In this document: positions 1 to 64,000 of the stretch, piece by piece | Layout of the letters: every line of letters starts with the position of its first letter | Position numbering within the stretch: position 1 is the first letter of the stretch | DNA from: Fimbriosthenelais zetlandica | Taxonomy: Eukaryota | DNA length: 64,000 bases | Assembly: GCA_977030845.1 (NCBI GenBank) | Contig: OZ365113.1 | Coordinates: 38,936,001 to 39,000,000 of the forward strand | Reading direction: 5' to 3' | Notes under the pieces: generated by a model | The model's database searches: none | Told to the model about the DNA's origin: nothing | The model's input: only the letters and a program-made list of their open reading frames with translations | Made by a program: the position numbers and the translations under genes

Positions 1-1477
1 ATGCTGTTGTAATGAGGATGGCCTTTAGATTCATACTTACCAAGAACTGCAAAGTATCCACTGGAGACATCACCAGTGATAGTAGTGACTAGCCTTTTGA
101 ATCTTACTTACCAAAAGAATGCTGATACAGAGCACAAATTAGAATCAATGCCAAATTTCATACATTTCTTCCGACATTGAAATACAGAATATATATTTTG
201 GAACAGAATTTTAAAAGGATGAGGTAAACAACTGCCACGAACCCACTGAAGAAGATAGTATTTTTTATTTTTGGTGAGAGCTAATTCCCTTTATAATGGA
301 AATGTTATGCCTTGTGTCACAGTTGACAAGTAAAGGATATCTCTAGGGTTTTTCCTCCGTTCTCTCTGTCACATCACAACATTCCATTCTTCCTCTCAGA
401 GCACTCGATATAGCTAGTTCCCAGGCAGCTCTTGACACCAACTCCAATCAAGTACGCACTTTTTGCACATCTAAGGCCATTAGCCGGGACATGATTGGTC
501 ATATTGCTCCAAAAACATCGTGGAAGACTTGAAACAACTCGCATTAATATGCTCTGTGGTTGTTAGGTTTTTTACAACACCATTTGAACATAATCTGCTG
601 GTTTGTTTCAGTTTCTGTTTTGCGTGGAGAATAAATATTAATTCATCTCCTTCAAAATCCTTCACCCTCTCCTTGACTCGGTATGCAGTGAATGGGAATG
701 AATTCTTGACAAGGGCATATTTGTGAAGAGGGGATGGGAGAATTGTAGGTGTCGAGGGGATGGGAGGGGTGAGGATAGAGAGGTTGGGGCGAGGAATGGC
801 CTCGAGGGCTCTGGACTTGGGAATTCGACCAAATCCAATGTCAAGTTCCACAAATGCCAGTAAACACTTATAGCATCCGTCAGGTGGGTCTATCTGTGTC
901 CTGGGTGAGCTGTAATACAGTTCCCTCTGAATACAGAATGCTCTCAACTGGACCATGTCAGGGAAGAGGCGTGGGTGGGGCATGATTTGATGGAGTGAGT
1001 CTAGGGAATGTGAATCCTGTCCCCTTAAGGATCTATCTCCTGCCTCAGCCATTATCTTTCACCATTGGATATAAATGGTTTTTTTCACCACTCAGGAACG
1101 CCTCCTTTCGTCTCCTTGCCGAACAAGGACTGTGGTCTTGTACATGGCTGTTGAGGTGTATGTGTAAGAGGCATGAATCACTCATTCAGATAATGAGTTT
1201 TGTGCATGAAAAACCGACATAGCTAACCTTGGTATGAATACATATATAAATCTGTACTCTAGTCTGGCTGCTTTTTTTATATGTTATATTGTAGCATGCA
1301 CTCGATCCTGTGACAGTTTCTTGTAAAGCCCCTCTACTCCATATTCCGATAATTATCAGATCCATTGTGCTTATGAATCACTCGTTCATTTGTTTTCTCT
1401 AGCGATATACATTGATTAATAACTTCCCTCACACCAGTTTGCCTTTGGTTCCTAATTTACCTGATTTTATTTTTCAG

Positions 1478-1588
1478 GATTATTTGTTGTCCAGACCCAA
1501 GGTGCACACCATCGATGGCCGAGAGATGGTCTTGAAGATGAGAAGAAACATGCAGACCATGTTAGAAAAGAAAGTGGACGCCATAAAG
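1478..1588 (+). CDS. CACNA2D3: alpha2delta exon, phase 0-0 ([37 protein letters not shown])
   Basis: ttttcag|...aag|gtaaat; resembles the N-terminal IDG..LVKK...MEEMF.KK helix of alpha2delta-3. Confidence 0.88.
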
Positions 1589-4500
1589 GTAAATGATTTT
1601 TTGTGTGCAAACAATATCAGAAACAGTCTTTCAATGGCTTTTGTTACGCTTACACCAATTCATCATATCTATTAGTTTCTATATAATATGCAGGAGGACA
1701 TAAAACTTTTCTCACATTAGATTCCCAATGGGAAAGAAATTGCCGCTGTCAAAGCTTGCTGCATCGTTGTGGCAATCTAAGGGCAGCAGCCACCATCTTA
1801 TGATTCAAGGAAGGTCGCAGCAAAGAGAAGGTCTGAAGCTTTTTCAAGTCAAGTATAGTCTAGACCTGACAGCTGGAGGCATAAAACCCACCCTCTGTCA
1901 GACGTCTGTGACAGTTACTCATGACTTATTCTCCAGTTTCTGTCATAGATCACTCCGTCTGTGACAAATCCTACACACATTTTCTTTTACTCCACACCAC
2001 TGGAAACCTGAGACTCACTCATAAAAAATAGTGGCATCCATCAATATGTGGCTGCTTTCCATGGTTTTCTATGGTACTCAGTTCAGCCTTTGAGAAATGT
2101 TTATCCCTATGCAAGAGGAATATATTTGGTCATTGGATCTGTGTTCAGTAATGCCATCAAACAGTAATATAAGATGGTTATATCTGTAATGCACCATAGC
2201 ATTGTTTAGCATACATTGTCGATTCTTCATTACAAATTAATACAAAAGATGGGCCTACTTGACGGTCCACGTTTTCACTGGGAAAACAAAGGCCGAAGCA
2301 AAATCAGTCTTAATTTGAAATGCCATTTTGGCTCATTACTTGTGATAAAAACGACACCAGGGTCTAGTAAATGCATGAGGAACTGTTTTGCAATTAATCG
2401 ATCGTGTTCTTTCAATTGAATCTTTTCCACTCTCATGGCACGCACGTGTTTCTCAGCCATCCTTCAACAAACACGTAGCCACTTTTTGCCAGGAATGGTG
2501 GGCATTTCTTGTTCCTACAGGAATCTGTTCCATTAACCACGAACTTTCATTGGAATATCTCTTTCTCTGGCAAGGATTTATTGTTATAGTTTCAAGCAAT
2601 GTGTCTTTCATTCCCTTAGATTTATGTTCTCAGACCACGGAAAGGAGCGTTATTATATACGCTACCTTTTTGTAAGCTTCGTAAAGTTCTGGGTTTCATT
2701 CCCACGTTCTTGTGTGAGGTCTCACGTGATCTTAAGCTGCTTCATTGTTTCCTCTACAATGAAATACTTGTCCCTCCTGCTGTGAGAGCAGTGGGATTCG
2801 ATATACATTCTTCTATACCTGAAGGATTGAAAGTAGAAATGAAGACTTAGTACTGAACACCTCGATTAACCGTCATCTGCATATATGGTCAATACGGATA
2901 GGAAAGAAAAGTTTCTGTTCACTTTTTTCTTGGGATCATGATATTTTTCTTGAAGTCTAGGATTAGATGAAATTTCTATGTCAGATATAGATTTTTTTCA
3001 TTCTCTTGAATTTCTCTTGACTTTCTTTGTAGGAAATGCCCTTATATATATATAGATATCAATCTTGTCTAAATTTCGTACACATTGGGTCTGAGTCAGC
3101 AGTTGCTAAAGTGTTAAGCCCTTCCAGCTGTTTTCCCCAGCAGTAGATGTTGCTGTATCCACTCTCTAATGTCTTGTGTGGCCAATGAAATTAGCCCTGC
3201 CTTTAAGGCGAGGTATCTGCTCTTCTTTCCAGTGTCGATCATGGAATGTTCCCTTTTCCTGGACACCAATGTGTCATTGAACAGTAAGGAATCCTGACAA
3301 AATGGCTGACTTAATTTGTCAACGATTACTTTCATTGAGTTTTGTTCTCCTCCGCAGCAGGATTTAATTGATGAAGCTCGAGGTTGCTAATTTGATACAG
3401 TACTGTATTGCAGGGTATAACATGCCTGTTTTATATGCTGCTTATACCCAGCATCAACACTTTGCCGATATACTTGTCTCCAAACGAGAACAAGAAACCT
3501 GTGTCAACCCTACTCTGGCTAAGGTCATCCGCTGACTACAAGTACCCTCCTTGTCAGAGGGATATAAATACCTGTTGAGATTAAGGGTGGAGAGAGAGGA
3601 CCAGCTTTTGGCCAATAATGCTCTGCTTTATTGGCCTATATTGGATTTGATAGGGATTGATTGCTTCACTATTACTGGTCTATCCATGGCCCTTTGTCCT
3701 TGCGTCCCTTCAAGATTATTGCCAAGTAGGTAATTGGCTAATGCACAGCCATACCCCGTCTTTCATATCGGAGATGAACTGCAGGAGAATATTGCAATAT
3801 GACCAGGATGGTTATTTGTTCTTCATCTTAACATGACTCTGATGGATATCTGACATCATCTGTTATCAGAAGCAGGGCCTCTGTCTATGAAGTATTCAGT
3901 AATTGAGTGTTTCTTGTCGCAGTAAGATCTAAATTGCCTGTACTAATCAATTTTTACTTTTGCTGCGCGATTTCTAAAGGCTTTCAGTTTTCTTATTGAC
4001 TTCACCGTTTTTTACCTCGACAAATGCTTTCAGAAAATCAAGAGGGACAGAGAGAAAAAATGTATTAAAATCCTCTGCTGTGAATAATTGAGTACATTTT
4101 ACATTCTGCAAGCGTCCTGCTTAGATTGGGTCAAATTTGATCCAATGAGTGAAAGAAGATCAAAGGAAATGTGACTTGAATAATATTGGCTGCTTGCAGA
4201 CTACACAAGGTGTCCCTACCTTCTGTGGGGGAAAATACTTCAATTGCACTCCGGGAGGAACCTGATCTGGGACATGCGCCTGATAATAAAAGTCAGTGGT
4301 GCTTCAACTTTGCCTTTCTGCTGACCTGAGCAACAGAAGCCTGGCCATCGTGACTTCATTAAAGCCTCTGAGATGGCACCGCCCCTATGCCCTCACACAC
4401 TCCGTACCGACTTTTTCTTGCCTGGGGGGAAATATAGTTAGGTGGCTAGAGTTTCTGAGGATCCTGTCTGTACGTGAAATCGAAGATGAAGATTCACCAC

Positions 4501-7500
4501 GACTGTCTGTTGTTTCAAGGAGTTTCAATTCTAGCGCTGAACTGTTAAAACCTCGCCCATCACCTAGGGAATAACATAGTCCTGATCTGCCCTCATTACG
4601 CTCAATTAAAGCAGGTTAATTGTGCTTGATTGAAAAATTGATGCTTCCTTTCAAATGATTTCTACACTAATGGCTGATTTCTAAATGGATTTCAGCCCCG
4701 GGTTGCAGTTATTTCCGTCAGTTTTATGGCTCTTCTAATGTTTCAAGTTCAGCTGCTTCATTGGATATTTTGTTCTTCATTTGTGTTGCATCTTTTCTAT
4801 TTCTAAGATTTCTGTTCTAATATCCTATACTGAATATGGACATCCACAAGGATTTAATAAAATGACTAATTTAACCATTCCAGCCTATCATTCATTATTG
4901 GAGGCCATATTTACAAGAGACGGTCTACTTTATTGAAGCATTTTTTGACCCACTGATATGAGCAAATACAAACATGAACGCTGACCCCCTTTGGTCTGTT
5001 CTGCTCCTTTTGGCCTGTTTGATAGTCACCATCCGTGCCTGCACTCTTTGTCAAGTATTGACACAAGTAAAATGGCTTAGCTTGTCAAACACGTGGAGGA
5101 CAGTTGGGCTGATGGATCGAGAATGATGGTTTACCCAATTGATCGCGTTCGTGGTCGCGTATATATAGTGTAAGCGAGACAAGTTGTTGTCTACCATCAG
5201 ACACGATCCACTCCCTCCATATACTACCTGTTCCTTTGGATCCAGTCATGCCCACAAACATACTCACAGACAGGGCTTATGCTCCAACTGTATGTGTATA
5301 TTGCCCCCCTTGGATAAGGTCTAGTATGTTTGCAAAGAGCTGGCAAAAAGATATTGCTGGGAGTTTTGCCTGTGTATCGTGGATTGGGCATATGTCCAGC
5401 AGTATGCCAGGCAACACAAAGCAACAAGTGGAAGTATTATCTGCTTGGCTGCAGTTGCTCAGAAGACAGTCTTGCGATGGCATTCTCGAAAGTATATCTG
5501 CTTTGGTATGAACATAGTTGCTGGACTTATAGTTTGTGTTTCTTTCTGCTCATATATAACTGGGAATCTGTAGGCGTAACTAGACCCAAACTTCAAGCCT
5601 AATGATATGATAATAGGCTCGGGATGTACTTCAATAGCCTGGGTGTATATCATTATGACATAAATCAACTAAACATACAAGCCGACCCAGCCAGGACAAA
5701 CTGAAATTAAGCTCTTCAATCCTTTCCTCGATCCATTCCTACATTTCTAAAGAAATCATTTCTTTAATTTATTACAAAGAGATCCCACTGTCCTTGATTA
5801 ACAGTGGACAGAGCGCCCCATCCATCAAAAAGCCCTGTGCGTCTCAAGATCTCCTCAAACAAAAGAGATAATCAATGGAACAGTCCCCTGTCAACATTGC
5901 CTATAGTCTTGTCCCAGATCCACCGGACACAGCCCTGAGATCGTGTTGCTGTTTTGAGAACATGCTTTTAGCCATATCCTGTATGAAAGCGATCAGTAGG
6001 AGAGTGTCTCAGATGATATATTCACAGTATACTCTGACTAAATGAAAGCAGTGTTGCAGACATATTATAACAAAATGTAAGCACGACTCTGTATCTAACA
6101 GAAGAAACTTCAGTGTAGCAAGGATGACATTGGTAGATCTTATTGCTCTTGCCGAAAAATCGACCTATCATCCAATGTTAGAAACTACATCCCTGGGTGC
6201 CCTTTTGTGACAGGTAGCCTTTATTTAAGGTCTGTCCAAAATGTCCCTGATGCCTCTAACTTGTGAACGTCTCCCTCTGATCATGAATGATTTAAAAATG
6301 GGAGCTTGTCGTCTCTGATACCGAACCTTGTCAGGCGTGCCATTGCATTCATTAACGTGCTGCTGTGGAGCATGGTGAAGTAGCCATGAGGACGGGGTGA
6401 TTTAGTCGTGGAGAGAAATGATATACGCCATTTACGACGACCAGCAAGATGGAGATGCAGGACTGGAGATGCTGGTGAGTGGTCGTTTTTAGAGGTAAAC
6501 ATTGTGTCATCTTATATCAGAAAACTCAGCAAAAGCAGCCTTCAGAGAAGTGTGCCGTCCCTCTTAAGAGGCACGTGACCCCAATATGTATCGGACAGCA
6601 GTTGTGACGTCACTGGCAGGGACTGACGTCACGTCTGAGATGTGGGGCAGTGATTGAATGGACAGGGAAGATATGGAAACATGTCTGCTTCCTTTCGTGT
6701 TGGATAATCTCAGAAATTACTGGTGAGGGATCATGAGATTTGGTGAGTAGTTGGTGAGGGTGAGATTCTGACTCATGATTGTCATCAGCTCTATCTGGCA
6801 GTGGTCAGTATGATGTCATGATTGACAGGTGGGTACTGCCACTCTGATGCCTGATCCAGCAGAGCTAATTAATAGTCGCTGCTAAGGATAGGCCTCAAAC
6901 TTTAAAAAGTTAGGTTTTGCGTTAATAGAAGAACATGCAGGAAAATGAAAGCAGTAAAGTCGAGATTGCATCCAGGTCAAGGGGTTGGTCCTCGCGCTAC
7001 ATCTGTCTCTGGTGTAAAGTACTTTGCTTCAGCACTCGACGCTCTCAACAGATTCGATGGGAGAGGTGGTTGCAAATCAAACAACTGAGGGATTCAATGG
7101 CCAGCTGGTAATGCAGTAATCTGGGTCAAGATGAGTTGTAAATCAATGACACAATATCCAAGTAGACTCCCCTGCCATTTTATCCTGCTGAGAAATAGGA
7201 TGGATCAGAAAGGCGACAGATATACCAAAAGTTAAATTTAAGTGTTAGCCTAGGCCTACAGTGGAGGAAGTGATTGATGCCCTGTTTTGTTCCTTTCGAA
7301 GACGTCTGTTGAGGGATGTTAGACATCTTGTGAGTTTATTCTGTCTCCACTACCCAACAGATGTACCTTCCATGGCACCGTGGCGCAAGTGTCATTAGCT
7401 TTCGACACGGCAAAGTCCATCACAAAACATGGGCCATAAAAAGCCCAGGCGTTGTCAGCACTGCGCCCAAAACTCTTCTATCAACAGACAACTCATGTTC

Positions 7501-10500
7501 AGGCATAGGTCTGCATAGTGTTCAAATAAAAATGAACTTGTGGAGGAAATTAGGCAGAAGGAAAAGAAAGTAGAAAGGAAATTATTCTCAAAACCTGATC
7601 TGCATTCAATGTGTCACCTCAGGTAGCTTTTTGTGTGACTGGAATGAAGCAGCAAGGAATTCTTTCAGCGAATACATATATATGTTCGGCAGTATGGCCC
7701 CAACAATGTCAGTTTTAAATCCTGCTGCTATCTCGTTCATCTTTGCTATGAAATGCCATGCAATCAGTCCTAACCTATAAGTGTGGATGGAATTTTCCCT
7801 TGGGACAAACAATTCCTATCCCCAATGTTTTGGTCGGGAATGGGGACATATTAAGGACAAAATGAAATTGAACATTTTTCGGTCAAAGGTGAACCAACCT
7901 AGGATGGGGATTAAAGGAAGGCTTTTATTTTTCCTCAAGGCTTTACATCCCAAAAGTCCCTGTCACTGCTTAAGGTGCTTAAGGACTGCGAACGATTTGC
8001 TTTGATGTAGGGCTACTGAACAAGTGCTATAAGTCTCAAAGGGCATTTACTGCCATTAAGAGGGCCACCCGGCCTCTCAAGGCTCAGAGCCTCCAGTCAT
8101 TCGCAGGCCACGATGTTTAAATGTATATACATTGTACAAGGACATTGGATTAATGCGAGACAAATCAATACTTATATTGTATGTTATATTTATGAATAGT
8201 GTGTAATGATAATCTTGCACATGTACGGCAATCGGTATGTTGGGAGAACCAGTACCTATTCTTTCTATATTGCATGGAGCATTTTTAGAGTAATTTTCTA
8301 TATTTGATTCCGCTACATTTAGTTAAAGCCTATACATTAAGTGCTACTGTGTACAAGCATACTTTTTGTATACTTCTTAAACCCTAACCTGAAAACCTCC
8401 CTACTTCCTATATACTACTAGTTAAGATATATACATGTACCATTATTTGAATATAAACTGTTCAACCCGAATATACATGTATATACTGTCGGCACATTTT
8501 TTTTCCTCTGAATCCACTCAACCTTCATTAATTATTCACAAATCCCACGTGACACACATACATTCCTCATATTAATCATCACTGATTACCATGGCAACCG
8601 AAATGAATGCTCAAGGACGCCATGCATGTGGATGATTACCTTGTTTTCTATATAGGTTTCCTGCTGCTTTTAAGAATATGAGCAATTAGCTATTGTCAAG
8701 AATATGTTTCTATTTAGGTATGTACATGTGTAGGTATATGTATACATTCGCCTCCCAGTAATGCACTGATGAATTAGCCCATATTTTCCAGAAATCTGAT
8801 GGGGAGAGAGAGCGTTGTGCAGGTTGTATTGGGATGATTTGGTCTGAGAGACATTTTCTTATCAAGCGGAGCCTGTGGTGGGATATTTATAGAGAATTGA
8901 GACTGAAGGCAAAATGGAAAGCGATGTTTATTGATTGTATATTGCTGTTGATATAGGCGACACACTATGCTAAGGCCGAAAGGTATACATGATTGTATTT
9001 GCAGTAATAACAGAAAAACTTGCTGGACTAAGGCACCCCTCCAACGAATCTATATTGTTAACTCATAACAAAGTATGTTTTGAGCAGGAGCAGTACATTG
9101 TACTCTTTAAGGTTAAATAAGCAGCCTATATGGAGATAGTGGAGAGCTAACTATGTCACTTCATATCATCATCATAGACCTTTGTGGGTCTACGTCCTTG
9201 AACTAGGCTTATCTAACACGACCAGCCTCCCATGCCAATAGACAGTGGAAGTGGCTTCTAATAGATGCTTCGCTCTATAATAGCTCCCACCTCCCATTAA
9301 AAGGTCAATAAGTGGGTGATTGCCTTATGACCTTTCCAATGGGCAGACCAATCTAGGAGGTGTCTCCCACTGTCAGCATACATACCCTCCGCCCACCACT
9401 TCATTTCTTAACTGGTAATTTTGTAAATTACATAAGTGCTTTGTACAATTACCTTTTCCAATGCTAAATATATATTCCCTATATATCCTAGCACTTTTCC
9501 ATTGAGATATCTTCCTATTTGCAAAGATGAAGGTAGAATTGCAATTCGTGATAACAAGCTAGAAGACCGCCTGCAGTAATCGCTTTCTCAATTACTGTGA
9601 TGTTGTGGAAAAGAAGGCATCAGCCTACATCCAAAAGGTGTATGTGTATAAGTATGATCATAAAAGGATATTCTGCTTCGATATACAATGGGTGGGGGTG
9701 GTGGGGGGGGGGGGGTAGGATGCCCTGAGGCATGGATTAAGTACCGGTCATATAGCAATACATGTGATGGATTGTATCAAATAGTATCCCCCCTTCAGCC
9801 AGCCAGCAAGCAAGGTGTAATCATAATTTACCTCCACCACCCATGACCGATGATACAGAAATGGACCTTGCCTTCAGGAGACTGAGTGTTCTGTAAATAA
9901 TCCAGAAGCAGGGTGTCCTCAGCCTACACCTGTAAATCTATCTCAATCAGAATGTACGCTGATTTATTAGAGAACTCATGAGCCTTATTAATATATCATT
10001 TTCATCATGTCATGGCTATATATGACTATAGATGCGTGCATTCTCAGTTGAAGACATTTGATTTTGTACAAAAACGGGAAATGAGACGGACATTAAATCA
10101 GCAAGGATGTCACTTAAGGCACGGCATCGATGTGATAGAGCAGAGCAGAGCCGTGCTACCCACATTGTGAGATGGCACGCCAGCATCTAATATCTTATAC
10201 TAGAATTAATCATTCTTCTGCTCGCTTGTTAACATTTCTCGGACAGCTTTGCTGTGAATAGGCTAAAACCAGTCCGTAATTGCAATCCGGACTGAAATTT
10301 TCGCCTAGATATCTAGATAATGTCTATTTCGCATTGGTTATATCAAAGAAAGCCACTGATGGATGGTGGACTAATATCGAGGGAGGCCGTCCATCGATCA
10401 ACCCATCCGACACAATCACCAAGCCCACCACTCCAGGTGTGATAAGTAATTCCCATGGAAACCAACTGTGTAAACGATTGGTCGATGGCACACGTAATAA

Positions 10501-13500
10501 ACACTCGGAGGAATAATAAAGGTTTTTATCTGAATTTAGTCCCCTCTGAGGCTCTGGGAGGTCAATATTTCAGTAAGTAGGTGGTCATTATGAGAGTATA
10601 TATGACCGCTCGTGAAGCAATGAAATCGGCCCTGTTTGACCTACATAAGGAGGTGAGTCATGTCAGGACGAGGCAGTGGGAGAGAGGACTTAGGCTGGTA
10701 GAGTGTCTGTTTGACCTACATAAGCAGGAGGGTCCTTCGGTGTGTGGAAGACTTGAAGTGGGTCATGAGTGGAAAAGTTAGGACATGAGCACACAGGGTA
10801 CATACAGGCTTGTGAAGAAGGTATGACAATGTTAGGAGACAGGTGAAGGAAATGGTTAATAAAACATGATTTATGGCATTCAAAGTTCTGTATCGATGAC
10901 AGGTGAAGGGGTTAAATGTGTGCCGGGGACTAAAGCAATTAGACCCTTTGTTGGTTTCGCGTTCGCCCCGTCTAGTGCGTATATACTCTCGCGCTCACGC
11001 GCTCGAGTATATATTTACGCACTAGACGGGTCTCACGCTTAACCAACAAAGGGTCTATTTGTATAGTACCTCACTCAGGGTGTGGGCGACGCACAGACAG
11101 GGGCCTCTATATAGGCCTATGATTGATACTTGTCTAATATGAAGGTGATGGAGGTCTGGCTGGCCAATGACGGGCTTATACTATAACATAGCTAGGCCTA
11201 CTGACAGAAGTATCTGTTTCACTTTGGCTAAAGTTTTCCTCTGAAAACACTGACGGACATCTAGATGCTTGCCTTTAATAGCTTACTTTCAATATATATT
11301 CCACCAATCCGGATGAGTATACTTGTCACGTGTCATGGAAGGCCTGATGTGACCCTCCCACATGGGGTAGAGACGCCAGGTGTCTATAGCAACCATAAAA
11401 CTTATGTCCCGGCTAAGTTAGGTCTGGGATCAATCCAATCTCTGGTGTAGGTTGGGAAATACTTCCGCTGTGGCCCCACCTTGGTGTAATTTGTCATTTT
11501 CCTTCTCACCTACTTTGTCACTATAACGTTGTAACATCCCGATGTGGGCCTGCTGCAAACTCCCTAAGCAATCCACCTCTACACTGGATGCGCCACGGGA
11601 TTGATGTCCACCAACAGTTTGACCAAAATTTATGTATCGTTCACTTTTGAACTTTTTTGCTGTGGCGCAAGAAATAGATTTGCCAAACCAGGATTGCAAG
11701 GGAATCTCGGCTGGAGCCTTCACACGCCGATCAAGAAATTAATTGCAACTGGCTAAGTCGTGAATCCCAAGGGTGACATTTTCTGATGGAACTTCCAACG
11801 TTGCATCAAATAAATACTGAGTAAGGATTGTAATGGATCGGACAAGAATTAACTGATGTATTTTTCTTTGCTCCTTACAATGCACATACATATAGGCCTA
11901 AGCATCCATCGATCCATTGCGTGAATATATCTCAGACATTTACATTTATCTGTCTGGTGTCTGAGATGAGAAGATTGATGACAGTCTGTTAAACTTCGCT
12001 ATCTGCTACTTCCTCTGAAAATTTAATCAGATGAACAGATGATGAACAGATGCTGCAAAAACCTATCCCTCTTTATAATTGAAGTTGAATTATAGTTGAA
12101 TGTACCCATCAACTGATGCATTTTAGTCTCATCATGCGTTCCACACTGGCGTCTTCTTACCATCCATTCTTGATTTGCTCCTTTCATCATAACATACTCC
12201 AATTGATATTATATATCTTACATAAAACCCATTGTCTGTTTCAATATATTTTAAAATATTTCCTCGGTTGCTGTTTTATGTTATACAATATATCCAATTA
12301 CATTATCATCAGGTGCTCTGAAATGTTTAAGGTACCTGGATAGTTGGTTAGTCTGTTGGTATTTATGCGATATCATATGTACAACATGATGTCTGCGTCT
12401 GTTATGAACCGTCCAGGGCAGAGTTTCTATGCATGAAGAGATTAATAGTAGCCCAATCCTGATATCTGATAGGACAAAAGAAAGCCAAGTCACAGCCTCA
12501 TGATGGACAAGTATCATAGTGTCAGACCCTGGGAGAAAACAAAGTATATTCCGGTAGAGCCTGGATACACCGGCGACATTACCTGGGGCTTCAATTCTTC
12601 TCCTGGCCTGGGACGTGCTGAGCCTAGATCCATTGTCTTTGCCTTTGTAATGATCTGTGTTGCATATTTTACCCTTTCTATAGATGTGCTATCTGCCGGT
12701 GTTTGTCAAAATATGTTGTTCAACTATCTTGTCTCCGCCGTGTCAAAAGTTTATGCCTACCCCTAAATTGGGAAATATTGGTAAATTTTCCTTTGTCCTT
12801 CTTAGAAGTTGTGGTACATCTAAAGGGGTGTGGCATACACGTATCAGGTATAATATTGAAATGGGAAATCAGTCTGTAATCGCAACATCCAAAAGAATCC
12901 CACTGCACAGAAATAATTCACACATACCTTAGATAATAAAAGGAAACATCACATTGCCCTATGCATTTCTCATTTTGACATTTAAGGTTGATATTATCTT
13001 GATTGTCTTGAGCTACAGGGAAAAATATGTGGCCATCTTAGATCAAATCCCTCTAGATTCCTACCCATTCTTACCTGCATTCCTTCACGTGGAAGCTTAG
13101 ATAGATAGCTTTACTATTAGATTATGTATATTACCAAGGTAATTTACCAAAACGATGAATGGCATTGTGATAGGAAGTTCAGTTTCTCCATCAATATTTG
13201 ACCGACTTCTATCCCCCTCAATCCTTCTCACCAACCGTCTCCCTATAGAATGCTCTCTCCCACAAATTCTCTCTGCTCCCAAGAGAGGGATTTAGCACCA
13301 GCCAATACAGATTATCTGAAAACAGAAGGAAGTCTCTCCCCGAGGGGGGAATCATTGCCTATATCACCCATCAAGGCTCATTTATTGAAACTATAACAGC
13401 AAGGGTGATTACATTATGATCGTCCTTGAGGAAACCGCCCATGCTTGTATACTTACCCTACCTTCATTACCTTAATTAGTACCTGTCTGGAGTTGTAAGG

Positions 13501-16500
13501 CATAGGTGCTCATGCTAGCCACGTCCAAATTGAAAAAACAATTGAATTCAGTGATATCATAGCTAGAAATCATCGTCTCTTTTCCTATCATATACATCAT
13601 TATTATCATGTAACTTATCTACAGTGGCCCAGGTCCTGCGGTGGCTTGATCCAAAAATATATATCTTTTATCTTGGTGTTCCTCTTGGATTTAATCGATA
13701 TCTGTATGGACATGGGAGCAACAGGCAAAAAACAGGCGAGACGTGCTGCAGAAGTAACTTCACTGCTAGTCCACTGTATATAGAATATAACGATTCCTAC
13801 ATATATGGCAAATGAGTGGGACAAAATCTTTATTTCAAGCTTGATTAGCAGCCATTCATCTCCCAAGTATGTTGATCGTAATACATTTTCCTGATTTCCA
13901 AATGCTATTGGTCTAGCAAATGGAGCCTAATGAGTATTTTTTTTTATTCATTCGTGCTAGCCACTGGATAGGTGATTAACTATCCTTCATATATACTATG
14001 TAAATTAATAATAATAATAACTCGAAAGTTTCTCATCCCAAGAATCCAGTATTAAAATACTTTATTTACAAACATATTTGCCATATATTTGAGATTTTAG
14101 AGGAAACAATCTTGTATTTTTTTCATAGAAAATTACTGGTGCGCATTACCACTATATTGCTGATTCACGTGATAATAGATTGATTTATGTGACTTCTCCA
14201 TACGTGAACTCATTTGTTGTGGGATCTAGGGAGGCTTGATAGCGTGCTATGATTCAGTGAGGGTCATTTTTGTTGGAACATTATTTGCTTAAATATGTAT
14301 AGATCTGAGAATGGGGATTTGGTCTTTAATTCTCTGGCAGTGGGTATGAGCTCGGTCTATGGAATGAGTTGGATAAATCACTGGCAGAACTTTGCTTAAA
14401 TATTTAACACGTGTTATTCCCTCACAGATTGGCAATGACTCACGTCGCGGCAGCCAGTGTATAATACAGGTGGAGAGACCACAGAATGGGAAGGGAACAT
14501 TATTGTCTACTTCCCAAGAAACATCCAACAAATCTGAACAAATGTGTTTGAACAGTATATGGATTTGAAGCTTGATCGTTTATGATTCAAGAAATAAATC
14601 CAGGCGGATACAGACTGCAGAAATGACATGTATCTCTGACCTTATGCCTTACATAAAACTGAGGCCCATTCAAAGTGAAGTGATATGATTGAGTGTGATG
14701 CCAGGCAGAGAGCAGGAAGTAAATAGATGCTCACAGAGCTTAGAGCACATGATGGATTAATAGTACGTTTCTTTGGCATTGCCATCCTTTGTGGACAAGG
14801 CCATCAAACATAGACTAAGAATTGGAGGCAACAGTCAAAGGAGCTCTTAGAAGATAAATGATCTTGGTTTGAGAGGTTGAGAAGAATAGAAAGAGAAGAG
14901 GCATGATCTTCAGGGATTCTGTGCACATTGATTCACTTGGAGCATTTATTTTAATCGGCTTAAGTTTGACCAATTTATTTATCAGCGTCTTGGTGTTTGT
15001 AATAAAATAATTGCTCCATAAATAATTTGCTTCCAGATTCCTATAGTCATTATAATGTCCATTTTAATGGGATTTGCTAAGAAAACCCCCCGAGGGTTCC
15101 TTGTTGCAATGTAAATTCATTCTAGGCAATCTAGCATAGCGGTTCATTGCTGAGAAAACATCATAAATCACGGCCAAACCATGGTTTGCTTTTAAGGCCA
15201 CATTCGTGTAACACTGATGAATATTTTCTTGCCAACAATGCCAAGTCCTTGTGACATTAATGTCATCTCGTAGATTGGGCAGCATGTGGGGGTGGTCATT
15301 AAACATTTAGTATACTCCAAGAGCCCAGACCAATATGTCACAGGATGGCTAGGTGATTAAAAGCGGATAAATATCTCCCTCACGCCTTGGTAAGCTGCTC
15401 CTAAATGCTAGCAACTCACGTCAGGCCTCGAAAATGTGTAAAACAGTTTCATAGTAGGGATGTGTAGCATATGAGATCAAAATGTAGTTCTCTGTTTGAA
15501 AGACATTGATATATTTGCCTGGAAGTTCAAGGTTATAAGCATTGTAAATGTGTCATCTGTTCTGACTCTGGAGAGCAAATATTGTGTGTACAAATCTTAA
15601 GATTTACGCATCAATGTTTCTTTTCAAAAAGGTATATTGCAATTGAAGTTTAGAATCAGTCACCTGCCCCATATTATTAGTCGCACTGGTTGCACTGGGA
15701 TGGAAAGTTCCACTTCGATTTTACCCATTGTGAGGGAACCCTGAAAGCCTACTGAGAGCAGGAACATTACATAATATTAGCTTACCTGCAGGGGGACCAG
15801 GCTATATTGGCAAAGATGGCCACGCCCTCTAACATAATACACCCGAGATGTACAATTATTTCTGGTGCAAATGGGAGGAGCACGTTTCATCATTGCTTCC
15901 CATGAGAAATCAGCGCCATAAAACAATTATGAGAGAGCAGGCTCCCAAAATTGCTTGGTTGCAGACGCTGAGCCTTTGAGCAATATGTATGGCGGGGCAA
16001 AAATGTGCCAATTTGTTATACAAGAGCTCTGTCGATATTTTCTGTAAACGGAAACTATCTTCGAGTGAATACGAGGAACTCTCGATAAGTGAAAATGAAA
16101 GTGCATAAATGTGTTTGGCTAATTCAATAGGAGCTGGGAGAGAGAATTCCAGGGCCCGTTTCAGCGTAAAAATTTCCCATAGACTTAGCATTGCTAATGG
16201 TTTTTCTGAAACAGGTCCCTGGTGTAGCAAGGCTTGCATGTGATAAATGATATGAAGCTGTAAGGCGCCAACAGGAAAGTGGACAATCGATTCGCAATTT
16301 GAGAACAAGCGAGTATTGTGACAAAAATCTGAAAGTTCTTTATGGTTACATCTTCTGGGAGTTAATTAGCAGTTGGGAGAGGGATTTTATTTTGAATACG
16401 GTACCTCCTCCCTGCACACTTGGTGATTAGTGAGAATCGGATTAGAATCGCATGGAGAATCGAATTCGTGTATTCCAGGATTATAGCAAACAGAGAGACT

Positions 16501-19500
16501 GATATGTATATGGAATTCTCCAAACCCCTACCGGGCTGCCATGCAACCTTGGAGGAAAGACAAAACCCTTTCAGTTCTATGAAAAAGGAGCTCTGGCTGT
16601 AATGGAATTTAATCTTTTTCTTTTAAATCTAAATCACTCCAAGGGGTGTTTTTGGATGCCAAGGCGTGTGGAGAGAATATTTGAAGCAAATGTCAATTGT
16701 TGAGTGATGGAACAATTGTCTTCTCTTCCCCGAGGGAGGTAACCTTTTTATGTGGCGTGTGTCTGTCACTCCTTACTTTGTTAAATGTTATTCTGTCATG
16801 AAAAGTCTTAAAGAATCTCATTAAATATGCATGGCCCAATGGGGGTTTGATATATAAAAAAAAATAAGATGACTGGTCTATATGAGTGGTCGTCTGTAAG
16901 TCGGGTATAAATTTAACTTTGCCTGGACCTGTTGAGAAATGAGATCATTATAATCCATCATCAGTTTGTCAGCTGTTGTAGTATTGCTACTAAAGACGGT
17001 TGCACATTGGGTCAGGGCATTTCCTGGAATACTTTTAAGGTTTTCGACTTGATCATGTCAAAAGATCAGCTGGAAAATAAACTGTATGTTGGTATTGAAA
17101 TTGAAAATATACTTATTGTTCTTCCCTGAAGAATTTTCGACATATTTCCTTTTCAAAGTCTCGGACTAGGATATTAGTGTTTGTGCATTGCTTATGACTC
17201 TGACCAATGGAAGTGACAGTGACAAAATGCCAAGGTCCCAAAGCTAGTTAACAAGAGATGGCACTTGAATGTTAACTGGCCTCAAGCAAAAAGAAACTTG
17301 ACAGCCAAAAGGAAGGAGTTTATGAAATAAAAACCATGATTTATTGCGGGTTCTTGGAACTCAGCCAAAGCCATGTATGGTCAGAGAGAGTAGATGAGAG
17401 CCACACGGCATGGGGGCATGTCAAACTTGGTTCCTCGACTCTTTGCTATAGGATAAAGTGATTTACTGGAAATTGTTTGTGTCAGTATATTGACAAGTTG
17501 ATGGTACGATCAGTTGCGTGGCTCACGAGTACGAAGCCGTGTCTACTTGAGGTTACCAATGGGCACTTACTGAAAATAACTGGTAGGTGGAGAAGACTGA
17601 CGTCTAAATGTATGACATTAGAACATGCCTCTAGCCTTGTCTTGGTCTTACAGTGGGCGGCCACTGGTCAAATGAAGCTAACAGCCATAAGGTTTCTCCC
17701 AGATTCCCCTCAGTTTTCGCGTCAGCCGAGGGAATGCCTGATACAGCTGACCCCATAAAAGCTATCAACCTAATTAGTCGAACATTTCGTTAGTATTTAC
17801 TGTCCTTCACAATACTCAATTTGCTCATATCAGCTCATTTTAGGGCAGTATCTGTGCTTAATCGTACATTTATTGCCTTCTTTTATTACTACTATAAAAT
17901 GCTCTATTGGCGTGCTGCTTATTTCACTCAGTCTCTTTCGCTAATAAATGCTGTATGTTTACCCCCTTTACCTCCTTTGCCGCTTTCAGTGTCTTTTTTA
18001 TTTCTTGGCACTGATTTCCTAGCTCATGTCATTTATTTTGAACTGCTTGACCTTTACCCATTTGAAACTGGTGTATCCTGCTGAGCCTGTTTCCCACAAA
18101 CAAATCGTTGTGAAAGTTGTACGCAGTGCAACTACATATGGACATGGTCATTAGTTTGTACTGGTATTGGATTTTTTTCTATTATGCATTCATATGATTG
18201 CAGATGTCCCGTTTCTATGTTATGGCTGTCTCTTGCATCATTCGCATTCCACATATATTCTGTGAGAAATTCAAAGTTGTAAAGCAGTATCTGTTCCATG
18301 GTACGTGCTCTCCATTAAAATGGCCTCCGTCTGAGCCGCCAGACGCTGCCTCCATGATGACGATTTTTAACCTGAACTCAAAATTGAATTCCGAGAGCGA
18401 CTTTGTTCTCGGGAAAAATATTATGCATTCAAGTGGTAGGATACTGCTTCCAAGAAGTAATACTGGGATGAAAGGGACTTTATGGTATATATCAGCCATA
18501 GCGAGTCTGAAAGACCACTTAAAACCAAGACTCTGGTATGTATTATGTATGAAACTGCCTATTCCCCTGATGATTTCTGTTGAAATCAGTAGTGACATGT
18601 ACTGTCCAGCACATCCCTCTCTTTCTCCCTGTGGGAGTCTGCATCATGAGGGAAGACAGTCAACAGTTGAATCTCTTAATAACTTTATGGCTTGTGTCGC
18701 ATTGCCAGACTTAGTTCTCAAAGCTTCTTATGTTGTCTTCTAAAATAGTATGCAGCAGTATTCAGAGGACAGTATCCATTCCAGAATATAAATCTCAGCA
18801 TAATCTAAAAACAATGGTTTGTCTTCCTAATTACATTAATGTATCCAATGTCACTAAAAAAATCTTCATTGTGCCTAGGAATTTAAATTGAATAATAATT
18901 GGTGGTTATGCGAGTAATAAAAATACACATCCATGATTAGAAATGACAGGGAGGAGGGTGCCTGAATCTAAACTTGATTGAATAGATTAAAAGTTATGAC
19001 AGTTCAAAGCCTGACAGATCCTCCCTGACTAACAATCCATCTCCATATACAATGTATGTGCATTTGAATGATAAAACCATAGCTGTTTGATTTTTATGAA
19101 GGAGCTGCTTCCCGTGGAGGGAAACATTTCATTACATCTCCTTCCGACCATAATGTCAGTGGACCGCTGCCTTGGAAGGGGACATTTCCATGTGATAAAT
19201 GTTTAATTTGGCCAGGTTTAAAGCTGTCACTAATGATGCGTGCTGAGTACACGGTCGTATATTGGACCTCGGGCTACATATTAATGCCCTCACCAATTCC
19301 TTTGCCTGGATCCCCTTCCATAACGGACCCAACTTCTGCCCGTACGTTTTCATCACGGGGCTTCTGCTGCAATACATGATGGCAACAATTTGCAGTAAAA
19401 GTTCCGCTGGTCCCGTACTTGTATTTTGTCTTCCTGTCCGCAGCCAGCAATTTATGGCTCTTGACAAAGTGAATTATTGGAGGAACGCATTTCCTCCAGT

Positions 19501-22500
19501 TTATGCCAGGCAGTTTAGAATTTTATAGCATGAAGAGGTAGTTGGCTGATTTATTGTTTCTTTGCCACTGTGGTCCTCTCAAATGCAGCCATTACAACCA
19601 ATAGCCATCAGCTCTTGACTAGAAGGAACTAGCTACTTTCAACTTACTCCTGGCCATGGAAAATAAACTCATATACTCGCAGCTAGATTGCTTGTGGCTT
19701 CTGCCTTTACCCACTGCAGCAGTTTCGATAATGGAAGTGCAGAACTGTGTAACATAGCATTCAGGAAAGCGATAATTATTTAGCCCTGGGCTGATGGCCG
19801 GCCCATTGTTTCTAGACACAGCTCCTTCTCTCTAATCAATTCATGACTGCAGCAAATCCGATATAGATGTTCCTCATTGAAGGAAAAATGAAATATTAAA
19901 AGAATATAATAATATCTTTTCTCCTTTTGATACATATTATGTAAAGGATCCTATTATTATACTTGGGACCTGTTACGCTGTCGACTGTTGCTGTATGGAA
20001 TGGCTCATTCCAGATTCCCGGTCTTCTTCCCAACCCCAGGAATATTTTATATCTCGATGGTACACTGGCATGCAAGAAATCAATTTAAAGAAAGAAGGCA
20101 AACTTCTGTTGGCATTCACTGGAACCGAGTAGCCTCATTTATGTTTTCCTATAGAGTCCTATATCTTGTGTATTGATTTTATTTCTTATGTTTTGCCTTC
20201 TTTCTAGAAGATGTACTGAAGACAAGGCTTGTGTATTATTTTATGTGGAGAATATAGCGTCATGTTAGCTGTATTATAGTGTTCATTTTCATACATTGTT
20301 TAAATCTCTAAATTGACTGCATTTGGAGGTCAGGGAAAACTCTGGTTTGGACTTGTTTGCATGCCGTTAGCGCTTCTCTGACATTCACAAACGAGTATAG
20401 ATGTATACTGGTTGCTTACACATATGCTGATAAAGGTCAATGCATTCTGCCTACCTTTCCTTCCATCCGTGCCATACAGAACATCCCCAGAGCCTCTTTC
20501 ATGAGAGCTGCAGGAAATGTATACATTAGTAGACTGAACTTTGTCATTATATCTGCGACTGTTAACAGAGATATATACATTTAGTTTCTTCTCATCTCTT
20601 AAAAAGTCTTTGTGTTGTATTACTTCTTTGGATGGATTCCCAGTAGACTGTTGCTGCTTGAAAGGAGATTAGCAAATATCAACAGGCAGTGGCACTGTCG
20701 CCTTGTGAACACAGATATCGGGAATCTTTGCGATCACATCATCCCTTCTGTGACATTCTCTCCTCATCAGAAGCTTGTGGTACTCATCTATTCCCTTTAT
20801 GATGGGAAAGCAACCTCTGAATATGATGGCTTGTTTCTATTGTTTCATACGTGCGATGTTTAAGATCATGCTTCAGTGTAATAAGGTTTCGGGGTTGGAA
20901 ATGTTTTTAAACTTTTAACATAATAAGCCTTTCACAGTTTTCGTATCGGGTGATCTAATAGAGATTTTCTGGTTTTTTTTCCAGAGATTGGTGACCGTGG
21001 CTGAAAAAGCTCATTCTGAGCACTTATTCGAGGAACGATTACAGGTAACATTGATTTCTTTTTATAAACATTTTTACCCGGATTTTAGCAACAATTATTA
21101 TTGATTTAACCATAAAAACATACAATTTGCAATTTCGTAGAGTTGCACAGATTTACAATTATGGAAACAGATTTATGTCAAATTGGTGCGATGATGTGTT
21201 CTCCAATGCATTTAAACCACTCTTTCCTCTAGCTTTGGTACAAACAGGGCATGGATAAAAGTGACAACAGGAAACTGTATAAGCGATATGTATGTTTTCT
21301 CTGGCTTCCAAATTACTTTCTCTTAGATGTTCTGACACAGAGCATTGCTAATATTCATATTGAAAACAGGCCCCAACAGGACAGCAGTCTGTTAGTTGAA
21401 AAGTATGGTTTGGTTATAAAGTCTGTGTCAGAACATTTCAATATGAATATTAGCAATGCTCTATGGCTAATTTTGGTTTTGGAACAGGCTCCTGCACTAA
21501 TTAAGAATATATGTTCTCCCAGAGAGACTGTGTGGTGTCTCTTTGATTCACCTAATATATATTACATTTATAGTATAAGATATGGAGGAATGTGATAAGG
21601 AATTTAATATATTGCACTACATTCAGCCTTCACACCTTTCATTTCCCGGGAGTATAAATCGTTTATCAGTTGTTTGTCACTGTTATTGATTTATCAGTTG
21701 TTTTCAACCTAAGTATAGGCTATTTATAAGACCAGCCTCTCTGTGGCTAAAAATGGATGTAGCAATGGGCGATATCTCAGACAAGTCATACATTATAGAC
21801 CTTGGTGTCTAACACTATGACATTTTACATGAGTAGAGTAAAAGGGAACTTTCCAAATTGTTTGGAGGGGATATAATGTGGTTTCCGTCGAGATTTCTGG
21901 CTGGCTGCCGATTCTGACCATCTCAATGGTTTTAGTCTATGGCAGGAGTATGTAAGTACCAGTCAATGCTTTTAGCTCCCAATCCCCAGAGGCCTTGTAT
22001 GAATCGACTGCCAATAATATATATTTGTGAAGTAAGACACCTACATGGCCAGCCTGGGTGCTGGTTCCTAAGTGCATGCCTCAGGTGTGAAAGTGAGATG
22101 TACTGGAATAATTTATTAGAAAAATAGAGTTTATCTCGTTTTGGAGCGTTCAGTTCTGCTGCAGTATCCTATCCTATGGGTTGTCCCCATCTCTTTATAT
22201 ATGTGTACAATTGGAATTAATAATTATTAAGGGTGATTGTAGCCTAAATATCTATTGATTCCTGGGCCCTCCATAGATTGCTGCAATGACTCTCACAGCA
22301 ACCTGTCCAACAGAAACAGACAATCAGATTTTTTGTAAGGTATGCATGTCTGGTTCTCTATGATTTATAAGTATAAGCCCTATGGATGTCATATTAATAA
22401 TACAACTATGATGATCATTTCCAAGACTGAAATAATATCCATTAAAAGGATCCCCTGTGACATCTTTGTGCTACTGCAACATCTTTAGATGTAACCCTCT

Positions 22501-25500
22501 GTCGGTAGATTCATCCTGTTTTTCTTCTCAATGTTCTATCTATATCCTCCATCTGTGTCCTCTAGAGAGGTCCTAAACCGGTGGCCTACCACATCTGAAG
22601 GTTAGGGGTCTACTTATTACATCTGACGGGGCAACTATTGGAGTGTTAATATCTACAGGGATGCTGTTGTGCCATTGACCACTCTTGGCAAGGAAGGAAA
22701 AACTTATTCTGACTGCGATCGCCAAGTAGTGCTACTAAGCCAAATCCCCTGAGTCTGAAACGACTGCAACAGCTATGCACGTGTCACATTGCATTAGCCT
22801 GGGATATATTACATTCCCTCAAGCCAAGGATTGAATCCAAGCCATATTTTAGAGAACACAGAGCGGTGTTCCCCTCACCTACTCCCCCATCCTGTATTAG
22901 ATTTGTGTCATCCTACTCATATTGATGTAAAAGCACCACATAGTCATGTAAAAGCACCACATAGTCATGTAAAAGCACCACATAGACGTGTTCATTAACA
23001 CATAAGATTAACACTTGTCTATAGCATAAAACGTAGTATCGAAAATATAAATCTGAAAGTAATATCATATTTCATATTTATTTTTAAAATAATGCTTGAA
23101 GAGTATAAAAAGCTATCTGGCCCCATATGACATGAATATTAAAATTCATTTTGATTAATTTTTTTTTTTAAATCGAACAAAACATTACTGAGTTATTCAA
23201 AAACCGCATGGAAATAATTCGCTGTAGTTAATAAAAGTAATAGATGCTTATGATCAAAGTTTAGTAAGAAGTTCCCAAAGTCTTCCTTTCCCAGATCTCC
23301 CTTGGCTATGACCTTCAACTCGGTTCTAAGAATGATGATGTGTTTTTGCCCTGGATGCCTTTTGTCCACAGTAAGCTGATAGTTGTCTGGTCTTGTACAG
23401 GGACACCTGCTTCCAGATAGCTGGCATCTGGAGCTCTCACCTGACGTTACCCTCAGGCACCTGGTAGAAGCTTGGGTAGGAGGCTTTAGAGATAAGCTGA
23501 TAACTGTAAATGCATGTCTAGAGTTACAGACACGGTAGCCCTGAGATAAGACAACTGGAGGCAGGTAACTTAGAACACCAAGCACCCACAAGATCATCCT
23601 GCACTCTGTGTATGTTATCACCCTAGCAAGTTTCTGATATAGGAAGAACAACCTCGTTTAGAAAAATATAACATGCACTATGTCTTTCCTTGCTAAGCCA
23701 AACTACAAATGATACATGAATAATATACAATGACACTCTCCATGAGAATTAGAACATATTTTCCTCTGTGATTCGTTAAACAGCAGCGTACTAATCTTTA
23801 GGATATTCAGTGGATGATGAGTCAGCAATTCTCGATGGCTCTTATAATTTTCTGTCCACAGTGGCTATCTTGTTGATGTTCGTTTCCTTTTAAGTGAAAA
23901 GGTAATTTCCAACTTACAAGATTAAGGTGCACCAGGACATTCTCAAATGCACTTCTAGGTTGATAAGGGCGTTTAGATTTATTTCATTGTTTGATTAATG
24001 AGTTCTGGGCCTAAACTTCCCCCTTCAATTTTATGTGTATAGTCATCATTCACAAGAAGCGGATTAATCCTGGGGCCAACAGTATTAGACAATTGCATGT
24101 TCTGATTTCAGCATTCCAGGTCTAATTTTAACTTAATCTTGCACTGACCTTAGGTAGTTGTTTAAATCATGCCATATTCCAAGTTATTTTTGGCGTTATC
24201 CAAATGGCACAACTAACAGATTTATAGTTTTAACAGTTCACATTTCCCATCAACTTAGAAACGTTCTAATGTAGAGATTATAAATAGAGGCAGACTGTCT
24301 GGAAAATGAGAGTGAGGCATGGTCAGAGCTAACATTGTCTGAAGACTTACTATTTGTCAGCCAAAAAAATGTCATAATTCCATTCATTTGAAAATTTCTC
24401 CTCTATTTCTAGTGGTGGTTTAGGTTGCAGGTTGATTTAGTGATTATTTGTATTGGAATTTTTTTTTTGAGTTTATAACGACATTTTATTTTACCAATAC
24501 ATTTTAACAATGTTTTTTCAGGCAGTCGTATTTGTATACATGTACAGTGTAGTAGTAGTATTAACATAAAAAATACAGGGATTAAAATTGACAATACTAA
24601 CATTGTACCATTAATCATTTGTTATTAAAAATTATGTGCATTTAAAGGAAAGAACTAGCTCGCAGCCATGAGTGCATGTATATACCAATCCCACTTGAAT
24701 AAAGTAAATCATTTCTAATAGTCAAAATACACCAAAAAAATTGTAGCATGAATTAGTTTTAGTTATTTAGATAATTCGTTATTATTTTCTTAAATGCATC
24801 GAGATCATCAACTTTCCTGATGTCAGGGGGGAGATCGTTCCAGGCTTTCCTCCCGACGTACCAAGTAGACTTTCTGTATTTTTCTGTTCGGAAACTATTG
24901 ATATTAAAAAGAAGGGCATCATTTTTCCTAGTTAGCATATTAATTGGTTTATCTAATTAGTTATCTAATTAACTTGTCAACTGATGCTGGAGATGCCTGA
25001 AGACAAATTCATGATTTACAACTGACGTCACATGGCCCCACAGGGCTGCATTACACTAGCCGCGAGTAAGGTGCAACTAATGAACTTCTTATGGGAGGGG
25101 ATTTCCTTGTTTTGCTTCCTACTCCTTCCGGATTTTTGTTCGTGTCTCTTTTTCTGGTGGATCATTGACACAAATAGTCTGTGAAAAATGTTTTAAAAAA
25201 GAATTCTTCTTGAGGGCTTGCCTTGAATTGCGTGGGCTTCAAACGATCATCAATTCAAAACGATTCTCTTTTATCGAAGCAAATTTTAGAAGGTACACTA
25301 GGCAACTTCAGCTGCAGCATATTTCCTCGATGACATCTGCACTGCATTGCACTGCATTGAACAACAATGCGGCTACACTTGCAGTGATTGTTGATTTAAA
25401 GAAGGCCTTCGACATAGTCAATCAGCATATTATGATTATTGCTTGAGAAATTTTATGAAGTTAGTTTTAAGAGCGGACCGTGTCATTGACTTTCTTGTTG

Positions 25501-28500
25501 AGAGTGTGCCCATTGCACTCTGGTCATTAAATGTCAATGGGAAAATATAAAATATTATTGAGTGCCACAGCAGACCAATACTGGGGGAGGCATTTAAATT
25601 CCAAACACTCATCTGGATGTGTAAACCATCCTTTTAGAAAGCATTGACATTCAGCAGCAGTTATGTGCCCTAGACTGAAGACCAAGATGAAACTAATGAC
25701 TGAGGAATCTCTGGTGAAAAATGGTCAAGAGATCTGGAATGGAAATTTGATGGTCTTTGTATTTGATGATGTAAATTGCCTTCATGCATGGCCCTATTTC
25801 TGTTTAGTATTTGACACCGTCACAGCAACACAACATTATATAATGTCTCATCACTGCACATGAGTAGGCTAGTTATAAGGAAATGTTGGGCATCAAATAT
25901 CAAATATTTATTTGTCAATTGTAAACCTAAAGATGCAGAGCCAAAGAAGTTGGTAGGAAACTACACAGGTCCTCTCTTGGTTTTTTACTGTATCCCTATG
26001 GTGGAATTGTGCAGCCTCTGATATTTTTATCAACCAATATGGCACACTTTTTCCTTTGAAAGCAGTTCAAACAAAGAAAACTTTTTGATTTAATGACATA
26101 TTGGATAAAATATTGGTTTTCAGCTTGGGAGGTGTATAGACCGGCTTGGGAGCAGCCTTACCCCTTCCACATCTCGGTGACCACAAATCCCATGAGATGG
26201 CATGGTGCCCAAACTCTTTGCCATGGCACACGCCTAGAGAAAGATCGATTCTGACCTTTAATGCGATGAAATATGAGAGGGTTGAGAGGGCGGGGGAGGG
26301 GTATTTGGAAGAGGTTGTACACCCTCAGGACCTGCCACTGATTCCATGCAGCTCTGGCTAGTTTCAAAACTGTCTGGCCTGACGCCAATGTCTGCCTTTT
26401 GCTGCCCCAAGAGTCAAAGTTGCTTCTTCTGACAGAAACACATAAAACAAGCACATATGCTTGCAGGATGTGCTCTGGTAGACACTGAATCTTCTTCCAA
26501 GTTGATGCTTATGCAGCAATATAATGTACAGCAATATAATATGACATGTACTGCTGAGATTTCTACTGGTCAGTGTTACTAATTTTGATTATGAATTTCT
26601 AATATGTAAAGGAATAATCTTTCCTTTAAAAGTTTTCCTGTGAATACTGCACTAAATAACGAACATTAGAGAGTCTCCCTGGACCTTTTGATATCTAAAG
26701 CAGAATACCACATTAATATAAATGTCCCAGTTGGTTCCGACTGTAATTTGATAGGACTGGCAAATAAGATGATCCCATTATGCTGCAAATTGAACTAACT
26801 CTTTCCCATGCAGAAGTCGAGTTGCCATTCATTTTCACAATGAGTACCCTCAAAGCTAGATTTCGTTTGTGGAAATCATTTTTAATTAAACATGATATCA
26901 ACAAGAGAAGGGGGTTTGGCCTCAATTAATCAGACATGGGCATGCTCAAGAGAACGACGTGGAAGTGGATTTTATTGCAAGCCTCTCAAGTTTCAAACAG
27001 ATTTAGTTTTTTGTTAATACCTTCTGGGGGCTAACATGGCTTATCATATTATGGCTTAACTCATATTATACATGTATACTATTTATTTAGCAGATAAGGC
27101 TTTTCACATTGATGTCCACCTTGTTAACTGACCCTTGTGTTTTTGTCTGCTTTACAGAAAGATTATCCTAAAGCGAAGAAGTTAAATACGTCTGAAATAA
27201 CACTGGTGGAGAACGAACACTTCAATTACATCCCGGTTAATCTAACCATGAGCACTGTCCATGTACCCACTAACGTATATGATGAATGTGAGTACTCTTC
27301 ATTATTATTTTTATATTATAAAATTTACATACATAATTCATACATGCTACATATATGTCCTTTGTTGCTGGGTGAAACAATGTTTTAGATCTACGGAAAG
27401 GTTGAAGAGTTCTCAAAACTCGTCATTCAGGACATAAGAGGAAGGGACAGAATAAAGCATATAGGATAACGAATGCTATGGGTAATACACCTGTCAAAGC
27501 CAGGTCTCATGTCCTCGTCTACCCGCTCAGATTAGCCTATCTAGGCCACTGCTTCCGGCTCTGACACTGTCAAACCGGTCAAAAAAGCCGGTCGGGGAGG
27601 CCCAGCAATTAGTAGCTACTTCCCATCCTATGTAGATCCCCACAAGAGTCACAAAGGCATCTCCATGGTCCTTTGTCTCTCCACCCTTTTCCCCTTTTCT
27701 TGTCATAGCGAATTGTCATTTTGGTTATGAATATCCTAGTCTCACACTGACATAACCCGCCTTTCTATATCTCATTTATTAGCTTTTAGTTTCCCGTGAG
27801 GCTAAAGTTACTAGAGTGATTTGAAAGCCTATATAGGAGGTTGTTCAGCCTAGGGAGTTGAAATTTGACCCTTCCTATACTGCTTATTGTCCTGCTCTCT
27901 CCCCGCTGATTCCATTTATACAATCTAGATATTTGCAGTCTTAATAAAATATGTGAAATAAAAAGTTTACATATAGGCATGTACGAAAGGTCATATATAC
28001 TTATTTTTAAAGGCTTATAGGAACTTTTCTACAGTCTGATAAGTTTGGAAAATTCATCCAAGCTATTTCCCTGATTAAATTGATTCCATGTACATCTGAA
28101 TATATATGGAGTCGTCTTGAGATAGATATCCTTTTCAACTTAATCCACGAGTCCCCAAATAGAGTTAGAGTGGATATTTCAAATTGCAGAACTTTGCAAA
28201 AGTTTGTGAAGAGCAGCATATAGCTTTTGTATATTTTGCAAGTAATTGCATGCATTGCCTTTAATATTTCTGCCAGTCAATCAATGCTATTCAAATAAAC
28301 TGTTGCTATATATTTCAACAAAGTGTGATAACCCTGCACTTTCTGTATGATCCTATATTGTATGCATTTGAGAATAGCATACTTAAGCATTGGTGGAATT
28401 TCTATGAGACCTGCTGGTAAGCTCCTGCTTATTTGTTTAGCACTTCATTTCCTCTCCTGGTCATGCATCTTCATAACTCCTCCCATCAATCAACTAAACG

Positions 28501-31500
28501 TGAAAGATGTTTTGACATCCATTCAAAACTCACTAAATCATCGCTATGCCGACCCTCTGGGGTAAAAGCTTTGAAAATGTCATACATCTTGAAAAAATTG
28601 AGTTGCTCCTCTCTGAGGGATACACCTCTATTTCTCAGGTAGCTATTCAACCTGTTTGCACCCCCCTGTCTAACAAGATCCCATCTCTAACGCGATTTCA
28701 TGGCGCTTTAACTGTTTCCGGGCAGTATGTTCATGCAAACGACTAGACCCTCCAGCAGATTATCCTTGAAATTCCGCCAGGGACCCGCACGAAAGCTCAC
28801 AATCCAATTTTCTGCACCACAAGATCGGATAGTTAGTTGTATAGGGGGAGGGCTCGCATGATGACACGCTAGGAGAAGTAAAGCAAATACTAGTGTGGAT
28901 GCAGTTGGCCGACACAAAGCTTGCCTTGAATTTCCCTTATGCGAGATTGTGTTACTAAGGCTGTACTTACTTCTGGGCTCGACAATTGATTACGAGCCAT
29001 AGGTCAGAGCTGTATAAACAGCCCCCTCCCAGATGGAAGGGGATTCCAGTCTAACGACCCAATGGCATCTAACCTAAAATATATTGCTTAGCTGAAAACA
29101 TCAGCTTCAACAGCTACAAATGTCACTTACTGATTCGGGAAACTGCTTCATAACACGGTATATCTTTTGTAGGATTTTCTTCAGATTCTTCCCTAAAATG
29201 AATAGTGTCTATTTCTTCTTAATTATGACAACTGCTATATTGCTTTTAGCACGAATACTCATCTGCCTTTCGAAACTACAAGTCTCTTGCGAGGCAAAAT
29301 GTTCTGTCAATTATCGTGTAGGAAAGACCTTTCTAAAAAATCAGAATAATGATTTAAAACTGTTTATGGGATTTCTTCTCAGTGCATGAAATTCTACATG
29401 TCTGGCTATTTAGTAGGACTGTCGAATCCTTCCTTTTACTGGAATATCGAGGAAATAACGCTTGTCGACAAACATCCATTCATTTGGGGAGCGTCTGGCT
29501 GGTGCCCACAGCTATAATATCCTTTCTTCTACAGTACCGTGTTGGTCTGTCGTGACCGGAAGGAACGAAGCTAAATATTTCATCCAAGGACTTATAATCA
29601 TGCACGGAAAGAAACAATTACATGGAGCGACAATGCCTAGTTGCATGAGGGTTTGAGTGCGAGCAGGTCTTGTGAAATAAACATAAATCCTGACGGAAAC
29701 ATAAAAAGAAAGAGACAATCCAATTTGTGGGGCAGATTGGTGCTCGAGTTCAGGAATTATTGCCTCAAAAGCCCCAGGTTGTCTAGGGGTATAATATAAA
29801 GTTTATTGCAAGCTTGTGCTTTGCCAAGTGGTTTAAACAAAGTTTGAAAATATATATGAGATGTGATACTCATTGCTTCCCCTTTGCACTGAGTTAAAAT
29901 GTACTATCTGTGGCCAAAAATATAAAATAAGATGAAATATTAGCTTACAACTTAAGAGATTATTAAACAAGAAGGGCATATATATACACAGGCAGTTATC
30001 CTCGGTTGATAAACGTTGCCTATGAGTGTAGATTTCAGACCATTTCCATGATAATTGTGATGTAAATAGAAAGATATCATTTGGCATGCTCATTGTCTTA
30101 TCAAACAAACTATAATCGTTTCCATGGTGACAGGGAAATCTCTCCTTCTCAGAATATCTTATAAGCCAGACAGATTCAATTTAGACATAGTGTGAAAGGA
30201 TCGACTTTGAAATCGCTTTTTTTGCAGGTGATATTGACCCCTGTCTGCTAAAGTCTACGCATATTGAAATACATTTATGTAAAGATAAGGGGAAGAACTC
30301 TCTTTACATAGGGCCCCAATCAATTCTGTTTAATAGAAATATGATATCTACAACTTAATAAGATCGTATAACAATAACGACCTATCAATATTCAGAAGTA
30401 AATTCATTATTTGAAATTCAATATTATAGATTGCAATCATTTTAAGTATAAATCAGTGCAATGTATGGGTAACGACCAAATTACATGTATCGTATTATAC
30501 ACCTTAAAGGGACGTTTCTTAGTTAGTAAAAATTCTAGCGTAATTTGCGTTTAAACCTAAATTATAAGCCCAATATGAGCTATGTAATTTAGCTCAGGCT
30601 TGCGTTCGTTAGCGCTACTTGTTCTCGTATAGTTTTGCGTTCGTTAAAGGCAGTTTCTAAGTTAGCTATGAGCAAATCTCGCTAAAAATGTTTGTTTTAA
30701 CCTTGAAATATAGGACACACAAACAGGGGCACGAGGCAAAGCAATGGCTGATTTCACTTGAGCTGGGTAAAACAAGCTGCTTCATATGGAAGAAAAGATC
30801 TCTATGAAGCAGCAATGAATATTTGATGGCATCTCTGGAGTGCCTATGATTGATGATACAAATGCGGGATAGATTACACGTCATTTGCAATCCTTCCCCA
30901 AAGTTTTAACTCCGGGAAGTCTGATTGGAATTGGATGAATGGATGGGCGAGGTATATAATGGCTGTGGCTGTGTCCACTTCTTTGACACTTATATATACA
31001 AAATACAAATTGAAGTAACTTTCTAAACACTTTGGTCCCTTTGGTGCCTCCAAAATGAACAGTAATGATCCAAAAGGGAGTGTTCCCCGCTTGTGAAAGA
31101 TTCATGTATACTCACTCTTAGCTCAGTAAAATAGATGAGCTGCTAGATATAGATGTGAAAGGTACACTTACATATTACATGATGAGATTATCACACTTGC
31201 TTATCATCTATCTTCCTCCTACTCTCAGCTGACAACCTTTGCCTATACATCAACTGCCCATGTTTCCCACCATCCCCCTTACTAATGAAGATATGGATCT
31301 GTGCAGTAATTTCTGTAAATCTCAGTATATTCCTTGTATTTTTTGTTCCCTTCATACATTTTGTTTGTTTTGCATCTCTTCTTGTGCATTACACCTACCT
31401 TCCTATGATGCTATACGCATTTCGTACTGTTAACAATGACCCATAAACCCTACAATGCCATTGACCTGTCATGACATAACAAGGATGAGCAGCATGAATG

Positions 31501-34500
31501 AACTCCTATACATGTATATCATTCTCTTGGGTGCCAACTAAATCGGTCGCAAGTGTATCTTACCCAATTTATGCTATCCCTCGTATTAGATGTTCATAGA
31601 AATATGCTTGGTTCCTGATATCAGGAAGGCATTATGTTCCAGTATGCCCTGCTCGGGACATTCTGTGTTTCCGGTTCTCTGATTGGTCAATAGTTGCTCT
31701 GACGTCACATTTTCAAAATGACTCTTTCTTCGGTCGAAAACGGTCGATAAAGTCAGTCTTACATTATTTCCCTGACCATTTGAAAGGGATAACATGAATG
31801 AGAAGTCGTATTGTTGTTAGTATTCCCTGAGAGTGGATGGGAAACCCAAGGGCAGAGCCACTTTATAGCGTCTTCTAGCAGTCTCAATCTTACAAATATA
31901 CAAGTAACTATCACTGACACCATGTGATATACAAGTAACTATCACTGACACCATGTGATATACAAGTAACTATGACTGACACCATGTGATATACAAGTAA
32001 CTATCACTGACACCATGTGATATACAAGTAACCATCACTGACACCATGTGATATACAAGTAACCATCACTGACACCATGTGATATACAAGTAACTATGAC
32101 TGACACCATGTGATATACAAGTAACTATCACTGACACCATGTGATATACAAGTAACCATCACTGACACCATGTGATATACAAGTAACTATCACTGACACC
32201 ATGTGATATACAAGTAACCATCACTGACACCATGTGATATACAAGTAACTATGACTGACACCATGTGATATACAAGTAACTATCACTGATTGATTTCTTT
32301 GCCTTTTCCAGCTTCTCACCATGTGATTGATTTCTTTGCCTTTTCCAGCTTCTCACCATGTGATTGATTTCTTTGCCTTTTCCAGCTTCTCAAGTTGTGA
32401 ACGGCGTCACGTGGTCAGAAGCACTGGACGATCACTTCAGGGAAAACTACAATAGTGATAAAACACTCACATGGCAATACTTCGGCAGCGCATCAGGATT
32501 CTTCAGAAATTACCCAGGTAAAATTCATTTTGATAAATCCTCGCCAGCTGCTAGCCCAGGTGCTCTCTCATTATAATCTAAGACTTAATATTTAAAGGGA
32601 AGAATCTATAAGTAGTCCTTCCTCTGATGTAATCGTGTAATGTCAAAATTGTATGAGCTATTCCCCATCTTTTAATGTTTTTAATTAGAAATATTGAATA
32701 GACGGTATACCATTTGGTTCTTTCCTTCATAGTAGTAATTGGTGATAAAGAATTCTTAAATGATCTTAAGTGACATTAATGAATGAATCCTATTGATGCA
32801 TAATAGATATTCCATGCATTGTGACCCATTATCATTGGTCTCCGATTTGCCCCGGTCTCAGCTCTAATTCAACCCATCACCATTTTATCTGGGTTCTATT
32901 TTCTAATAAATATGTTTTGTACGTTTGCTTTGATCGTATACATATATATCATATGATAATATTATGTTCTTGGTATGCATATCGATCAATTCTATTCTCA
33001 AGAGCACTTCATCTGTTCTTGACTATTATGCATGTTGGCGTTCAATATATTAAAGTTCATTACTGTTCACAGCTATATTTCAACTCGTTAACATACTTTG
33101 GCAAAAATTCATCTGATAAGAGGCATAGCAAACAGTCATCTTATGGATTTGAACTTGATTCTTCGCAATACGTTCAATAGTTTAAAAATATTGTATTTTT
33201 GAGTAAAATGCCTTCGCTATGTAAAGTCTTGACAGCTGTGATTTCTTAGGCAATCGTCACTATTTGATTAATCTCATAAATATTGATTATAAAGATCAAT
33301 TCCTAACTGTGGAATGTCTTCAAAATCAGATAATCAATTTAAAAGCATGTTAAGTTATCTAGGAATGTAAGCTAATTTTTCTGTCTGTCTTCGGGATCGT
33401 AGAACATGCTAAATGATAATTTGCGAAAAATACTGCCTCCTCAAAATCGTTGAATTTTTCATAAGATAGCGTGCACTAGAGTATTTCTTCAATAGCTTTT
33501 TGTATGCATGACTGCCTGCTGTGTTGCAAAAAGCTTGAAGGAGGCCTCGGCGATGAAGTCGGGCCCCAAGCAGCCATATTGTTTCTGACTTTCGACCCCT
33601 GAGACTGCATTCCTTTGTGTTTAGGCATTCAATGGCCGAATTCAGGGGTAGATTTGTATGACTGTAGAACGCGCGGGTGGTAAGTGACCACATTCCTACA
33701 CTAGAGGGATCTATGTGACATGGAATATGTACCCCGCCCCTAATATATTCATTCCTCATCCCTTTGTTCCTTACACCACTCTTTCTTCTCCTTTCTTGTC
33801 CTTATTGCTTCTTTTTTTTGTTCCTATATGGAAACACATACACTTCAGAAAGTTTTGGAGAACAGCTTTGTAAATAACGCTGATATTATAATATTATATT
33901 CTCAACGATTTTCGTCCTGTGAACCATGCAAATTTGAATTGTTCCCTCTCCCATGTATAAAACCCGAAAATGAAGAACTGTGTGTGTGTGTTACCATTGC
34001 TCACTGCTCACACCCTGATAAGAATTTTCTCTTCATTTTTCTGCATTCTTGCTTCCTATATGTACGTGTCTTATTACAGCCCGAGTGAAACACATTTAAC
34101 GAGCTGACAATGACAAGTCAAAGGTTAATTGAGCAATAATTGAATCAGACCCCGATTCTCAATGAGGAGGATTAACGAGATTTTATTAACGCCCTACCAT
34201 TTTAATGACTTCTCATCAAAAAATTATCCCTCCCTGGCCCATTTCCCGAGGCAATCAGCTCTCCCACGTGGCCAGGCAAGAGAAGAGGAGAAGACAAGAA
34301 GGCAAAGCAATTTTTGGGTTTTGAACCAATCTTATCAAGCAGTGTGCTAGATGAAAATCAGTTTAAAAATGTCTTCTTAAAAAAGCCTTTTCTCCCAAGA
34401 TCGTGTTATTATTTAATTTCAACCAGCAATTGCTCATCGGCAGAGCAGTAAGTCTACCCAACTGTTTATTAAAACTTGGAATGAGATTCTTCAGAGCTAA

Positions 34501-37500
34501 CATCTCAACATTATGTACTGATTGAAAAGTCTATAGTCTGGACTATCAGTGCTCGGGCAAGGGGTCATCTTCAGAAATTGGAGTTTTGGACTTGGTATAT
34601 GAAGTATCTGTCATATTAACAAATTTGAGATTTTGATGTAATGCTCGCCTTTGGCTTGTCACCTTGTTTTGTGTTGTACTTAGGTAAAAGGTGATGTGGA
34701 TGAGTACCTACTTACACACCAGTAGACTGTGATGTATACTAAAAGATCCCCTTTCCATTTACCTTACATTTAAGTGCCTTTTAACATATTTCTGGCTTCC
34801 AAACAAACACTAAGCAATAAAGGAGTCCTGGGTGGGCAAGATTTGACACAAGTGGAAAGATATGATACCATGAATACAATATAGCTAACCTAGTAGTGAG
34901 CCTTTGCTACCCAACACGCAATTGTTGCCTTGTGACCAACATTACAAGTGACAAAATACAGCAAGGTTGAGTTCACATTTCCATCCTTGAATTATATTTG
35001 CTTCAGTTTTATCATATGGGTCAGTTGACACAATACTAATTATGTTATGGCATGCATTGCCCTGGTACCATTGCTAATGCTTATGAAATATGCATCATTC
35101 CCAGTTGACCTACCCCTTAAAAGCCCCGAATCACTTCACAGCCCAATTTTTTTTCATCCCTAGGCATTTGTGATTTAGTACAGGATCAAATGGATCTTTA
35201 GAAACGCTGGCAATGTCTGGACAGTTAAATCGTCCAGAGGTGACCAGCTCATTTCTTGAAAAACAAGTTTTGCAAAGATTGTTTGGCATGAGTAAAAATA
35301 GAGTGCAAAATTGGTGTGTTTTGTGGATTTTGGTGAATTTTTCCATTCTTCTCTTGGTGAGACGTATCATCCCTTTACAATTCAGATTTCTTGAAATATT
35401 TTGATTCTTTTTCCTCTCTGGATTCTTTTACCCTTTATTACTTTAATTCAAACTGGATTTTTAAGAGAGATTGAAATATTTTGTAGATTTTATTGCAAAA
35501 AAAATGGTTCATTCTTCCTCTGTTATTTTCTGACTGGATACAATGCCTCTATGTACGGAGACCTGTGTTAGGAATATCTTAGGTTACAAAATGGATTGCT
35601 ACCCGCCCTCCTCTTGCTGGAGGCAATGGTCAGCGCCATAAGAGGTCAATATTTGGTCAACATCAATTTTGCCCTGTTCACTGCTGATTGGTGATGGTAG
35701 TAAGCCCATTGACCAATCGAGGCACTGAACTGACCATTCCTCGCTGACTACAAGGGCAGAAGTAATGGCCAGTTTTCTGGGCTATTAACCCTGCATAGCT
35801 TGGACATTTCGAGGTTGACCGCATCTGTGTCGCCCTAGCTTACAACTCCTTCTACTTACACTGCTCCCCTGTGGCTTAGCTGAGAACTAAGTATGGGAAA
35901 GCATTCTAATTTGAGTGGACACTTCACGGTGAGTTGTAAAGAGCAGTTGAGACTATAGCCTCCCACCTAAGGGCTCTAAAACTGAAACCACTGGAAGTTT
36001 TTTTAAACTCACAGCATATACAGTGGCATTAAGATTTCACGAACTAGGCTCTAGTGACTCGTTGAACGATGGTTCCCACCTTTGATGCCCCTTTTTCAAG
36101 TACATTTTCCCCTTAATGTGAGGGTCTTTCGAGATTTGCAGCTTTCCTGTTTTACACGTTTTCAAATACTCGCCATATCTCAAAATTCAGTTGGTTGAAT
36201 GGCCTTTCCTGCTATCTACTGTAAAGGAGGAAATGAAAGTAATCCAGTAATCCAGTCATGTGAAGCCTTCCACCCATAATATGGTGAAGGAAATTTGCAA
36301 CACATAATTTCAGAGTTCCTCACTAATTTCCCAGTGCCCAAAATACATCCCTAATATAGGGCTTCCTCTGGAGATTAAACTACAGCCAAAATTTGTTTAG
36401 AATCATTATGTCCTTTCTTGGTCTTAACAATCTGCCCCAAACATTGACGACTAGCTTTTGTACGACCTCCCAGGACAACCTAGCCCAAAAGTGCTCCCTA
36501 CCTTGCATGATGGAGAACTGGTTCTGGTAAAGAACAAAATTCCAAATTTCTTCCAAACTTGGCACATTCTTCTCCTCACAATAGTCCCTGGTGTTGAACC
36601 TTTAACTAGATCCATTCTGCCCTTTCCTCCATTGCCCTTCCCCCTGGTGGCCAATGCTCGTACTTCCACTTTAACCCACCATGCCGCCTAGTTGTTTAAA
36701 CTAGAGGCACGGTTGTCTAACGCATCATTTGCTGTTCCCTTCCATTCCCCTGCGTGCTTCCTAGGGATTAACTGGCGAACTGAAACATATGAAACCCAAA
36801 AGATTGACATATATGATTGTAGAACAAGAGGATGGTAAGCACACTTAATTCATAAACAACACATTGAAAGGTTATGAAAGTAAGTAACAATTTCAGTGGT
36901 ATTATTTTTCTTTCTCTTTGGTTTCTTAAATCTGATTTCTGTTCACATCGCCAAAGTCAAAATCCCAAAATATTGATCAAACTTGTTAAACCAAATTACA
37001 ATCATGTATACATCTAGTGTTTGGATCCTAGTTGACTAGTACCTACCATAGACTAAGCTACTACCATTATCTTAAGTAACTCATCGATTACATTAAGTTT
37101 TTATTGATTCTAAGGAATTTCTGCATGTTATATTATTCCATGATAATAATTATAAAACTTCATGTATAAAGTATGTATACGAATTTAAATTAAGATATGT
37201 TTTAATGAAAGTTCTCGATAATCTCTTTCATAATAACTATACTGAAGTAATCTATCCTGTTGATGTTGTGAATTTTCTCTGTTTGATATGTTCATGGTGT
37301 TTTGGGATTTTTATTGAGAATAAGATGTTTGGATTTGACCAGGTATATTCAAGCAGCCACCTCACCCAAGGACATCATCATCTTACTGGATGCTAGCGGC
37401 AGTATGACAGGACTGCGTATGGAGATTGCCAAAGCTACAGTAGAAAAGATCCTCGACACACTCAGCGATGATGATTTTTTCAATATTATTAAGGTACAGA

Positions 37501-40500
37501 CCATCAAAGTTATCAATCAATAACTTAGATGTTCGAGCCAACCATCTCTGAAAGCTTGTTTTCATTGTAGTTTCCTAATATATATTATGAAAGAAGATAT
37601 CTTTCATTCAGAATTGACCAACGCATTAACAGAATCTTTTTCCTTTAATGCAGTTTTCCGAAGATGCCGAATATGTTGATGAGTGCTTCAATGGGACATT
37701 GGTTCAGGCAAACGCCGACAACAAAAAGGTGATAACCATTCATGACTTAATCCTATATAAGAGGGTGTGTACAATGTCACTATAATATAAGAGGGTGTGT
37801 ACAATGTCACTATAATAATGTTGAATAAAACATATTATATATGCTATGTAACTAGTAAAATGTAATAATGAACATCACTATACATACAATATATTTGGAC
37901 CTACAAATTTAATTGTTTTTTCTATTTTTCTTCAGCGCCTTAAAGAGGCAATCGGTCATGTCCGAACACAAAATATAGCTGCATTTGACAGGGCGTTGGT
38001 TGCTGCCTTTGAACTGCTTAGAGAGGTAATTTATTCTTTTCCCGCTCATTTATTACTGTTCATTTACATTTTATTATTTTGAGTTAATTATATTTCTCCC
38101 CATCCCGTATGAATTCAGATTAACAATAGTGACAATAGAATCAAACAGAACAAAGCTCCTTTTATCGAGGATGTATTTAAAGGGAACAAATATTTGCTTT
38201 TTTGACTTTACAAGATTGGTATATTGACTCGCTGAATGATAATTTTAATGTCCTTATATAAAGCTCTAATGGGGCTCATTATAAGCAGAACATTGCATCA
38301 GTGTACCACATGTTTTGTTGGGAATGAGTGATGACAAATGAATTTGATCTAGTAATCGCCCTATCCCAAGGCGATGAAGAAGCTACCTTTGATAGTTTTG
38401 CTTGCATCCTTCAAGCTCGCTAAAGACCTCACACTCTGCCTTGTCTACTATATACAATGCATTTTGATATTAGATTACTTTGATCGAAAGGAAAGGGAAT
38501 GATTAAATCCAGTGGACGTTAAGTGTGGCTTGAGGGAAAACCCTAAAAACCACTTGCATTATGAGAATGATCTACGCCTGATACTTACAATATTGACATA
38601 TTTCTAGTGCCCAACGTTCTCCCCCTATGAAATGAGGGTAATGTTGACCGAGACGAAAAACCTTAATGGCAGCCACATTGTAGGGAATGCCTGCACCCTT
38701 AGTGTACATTCAGGATGGATATTGATCAAGCACAGATCTATATTCTCGCAGATCCACTTCAAGTCACATGAAAGAGCTTGAAAAGCATACTGCCTTTTGC
38801 TGCATGCCAAAACATTATGGTTGCCCTTGAAGCCCTCCGTCCCTAAACATGCCATTGCTTTGAAATGAGAGAAAACATGTGCCAGGGTCCTGGAAACATG
38901 TCCGATACCTCTTCTTGTGTGAATTATCATAACATTTAGGGCCGAGGTCATCCATATAGGACCCTCTATATGCCTTGTAAGACATCTCCCCTCCACATGC
39001 AATATGGCATGTTCACATCTTGTTTTTGGTACTCCTTAATTTTCCTGAACAATTGCCAGTCCATTTAGACCCTGAAAAATACCCTGACAGACCTCACACA
39101 GCGGACGACAGCACCTTCCACGCCAAATTTTCATGGATAGACCACTTCAGTAGGATTTTGGGAAACACTAGAAGTAGTCATGTTTTCCTTTAGATTAGTT
39201 AGCATTAGAGCGAAGACGGAAACATCACTCATTGTACTAAACATGTGGTTCTTTATCCAAAGAATGAACTCTTTCTCCATTGATATTATTACCACACTTT
39301 TCTTTTTCGGTTTCTAAGACAACTTCTATTTCATAGCTTCAGCTTAAATAAAAGCATTGATAAATTCTGCATGTTGCAACTACTCATGAATTCTCTAGAT
39401 ATTTCCTACTTTACTTTCTTTAAGGAAAATGTCCTTTTGTGGAACTTGGCTTTTGATTGGGATTATAAGGAGATTGTAGGAAAAAGATAATGTGAAGTGA
39501 AATTATTTCATGCCAATATAATGTTTGAAAGTGAAAAAATCTGAGAGAATATTTTTCCATTGATTTCGTCCTAGTACATACTGAGACGTGGAGATGATCC
39601 AGATGCAGAGATATGATCTCCGTATGCAGAATGACCAAATTTACAACTGAACATAAATTTAGAACATGCAGTTGTATACCCATTTGTCTGAAGACATCAT
39701 CAACATTGAAGTCTCTTTCATTTTAAATACTGTTATATTTATTTTAATTTTAAATGTGATTATTCTTGATCCGTTTAGATGAATCGTACCAAGACTGGAA
39801 CCTTGTGCAACAGAGCAATCATGTTGATCACAGATGGCGCTCCAGAAACTTATGAAGATATCTTCAGACGGTACAACTGGCCCGGCAAAAGGGTAAGTAA
39901 AGTTTTTACAAAAGAGAATTTTCAATACATTTAATTCTGTATAAGTCGTTTTCCATCCACTGTTTCAAGCCCCATATGGACCGGTCAGAGTTAGTTTGCT
40001 GTCAGAGTTAGTGACGTAGGCGAGGGGAGTTAGAAAACGGTGGACATGCACATGAGTCCTCAATTACATGTATGTGTAATATACAACATTTTCTTTATTT
40101 TATCAGGTTCGAGTTTTCACGTACCTCATAGGGCGAGAAGTAGGCGACTCCAAGCAGGTCAAATGGATGGCATGTGCTAATAAAGGTGAATTGTCCATAC
40201 ATTTCCTTATTAACATTTACTACAAAGACATCCATATAACAAAAATATCTATGGAATGGATTAGAATGGACACAAGATACAAACTGAACAAAATACTCTT
40301 TATTTAATCACTGTTCCGTATTAAATTACAGTGCTGCCCCCTGCCTATATCCGTATTGGCTTTATGATAGTTCTGAAATCTCAGCTAATTACAGCGCCCT
40401 AATTACATAACCAACCCCCGACTCCAACCCCCTTTAACCGGCCACTCCTGGCCCCTACTACACTACTCAATGCTACAACTATTTCTGACAAATTTTCAGG

Positions 40501-43500
40501 TTTTTACTCACATATCAGCACTCTAGCCGACGTTCAGGAAAAAGTGCAGGTACGTTTCCTTCTGTTTTATAAATGATTGTAGGCTCACAGTTAATGGCAA
40601 CATTTTGGATATTTTAGAGGATATTGTAACATAATATTGATTACAACTGTTGCAATATATGTCAATTCTCACAATTTTCACACATATAAAAGTTACCTAT
40701 ACCTCAGTGAACTATTTTCAGTAATGAATATAAATAATAACCCATTTTAACTTGAACATTCCTCGTTTAAACCTATCATATACTATCAGTCCTTAATTCT
40801 CTACATGCAGCTTTCCAGAAAGGGCTTTCATTTTAATTGTTGCCTTTCAGTTTTCAACCATGTTCAGTTTTCAGGTATTCATTTTACCGAAATATATTTC
40901 CTCTTAGGTTTTCAGCCAGGTATTTGGTCCCTCAAAAATTGTCCTTTCCATTTGATCGAAAGGAAAAATTGGTCCTCATTGGATTACCTGTGAAATTTAT
41001 CATCTCATAATTACATATTGGGCTTCCTATTGACCAAAATACAAGAAATCTCAACATTTAAGTGCAGTAAATTATATAAAACGATGTTATGAAATTTCAT
41101 TAAAAACAAAAACTCATGTGCTTCAATACATATAGTCGTGATACTCATGAGCTTAACTTGATGTTGATTCCCAATTTCATGTGATATTACTTCAGAACCT
41201 GTCCTTCTCTCACAACCTTGACATGTGTGCCCTTTGCCCTATGCCCTTTCTAGGAGTACATCCATGTTCTCAGCAGACCGATGGTCATAGATCGTGAATA
41301 CACAACCACATGGACAAGTGTTTATGTCGATGAGGCGGTAGGTTCCTCAACAACAACCCCAAATCCTCTGTGGCCATTCGTGTGTGTCGTGCTATACATA
41401 GCCATACAAAGCTTCATTTTGCCCACTTCTGTGTTTTCTCCTTCTTGTACAGTTGTTCGACAAGCTGTTTTGTGTGTGTCGTACTGCAAACTGGTGATGA
41501 TGTGCCTTGCCTACACTCGTAACATCATCACTCTCTGTGATGTTACTCTTGAAGAATACAGCAGGCACAGATCTTTGTCCTTTGTACAAAATTGTCATTA
41601 AGTGTCACCGATTTTCAACTTTTACTGCTTTTTATCCCTTGTTAAGAATGCCTAGAATACATATTTTGAAATGACACCTTCACGATGCAATTATAAAATA
41701 CCTTAAGTAAAAAACGTATATAAAAGCACCAAAATATTTATGCTACATCTCGGGTAATATTTTGACGTTGAAGTATTGATCTATTCGCTTGATTACGTAA
41801 ATGAAAACAGCATTCTCTGAAGGAGTCATTTCCCTAGGAAATTCTTGAATTGATCAACTTTTTATTCATTATACATATATGTGCTATCTGTGTATTTTTC
41901 TCGTACAAAATGTTTGAATGTCATGAACCAAACACAGGCCTTATCTATGTTAACTGATACAGTGGTACTACCTCAAAGGACGATGGTTCATGACATTGAC
42001 AAACCTTTTCTTTTGTAACCTTTGAGTCACCTCTATATAGAAGCAGTCAACCACCTTTTTTAATCTCTGTGCTTTTCTTTCCTCACCGTTCTGCATGACT
42101 TTCAGAACTATGTAAAAGTGGTAAGCAGGCCTATGGTCATTGCCAAGCCAAATAAGACCATATGGACACCGGTTTATATGTCTGCCGCCTCAGTAGAGGA
42201 TATCAATCAGGTTTGTTGGAGTAAAGGGGACATGTCAAAGAAATCTGGGCTTACGGATGTTCACATCTCTGGGGCCTTAAATCTCTTCTTACTTGGTTTC
42301 TTCCTCAATAGCAAAACAATCTCTTACTACCCGTTATTTTTTCAGCCTCCCTTGGTTTGAAAAAATTATAACCTGATAATCTGAGTTTTAGGAGATTTTA
42401 TGTATGACTTCCTTCGTGCTACCACTATATTAATAGAAGGTGGATTGAATTGTTAGTTTTAGTAATATCCTGGGTGCTGATGGATCTTTCACTATAACAC
42501 CCATCCTTCCATCTATGGCCATTACGATGCACTAAATACCTGTGACAACCATAACCCAATTTTGACAGTTATATTTTTTGACCCCTGACAGATGACCTTC
42601 AACTGATTCAAATATTTCTTTCTCTCGTTCACACTTTGGATTGTATTTCCTGTCATATTAGATGGCAGATTAGACTTCCAACTGACCTATTTCTAAACAC
42701 CAGTGTTGAACTTTTGGTTTTCAGTCATATATTGCAATATTCAGTCCCCCATTGAGTGTCCTTAGTCCACTTGAAACTGACAGATGGTCAAATACCATCG
42801 AGCCTGACCCTCGACAATCTGTGGTAAGCGATCGCCGTGATATCAGACGATGGAACAACAGAACTGCATTATCAATGTTCACCATCAATATCCCTCATCA
42901 CTTTCTATTTTGCTTGTTTTAGGTCATGTAGATATTCTTAGCATCTTCCAAAAGTTTTGGATCTTAAATATTTTCTGCCAGTTTAGGCTCTTGATCAGAA
43001 TTGCAATAAGCCTGACATTTTCAGTGGATCTTCCTTTTTCATACTGATACTTTGGAACAAGTGCAGATGATCATTAAATTTTAGATTTCTTTTCTTTATA
43101 TTCTCTACAAAGGTTTACGAGCAATTTCCTGCATTTGTACTGTCTGTTAAATCATCATAGCCATGCAAATCGGATAACGTTCGATGACATTTTGAATACC
43201 GTTTTCTTAAAAGAACATTTGTACATATTACGTTTGGGAAGAGAATGTGAATTATTCCATATTTGGATATCATATAAGCATTTGAAAATTGATTTACAGT
43301 AAAGTAACTTGATCTTTCTAATGGAAAATGACCTTTCAAAGCCTGGTCACCATGGCAACGCTAAAAAAATGATATCCTGAACAATTGTCATTCTGAATCT
43401 GAATCTATCAGGCTAATTTAGAGCAAAGTCTCCATGCCAGGTTCTTAGACAATATTTAGATGATAATGATATCTCCTTGGGTACAGCAATTATTGTCCAC

Positions 43501-46500
43501 TCCACAACTAGCCTATAGTTAGCTGTAGACATTACCAACCTCACCCCCATACCTCGTTATACATCTCATGGAACACTTATAGGCAATCATACCTTAAAGA
43601 GTAATTAGTTGTAAGAATTTACCTCCCAAAACATCTAGAAAATCCCGTCAAAGGCAAATTAGTCCCAGAGAAACTTGAATGTAGTAATAGCATACACCTA
43701 TCACACCCAACATGTGTCCCAGCAGTGTAGCTATATATTAAATCAGATATGAAGTGTTAACACTGTTCATTATGCAGTGTTGTGTAATTGAATATAGGGC
43801 ATATTGGACACCATACAAGGTTAAGTCAGCCAATAGCCGTTTTAGGATTAGTAAGTGCAATAGGACATAAGAGCTACCTCTCTAATGAATGGTCTAAAGG
43901 GTATCTTTAGAAGGGAGATCTTGAACCAATTGAAATTTAAAAGACTTGATTATTGCATGTATATCATAATGGATGGGCTTTAATTTGATTTGAAATCTAC
44001 GTCTAAAGATACCCTGACTAGCCCCCTGCTTCTCTATAAAATATCATTTTCCAAGTTACAACTATAAGTCATTGTCCTTCATCTACTCCTGGCTGTCTGT
44101 GTATATTGTACATTGAACTTGATGTATATAATTAAGGCAATTGCATGAATTTATATTGAGTGGACAAATCCATATATTGTTGAGCTATGGGCCTTTATTA
44201 CAGATTATTCTAATACTAATGAGTTCATGCATTTAGATGTTATATCTATCTATATAATTATCTATTATAGAGCTATCCTTCATTGAAGCTTAGTTGATTA
44301 AATCCAATTAGTCATTCTTATTATCATACCAATGTTTTCTTGCAGTATACGTTTTATAGAGTCAAACTTATTAAATTATTTGAACAATCCATAGTGCAAA
44401 GCATTTGTTCTAGTGCTGCGCCACTCTTGAGGCTGCAGCAGTCACATTGCTATTCAACCATTATTTTTGAGTAGCTGTGATGACAAATAGTTACCTACCA
44501 TGGTCTTATGCCTTCTCTCAAAGATCTTTTTTAACTCTTGATTAATTTGACTGTATTTATAATGAGAGAATTGATTTTTTGGAACCCTGCTTTATACTGG
44601 AGGCCTTTTGTTGAGACTGGTCATCTGTTGAGTGACCACCATGTTTTTTGCTAACGTTCTGTTGATACTTTCTTTGCTCCTCTCGGGATGTGCCCTGGTG
44701 GTGCCCTCTGGTGATAAACCTTCGCATCTTCTCCTCGCATATTTACAGCATGATGCTGGCACCCAGGTAATTCACCGCCCTCTGCGTTTCACCCACCAAC
44801 CAACCAATAAGACCAACCTGTTCAATATACCCTTGTGGTGTGAATTTTAAGGCAACCAAAGCATAAACGATATATACCTATATTATATATATATATATAT
44901 ACATAGACAAAATGTCACCAACTGCCCACTGATATCACCATCAACATCCAAGAACAAAATCCTTTTTCTTTTCCCTTGATATATTCACCTTATCTTGTTC
45001 TTTTGTTTCTTGCTCAGTCTGTATTTTACTTTCTTTTTAAGAAACTATTTATATCATAATATTTTAATATAACTCGCATTTCTGTGCATAGATCATCCAC
45101 TTGTCTCGTGTCTTGTGACTTTTGACTTCTCCTATTGTCCTTGCCTCAGTGTTCCACCACTACAATGTAATCATGGTTATCAATATATGGTATTTAATTG
45201 TCACCTTTTTGTATTCATGGTGATGTACATGCTTTCACGTGTATATATTGGTATCACACGTATGTAATGGATATTTTTGGTTTATGCTGACACACATTAC
45301 CATCCAGAATGGTTTTGTCTTTAATATATTTATTCATCATTTGCGCATGGTCGTATCATATTACATTACTGACCAATGTAACTGGCACAGGTTAATGCTG
45401 CAGTGTCATTTAACACCTTAGGTATGTTGTGTCTATTTTACTAATCTGTGGTCGGGGAATAATATCATACAGCATGGTGAAACTGGTTCACAATACAAGA
45501 TAATGTATGACTAAACAGGGACCATAATGGAAATCGTTTACGCGAGTGGTGGGATGCGACTGGATCGATTCATCAACTCGATTGTTTAAGAATCCCTTTA
45601 TGATGCATTTCACTTTAGAATACAGCCAACGTTGATAACCTAGCATTCTATTGGTTAAATTACAAAATGCCTTTTTCTTCGATTTCAACTCGTTTCTGAG
45701 GACAGTTTACAGTGATAAATCTGACAGCATGGCCAGCTCCGTTCACTATCTTTGATTATACTGACGTATAAATCTATCCTGTACCTATGGAGGATAATGG
45801 ATGTTTCTTACTTCGCGGGCTCTGGGGTCATCTCTCTCTTAATTTTCCTCTTATTTATCCCTGGGAATACGGTGTCCAGGAGCCTGTTTCAAAATGATAA
45901 TTAGACGGGCTTAGCATTGCTAATTGTCCTTTTGAAGCGGGCCCTTGATTATACTTGCCTATTTTAACATTAAAATGAAGAGTAATTATGTTTTATAACA
46001 AAACATGATGACAATAATTTCATCTTCAGCTAGCAATAACGAAATACTAAGAATCAGTTTAAATTATTACAAACGGACAATAAGATAATTGATATTCATC
46101 AAGATGGGTTAAATAGTTAAGATTCAAAGCCTTGGATGTTAGTTATTTCACACACTTGGCAGAAATTAATATCACAATTAAATTTGTTTATCTTCCTGTA
46201 TTGAGTGCATGAATACCTGAATAACTTTTGTAGTTATTGACATTATAACAACACACTAGGAATCACTGTCTATGCTGAACCAATGTTCAAAGCATTACAC
46301 AACTCAAATACACTAAGATGTTATTGTAGCTGCTAGCAAATGAGGAATTGATGTTATATGAAATCCAGTATATAAAACTTGAACTGTAAACTTTCTTAAA
46401 CTGTTGTTTTGTCCGAAATCATTGTTGACCTGGTAATTAGGATCATCAAATATTTCAGGGATTGCGAATGATGACTTCTGTGGCTCAACCAGTGTTTGAT

Positions 46501-49500
46501 CGACGAAATGAAACTGTAAGTTTAATTTTCATAAGCTGCTGACATTCAATTTCCATTAATAAATCTGCCTTTAATATTTTATTAAAAGTATCCAAGACAC
46601 ATTTTGTTTCCTTAGCCTGAGTGAACGTAATACATCGGACAGAAAAAAGTTACTTATAAATCATTCTTTCCATTTCTATTTAGTATAATAGATACTTTTC
46701 AGGACTGAGTCACTTTCTGAAGGTTCGATCAGCTTTTATGGCCATTAACAAATGTAACATTAACATGAGACATATAGCTCAGCTGATAGTGTGTCCTTTA
46801 GATTAAAATAAATACAAACTGCGTCATAACCACTGTAGGACAGGAGCAGGTCATAGGTCTAATATAGAAACCTAGATTTCAAAATAGTAATCAACAGCAA
46901 AGACATAAATAATTATAGTTTAGAGATAGCCATATTATAGCAATATCACTTTGCTCAGATTAGATCCAAATCTCTTGTTCCTTCATATATGAAATGAGGG
47001 CTTATATTTAGGACCACTCAAAGATTGTGATCAGAAGAATCAACATCAACATCAACCAAATTAATGTATCATTAACCTGGCGGGGAGGCAACTGGGGATA
47101 AAAATCAATCTCCGAAGTCGATTTATTGTTATCCCCAGGTGATTTATGCGATTAATAGGTGTAACTTTCCTATACTTACACTAGCATACATAGTTAGCTT
47201 ACCTTTCACCATCCAACAGGCAAAAAATGGTATATTACTTGGCGTTATGGGTACTGATGTGCCTCTAAAGGAATTGATCAAATTGACACCAGAATATAAG
47301 GTAAGTTGCTTCTGAAATGTGCAATCATTTATATTCATAATTTCAGATCTTTATACCATTCTTTAATATCCTGCGGATGTCATCTCACACATTAATGTTT
47401 TTTATTTCAGCTTGGTGTGAATGGTTATTCTTTTGCAATAACCAATAATGGATATCTCCTCTTTCATCCCGACTTCCGACCAACGGTAAGATTGTTTACG
47501 GTACATTTATGTAATGCCCCCAAAATACCGACATAATTATATTGATTCTTTATACCTCATAAGAGGTATTTCCAACTTGATTGTTCCCAGTCCCATTTGT
47601 AAGGTTTTCAATTGCATTGAGATGGAACTTTTCCGCCCACCTCCATTTATAATACAAAGTTTTATATTCCTCCAATTGATTCTTGGCAGGCTAAACTTGC
47701 AGAGACATTATAGTTGAAATAGGACTTTTGAAGGGATTGTAGTTTTTAATTGACTTGTATTATTTCACCAGGACTAAACAAGTGACATAATACTGCCATA
47801 TATTCCGTGCTATTCAAACATATATATCCTCAGAACCCGTGATCTCTCGACACACGATACAAGCCTGATCATGAAATCTCTATACTAGTTTTACTTATAC
47901 ATTTGACTAGTGTCTTGATCATTATTTTGCTAATACAAGCTCATGCCAGTGGTTCACGATTTGAGTTCTCCTTTGTAATCTCTTCGTTGCTCCTTACTAT
48001 TGTGTCGACAGTGGAATGGAGCAAATGCTAGTACTCAGGTACAACTATTTAGTCTCAGAATCCCTTAGTCGGAATTTTATCACAAATGGCTTGTCGCAAG
48101 GCTCTGTCTTAAGATATTTTTACTTCTTAGATATATAGTTTCAGTGCATTCAAAGAACTTATTATTTAGACAGAGCAAGTCGGACCCGTCTCTTTTACTA
48201 CTTAACTGCACTTCATGTCCTTTCAAATACAGTGGCACAGCAATTTAATCACCTCAACATTGAGCATTATCAAAGCAACGAGAGCTTGGGTAATGAGGAA
48301 TAGTTTATATACATTTCACCTGAAGTTTAGCATTTGAGATTTTCTGACTTTTTCGTTTCTGTTAGCAGAACAGATACCGAAATATTCTCTTCTTTTACTT
48401 CACGAGTAATGTTTATCTTGTGTCTTTTCTGACTGAAAATCTAATGTTTTAGAATTTAGAAATGAAATTTTTCAGAACAAGAATCGGGAATATGAAAATC
48501 GGGGATCAGCAGCTGTCCACCCAACATGGGTACAGGCAGCTTCTGATACCTATTTCAGATTTTTGTTTTTCTTCTTTTGTGTTGTTGACTGGGTCCAAAT
48601 TTTCTGTCATTGAGCTCCCGTAGGAATTAAGAGACAAAGAGAATATTGTCGTGAATTAAAAGTCAAGGACATAGGCCTACCACCAAATGACCCTTCTACA
48701 TTCAACCCTTTTTCATTCATTCGAAACAAGAAAAATTATCCGACTCATGCATGCCTTATATTTCAATATCTAGATGAATATTAATTTTATGATAGCTTTG
48801 GCATTAGATGTAGTTCTTTATCTAGCATGAAGGCACTGTTAACATCTATCATGTTATGACTGTCAGCCAAAATCCCATGCATTCTTTCATATAAAGCTCA
48901 GCAGTTTTGCTGAGGTTCAGACTCATTAACATGGATATAGGAAAAATCATTTTTTCATTGACTGGCAACACATCCTAAACTTCCAACATTTCATATGCTC
49001 TCATCACATTGTCATTTCTCCATGCAATGTTTTACACCAGTTTTACACCAAAATGAAAACACGTGTGGAATATTTATACATTGGCTGACTGATTAAATGC
49101 ACCTATAGGCAAACACGAGACTATACTCTGTCACAGTAGACATACAATCCGTGCATGGTCAGACAATACTGTTAATACACGAAATTCTTCTGAAAATTGT
49201 CTTTTTTCTTTTCGTCTTATACATTGAATATTTAGATTGCAATCGCTGGAATATCGCTAGAAAAACGGCTTATGGCATACCCAGGGAATGGAATTGCATA
49301 TTCATCACAATGAAAACGCATCGACCCTATTTGTTTTGAGTACTTATAATATATAATCCTCTGAAGTATCGATATCGAAAACAAATTTGATGAAATGTCC
49401 CGTGGGTTTAGGGACAGTTCAGTTATTGTCTGTTCTCTGCTGATATTATTAACAAGGGACATTCTATATTTAGGGATCGGCGTTTTGGCAAATAGTGTGT

Positions 49501-52500
49501 TAATCAGAAACAGAGAAATCGTGATAGTTTAAAGCCTTGGCTTTTTTAATGGAATATTAAAAAAGTATATTTGATTTCTGTTTACAGCAAGGTGGTAGGG
49601 TGAAACCTAATTACAACAGCGTGGATTTGGCAGAGGTTGAATTGCAAGCAGATGAACATGAGGTAAAGTTGATAAGATAATAATTCCCAGGAAGGTATTT
49701 TTTACCCTATTTAATTGTATGTCAATTATTCAATGTTAATTTGTCAGTGGTAACCCACGTGCCACCCTTGTCCTGAGTCCATGAGATGTATTGCTAAAAA
49801 TTGTCTTCAACCTAAGAAAAGATAAAATATGACCCATATATACTTAGCACTCTCTTAATGTGAGAGCGTTTTAGGTTTATGGCTGAAAGCTGTAACGATT
49901 AAAATACTAATAAAATAAACTGATATAAGCACAGGTCCTAAATAGTTGATATAAACAATTAAGATCTATGAACACAAGCGAGTGTTAAAAGCGAGTGTTA
50001 ATTAATAACATTGTTTGATTCCAGGCGTCCAATTACTCCATATATGATGAGGTATATACTACCAAGTATTGGTGTCAGCATTTAACTATCATTATCCGGT
50101 CTTACCTCGTTTTGATTCGATTAATTTCTCCTAGCTCACAATATAAACATTTTTGCAAACTGGTCTGCACATTTAGTGTTGTCAAAGGATTATGATCATA
50201 ATATCAGTGTCAAGCCTTTGGAGTCTAGAACTGGTAAAAAAAAAAAGAAAACTCCTGTTGGTACCAAGAGATTCTCTTCTATTCAAAGACGGGATTAGAT
50301 CCTTGGAAATGAGACCATAGTGCAGTGATACCCAGTAGTTTATCCATTTGATGATAGAAGAGAATATTGGAAATATCTTTCTAGAATCTTACTGGCATGC
50401 CCCTGAAAAATAGACATTTGTATTATCACTGTCAGTAACACTTTAGCAGAGAGGTTTCTAGCTACACTATTTACTAAACACCTAATACCGTCCTAATTCA
50501 CCCTTAATTTACCTTAAGGATTATTTTGAAGATATGGTAAGCGACACGAACTTTTGTTATTGAAAAACAATGTATGTCACTGGACCCAAAATAGGTTCAG
50601 TATTTTGGTTCTTTCAATCTGAGACAAATGACGGAATGATGATTCATTTGCATAAAGTTTCGAGTCTGCATAATACAATTGATTCCTGCCTGCCTAAACA
50701 GTATCTATACAGAAATATCGGGCATTATGTTGTTTTGATATTGTCAGTATTTTACCCATGTCATGGTAAAAGTAAACTCAGTCTTAAATTGATGAAATCG
50801 GATAGATGTTAAATGAGATCATTGAGTTATAATGATATCCTTTGTGGATAGAAATATTGTCAATGATTGAGCGAGCAGCATGTCAAACATCAATCATCAA
50901 TCAACATCAATCAGTTCCTGATTATAATGATTTTCTCATCAATCCATAAAAATAAATTCTTAGGCTATAAATCCACTGAGATTGAAAATTTGGAAAGAGC
51001 ATAAGGCTAGACGAAATATGTGCCTAATAATTCGTTCATTAAGAATTCTTCCGTTCATGAGACCTCAGTGAATATCTAGTCTTAGATGAGAATTCTTATC
51101 GTTTTATAGCATTTGAAATTGTATACACTTGCACATTACAGTGTGCACTTGGCATGTGCTTATCAACAAAGCCAGGCATGTCTACTAATGAAAAAACACC
51201 GTTGAATATGTTCTGCGAAATGAAGGACTATTTCACTCATATTTCTATTCAAAATTATTTCAGTAAGCAATAACAAGCATGAACACCCACTTCTGCTACA
51301 CCAACTCATTGTACTTTTCATTGCCTTTTTCTAGGAGTTTGGAAAATTGCCTCGGCCTAATTATGATTTCGAGGTGAGTATAAACATTTTGAAAAATTGT
51401 TGATTTTGAAATAACCGCAGTTATATGGACCTGGCTCAGATAATAACCTATAGATGGTTTGATGGCTGGTTTTTTATCCCACACAGCTCCGGAATGAGAT
51501 GATTGGCCGAGGAACAGGAAGGCTGTCAAGGAAAGTAAAGGTTCACTATGACGACATGGTAGGCATCATTGTACCTTGTCTCAGACCATGTTTAAATACA
51601 TATACAATAATTGAATCTGTTACAACTTATCAACTGTTGTCTTTCTCTTTCCAGAAACGAGTATCCATACGCAAAAATCATTATTTCTATACAAGCATAG
51701 ACAACACACCTTTCAGGTAAATCTTCATGCGGTCGTTCTCAATTCCTTTTTTTCCAAGTCTCAATCCATAATATATTTGATATTGTTTCAATTCAAGACA
51801 GGTTTCCCCATCTTTGCTTGGGCTCACTGCTGAACAAGCCATGCTTTGCTCTGAATCACTTCCTAACTGAATGTTGCAATTGCTTTTACTTCAGTTTGGG
51901 TATAGCTTTACCAGACGGTTATGGTATGAACTGGCTGAATGGTCGAAGACGACTAGACAGGAAAACGGGTAAGTTATTAAAATATTACGAATGAATATAA
52001 AAAACTAATTCAACGTTGCCTTCCTCTGTTATTAATTACTGGTATTATTGGTTCGACATCCATGGAAACTTATATTAAACCTTTCTCGATGATTTAAAGT
52101 TATTCCATGTGTACATACAATGTTGCATCCTACCTTTCCCTTACATTTTTTCTAACTCAATTAGTGTCTCTTGTCCTTTCAGATCTAACAGCCTTCACGG
52201 CCAGTGCTGTTAAAATTGCCGACTGGTGAGTCTCAGATTTCCTATGGCTTCATTAGTGTAATTCTAGTATTGCATCGTAAGCACTATTAAAGGGAAAATC
52301 CATTGATTGAGGCTGCCTTTATGAGGACTCAAAATTGTCATTATCTTCTAGGAATTACTGCAAAATGGATACAAATGAAACCCGGCAGGAAAGGCTGGAA
52401 ATGCTACTGAGGTACCTCGAATATGGTATACAACAAATGCCCATATACGATGAGCGATGTGAGCCCCTTTTGTCCTACTGTCTCTCTTTCTTTTCTTTTC

Positions 52501-55500
52501 TTTTATTAATTTTTTATTTGTTTTCTTCTATTTAATCATCTTTAGAATTATAAAGTGTATATCTCAGATATAGCCTACTCTTAACTAAGAAAGATTGAGT
52601 GACCATATTTTACTTTTTGAAAAGAAAAGCTTTACACAAGCTTTAGTTTTACCTTGAAGTTAGTTGATTAATTAGGTATATACATAAAAGCGTGCTAGAA
52701 TGTCTTAAAGACGCTTCTTTCTCATATCTTACCAGGTGACAATGAATTGATTGAAAGTCTATTATACGATGCGGAGGCAACACGCGGCGCTCTGGCGAAC
52801 TGGATGAAGGAGAATCGCGATGGCTCCCTCAATGACAATGCATCAAGAAGGTAAAGCAAAGCAATACACAGATAGGGAGAAACTTGCTGAGGATTTCAGT
52901 CTTGAAGCTGAAGGCCTGCTTGTCTTCGAGACGATCACTGAAGTCTCTCCTCTCCTACATCTGCCTTTGCCCTAGCTTACCCTATTCCAGCTTGATATAG
53001 ATGTTGTACCCTTTTCTTTGAATGAACCTATTATCTATACACTCGTTTGGAAGTAACTTGTGGCTGATCTCCTTGCCCACATGTTTGGCTCTCCTTCAGT
53101 CAATCAAACTGTTTTTAGGCTGACAGAAAAAGAGAACATGAGGCAAAATTGAGGAAGAAATTGTTAAGCTCATAAACTAAATGAACTGAAAATTCATCTT
53201 AAAAGAAGGATATTATTTGATAAGCATTTTGAAAAGGAAATTTTATACTTTGTTTTATCCAGTACTGACATTGTGTATCTATGTGGAGTGCTTGGGACTC
53301 GTTACATCTATTAACTATCTAGCTAGTTGTAGATTACAATTTCTGGATATCAGAATCATTGCCTATCAAGAGCCTCATCAGATTCAAGTTTCTGTAAGAT
53401 TTCCTCGAGTTACCCTCAAAGTAACTTACAAACCATTATGACCTTTAATTGCCCCCTACTCAGTCACTCATATAGATTTATGGCTATTAAAAAGTGAAAT
53501 ACAAATTGCTTTTATTTCATGATATTAAAAAGAACTTTCATGAGAAGAATATTCTCTCTAAGTGACAACATATTTAGCCATTCAGTTAAAAAGCTCTGAA
53601 AGTCTGATGCATGGACATTATATTATGCGTTGGATATAACAAAACGTCCATATCAGTCACTGACATAAATTCTCAGCAGAAACTCATGAAATAACGTAAT
53701 TTTCATTCATTCAACACAGTTTAATAATAAATATTGAATTCATTTATTTATCCTTGGAAGAAGGCAGTATCAAGATTAAGTGTACATGCATAGATAAGTG
53801 AATCCGCATGTGTCAATCTCTGAGAATTTATTACAGTGTTGAAGATTAAACGTACTATTTTCCATGTTGGTTGGTAGTCCTGTGTTACTTGCCACAATGC
53901 TTGAGATATGCAATACAATCTGACTCACCATTCAAAAGCACTGTTTCTTCAAGGGTGTCACTGTCACCTTCTGAGCCCCGAGTCCTCTCACCTGCCCCCA
54001 TCAGCTAACCAAAATATTATCAGTTTTTTCACAATCACCAGAAAAATCGTCCAGAAAATTATCAGATTGTGTGCCTACTTCTTGCTATAGTGGCACCGGA
54101 AAACCCCAATGTAATCTGTCTAATAAGTTGTTGTTTTGCACCATATGCTTGGTTAGCGTTGTTGCTGGGAGGGTTGGCCACTTTTTATACTAATTTATTC
54201 ATTCCCTCCTCTCCTATGCCAATGCACAGTAATTGCACAACCGCATACAGCACGTGCACCCCGGACTTCAGCCCAAGGTAACGTTTAACATCAATCTAAG
54301 CATTATAGTTGATCATCGTAAGAGTGTAGGCTCATCCCACAGGCCATTTCTATTGTCCCATTCACCTCGAAAATTGGCGAGGATGTCTCTTGGTTAGCTA
54401 GGGCTGTCAATGAACCTGAATAGACCATCAGATGCATATTATTTCATCACCGAGCTGGGACATAATAGAGTACTCGAGGTACGAGGTACTAGATCTAGAT
54501 GTCCTTTAATTAATTGTCAAACATACAATATTCTCTGGTCATTCCCATGATTTATTCTTGGAATGTTCCAATTGATTTTGGAAAAAGAAAAAGGTGGGTT
54601 GGTGGCGGGGGGTTGGGGGGTTGGGTGGGGCTAAAGACATGGGGGGAAATGGTCTGAGAAAGTTTATTGATAATCAGTATAGTGACTAGATTAAACGTGT
54701 TATTATAAGGCTTTTTTCGGATGAAGTTGATCCTCTTTGCCAAAGATAAGATTCATTATGTTAAGGAAGCTGTTGTAATATAACTCCAATAACACAAATC
54801 ACACTTGATCATATTAATGCTAAAGGAATAGTGGTTGGCCAAAGATTGTCCATTTTCCTTTTGGATTTTCTATTCAGTCACATATATTCCATAAAAATCA
54901 ATTATTATTTGTGATTTCATTCATATTTTCCCAGATATCCAACAGAATGAATATTGATTGTTATTCCATATCAATGATATATTTTACGTTTCAATCGTTT
55001 CACCTCTGGAAATATGAATGAATGATTTTGGTTCCAATCAAGAGGGGAATCTTTCCCATGCAATAAAATATAACATAGGAAATGTCTATAAAATCAGTAA
55101 TAGATTGTCCCTAATCTAATCGTTTATAATAATGGTATTAAACACTTACAGCGTATTAGATTATATATAAATCATAGTGTACAGTATATCAATATCAATA
55201 GCTTAGAAAATGTTAAAAGAATTTTATTTGGAGAAAAACAAAATATAATCAATGCTAGGATTTTGTCTTTAGCAAACAAAATGTAGCATGAAGCATGTAT
55301 TCTCTATAATAGATATCATCTGCCGTAGAGAAGCTCAATATTCTATCATCTAGAGGCATGGGGGTCTCTATAGTCATACTACACAGGCTCTTCTCATTCT
55401 TTTAATTTTACGTTTGATTAAGTTTTTGTGAGGTAGGCACTAATGACCGTGCTTGAGAAAGAACATGTGGAAAATCATATTTGTCGTTCAGAAATGAAAC

Positions 55501-58500
55501 TCTGGTAAATGCTCCTGCACATGACAAATACAAACTTTTCTGCAAGCATTCTCATAATTAGCATATTCAATCAATTGTCATATAATTAGCATATTCAATC
55601 AATTGTCATATAATTAGCATATTCAATCAATTTGAAATGAAACATAAAGTTATGTTCACATCTAGTGCCTTCACATGAAAATCTAAAACGTGTATTACTG
55701 GAAAAATATAATCAATTATTGTAGAAATTTCTGCTACTCTTATATTTAGAGAAACAGAATTCCAATAAATTCTTCGAGCAATTATTAAAGTCATGTAAAG
55801 AAACCAATTTTTGCGTTAAAGATAAAACATAAGCTAGATAGCCTAATTTACACATCTTCACTGAATGATAGATTATGTGGCATTTACCACAATCTTGAGC
55901 ATGTATATAGGAACAGAAGTCTTCTTCAACCAAACTGACATCAGAGAAACGGTAGGTCAGGCTAACAATACCTGTAGTATAATACCTACACACGAGCTGA
56001 GGGCAGTGTGAGTTAATGGCTGAGAAACATCTTATTATCAACTGTATAGATACAGAGGTAATGTCATGTCGTAACACTGCTGTCAACGAACCAAGTCTTC
56101 CCTCGTTTTATAAGGGAACCTACATGTATTCACATTCCTAATACATCCCTTCATATCTGGGAGGGGAATTAACATTTTATTGTTTATTATTTTTTATTTG
56201 CTTAAGGAAAGGGAGTGTACTGCACAATTTCTGGCATGTCCAGGGGGCTTTGCATGTTTGTTATATGTAGAGGGTTCTTAAAACTCCCGTAATTATCACT
56301 TAAGAAATGAGGCACCATAGACTTCAAATAGCCATAAGTATGGTCGATTGTAAAGTAAGTATTGGGATCTAGAATTCCAACTGACTACTTAAACCAAGTC
56401 TTGTCCCTGTGAGTGTGTAATACATGGTAATGTGTATCAAGTGACAGTAGATCAGAAGTGATGATCTGATGATCAAATAACGTGCATGTCATACCCTGTA
56501 CTAGTCAATTACCAGTTCACTTTTGATAAATCCATGTGGTGATTCGTTTTCCTGTATGTGACTGTTCCGATACATTCAGCATTTTTTCTCATTCAGCTGT
56601 CATTTTTACATTTCAGAACACTAAAGAAACTTTTAATTCGAAAAATTAAAATTTTTGAAGGCATGAAAGTTTATTCGGCATGGGGAAAATTTGTACTAAT
56701 CGGATGTACTATTCTTTCTGGCTTAGAGAACTTCATGAAATATGCTTGTAGAGAATGTTTCATACTCCTTACATGGTATTTTATATTTTTTTCCTTTTCA
56801 GAAACGGTATTGAACTGGTCTTCCTCGGAACGAAGGGTGGTTTAACGCGATACCGTTATTTGGTGGAGAATGCCACTGATCCGTACGTCATCTTTCACTG
56901 ATTATTCTCCCATTTTAAAAATGTTTACATTATTATTATTTCTTTTCATATTGTTTCGATTCAGTTTGCTTTGTCCACCCCTTCCTTCATTTGCCCTGAC
57001 TGACCCTGCTCATAGTTCTAAAGGTATAATAGGTATATATAATACTTCGGATATCATTACAGCTCATTCATAGACAACAATGTGAATACCATTCAAGAGC
57101 TCTATTATAAACGTGCTGTAGAAGGAGGGGAGAGTGTATTCACATTTTCTGTGCCTTTCAATGCTGGTAAGTCATACAAGATTAAGTTATTACACGTTTT
57201 CATATAATATCCAATTGCCTATAATATTGTATTTTTATAACAAAAACAATAATCCATAACGATCTTGCTTTGGTGATTATTTGATTCAAAAACTATTTCA
57301 GGGGAGGAATTTATGTGGAATAATACAGTCGTCACTGCCAGTTCACCTATCACTATACAAGAGGATGGCAGGGAAGCTGTCGCAGCGGTAGTCGGCCTAC
57401 AAATGTCCTACGACAAATTCTATGAATTCTTCATCAACCAAACTCGAATTTGTCCATCCAAAGATGCTCCTTGTAACCTTACATGTGAAAGCCCAGTACG
57501 TTCTCAGCAACTATCATCAGATACAAATAATCAGTTATTTGTTCATTAATTAGTTTTTTCGAAAACTCTTCACATTAAAAATGATTTTTCCGTGTCCTTT
57601 TAGGCTCTAGACTGTTATCTCTTAGACAACAATGGATTCGTGGTCCTCTCGGAGAACAGAGCTGAGGTAAGTTTCTTCAAACCCTATATTCTATGATCAT
57701 TGATGTTAATTAATATGTTATATAACATGATTTCAAAAGTAAATGTCTTTTGATTAATCGGAATGAACACTTTTTTTTGCAGATTGGAAAGTTCTTTGGT
57801 GGTCTAGATGCAACACTTATGAAAGAACTTATCCAAAATGAGGGCTCAGACAAAGGAGTATTTAAAAGGTACGGTAATTCTTTCTATATCCTTATACACT
57901 GAAGGTTTCCTGCAACTTGTCCAACAACGCATTTTAACCAAATTTCTGCTTTCAGAGTTCAAATGCATGATTTCCAAGGAATGTGTGAGATCTGGGAGAG
58001 AGGTGGATCGGGGGCCAGCTCTCTCTTTATAAATGTAAGTATATCAACCTTGACAAGTTTTGATCTTTTATAACTAATTTAAACATGAAGGAAATCTTCC
58101 AGTATTTGAGAATTACTTGTTTTGATAATTGCCTTCATTTTTACAGCCTTTGAAAAAACTTTTCTCGTCACTGTCTTGGATTGTGCAAGAGATCGCCCTG
58201 TAAGTATAATATAATTATGTGATTTCGATCTTAGTATTTAATATTATATGTATAATATAGGAATATAAAATAATCTAAATCCTTAAAGATTTGTTGTTTT
58301 TGATTGCAGATAGACTCCTTGAAAATAAAAATAATAATGATTTGCAATTTGTCATTGAGGATAATGCTTTTTTGCCTGTACCCATTGAAGAACGCCATTT
58401 TTCTCTTGTAGATTTCTGGTGCAGTTCAATCTATTTAGCTGGTGGAATAGTGGCTACATGACTGTGCGAGGTAAGTCTTCCTTTCAACTTCCTAACAGGT

Positions 58501-59981
58501 TGATTCGATTTCTGACAAATAGTACACTTGAAACTTTATGGAAAAGTAAATTTTCTCCAACATGAAAAGAACATTCTCTTTTCTTAACAGAATCACATTA
58601 CACTCATTCAAAGATGCCATTTGTCATGATATTTCATGATTTCGTTTTTGTCCGTATTGAATCATTTCTCACACATTTTTTGTTATCAACAACACATTTA
58701 CACATGACACATGTTGGTGTCCATACTTGAATCAATGGTCCAAAACACCTTTTCTAAACTATTTTAAACCTGGTTGTCTTCAGCTTCGGCTGTACAAGAT
58801 AGTCCAGCAATGGCAGTAGAATATATTAATGATAGATTTAAGGACTCTAATGCCTTACTTCAAGCCATTCCATTGTACCCATGTACTTTTGCTTACTACC
58901 TTCCTGGGAAGTTTCTTGAAGGAAGTAAATAATTGTGGAATGTTGATTGGCCTGCTGCGGCACAAATGTCCAGCTTATTTTTCCGCATTGAATAAATACT
59001 TAGAATTGATTGGCTGGTGATCTGGAGGTCTATAGGCTCAGCATTTGACTCCTCTATGGGATAATAAGGCATTGTTATCAAGTCCTCCGAGGAATATTAG
59101 TGAGATTAAGGCCATTTCCCTCAAGATGAAATTCTCCTGATGATGTAGTCTACTTAAATGGCATCTCTGCACTCATTGAAAACATGTCAATTTTACAGGA
59201 ATATGACATATGCATGTACCATTTATTCAGTTCACATATATTTTCTCATTACAATTACTTATATTTTCCTCACACCCCATATAATATTTTGATTGGTTCT
59301 TTAGATTCGTTGACTGTTTTCATTGGTTTCTGTCACCAACGTTGATATCCTCAAATTTCCAAAACTATAATCTCAAAGTACCTATATATATATTGATTCC
59401 TACCCATACCAAATGAGAAGAATGCTGTGTGCACCTCATGATACAATATAAACAATAGTTCGCTGTTGGTTCCAAGTCATGGGGAACAACTATTGTTCAA
59501 TCTTGAGTGGAAAACCTACTGTCACCAGGACTCTCTCTGGTCTGCTTTGCCTTCCGTTCCAAAGTTCTGTGTTGTTATTTTCCTTACATGTGAAGCTTTT
59601 TGACATTTATTCACTCCTATTGGAATTCAAATTACATTCAAAGTTGAATATATTCCACCTTACTCCTCACTGTAACAAGTGTACATTCACATATAAATAT
59701 AGTTCTAGTCCTTCTTTGTCCTCCAATGCCAAAGGAGTCAAACAACTCAAACACTACACATACTGTACAATCATACATTTTGATCAATGCTTTGAAAACG
59801 TGGAACACCACATAGGAGTTGGATAAATGCTGTTACCGCCATTTGAAAACAAACCCTGCTCCGAATGAAAATGGCATGAATAGAAGCATACTTCTTGGGA
59901 GATATTGCATTCATTGTGTGTCCACTTGAACTGATGACAATTGACCCCTAATCACCACCTCTCAACTGTAAGTGTTCCACA

Positions 59982-60017
<36 letters not shown>

Positions 60018-63000
60018 CTCTCTCTTGTTATCTTTCTCACCTCTCTAAGATTACTACCCTGCATGGAGAACAGCATCAAGGATATCTTGAATTGGTTTTT
60101 GTCATCTTTGGAAGGCCTGTGATTTCATTCATTTATTCAATGCCTCATTTAATTTCCCCCCGAATATTGGATGATAGGAATGAAAGCCTGCTACCTGGAC
60201 TCAGGCTCTAGCTTCTGCTCTCCCCCCGCCCCCCTCCCCGACCAAAATAAAATCAAATCTGACATTATGTGTTTAATTCCGGTTCAAAACGCATCTCTCT
60301 CTCACCTCAGCCATGTTGTGATCCCTTTTTGATGGGGCCTCCATCTCATAATCATTATTCTTGAGGACAATTATGGAACATCAAATGTTTGATTTTGTGT
60401 TTGTCACGTATCTCATCCATATGTGTCTTGCAACTAGATTCATTTGTCATTTGCTTGGAGTTCTGGTCCACGTTGTTCCTTATCGTCTTTACCCCACCTG
60501 TCTCGTGTGACATGACATCAAGTGTCCCCAGTACTGCTAGCTTTTTGTAACCCTGCGTGTCTATGTTACTTTGTATATAGCAGCAGAAAAGTATCGCAGA
60601 GGCCCGGTAATTCTTACATGTGATAAGACACAATTACTGCATTGGTCGAATTGCCTTAGGCCAAACACCACTACACTTTTACTCCAAGACCGAATCATGA
60701 CATGTAATCTTTCTTGTGAAAAGTAAGTTTAATATTATTCTCCCTGGACATGGATTCATGGTGATGGGCTGGTGATGGACAAATCCTTCATTTCTTACCT
60801 TTATTTTTTTGGGCCTTTTTCTCATGGCAAAAAGTAGTAGAGCTAACTGTTTTGATGTAGATTGTAGATGGCCAGAAGTTTACCTTTCATTTAATGATTT
60901 GAAAAAGATGAAAGAACAAAGATTATTGGTAATATTGTATCAAGTTTGTCTAGTGGTATGTAGCATTCAATTGGTGGCTATTTTAGTGTGGTTTTTGTAT
61001 GATGTAAATTGTGAAAATTGGCTGGTAGATGTATTGATTGATGTTCCCTAGCCCAAAATACAAAGACTGGTACTTCCATTTTGAATAAACCTGTTCTGTC
61101 TGACAGAGCTAGAGCTTTGGGAACAACAATCACTGATTCAGTGATTCAGTGAGCTTTTAAATGTTCATTTTTTAAATTTTGATGTCCATACTATATATGA
61201 GGCTATTTTGGGGGTGACTTCCGATAGACTTGAAACAACTACTTATGGCTGATACTTTATTTCAAGCAATTCCATTGTAGCCATGTGCTTTTAGTTTCGT
61301 ATATTATTGAGGAGTTCCTGAGAATTTCCTGTTTCTGCCTGATGTTGAAACAGGAATTTTATGAAGGCAGTAAATAATAGCAGAATGCTGATTGGCCCTT
61401 GTTGGTGACATGATTGTATACAACTCTCATGAGTGAAATAATTATCGGCTTCTGGTCTGGAAGCACATGGGCTGAGCAATTGACTTGTCCTTCGAGGATG
61501 TTTATTGAGATAAAGGCCATTTATTCACGTTTGTTGGGGGGATTTCTGAAAGTGAAAAAATCCTGAATTCTTAGTCTCCTCTTGTGACATCTCTGGATCC
61601 CCTATAAGCTATTGTAATCCCTTCTTTTTACCCTTGTAATATTGTACATCAATATATAGCACACTGCCACTATTCTAGCTAAGTCTTCCTTCCCATCCCA
61701 TCCCATTTGCCATGAGTTACGGCACCTTACTGCCTCTTCAGGCACAGTCATCCATCCTGAGCTTGAAGTCCTTGTCACTGGGGCTACTGGTGGCTACTAT
61801 GATCACACTGATGGTGGAGAGGACAGAAGAAAAGACAAGAATCCAGATGATGTCTCCATCACTGTTGAGGAAGAAGGTGAGGGAGGCGGTGATGGGGACA
61901 TTAATGAATACCAATATGACGAAGAGGAGGAAACTCAGAACTATCCGTGGCTTGACACAGTTGGGGTCCTTCTTCGCAACATGGACCGGAAAGAGAAGCG
62001 TAATTTCATGAAGGAATACTACAACCTTGTCAGACAGGATCGAAGTGATGAATTCATCCAAATCTGGCTGGATAAGAAAGTCCGACGGTATGGACCTAAG
62101 CTTATTGGACATCGTACTTGTCGGCGAGATTTTGGACTCTTCCTTTTAGCAGAACCTCACCGCCACCAGCAGTGGAATGGCTCACGTGACTGCCCTGAGA
62201 ATAAGTGTAAAAAGTGAGTAACCCCGCTGCAACACACATAACCAGTGCAGTCAACTTACCAAAATACCTTATTTCCCCGTCCTGTCCAACACCACAAAAT
62301 ATTCCGTGGCATCAGTTATGAGAAATGTTTTCTTTCTTAATTCAGAGTTCCTGGATGAAATTCATCTTATTCTTATTTTATATATATATACATATCTCAT
62401 GAGTCATTGTCATTTCTGTCCTTGTCCTGTACATATTTATTTAATTCTCAATGGTATTGATATTGCCATGCAAGAATGAATGCATTTTACAAGCCTTTTT
62501 CAATATTTTCTTGATCAAACTCAAGCATGTTGATCTGACTTAAATCAATATCTTTCACGCTTGTGGTCACGTTCTTCATTGTGATTGAATGAGGTCATGA
62601 CATTATCTGCTTACAGCAACCAATTAAAATAACATGATAAACGACATGCTAAAAGGGCTAGCAAGAACGGGTAGAAGGAAACTTTTTTAAGAAGCTTTAG
62701 TTTAAAATGTTTTTTGTAATGGGAGATTTGTCCATCTATTTCTGAGTAAGGATAGGCCAAAATAATAATGCAGTTAATTCAATTGACTGAGTTTCAGATC
62801 ACAGCATATTCTTAAAATCCAATAGCATGGCTAAGAAAGATAATCATGAAGTAAAGTGGTGCAATGGGCCTAATGCATTTGGAGCATTTTGCCAACCAGA
62901 AAAAGGGGCCATGTTCCTCGAGTACATGGCCTCGACGTGACTGATGCCCCCTCCCTACAAACATGTACATATTACTATGCACACCTGCCGCCTCCTTGCG

Positions 63001-63988
63001 TTACCCCTGTCAGCTTGAATGAGACCCTCTCGGTCCAAAATAACACAATTAACCCAGATAAGCCCTATGTTGGTATGCCGACTCCCTTTTGAGTTAAATT
63101 GAACCATTTTTAATGTATTTTTAGTTTCAATGCTAAGAATCCCAAAATTGCCATTGGACCCGGCCATGGCATTTTTATTTTTGATGACGGTCGCCATGGG
63201 TAGTATGTCTGAGCAGGAAGGATTATCCAAGACAGTATAAATATTTTAGTTTTACTTGTTCATTCAGTTTTGAACCCACAATAATCTTTACCTCATTTTG
63301 GTGAGACTAGATGAAAGTCAAAAATCCCGTTTAGCCACTGAGGTCGAAAAAAGAGTGAGGAATTCCTGAAAGTTTAATTACATATACCGGCACACTGATC
63401 ATAATTATCACATAAAAGCTGTGAATTTTACATTATGTCTTCAAGAATTACTCTGGGAATGCTATGCATATCAAAATTGACTTATGCCATTATTTATACT
63501 GTGTTGGTATCCCTCCTGGAAGGAAGACTGGGTTTTCCTTTATCAACCATGAGCCACCAATCCTCCTTGACTTATCTGGGTTATGAAAACAACGAAAACA
63601 TTGAACATAATCACTATATTATTTTCCGGCATTATCTTGAGCCTCTCAACAATATGTGCTTGGCAGGCGACAACAACCAATCTGAGACTGAGGAGATGCA
63701 AATTGGCTCTGAACCAGTCTTTGAATCAGACTACTATGTTCCTGATTTTGATGAGTTGAGCAAGTACGTGAATGACGATGAAGTTCGACGGCGAGTAAAT
63801 GAGTGGCGGGAGATGCAAATGAAGAATTCCCCAATGCTAGAAATCAAGTTATGGTTTGACAAGGTGATGAAACGGTCTGGGCCACAAATAACAGGACATG
63901 AGGAGTGCTTTAAAACATACCCCCTCTTCGCTTCTGCAAACTTCTCCTTTTTCTCTGGAACCCTTGAAGGTTGCGAGGCGTGTTATAA
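1478..63988 (+). CDS. CACNA2D3: Voltage-dependent calcium channel subunit alpha2delta (alpha2delta-3/4-like), multi-exon gene, 5' and 3' partial
   Basis: Hand-spliced exons give an in-frame protein with family motifs: [120 protein letters not shown]. The MIDAS Thr position is Ala (NIAAF), non-canonical as in alpha2delta-3/4. The symbol means clade similarity, not proven orthology. First exon(s) and the GPI-signal exon lie outside the window. Confidence 0.95.
10936..11061. mobile_element. Fold-back / MITE-like palindromic element
   Basis: Nested inverted repeats tagaccctttgttggtt/aaccaacaaagggtcta, cccgtctagtgcgt/acgcactagacggg, atatactc/gagtatat. Confidence 0.7.
14300..15300 (-). mobile_element. 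Degraded non-LTR retrotransposon (CR1/L2-like) ORF2 remnant
   Basis: Minus-strand translation LKPIK.NAPSE...[12 protein letters not shown]...LVHKG...RN resembles the pre-RT region; many stops; boundaries approximate. Confidence 0.3.
16149..16222. mobile_element. Mini MITE, PIF/Harbinger-like termini
   Basis: ccagggcccgtttcag ... ctgaaacaggtccctgg with internal cttagcattgctaat; second copy at 45876. Confidence 0.5.
19140..19500 (-). mobile_element. Degraded LINE RT remnant
   Basis: [13 protein letters not shown] resembles RT motif GVPQGSVLGPLLF; frameshifted; approximate. Confidence 0.28.
20985..21044 (+). CDS. CACNA2D3: alpha2delta exon, phase 0-0 ([20 protein letters not shown])
   Basis: tttttttccag|...cag|gtaaca; matches RLVEAAEEAHLKHEF; follows a 19.4-kb intron. 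Confidence 0.88.
22925..22985. repeat. Tandem repeat, 21-bp unit x ~2.9
   Basis: atgtaaaagcaccacatagtc repeated. Confidence 0.9.
24781..24950 (-). mobile_element. CR1/L2-type LINE ORF2 C-terminus
   Basis: Minus strand reads [50 protein letters not shown], the typical ORF2 tail (RT...WN.LP..IR.....FK). Confidence 0.72.
25165..25450 (+). mobile_element. LINE reverse-transcriptase fragment
   Basis: [20 protein letters not shown] matches the non-LTR RT motif D(L/F)xKAFDxVxHxxL. Confidence 0.68.
27158..27287 (+). CDS. CACNA2D3: alpha2delta exon, phase 0-1 (KDYPKAKK...[23 protein letters not shown])
   Basis: tttacag|...t|gtgagt; HFN..PVN...S.V.VPTN.Y motif. Confidence 0.92.
31896..32289. repeat. 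Minisatellite, 31-bp unit x ~12.7
   Basis: atatacaagtaac(t/c)at(c/g)actgacaccatgtg, head-to-tail with no spacers. Confidence 0.97.
32288..32392 (+). repeat. 37-bp tandem triplication containing the 3' splice site
   Basis: gattgatttctttgccttttccag|cttctca(ccatgt) starting at 32288, 32325 and 32362. Confidence 0.95.
32386..32517 (+). CDS. CACNA2D3: alpha2delta exon, phase 1-1 ([14 protein letters not shown]...[16 protein letters not shown])
   Basis: Third of three identical acceptors and the only one in frame; donor g|gtaaa. Confidence 0.93.
36765..36834 (+). CDS. CACNA2D3: alpha2delta exon, phase 1-2 ([24 protein letters not shown])
   Basis: cttcctag|...tg|gtaagc; Cache YxxxxRxW motif. Confidence 0.92.
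37343..37493 (+). CDS. CACNA2D3: alpha2delta exon, phase 2-0, start of VWA domain with MIDAS DASGS
   Basis: [50 protein letters not shown]; ccag|...aag|gtacag. Confidence 0.95.
37654..37728 (+). CDS. CACNA2D3: alpha2delta exon, phase 0-0 ([25 protein letters not shown])
   Basis: gcag|...aag|gtgata; C.NGTLVQA motif. Confidence 0.93.
37756..37815. repeat. Tandem duplication, 30-bp unit x2
   Basis: tataagagggtgtgtacaatgtcactataa twice. Confidence 0.9.
37936..38025 (+). CDS. CACNA2D3: alpha2delta exon, phase 0-0 ([30 protein letters not shown])
   Basis: ttcttcag|...gag|gtaatt; VWA helix. Confidence 0.9.
38620..39000 (-). mobile_element. RTE-clade-like LINE 3' remnant
   Basis: GHVSR...G...CDLK...ID resembles the RTE ORF tail WLGHVxRM...KxDLK...ID. 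Confidence 0.35.
39779..39892 (+). CDS. CACNA2D3: alpha2delta exon, phase 0-0 ([38 protein letters not shown])
   Basis: tttag|...agg|gtaagt; [12 protein letters not shown]. Confidence 0.94.
40107..40185 (+). CDS. CACNA2D3: alpha2delta exon, phase 0-1 ([27 protein letters not shown])
   Basis: ttatcag|...g|gtgaat. Confidence 0.94.
40500..40549 (+). CDS. CACNA2D3: alpha2delta exon, phase 1-0 ([17 protein letters not shown])
   Basis: ttttcag|...cag|gtacgt; ISTLADVQE motif. Confidence 0.93.
41254..41337 (+). CDS. CACNA2D3: Alternative exon variant A, phase 0-0 ([28 protein letters not shown])
   Basis: ctttctag|...gcg|gtaggt; closest to vertebrate [26 protein letters not shown]. Confidence 0.92.
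42106..42210 (+). CDS. CACNA2D3: Alternative exon variant B, phase 0-0 ([35 protein letters not shown])
   Basis: actttcag|...cag|gtttgt; 14/28 aa identical to variant A; 105 nt, no stop. Confidence 0.82.
42725..42823 (+). CDS. CACNA2D3: Alternative exon variant C, phase 0-0 ([33 protein letters not shown])
   Basis: cttttggttttcag|...gtg|gtaagc; 99 nt, open; keeps Y2, I3, S7, P9, T18 and W (+1) of A/B; more diverged. Confidence 0.62.
44749..44766 (+). CDS. CACNA2D3: Candidate 18-nt microexon, phase 0-0 (HDAGTQ)
   Basis: cttctcctcgcatatttacag|catgatgctggcacccag|gtaatt; upstream ctaac branch-like motif; variable linker position. Confidence 0.55.
45876..45947. mobile_element. Mini MITE, same family as 16149-16222
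   Basis: ccaggagcctgtttcaaaa ... ttttgaagcgggcccttg; internal cttagcattgctaat. Confidence 0.5.
46459..46515 (+). CDS. CACNA2D3: alpha2delta exon, phase 0-0 ([19 protein letters not shown])
   Basis: atttcag|...act|gtaagt; matches LMTTVAMPVFSKQNET. Confidence 0.92.
47220..47300 (+). CDS. CACNA2D3: alpha2delta exon, phase 0-0 ([27 protein letters not shown])
   Basis: ccaacag|...aag|gtaagt. Confidence 0.93.
47411..47485 (+). CDS. CACNA2D3: alpha2delta exon, phase 0-0 ([25 protein letters not shown])
   Basis: tttcag|...acg|gtaaga. Confidence 0.94.
48012..48038 (+). CDS. CACNA2D3: Candidate 27-nt microexon, phase 0-0 (WNGANASTQ)
   Basis: Long pyrimidine tract ...tgtgtcgacag|...cag|gtacaa; in frame. 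Confidence 0.5.
49588..49662 (+). CDS. CACNA2D3: alpha2delta exon, phase 0-0 ([25 protein letters not shown])
   Basis: tttacag|...gag|gtaaag; KPNY.SVDL.EVE. Confidence 0.93.
50025..50051 (+). CDS. CACNA2D3: Candidate 27-nt microexon, phase 0-0 (ASNYSIYDE)
   Basis: ttgtttgattccag|...gag|gtatat; donor only moderate. Confidence 0.4.
51335..51373 (+). CDS. CACNA2D3: 39-nt exon, phase 0-0 ([13 protein letters not shown])
   Basis: cttttcattgcctttttctag|...gag|gtgagt; strong splice sites, in frame. Confidence 0.7.
51487..51558 (+). CDS. CACNA2D3: alpha2delta exon, phase 0-0 ([24 protein letters not shown])
   Basis: cacacag|...atg|gtaggc; LRN.M...TG motif. Confidence 0.9.
51655..51716 (+). CDS. 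CACNA2D3: alpha2delta exon, phase 0-2 ([21 protein letters not shown])
   Basis: ctctttccag|...ag|gtaaat. Confidence 0.92.
51895..51968 (+). CDS. CACNA2D3: alpha2delta exon, phase 2-1 ([24 protein letters not shown])
   Basis: ttacttcag|...g|gtaagt. Confidence 0.9.
52183..52225 (+). CDS. CACNA2D3: alpha2delta exon, phase 1-2 ([15 protein letters not shown])
   Basis: cctttcag|...tg|gtgagt. Confidence 0.88.
52352..52458 (+). CDS. CACNA2D3: alpha2delta exon, phase 2-1 ([35 protein letters not shown])
   Basis: cttctag|...t|gtgagc; W.YC...C pattern. Confidence 0.88.
52736..52850 (+). CDS. CACNA2D3: alpha2delta exon, phase 1-2 ([38 protein letters not shown])
   Basis: cttaccag|...ag|gtaaag; CD.ELI..+L.DA. 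Confidence 0.92.
54230..54277 (+). CDS. CACNA2D3: Candidate 48-nt cassette exon, phase 2-2 ([16 protein letters not shown])
   Basis: tactaat branch-like motif, pyrimidine tract, gcacag|...aag|gtaacg; phase matches flanking exons, no stop. Confidence 0.5.
55553..55632. repeat. Tandem repeat, 28-bp unit x ~2.8
   Basis: ataattagcatattcaatcaattgtcat repeated. Confidence 0.9.
56802..56882 (+). CDS. CACNA2D3: alpha2delta exon, phase 2-2 ([27 protein letters not shown])
   Basis: ccttttcag|...cc|gtacgt; matches GVEVAFLGTRTGLSR. Confidence 0.92.
57063..57166 (+). CDS. CACNA2D3: alpha2delta exon, phase 2-1 ([34 protein letters not shown])
   Basis: cattacag|...g|gtaagt; L.Y.RA...F..S+PF. Confidence 0.9.
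57302..57495 (+). CDS. CACNA2D3: alpha2delta exon, phase 1-0 ([17 protein letters not shown]...AAVVGLQM...CNLTCESP)
   Basis: atttcag|...cca|gtacgt. Confidence 0.92.
57604..57666 (+). CDS. CACNA2D3: alpha2delta exon, phase 0-0 ([21 protein letters not shown])
   Basis: ccttttag|...gag|gtaagt. Confidence 0.94.
57783..57868 (+). CDS. CACNA2D3: alpha2delta exon, phase 0-2 ([29 protein letters not shown])
   Basis: tttttgcag|...ag|gtacgg. Confidence 0.92.
57956..58034 (+). CDS. CACNA2D3: alpha2delta exon, phase 2-0 ([26 protein letters not shown])
   Basis: gctttcag|...aat|gtaagt; D+Q.MC motif. Confidence 0.92.
58147..58199 (+). CDS. CACNA2D3: alpha2delta exon, phase 0-2 ([18 protein letters not shown])
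   Basis: tttacag|...ct|gtaagt. Confidence 0.9.
58412..58470 (+). CDS. CACNA2D3: alpha2delta exon, phase 2-1 ([19 protein letters not shown]), end of alpha2 chain
   Basis: ctcttgtag|...g|gtaagt; matches FLVEFNLCSWWHSDMTA. Confidence 0.93.
58831..59117 (+). repeat. Diverged direct duplicate, copy 1 (copy 2 at 61223-61522)
   Basis: Shared blocks 27/30 (58861 vs 61263) and 30/35 (58918 vs 61363), plus a ...gagat.aaggccattt end. Confidence 0.8.
59984..60015. repeat. (CT)n microsatellite
   Basis: about 16 CT units. Confidence 0.9.
60581..60722 (+). CDS. CACNA2D3: Alternative delta exon variant a, phase 1-2 ([48 protein letters not shown])
   Basis: tatatag|cagcag...aa|gtaagt; 142 nt, open; RRGP..TC...CxxxCEK pattern like variants b and c. 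Confidence 0.72.
61223..61522 (+). repeat. Diverged direct duplicate, copy 2
   Basis: See copy 1 at 58831-59117. Confidence 0.8.
61742..62213 (+). CDS. CACNA2D3: Alternative delta exon variant b, phase 1-2, long acidic insert (...[19 protein letters not shown]...DCPENKCK)
   Basis: gcctcttcag|...aa|gtgagt; 472 nt, open, GC-elevated. Confidence 0.85.
62900..63072 (+). CDS. Candidate exon, phase 2-1 ([10 protein letters not shown]...[17 protein letters not shown]...KPYV)
   Basis: ttttgccaaccag|...g|gtatgc; only the phase-2 frame is open; GC-elevated; weak homology. Confidence 0.3.
63667..63988 (+). CDS. CACNA2D3: Alternative delta exon variant c, phase 1-2 (...[26 protein letters not shown]...GCEACYK)
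   Basis: gcttggcag|...aa|gtgagt; 322 nt, open; 12/29 identical to variant b in the core. Confidence 0.87.
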
Positions 63989-64000
63989 GTGAGTACATCT

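What the first reader, a model, noticed from the sequence alone, without database searches (positions are those of the whole stretch)
41254..42823. Three tandem homologous exons (A/B/C) that would swap one wall of the Cache ligand pocket: candidate mutually exclusive cluster
Seen: three phase 0-0 exons (84, 105 and 99 nt) with good splice sites, each starting xY(I/V)xxxSxP and containing T..W. A vs B is 14/28 identical and C is more diverged. Including two would duplicate a structural strand. A has W-T-S-V-Y-V-D, B has W-T-P-V-Y-M-S (Asp lost, new NKT sequon), and C has W-S-N-T-I-E-P-D (Tyr lost). Established (from memory): the equivalent alpha2delta-1 segment WTNVYLD supplies the pocket Tyr and Asp. 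Inference: splicing generates isoforms with intact, altered or dead amino-acid pockets. All three are multiples of 3 and the introns are 768 and 514 nt, so neither NMD nor steric clash explains exclusivity, and RNA pairing or RBP control is implied. I do not recall this cluster from vertebrate CACNA2D genes.
Basis: partly seen in the sequence, partly recalled or inferred. Interest (0 to 1): 0.85.

Follow-up and report, generated by a model that had tools for sequence, protein, structure and literature searches.

The report
Swappable pocket exons in alpha2delta gene
A worm's gene for the alpha2delta helper subunit of calcium channels holds three side-by-side versions of the exon that forms one wall of its amino-acid-binding pocket, all kept by natural selection; they are probably used one at a time, as RNA already shows for the same spot in sea-slug, oyster and octopus genes.

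Summary
Exons A (41254-41337), B (42106-42210) and C (42725-42823) are open, phase 0-0 and AG/GT-bounded. They lie in one intron of an alpha2delta-3/4-like gene.

B and C are not pseudoexons. A syntenic contig from a related species (L001) keeps all three, with splice sites intact and dN/dS of 0.03, 0.07 and 0.06.

Exon A matches rabbit alpha2delta-1 residues 427-454, which carry pocket residues Tyr452 and Asp454. A and B keep the Tyr. B replaces the Asp with Ser. C has Ile in place of the Tyr.

The cluster is not new as a kind. Dunn et al. [quoted passage not shown] Their Aplysia transcripts each carry one variant between ..RVQ and GLGMM.., the same junctions as here (..KVQ | x | GLRMM..). 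That paper does not link the exons to the ligand pocket.

No RNA from this species was reachable, so one-at-a-time use rests on homology. C's homology to A and B is weak. I found no docking/selector RNA pairing above chance.

The scan has noted a second tandem-exon cluster in this gene (60.6-64 kb). Verdict: an annelid member of a known lophotrochozoan exon cluster.

The parts
33624..33680 (+). Exon end encoding ..L-Y-D-C-R-T-R-G-W. With the Y that opens the next exon (about 37344) it gives the N-terminal half of the amino-acid-binding motif, YxxxxRxWY.
   Evidence: tblastn of alpha2delta-4 (P0097) against the window. Motif definition from PMC8915833.
40500..40549 (+). Constitutive exon upstream of the cluster (..[16 protein letters not shown]). 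It ends in phase 0.
   Evidence: Conserved in L001 at 428-477 with 1 amino-acid change.
41254..41337 (+). Exon A, 28 aa. This is the canonical version. It keeps the pocket Tyr and Asp (W-T-S-V-Y-V-D) and has the strongest polypyrimidine tract of the three.
   Evidence: Aligns to rabbit alpha2delta-1 residues 427-454. dN/dS 0.027 against L001.
41440..41487 (+). Conserved intronic block downstream of A (88% identity). It includes one of two GUGUGUGUCGU-like motifs.
   Evidence: No significant fold.
41912..42003 (+). Hairpin 100-190 nt upstream of exon B, with a 14-bp perfect stem (41917-41930 / 41984-41997).
   Evidence: Window z = -3.5. The same stem in L001 is weaker (z = -1.2) and shows one A-U to U-A double change.
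42092..42097 (+). UGCAUG (Rbfox-type motif) 14 nt upstream of exon B, at the same position in L001.
42106..42210 (+). Exon B, 35 aa. It keeps the Tyr (W-T-P-V-Y-M-S), has Ser where A has Asp, carries an N-K-T sequon and has a 7-aa longer tail. Its donor is weaker (gtttgt).
   Evidence: dN/dS 0.069; 14 of 20 differences at codon position 3.
42725..42823 (+). Exon C, 33 aa. It keeps the xYIxIxSxP start and the Trp, but has Ile where A and B have the pocket Tyr ([10 protein letters not shown]).
   Evidence: dN/dS 0.057. Conservation stops within 7 nt of both splice sites. 13 of 17 differences at codon position 3.
44632..44748 (+). Very highly conserved intronic block (94% identity) upstream of the microexon. 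It has a UGCUAAC branch-point-like motif and no AG for about 118 nt.
   Evidence: No Rfam match. Fold z = +0.69.
44749..44766 (+). 18-nt phase 0-0 microexon (HDAGTQ). It would insert 6 aa directly after the A/B/C segment.
   Evidence: Conserved in L001 with AG/GT borders and 1 amino-acid change.
46459..46515 (+). Constitutive exon downstream ([19 protein letters not shown]).
   Evidence: 100% amino-acid identity in L001.
47220..47300 (+). Constitutive exon encoding ..GVMGTD.., which holds the Asp of the motif's C-terminal half (equivalent to Asp493).
   Evidence: motif.

Best explanation
The window holds most of an annelid-type alpha2delta gene, closest to vertebrate alpha2delta-3/4. At the junction between the VWA domain and the first dCache_1 domain it has a cluster of three tandem alternative exons. 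Each mRNA most likely takes one of the three.

A is probably the default. It has the best 3' splice site and the canonical sequence. B and C are probably regulated choices.

The three proteins would differ in the segment that carries the Tyr of the amino-acid-binding motif and the neighbouring pocket-lining residues:
- A has a complete motif.
- B keeps the Tyr, swaps the neighbouring Asp for Ser and adds a glycosylation sequon and a longer linker.
- C lacks the Tyr, so it should bind amino-acid ligands poorly or differently.

Shown here: the exons exist, are conserved and are under strong purifying selection as coding sequence, and they map to the pocket wall. Inferred: one-at-a-time use (from mollusc transcripts at the same position) and the effect on ligand binding (from the vertebrate structure and the motif). 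The choice is probably made by RNA-binding proteins acting on conserved intron elements, not by a docking/selector RNA structure. This last point is the weakest.
For: - Anatomy and frames.
- Gene identity: VWA_N Pfam hit at 66.5 bits; tblastn of alpha2delta-4 across the window; PDB alpha2delta-1 hits for exon A.
- Orthologous locus L001 keeps A, B and C with AG/GT borders. dN/dS is 0.027, 0.069 and 0.057. The excess of synonymous changes has P = 1e-4 to 8e-6. Changes concentrate at third codon positions. The aligned introns are only 39-57% identical.
- Pocket residues are Tyr452, Asp454, Ala455 and Leu456. The motif is Y...R.WY plus Y[x]D. Its other parts are intact in the window.
[quoted passage not shown] One Aplysia variant also lacks the Tyr (W-T-N-I-N-E-D) and one is also 35 aa long.
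Against: - No transcript of this or a close species was found. The collection held only genomic reading frames for these exons.
- Every combination of A, B, C and the microexon stays in frame, so co-inclusion would not be removed by nonsense-mediated decay.
- C's homology to A and B is statistically weak, so C could be an independent cassette.
- No variant-to-variant orthology with Aplysia is evident.
- Only one other species supports conservation.
- Ligand binding by invertebrate alpha2delta rests on docking in the literature only.
Confidence: 0.68

Rival explanations
1. A is constitutive. B and/or C are ordinary cassette exons that are added after A, inserting 33-35 residues into the VWA-Cache linker, rather than replacing it.
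For: All exons are phase 0-0, so A+B, A+C or A+B+C stay in frame. C is not demonstrably homologous to A and B. Vertebrate alpha2delta-4 tolerates a longer linker at this point.
Against: B is 50% identical to A and repeats the same structural residues: Y2, SRPMVI, W20 and VY. C repeats the xYIxIxSxP start and the Trp spacing. In Aplysia the three versions at this position occur one per transcript.
Confidence: 0.17
2. The exons are mutually exclusive, but the swap does not tune ligand binding. It changes the VWA-to-Cache junction for another purpose, such as folding or trafficking, glycosylation (the N-K-T sequon in B), or contacts with the alpha1 subunit or other partners.
For: The first half of the exon is the end of the VWA region. 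Pfam places VWA up to residue 398 and dCache_1 from residue 411 of the L007 protein, whose A-like exon starts at residue 405. B differs from A at many non-pocket positions and gains a conserved sequon. No physiological role for endogenous ligand binding has been established, even in mammals.
Against: The motif Tyr is the clearest categorical difference between C and A/B. A Tyr-less variant also occurs in Aplysia. Four of the 13 pocket-lining residues lie in this segment.
Confidence: 0.12
3. B and C are decaying exon duplicates (pseudoexons) that are never spliced in.
For: No RNA evidence was obtained for this species. B has a weak donor (gtttgt) and a weak polypyrimidine tract.
Against: dN/dS is 0.069 and 0.057. 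Frames stay open, AG/GT borders are kept, and changes follow a third-position pattern equal to that of the constitutive exons. For C, conservation ends at the splice sites.
Confidence: 0.03

Closest known systems
Three mutually exclusive exons of mollusc CaV alpha2delta (Aplysia KY705238; Crassostrea and Octopus isoforms), Dunn et al. 2018, Sci Rep 8:3263 (PMC5818475)
   Same: Same gene family and same position: between the exon ending ..VQ and the exon starting GL(G/R)MM, described as 'between VWA and Cache domains'. Three variants of 28-35 aa. Each starts x-Y-[IV] and contains a Trp. One variant is 35 aa long and one lacks the pocket Tyr.
   Different: Different phylum. No one-to-one orthology of variants is visible; Aplysia variants 1 and 3 are each other's closest relatives. 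The paper gives transcripts but no function and no link to the ligand pocket. Here there is genomic and selection evidence but no transcripts.
Vertebrate alpha2delta-1 splice regions A, B and C
   Same: Alternative splicing within the Cache domains of an alpha2delta subunit.
   Different: Those are two cassette exons and one alternative acceptor. [quoted passage not shown] They are not tandem homologous exons and do not touch residues 427-456.
Docking-site/selector mutually exclusive clusters (Dscam exons 4, 6 and 9; 14-3-3 zeta), recalled from my own knowledge
   Same: Clusters of more than two tandem homologous exons. Neither steric hindrance, splice-site incompatibility nor nonsense-mediated decay can enforce exclusivity.
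   Different: No conserved docking/selector complementarity was found here.
Mutually exclusive exon pairs of CaV alpha1 subunits (CaV1.2 8/8a, CaV2.2 e37a/e37b, Drosophila cacophony)
   Same: Tandem duplicated exons that swap a functional module of the calcium-channel complex (abstracts listed).
   Different: Those are in the pore subunit, not the auxiliary subunit. They come as pairs, not a triplet.

Membership tests
alpha2delta (CACNA2D-type) subunit | VWA_N, VWA with DxSxS MIDAS, dCache_1 and VGCC_alpha2 regions in order | tested here: met
   VWA_N scores 66.5 bits against a cutoff of 34.7. The VWA exon holds D-A-S-G-S. Collinear tblastn hits of alpha2delta-4 run from about 1.5 kb to about 57.7 kb of the window. 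Exon A hits only alpha2delta-1 chains in the PDB, but weakly (E about 0.4, as expected for 28 aa).
Tandem-duplication mutually exclusive exon cluster | Neighbouring exons in one intron with the same phase and similar length | tested here: met
   84, 105 and 99 nt, all phase 0-0, within 1.6 kb.
Tandem-duplication mutually exclusive exon cluster | Sequence homology between the exons | tested here: inconclusive
   A and B are clearly homologous (14/28 identical). C against A/B gives hhalign P=0.006 and probability 6%. A profile built without C does not retrieve it among the hits listed.
Tandem-duplication mutually exclusive exon cluster | Exactly one exon of the cluster in each mature mRNA | not testable with these tools
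   No transcripts of this or a close species were reachable. The feature is met for the same-position cluster in Aplysia.
Tandem-duplication mutually exclusive exon cluster | Each copy maintained as coding sequence | tested here: met
   dN/dS 0.027, 0.069 and 0.057 against L001, with splice sites kept.
dCache_1 amino-acid-binding motif (YxxxxRxWY ... Y[x]D) | All motif residues present | tested here: met
   Met for the A and B isoforms: Y-D-C-R-T-R-G-W|Y, the Tyr in V-Y of A and B, and the Asp in G-V-M-G-T-D. Not met for the C isoform, which has Ile at the Tyr position. Actual binding was not tested.
Docking-site/selector RNA competition (Dscam type) | A conserved intronic docking sequence complementary to a selector next to each variable exon | tested here: not met
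   Duplexes between conserved blocks reach -18 to -23 kcal/mol. Shuffled docking sequences reach -20 to -33. The best sites are not orthologous between species. No conserved complementary 8-mers link the relevant introns. With only two species, power is low.

The most novel reading that the evidence does not exclude
The three-exon cluster is an ancient lophotrochozoan device that lets one alpha2delta gene make both ligand-competent subunits (Tyr-containing A and B types) and ligand-blind or re-tuned subunits (Tyr-less C type). The Tyr-less option is kept or re-invented in both annelids (Ile) and molluscs (Asn in Aplysia variant 3). If so, amino-acid sensing by the calcium-channel complex would be switched by cell-type-specific splicing. 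No one has connected these exons to the pocket.
Probability: 0.3. Interest if true: 0.7.

Novelty: new member of a known kind. Interest (0 to 1): 0.45.

Why it matters
The physiological role of the amino-acid (gabapentinoid) pocket of alpha2delta subunits is still unclear. Here, and apparently in molluscs, evolution has kept alternative versions of one pocket wall under strong selection, including a version without the motif Tyr. That offers a natural experiment: express the A-, B- and C-forms and ask what ligand binding does for trafficking and channel function. It also extends a cluster known only from a table and supplement in a mollusc paper to annelids. That suggests it dates back at least to the common ancestor of the two phyla, or that it arises repeatedly at the same exon.

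Tried and rejected
1. Transcript evidence. Protein-collection searches with the B and A reading frames each returned only the genomic contig L001. A full-length query (the L007 reading frame, region 330-500) returned mostly vertebrate alpha2delta proteins and no lophotrochozoan isoforms.

2. Whole-library HMMER search with the 57.3-kb exon. It returned mostly short reading frames from contigs under 7 kb, too short to walk to the cluster. The top hit, P0001, was a repeat-protein artefact.

3. Metagenome scan. It gave 20 loci, most of them a divergent MIDAS-less paralogue with a single A-like exon and no B or C. A C-like hit in L018-L020 is interrupted by a stop codon and was rejected as chance.

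4. Docking/selector pairing. Three tests found nothing above chance: duplex folding between conserved blocks, a scan with shuffled controls and conserved complementary 8-mers.

5. Inverted repeat I1 (41214-41242 with 43794-43822). Its second arm is not conserved in L001, so it was rejected.

6. The highly conserved block at 44632-44748 as a structured or known RNA. It has no Rfam hit and fold z = +0.69.

7. A fourth homologous exon. None was found.

8. Structure prediction of the three isoforms.

Full report
**What is there**

The + strand of the window carries most of an alpha2delta gene.
- A bat alpha2delta-4 protein (P0097) gives collinear tblastn hits from about 1.5 kb to about 57.7 kb.
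- One exon is a strong Pfam VWA_N match (66.5 bits).
- The VWA exon has an intact D-x-S-x-S site.
- The local sequence (..[11 protein letters not shown]....[24 protein letters not shown]) is closest to the alpha2delta-3/4 type.

After the exon ending at 40549 (..EKVQ, phase 0) come three open segments, at 41254-41337, 42106-42210 and 42725-42823. They are 84, 105 and 99 nt long, all phase 0-0, and each has an AG acceptor and a GT donor. The next exons are an 18-nt microexon (44749-44766) and 46459-46515 (GLRMM..), also phase 0.

**Are B and C real exons?**

A search with the reading frame through B found one relative, on a 9.9-kb Logan contig (L001). L001 is syntenic. It has the upstream exon, A, B, C, the microexon and the two downstream exons in the same order.

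Between the two species:
- Synonymous divergence is about 0.6-1.2.
- The aligned introns are 39-57% identical.
- A, B and C are 90%, 81% and 83% identical.
- dN/dS is 0.027, 0.069 and 0.057.
- All six splice sites are kept.
- The excess of synonymous changes has P = 3e-5 for B and 8e-6 for C.
- 14 of 20 differences in B and 13 of 17 in C fall on third codon positions, as in the constitutive exons.
- For C, similarity stops within 7 nt of each splice site.

B and C are therefore translated, selected exons, not pseudoexons.

**Homology**

A and B are 50% identical and share Y2, S-R-P-M-V-I, W20 and V-Y. C shares only Y2, I3, S7, P9, a Val and the Trp. hhalign gives P = 0.006 but only 6% probability. 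A profile built without C does not retrieve it among the hits listed. C's status as a duplicate therefore rests mainly on its position, phase, length and N-terminal pattern. No fourth copy exists in either species.

**Where the segment sits in the protein**

Exon A aligns to rabbit alpha2delta-1 residues 427-454 (E-Y-L-D-V-L-G-R-P-M-V .. W-T-N-V-Y-L-D). The gabapentin/L-Leu pocket is lined by Trp207, Val209, Tyr219, Trp225, Tyr238, Arg243, Trp245, Tyr452, Asp454, Ala455, Leu456, Thr463 and Asp493 (bioRxiv 10.1101/2022.12.05.519047). Four of these 13 residues therefore come from this exon.

The universal dCache_1 amino-acid motif is YxxxxRxWY plus Y[x]D. The C-terminal Tyr and Asp hold the ligand's amino group (PMC8915833). 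In the window:
- The N-terminal half is intact (Y-D-C-R-T-R-G-W|Y).
- The Asp lies in the constitutive exon at 47220-47300 (G-V-M-G-T-D).
- The Tyr lies in the variable exon.

A and B have this Tyr and C has Ile. B also has Ser at the Asp454 position, a conserved N-K-T sequon and a tail 7 residues longer. The labels 'intact, altered or dead' remain inference.

**Prior knowledge**

A full-text search found Dunn et al. 2018 (PMC5818475). [quoted passage not shown] Its supplement prints three Aplysia transcripts that differ only between ..R-V-Q and G-L-G-M-M.., each carrying one variant of 28, 35 or 28 aa. These are the same junctions as here (..K-V-Q | x | G-L-R-M-M..).

- One Aplysia variant lacks the Tyr (W-T-N-I-N-E-D) and one is 35 aa long, like B.
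- Variant-by-variant orthology is not evident. Aplysia variants 1 and 3 are closest to each other.
- The oyster variant is given only as 'QAY..DPR', which recalls C (S-Y-I .. E-P-D-P-R). I could not fetch that sequence.
- The paper says nothing about function, and it predates the pocket structures.
- No other paper turned up.
- The vertebrate alpha2delta-1 splice regions A, B and C are elsewhere in the protein and of a different type.

**Mechanism of choice**

- The introns are long enough to rule out steric exclusion.
- All splice sites are GT-AG.
- Every combination stays in frame.

Exclusivity, if it is strict, therefore needs another cause. I looked for docking/selector pairing in three ways:
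- Duplexes between conserved intron blocks reach -18 to -23 kcal/mol, while shuffled docking sequences reach -20 to -33.
- The best sites are not orthologous between the two species.
- No conserved complementary 8-mers link the relevant introns.

With two species the power is low, but nothing supports RNA pairing.

Conserved intron elements that could bind proteins do exist:
- two GUGUGUGUCGU-like motifs after A;
- a UGCAUG 14 nt before B in both species;
- a hairpin before B, with z = -3.5 in the window and -1.2 in L001.

A has the best acceptor and is probably the default.

**Distribution**

Most of the 20 metagenome loci with an A-like exon belong to a divergent paralogue. This paralogue lacks the MIDAS motif, and its full mRNA is L007. 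It has a single exon at this position. These loci say nothing about the orthologue.

L004 and L005 carry a 35-aa B-like exon that keeps the Asp. It is the first exon after the upstream exon.

**Verdict**

- B and C are genuine, selected exons.
- The mapping to the pocket is correct.
- Mutually exclusive use is likely (about 0.7) by homology with molluscs, but it is not shown for this animal.
- The RNA-pairing idea is unsupported.
- The cluster is a new (annelid) member of a kind already recorded in molluscs.

The link between these exons and the amino-acid pocket appears not to have been made before, and it is the part worth following up. The scan has also noted a second tandem-exon cluster in this gene at 60.6-64 kb.

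Noticed in passing
window 44632-44766: An 18-nt phase 0-0 microexon (HDAGTQ) lies right after the cluster. It is preceded by 117 nt that are 94% identical between the two species, more conserved than the coding exons. This stretch has no AG for about 118-130 nt and holds a UGCUAAC branch-point-like motif. It looks like a tightly regulated microexon that would insert 6 residues next to the pocket wall.
   Followed up: partly
window 42092-42097 and 43954-43959 (L001 2206 and 4430): Two UGCAUG (Rbfox-type) motifs are conserved in position between the species. One lies 14 nt upstream of exon B, inside its weak polypyrimidine tract.
   Followed up: partly
window 41912-42003 (L001 about 2040-2102): A hairpin upstream of exon B has a 14-bp perfect stem in the window (z = -3.5). 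The same stem in L001 is weaker and shows one A-U to U-A double change.
   Followed up: partly
window 41379-41392 and 41468-41486: Two copies of a GUGUGUGUCGU-like motif lie in the intron just after exon A, both kept in L001. They may be binding sites for UG-binding splicing factors.
   Followed up: no
L007 978-4376: A metagenome record holds a full-length intronless mRNA for a 1132-aa alpha2delta-like paralogue. It lacks the DxSxS MIDAS motif and the motif Arg spacing, and has a single A-like exon.
   Followed up: partly
L004 2159-2263 (also L005): In another species' contig, the first exon after the ..ADVQENVQ exon is a 35-aa B-like version (N-Y-I-K-V .. W-T-P-V-Y-L-D ..) that keeps the Asp. 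No A-type exon is seen in the 985-nt intron before it.
   Followed up: partly
window 60581-63988: The same gene has a second set of three tandem homologous exons near the start of the delta chain. The scan has already noted and followed it up (s1-223608).
   Followed up: no

What the first reader, a model, noticed from the sequence alone, without database searches (positions are those of the whole stretch)
60581..63988. Three tandem homologous phase 1-2 exons encoding interchangeable N-termini of the delta chain
Seen: exons of 142, 472 and 322 nt (about 47, 157 and 107 aa), all entering in phase 1 and leaving at C-x-K|gt in phase 2, sharing an RRxGP...C...CxxCxK scaffold. The b and c cores are 12/29 identical (IxxWxDKxxxRxGPxxxGHxxCxxxxxLF). 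Direct a-b or b-c joins, or skipping all three, would shift the frame, so NMD can enforce exclusivity. They follow ...[11 protein letters not shown] directly. Established (from memory): the alpha2/delta proteolytic site lies here (LEAVEM in alpha2delta-1, MTAKAQ in alpha2delta-3), cleavage is needed for channel activation, and alpha2delta proteins also act in synaptic organisation. Inference: splicing changes the cleavage-site context and adds 0, ~60 or ~110 extra extracellular residues. I do not recall such an array in characterised alpha2delta genes. The window ends 12 nt after c, so more variants may follow.
Basis: partly seen in the sequence, partly recalled or inferred. Interest (0 to 1): 0.9.

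Follow-up and report, generated by a model that had tools for sequence, protein, structure and literature searches.

The report
Swappable exon set in calcium-channel helper gene
An invertebrate (probably annelid) gene for the alpha2delta helper subunit of calcium channels carries a row of alternative versions of one exon, kept intact in at least five related genomes. It can therefore probably make several proteins that differ exactly where the alpha2 and delta halves meet, though no RNA data could be obtained to show this.

Summary
Exons a (60581-60722), b (61742-62213) and c (63667-63988) are open, have AG/GT borders, enter in phase 1 and leave in phase 2. Each length is 1 mod 3.

The host gene is an alpha2delta gene: VWA_N scores above Pfam's cut-off, a DASGS MIDAS motif is present, and VGCC_alpha2 gives weak matches in the expected order.

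Four related genomes carry the array in the same place. L002, L004 and L005 show a-b-c plus a fourth copy d; L006 shows c and d. A fifth locus, L001, covers only c. The array lies between the same two constant exons, whose phases fit only one inserted copy. Any two copies joined give a stop within 6 codons.

The copies evolve fast (dN 0.5-0.76 against 0.07-0.09 for neighbouring exons) but keep their frame, splice sites and cysteine scaffold. For c, dN/dS is 0.35.

Copies b and c (and d) add an acidic linker and a confidently modelled helical hairpin of about 55 residues. This hairpin matches no Pfam, PDB or AlphaFold DB entry.

In otherwise unalignable introns, two conserved islands flank exon b and are perfectly complementary over 12 nt. 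Their flanks change in a compensating way between species.

No transcript evidence could be obtained. The effect on alpha2/delta cleavage is untested. I read this as a probably real, apparently undescribed mutually exclusive exon array.

The parts
58411..58470 (+). Constant exon upstream of the array (...[19 protein letters not shown]). Its donor leaves 1 nt (phase 1).
   Evidence: The orthologue in L002 at 7197-7250 is 83% identical in protein. Orthologues are also seen in L004, L005 and L006.
60581..60722 (+). Variant exon a: the short, canonical form (47 codons) with the cysteine scaffold of the delta N-terminus.
   Evidence: The L002 orthologue at 9105-9240 has the same phases and 36% identity. 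a-like exons are present in L004 and L005.
60771..60795 (+). Conserved intronic island el1, 49 nt after the donor of exon a. Core GATGGACAAATC at 60774-60785.
   Evidence: A 15-mer is identical to L002 9295-9309 at the same relative position; 0 of 300 shuffles reach 15. It is complementary to el2.
61742..62213 (+). Variant exon b (157 codons): long acidic linker, helical module and cysteine scaffold.
   Evidence: The L002 orthologue at 10104-10566 has the same phases. It matches the module HMM at E=7e-26.
62717..62736 (+). Conserved intronic island el2 in the b-c intron. Core GATTTGTCCATC at 62725-62736, the reverse complement of the el1 core.
   Evidence: 20 nt are identical to L001 605-624, the only conserved island of that intron. 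The 12-mer is identical in L002 at 11102-11113. Duplex energies: window -22.9, L002 -35.8 kcal/mol against shuffles of -14 to -16.
63667..63988 (+). Variant exon c (107 codons): short acidic linker, YYVPDF helical hairpin and cysteine scaffold.
   Evidence: Orthologues: L001 (64% aa, 76% nt; dN/dS 0.35), L002, L004, L005, L006. In the AF2 model, residues 21-75 have pLDDT above 93.
63652..63666 (+). Conserved 3' splice-site region of exon c (atatgtgcttggcag).
   Evidence: The same 13 nt (atgtgcttggcag) lie upstream of c in the window, L001 and L002.

Best explanation
The window holds three of four alternative versions (a, b, c) of one exon of an alpha2delta calcium-channel auxiliary-subunit gene. 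The fourth version, d, should lie just past base 64000.

The exon encodes the stretch that in vertebrate alpha2delta-1 follows the alpha2/delta cleavage site. This stretch is the first ~35 residues of delta, with its first three cysteines.

The constant exon before the array leaves 1 nt. The constant exon after it (K|SYSIHRVxKTNLMLL..., seen in relatives) supplies 1 nt. Every variant has a length of 1 mod 3. So only an mRNA carrying exactly one variant is translatable, and two variants give a stop within 6 codons. Exclusivity is therefore enforced at least by the reading frame and NMD.

Version a gives the short form, like the vertebrate protein. Versions b and c (and d) place an acidic linker and a helix-loop-helix module of about 55 residues in front of the same cysteine scaffold. 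The protein thus gains a different extracellular appendage at the alpha2/delta junction.

A conserved RNA duplex joins an island 49 nt downstream of exon a to an island in the b-c intron. It would loop out exon b, and I take it as part of the choice mechanism, by analogy with srp and Dscam.

Shown: the anatomy, homology, phases, conservation across five related loci, purifying selection, and the complementary islands.
Inferred: one-at-a-time use in vivo, the effect of the duplex, and any effect on cleavage, channel function or partner binding.
For: - Exon anatomy and frames.
- Host gene identity: VWA_N scores 66.5 and 36.9 bits, above the 34.7 cut-off, and a DASGS MIDAS exon is present. VGCC_alpha2 matches profile positions 146-200 and 217-247 in the window and 355-383 on the exon downstream of the array in L002 and L006. 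The PDB alpha2delta-1 alignment covers 859-888, with [11 protein letters not shown] at 973.
- Same order a-b-c-d between the same constant exons in L002, L004 and L005, and c-d in L006. All L002 exon lengths are 1 mod 3. The downstream acceptor is phase 2 in three species.
- Copies group by position, not by species: the d copies of L002 and L004 join at 100/99 support, as do the b copies of the window and L002.
- Selection: synonymous sites are saturated against L002, yet the 150-codon frame of b is intact. For c against L001, dN/dS is 0.35.
- The module is a conserved family: 31 representatives at E<=1e-3, with W, P, G and two C invariant or nearly so.
- Complementary conserved islands with compensating flank changes.
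- A second conserved stem, X/Y, lies in the c-d intron of four relatives.
Against: - No transcript or junction evidence. Two searches of the 90%-clustered protein collection found only genomic single-exon ORFs.
- All 31 hits in the 1.84-billion representative library are short ORF calls. No annotated full-length alpha2delta carries the module.
- The variant exons evolve 6-10 times faster than their neighbours.
- The duplex loops out only b and leaves exon a exposed, so its logic does not map cleanly onto the docking/selector scheme. Cross-pairings that would show competition are no better than shuffles.
- The 12-nt complement taken alone, within one species, is not rare: about 16% of shuffles reach it.
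Confidence: 0.75

Rival explanations
1. Only exon a is used. b, c and d are leftover duplicates (pseudo-exons) without function.
For: No RNA evidence was found. No annotated full-length protein contains the module. The copies diverge fast.
Against: - Frames of 100-157 codons, splice sites and phases are intact in five loci whose synonymous sites are saturated.
- dN/dS for c is 0.35.
- Copies cluster by type across species.
- Core residues are invariant.
- The acceptor of c and the intronic islands are conserved.
Confidence: 0.07
2. b, c and d are poison exons. They are included together with a to create a premature stop and lower alpha2delta output (regulated unproductive splicing).
For: a+b and a+c joins stop within 6 codons. 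The el1:el2 duplex brings the donor of a close to c.
Against: A poison exon needs no protein-level conservation. Here the in-frame translation is conserved as a domain family, with a confident fold and the same cysteine scaffold as a.
Confidence: 0.07
3. b and c are co-included as a tandem domain repeat through a bridging exon (62900-63072).
For: 62900-63072 has AG/GT borders, is open in the required frame, and has the required length of 2 mod 3.
Against: It has no counterpart in the b-c intron of L001, L002, L004 or L005. In the closest relative, the only conserved island of that intron is el2. Co-inclusion would also duplicate the cysteine scaffold, which pairs with a single downstream strand.
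Confidence: 0.03
4. The exons are mutually exclusive, but the inserted linker and hairpin end up on the C-terminal tail of alpha2, not on delta. In this reading cleavage happens after the hairpin, for example at the basic pair before G-P, 6-10 residues ahead of the first delta cysteine.
For: A basic pair followed by x-G-P lies just before the first cysteine in a, b and c, and in about 23 of 37 aligned copies. Vertebrate cleavage lies about 16 residues before the equivalent cysteine.
Against: The basic pair is not invariant. In the model it closes the last helix, a poor substrate position. Vertebrate cleavage is not at a dibasic site and is attributed to ADAM17 (title of PMC9016415, listed). 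No cleavage data exist for this protein.
Confidence: 0.2

Closest known systems
Alternative splicing of vertebrate alpha2delta-1 (regions A, B, C)
   Same: Same gene family. Splicing varies extracellular loops of the auxiliary subunit, with functional consequences such as gabapentin affinity (PMC3988960; PMC9901441).
   Different: [quoted passage not shown] None is a mutually exclusive array and none lies at the alpha2/delta junction. My literature searches found no description of an exon array here.
Mutually exclusive exon clusters controlled by intronic RNA pairing (Drosophila srp, Dscam1, 14-3-3xi)
   Same: Tandem homologous exons. Deeply conserved intronic islands that are complementary and would loop out a variant exon. 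In srp, an upstream pairing that loops out exon 4.1 directs use of 4.2 (PMC4691838).
   Different: Competition of several selectors for one docking site was not found here; cross-pairings are no better than shuffles. The upstream island lies after variant a, not after the constant exon. The animal is not an arthropod. No mutational test exists.
Mutually exclusive exon pairs in calcium-channel alpha1 subunits (CaV1.2 e21/22, CaV2.2 e37a/b, Drosophila cacophony)
   Same: Same channel complex. One-of-several exon choice tunes channel properties (PMC5059693, PMC3916075 and PMC11828482, listed).
   Different: Those are pairs in the pore-forming subunit and the two exons are of nearly equal length. 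Here the array is in the auxiliary subunit and the variants differ by 60-110 residues, because three of them carry an extra module.
Proteolytic alpha2/delta maturation site (LEA//VEM in alpha2delta-1, MTAKAQ region in alpha2delta-3)
   Same: Same position in the protein, by order and spacing: about 100 residues after the FFGxxD motif and just before the first delta cysteine.
   Different: There is no sequence similarity to either vertebrate site, and cleavage of this protein is unknown.

Membership tests
[quoted passage not shown] | VWA_N domain (PF08399) | tested here: met
   Two exon ORFs (27128-27385 and 32364-32573) score 36.9 and 66.5 bits; the cut-off is 34.7.
[quoted passage not shown] | VWA domain with a complete MIDAS motif (DxSxS) | tested here: inconclusive
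   A single exon scores 22.2 bits against the 23.8 cut-off. The motif DASGS is read directly in 37287-37520.
[quoted passage not shown] | VGCC_alpha2 region (PF08473), in the expected order | tested here: inconclusive
   Single-exon scores of 13.6-17.9 bits are below the 22-bit cut-off. Their profile positions are in order: 146-200 and 217-247 in the window, and 355-383 after the array in L002 and L006. The PDB alpha2delta-1 alignment has E=0.2.
[quoted passage not shown] | Delta part with conserved cysteines and a C-terminal hydrophobic or GPI signal | tested here: inconclusive
   The first three cysteines lie in a, b and c. The next delta exons (TNLMLLAVDxQCYC and IYRKRPxEC) were seen only in relatives. 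The C-terminus was not reached.
[quoted passage not shown] | Proteolytic cleavage into disulfide-linked alpha2 and delta | not testable with these tools
   This needs protein biochemistry.
mutually exclusive exon (MXE) cluster | Tandem homologous exons with identical entry and exit phases | tested here: met
mutually exclusive exon (MXE) cluster | Inclusion of none, or of more than one, breaks the reading frame | tested here: met
   All lengths are 1 mod 3. Stops follow 5-6 codons after any double join. The downstream acceptor is phase 2 in three relatives.
mutually exclusive exon (MXE) cluster | Each copy is maintained by selection across species | tested here: met
mutually exclusive exon (MXE) cluster | Mature mRNAs contain exactly one copy | not testable with these tools
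   No transcript-derived sequence was found.
docking-site/selector RNA-pairing control of MXE (Dscam, srp type) | Conserved complementary intronic elements around variant exons | tested here: met
   el1/el2 in the window, L002 and L001 (L001 has el2 only), with compensating flank changes. X/Y in four relatives.
docking-site/selector RNA-pairing control of MXE (Dscam, srp type) | Competing, mutually exclusive pairings (several selectors for one docking site) | tested here: not met
   In L002, el1:X scores -21.6 against shuffles of -15.7 +/- 3.2. el2:Y, el1:Y and el2:X are no better than shuffles.
docking-site/selector RNA-pairing control of MXE (Dscam, srp type) | Disruptive and compensatory mutations change exon choice | not testable with these tools
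   This needs minigene experiments.

The most novel reading that the evidence does not exclude
A lineage of invertebrates (annelid-like worms, perhaps wider) uses a four-way, RNA-structure-assisted exon switch at the alpha2/delta junction. The switch equips one alpha2delta gene with either the plain junction or one of three different versions of a previously undescribed helical-hairpin domain. Together with the second exon cluster in the Cache region of the same gene, this would give a combinatorial set of channel and synapse-organiser isoforms from one locus, in place of the four paralogues that vertebrates use.
Probability: 0.45. Interest if true: 0.75.

Novelty: new variant of a known kind. 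Interest (0 to 1): 0.62.

Why it matters
Alpha2delta proteins set calcium-channel surface density, need cleavage at this junction to activate channels (PMC5092059), organise synapses, and are the gabapentinoid targets.

An evolutionarily maintained switch that swaps the junction and adds a folded module there would be a natural experiment on what the junction does. It would show a route to alpha2delta diversity other than gene duplication.

It would also extend RNA-pairing-associated exon arrays, known mainly from arthropods, to another phylum. The paired islands el1/el2 and X/Y are short, well defined and directly testable in minigenes.

Tried and rejected
- **Family and fold searches.** Sequence searches of a, b and c against PDB and Pfam gave only chance hits. 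The ESM Atlas gave nothing above its noise level. Foldseek of the c model against AlphaFold DB clusters and PDB gave no match with E below 1.
- **Transcript evidence.** I looked for ORFs that join exons. Searches with the b and c ORFs, and with the 37-sequence profile, returned only genomic single-exon ORFs. Cluster look-up gave no names. Two contig look-ups returned no DNA.
- **Bridging exon 62900-63072.** It is open but unconserved, so I rejected it.
- **Competing-pairing model among el1, el2, X and Y.** Not supported. Long-window duplex folding in L004 was uninformative.
- **First guess at the downstream delta exon.** A vertebrate-like motif search found nothing. The exon was then found by cross-species ORF comparison.
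- **Dibasic site as the cleavage site.** The basic pair is present in only about 23 of 37 copies, so I kept this only as a low-probability rival.
- **350-nt intronic repeat (58780-59180 and 61200-61600).** It is not conserved in L002, so it is probably a dispersed element rather than a splicing signal.
- **Organism of GCA_013332975.1.** Not found in the paper library.
Full report
**Observation.** The three exons are in the sequence as described. Exon a (60581-60722, 142 nt), b (61742-62213, 472 nt) and c (63667-63988, 322 nt) are open. Each has an AG acceptor and a GTAAGT or GTGAGT donor. They follow the exon that ends ...[11 protein letters not shown] at 58470 and leaves one base. Each variant starts with two bases that complete that codon, and each ends with two bases of a split codon after a two-cysteine motif.

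b and c are clearly homologous: BLASTP finds 13/32 identical residues, E=3e-9 for the pair. a shares only the last 42-46 residues, namely a basic pair, G-P, a first cysteine, then C-x(2-4)-C-x-K. A pattern scan for open frames ending in such a cysteine motif at a phase-2 donor finds exactly these three exons in 58471-64000. pre1+a, pre1+b and pre1+c are each open. Every double or triple join runs into a stop 5-6 codons after the first junction.

**Host gene.** The + strand of the window carries an alpha2delta gene.
- Two exon ORFs hit Pfam VWA_N above its cut-off (66.5 and 36.9 bits; cut-off 34.7).
- One exon carries the start of a VWA domain with a DASGS MIDAS motif.
- Exons at 57.3 kb and 57.8 kb match VGCC_alpha2 at profile positions 146-200 and 217-247. 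These are weak single-exon scores below the cut-off.
- The 57.8 kb exon aligns with solved alpha2delta-1 chains at residues 859-888 (QIGRFFGEIDPSLM; E=0.2, but twelve alpha2delta-1 sequences and nothing else).

**Position in the protein.** The same PDB output shows [21 protein letters not shown] at residues 973-993 of alpha2delta-1. That is about 100 residues after the FFGxxD motif. In the window, the first cysteine of exon a (TCDKTQLL...) also lies roughly 100 residues after FFGGLD, counting the intervening exons by eye.

In relatives, the exon after the array reads K|SYSIHRVxKTNLMLLAVDxQCYC and matches VGCC_alpha2 positions 355-383.

The shared basic-x-G-P motif of the variants is not the vertebrate RYRKGP motif (recalled from memory). 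A separate exon with IYRKRPxEC lies further downstream in L002, L005 and L006.

**Related loci.** A profile of b+c was searched against 1.84 billion representative proteins. It found 31 hits at E<=1e-3, all 92-251 aa. All are single-exon ORF calls from unannotated contigs, and several begin with translated intron such as MCLAG. I fetched the DNA around some of them.
- L002, extended with L003 (ENA contig of 4.96 Mb): the orthologous gene has neighbouring constant exons 83-94% identical in protein. After the SWWN exon it has a (9105-9240), b (10104-10566), c (11484-11826) and a fourth copy d (14092-14386). Their lengths (136, 463, 343, 295 nt) are all 1 mod 3 and they have the same phases. The constant phase-2 exon follows 2.9 kb later, with no further copies.
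- L004 and L005 (L005 is NCBI GCA_013332975.1): constant exons are 44-82% identical. Both show a, b, c, d in the same order.
- L006 shows c and d, followed by the constant exon.
- L001 is the closest relative (c 64% aa, 76% nt). It covers the end of b, all of c, and part of the c-d intron.

**Evolution.** In a tree of the module, copies group by position rather than by species. The d copies of L002 and L004 join at 100/99 support, the b copies of the window and L002 at 100/99, and the c copy of the window with L001's at 100/98. Deeper nodes are unresolved.

Against L002, synonymous sites are saturated in all exons (pS 0.74-0.87). Non-synonymous divergence is 0.07-0.09 in the constant exons but 0.76, 0.70 and 0.50 in a, b and c. 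For c against L001, dS=0.68, dN=0.24 and dN/dS=0.35. The variants thus evolve 6-10 times faster than their neighbours. They are still under purifying selection, and they keep frames of up to 157 codons, their splice sites and their phases at distances where introns no longer align.

**The added module.** An alignment of 37 copies shows a conserved pattern: (D/E)YY.PDF..L, a helix with W.NEWR.M, a second helix ending I..WF...K(R/K).(Y/H)GP.(I/L).G...C, then ...LF......G....C...C.K. One W and two C are invariant, and P and G nearly so.

AlphaFold2 with this alignment gives a helix-loop-helix hairpin with a short capping helix (helices 27-30, 36-51, 56-70). pLDDT is 93-98 for residues 21-75. Confidence is low for the acidic N-terminus and for the cysteine scaffold, which in the full protein would pack against alpha2. 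There is no significant match in Pfam, PDB sequences, PDB folds, AlphaFold DB clusters or the ESM Atlas. As far as these libraries go, the module is an undescribed small domain.

**Intronic RNA elements.** Introns of the window and L002 do not align, apart from three islands:
- el1: 15 nt, 49 nt after the donor of exon a (window 60771-60785, matching L002 9295-9309). 0 of 300 shuffles reach a 15-mer.
- el2: in the b-c intron, core at window 62725-62736, matching L002 11102-11113. The 20 nt at window 62717-36 are identical to L001 605-624 and form the only conserved island of that intron.
- The acceptor region of c.

The el1 core GATGGACAAATC is the exact reverse complement of the el2 core. A 12-nt complement alone is not rare within one species (about 16% of shuffles). 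But here the conserved islands themselves are the complementary pair, at matching positions in two (el1) and three (el2) genomes.

The duplex continues past a 1x1 internal loop with different sequences in the two species. The window has TTCATT paired with AATGGG, and L002 has TTTAATTG paired with CAATTAAA. This includes two double compensatory changes. Duplex energies are -22.9 (window) and -35.8 kcal/mol (L002), against shuffles of about -14 to -16 +/- 3.

A second pair lies in the c-d intron, outside the window: X (TTGCCTTATC) and Y (GATAAGGCA[A]). It is conserved in L001, L002, L004 and L005. X is also present in L006, where Y was not found. Its energies are -27 to -29 against -13 to -16 +/- 3. 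Cross-pairings between the two pairs are not better than shuffles.

**Mechanism.** I conclude that this is a mutually exclusive exon array. The frame arithmetic gives a built-in filter, because only one copy yields a protein.

The el1:el2 duplex would loop out exon b. In Drosophila srp, the equivalent upstream pairing loops out exon 4.1 and directs use of 4.2, as shown there by compensatory mutations (PMC4691838). By analogy, the duplex here should lower use of b and favour a more distal copy. This remains inference, and the position of el1 after variant a rather than after the constant exon is not explained.

At the protein level, a gives the plain junction. b, c and d insert 60-110 residues (acidic linker plus hairpin) directly before the first delta cysteine, which is where the vertebrate proteins are cleaved. 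Whether the insert alters cleavage, ends up on delta or on the tail of alpha2, or binds a partner cannot be decided here.

**Limits.** No spliced sequence was found in any accessible collection. No annotated full-length alpha2delta with the module was seen. This may reflect poor annotation of the lineages concerned or the limited reach of a two-sequence profile.

**Comparison and novelty.** Known alpha2delta-1 splicing involves two cassette exons and an alternative acceptor, all inside the Cache domains of alpha2 (PMC3988960; PMC9901441). My full-text searches found no description of an exon array at the alpha2/delta junction or of this module. Mutually exclusive arrays with conserved intronic pairing are well known in arthropods. 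I therefore class the finding as a new variant of a known kind.

I did not analyse it.

Noticed in passing
window 41254-42823: A second set of tandem, similar exon-like ORFs in the same gene, just after the VWA domain (..[22 protein letters not shown].. and ..[23 protein letters not shown]..). It is already noted by the scan as a separate finding. Together with the a-d array it would give combinatorial isoforms.
   Followed up: no
window 58780-59180 and 61200-61600: Two copies, in the same orientation, of an intronic element of about 350 nt. Blocks are about 83% identical, with indels. One copy lies 1.4 kb upstream of exon a and the other 150-500 nt upstream of exon b. There are no other copies in the window and no counterpart in L002, so it is probably a dispersed repeat.
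   Followed up: partly
L001 1781-1803 / 2987-3033; L002 12454-12477 / 13881-13925; L004 11399 / 12234; L005 12517 / 13346: A conserved complementary pair, X (TTGCCTTATC) and Y (GATAAGGCA), inside the c-d intron of four relatives. Y lies 170-270 nt upstream of exon d. X alone is also present in L006 at 11467. The corresponding region of this genome lies beyond the window end.
   Followed up: yes
window 63652-63666 (and L001 1002-1015, L002 11469-11483): The 3' splice-site region of exon c is purine-interrupted (weak polypyrimidine tract). Its last 13 nt (atgtgcttggcag) are identical in three species, which suggests a regulated acceptor.
   Followed up: partly
window 60581-63988 compared with 57295-58470: The variant exons have non-synonymous divergence of 0.5-0.76 against L002, whereas the adjacent constant exons have 0.07-0.09. 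The alpha2/delta junction is a fast-evolving spot in an otherwise conserved protein.
   Followed up: yes
window 59985-60032: A (TC)n microsatellite of about 45 nt in the intron upstream of exon a.
   Followed up: no
L004 8882-9425: Exon b of this relative appears split over two frames. The contig is labelled as having about 1x coverage, so this is probably an assembly error rather than a broken exon. The related L005 has an intact b.
   Followed up: partly
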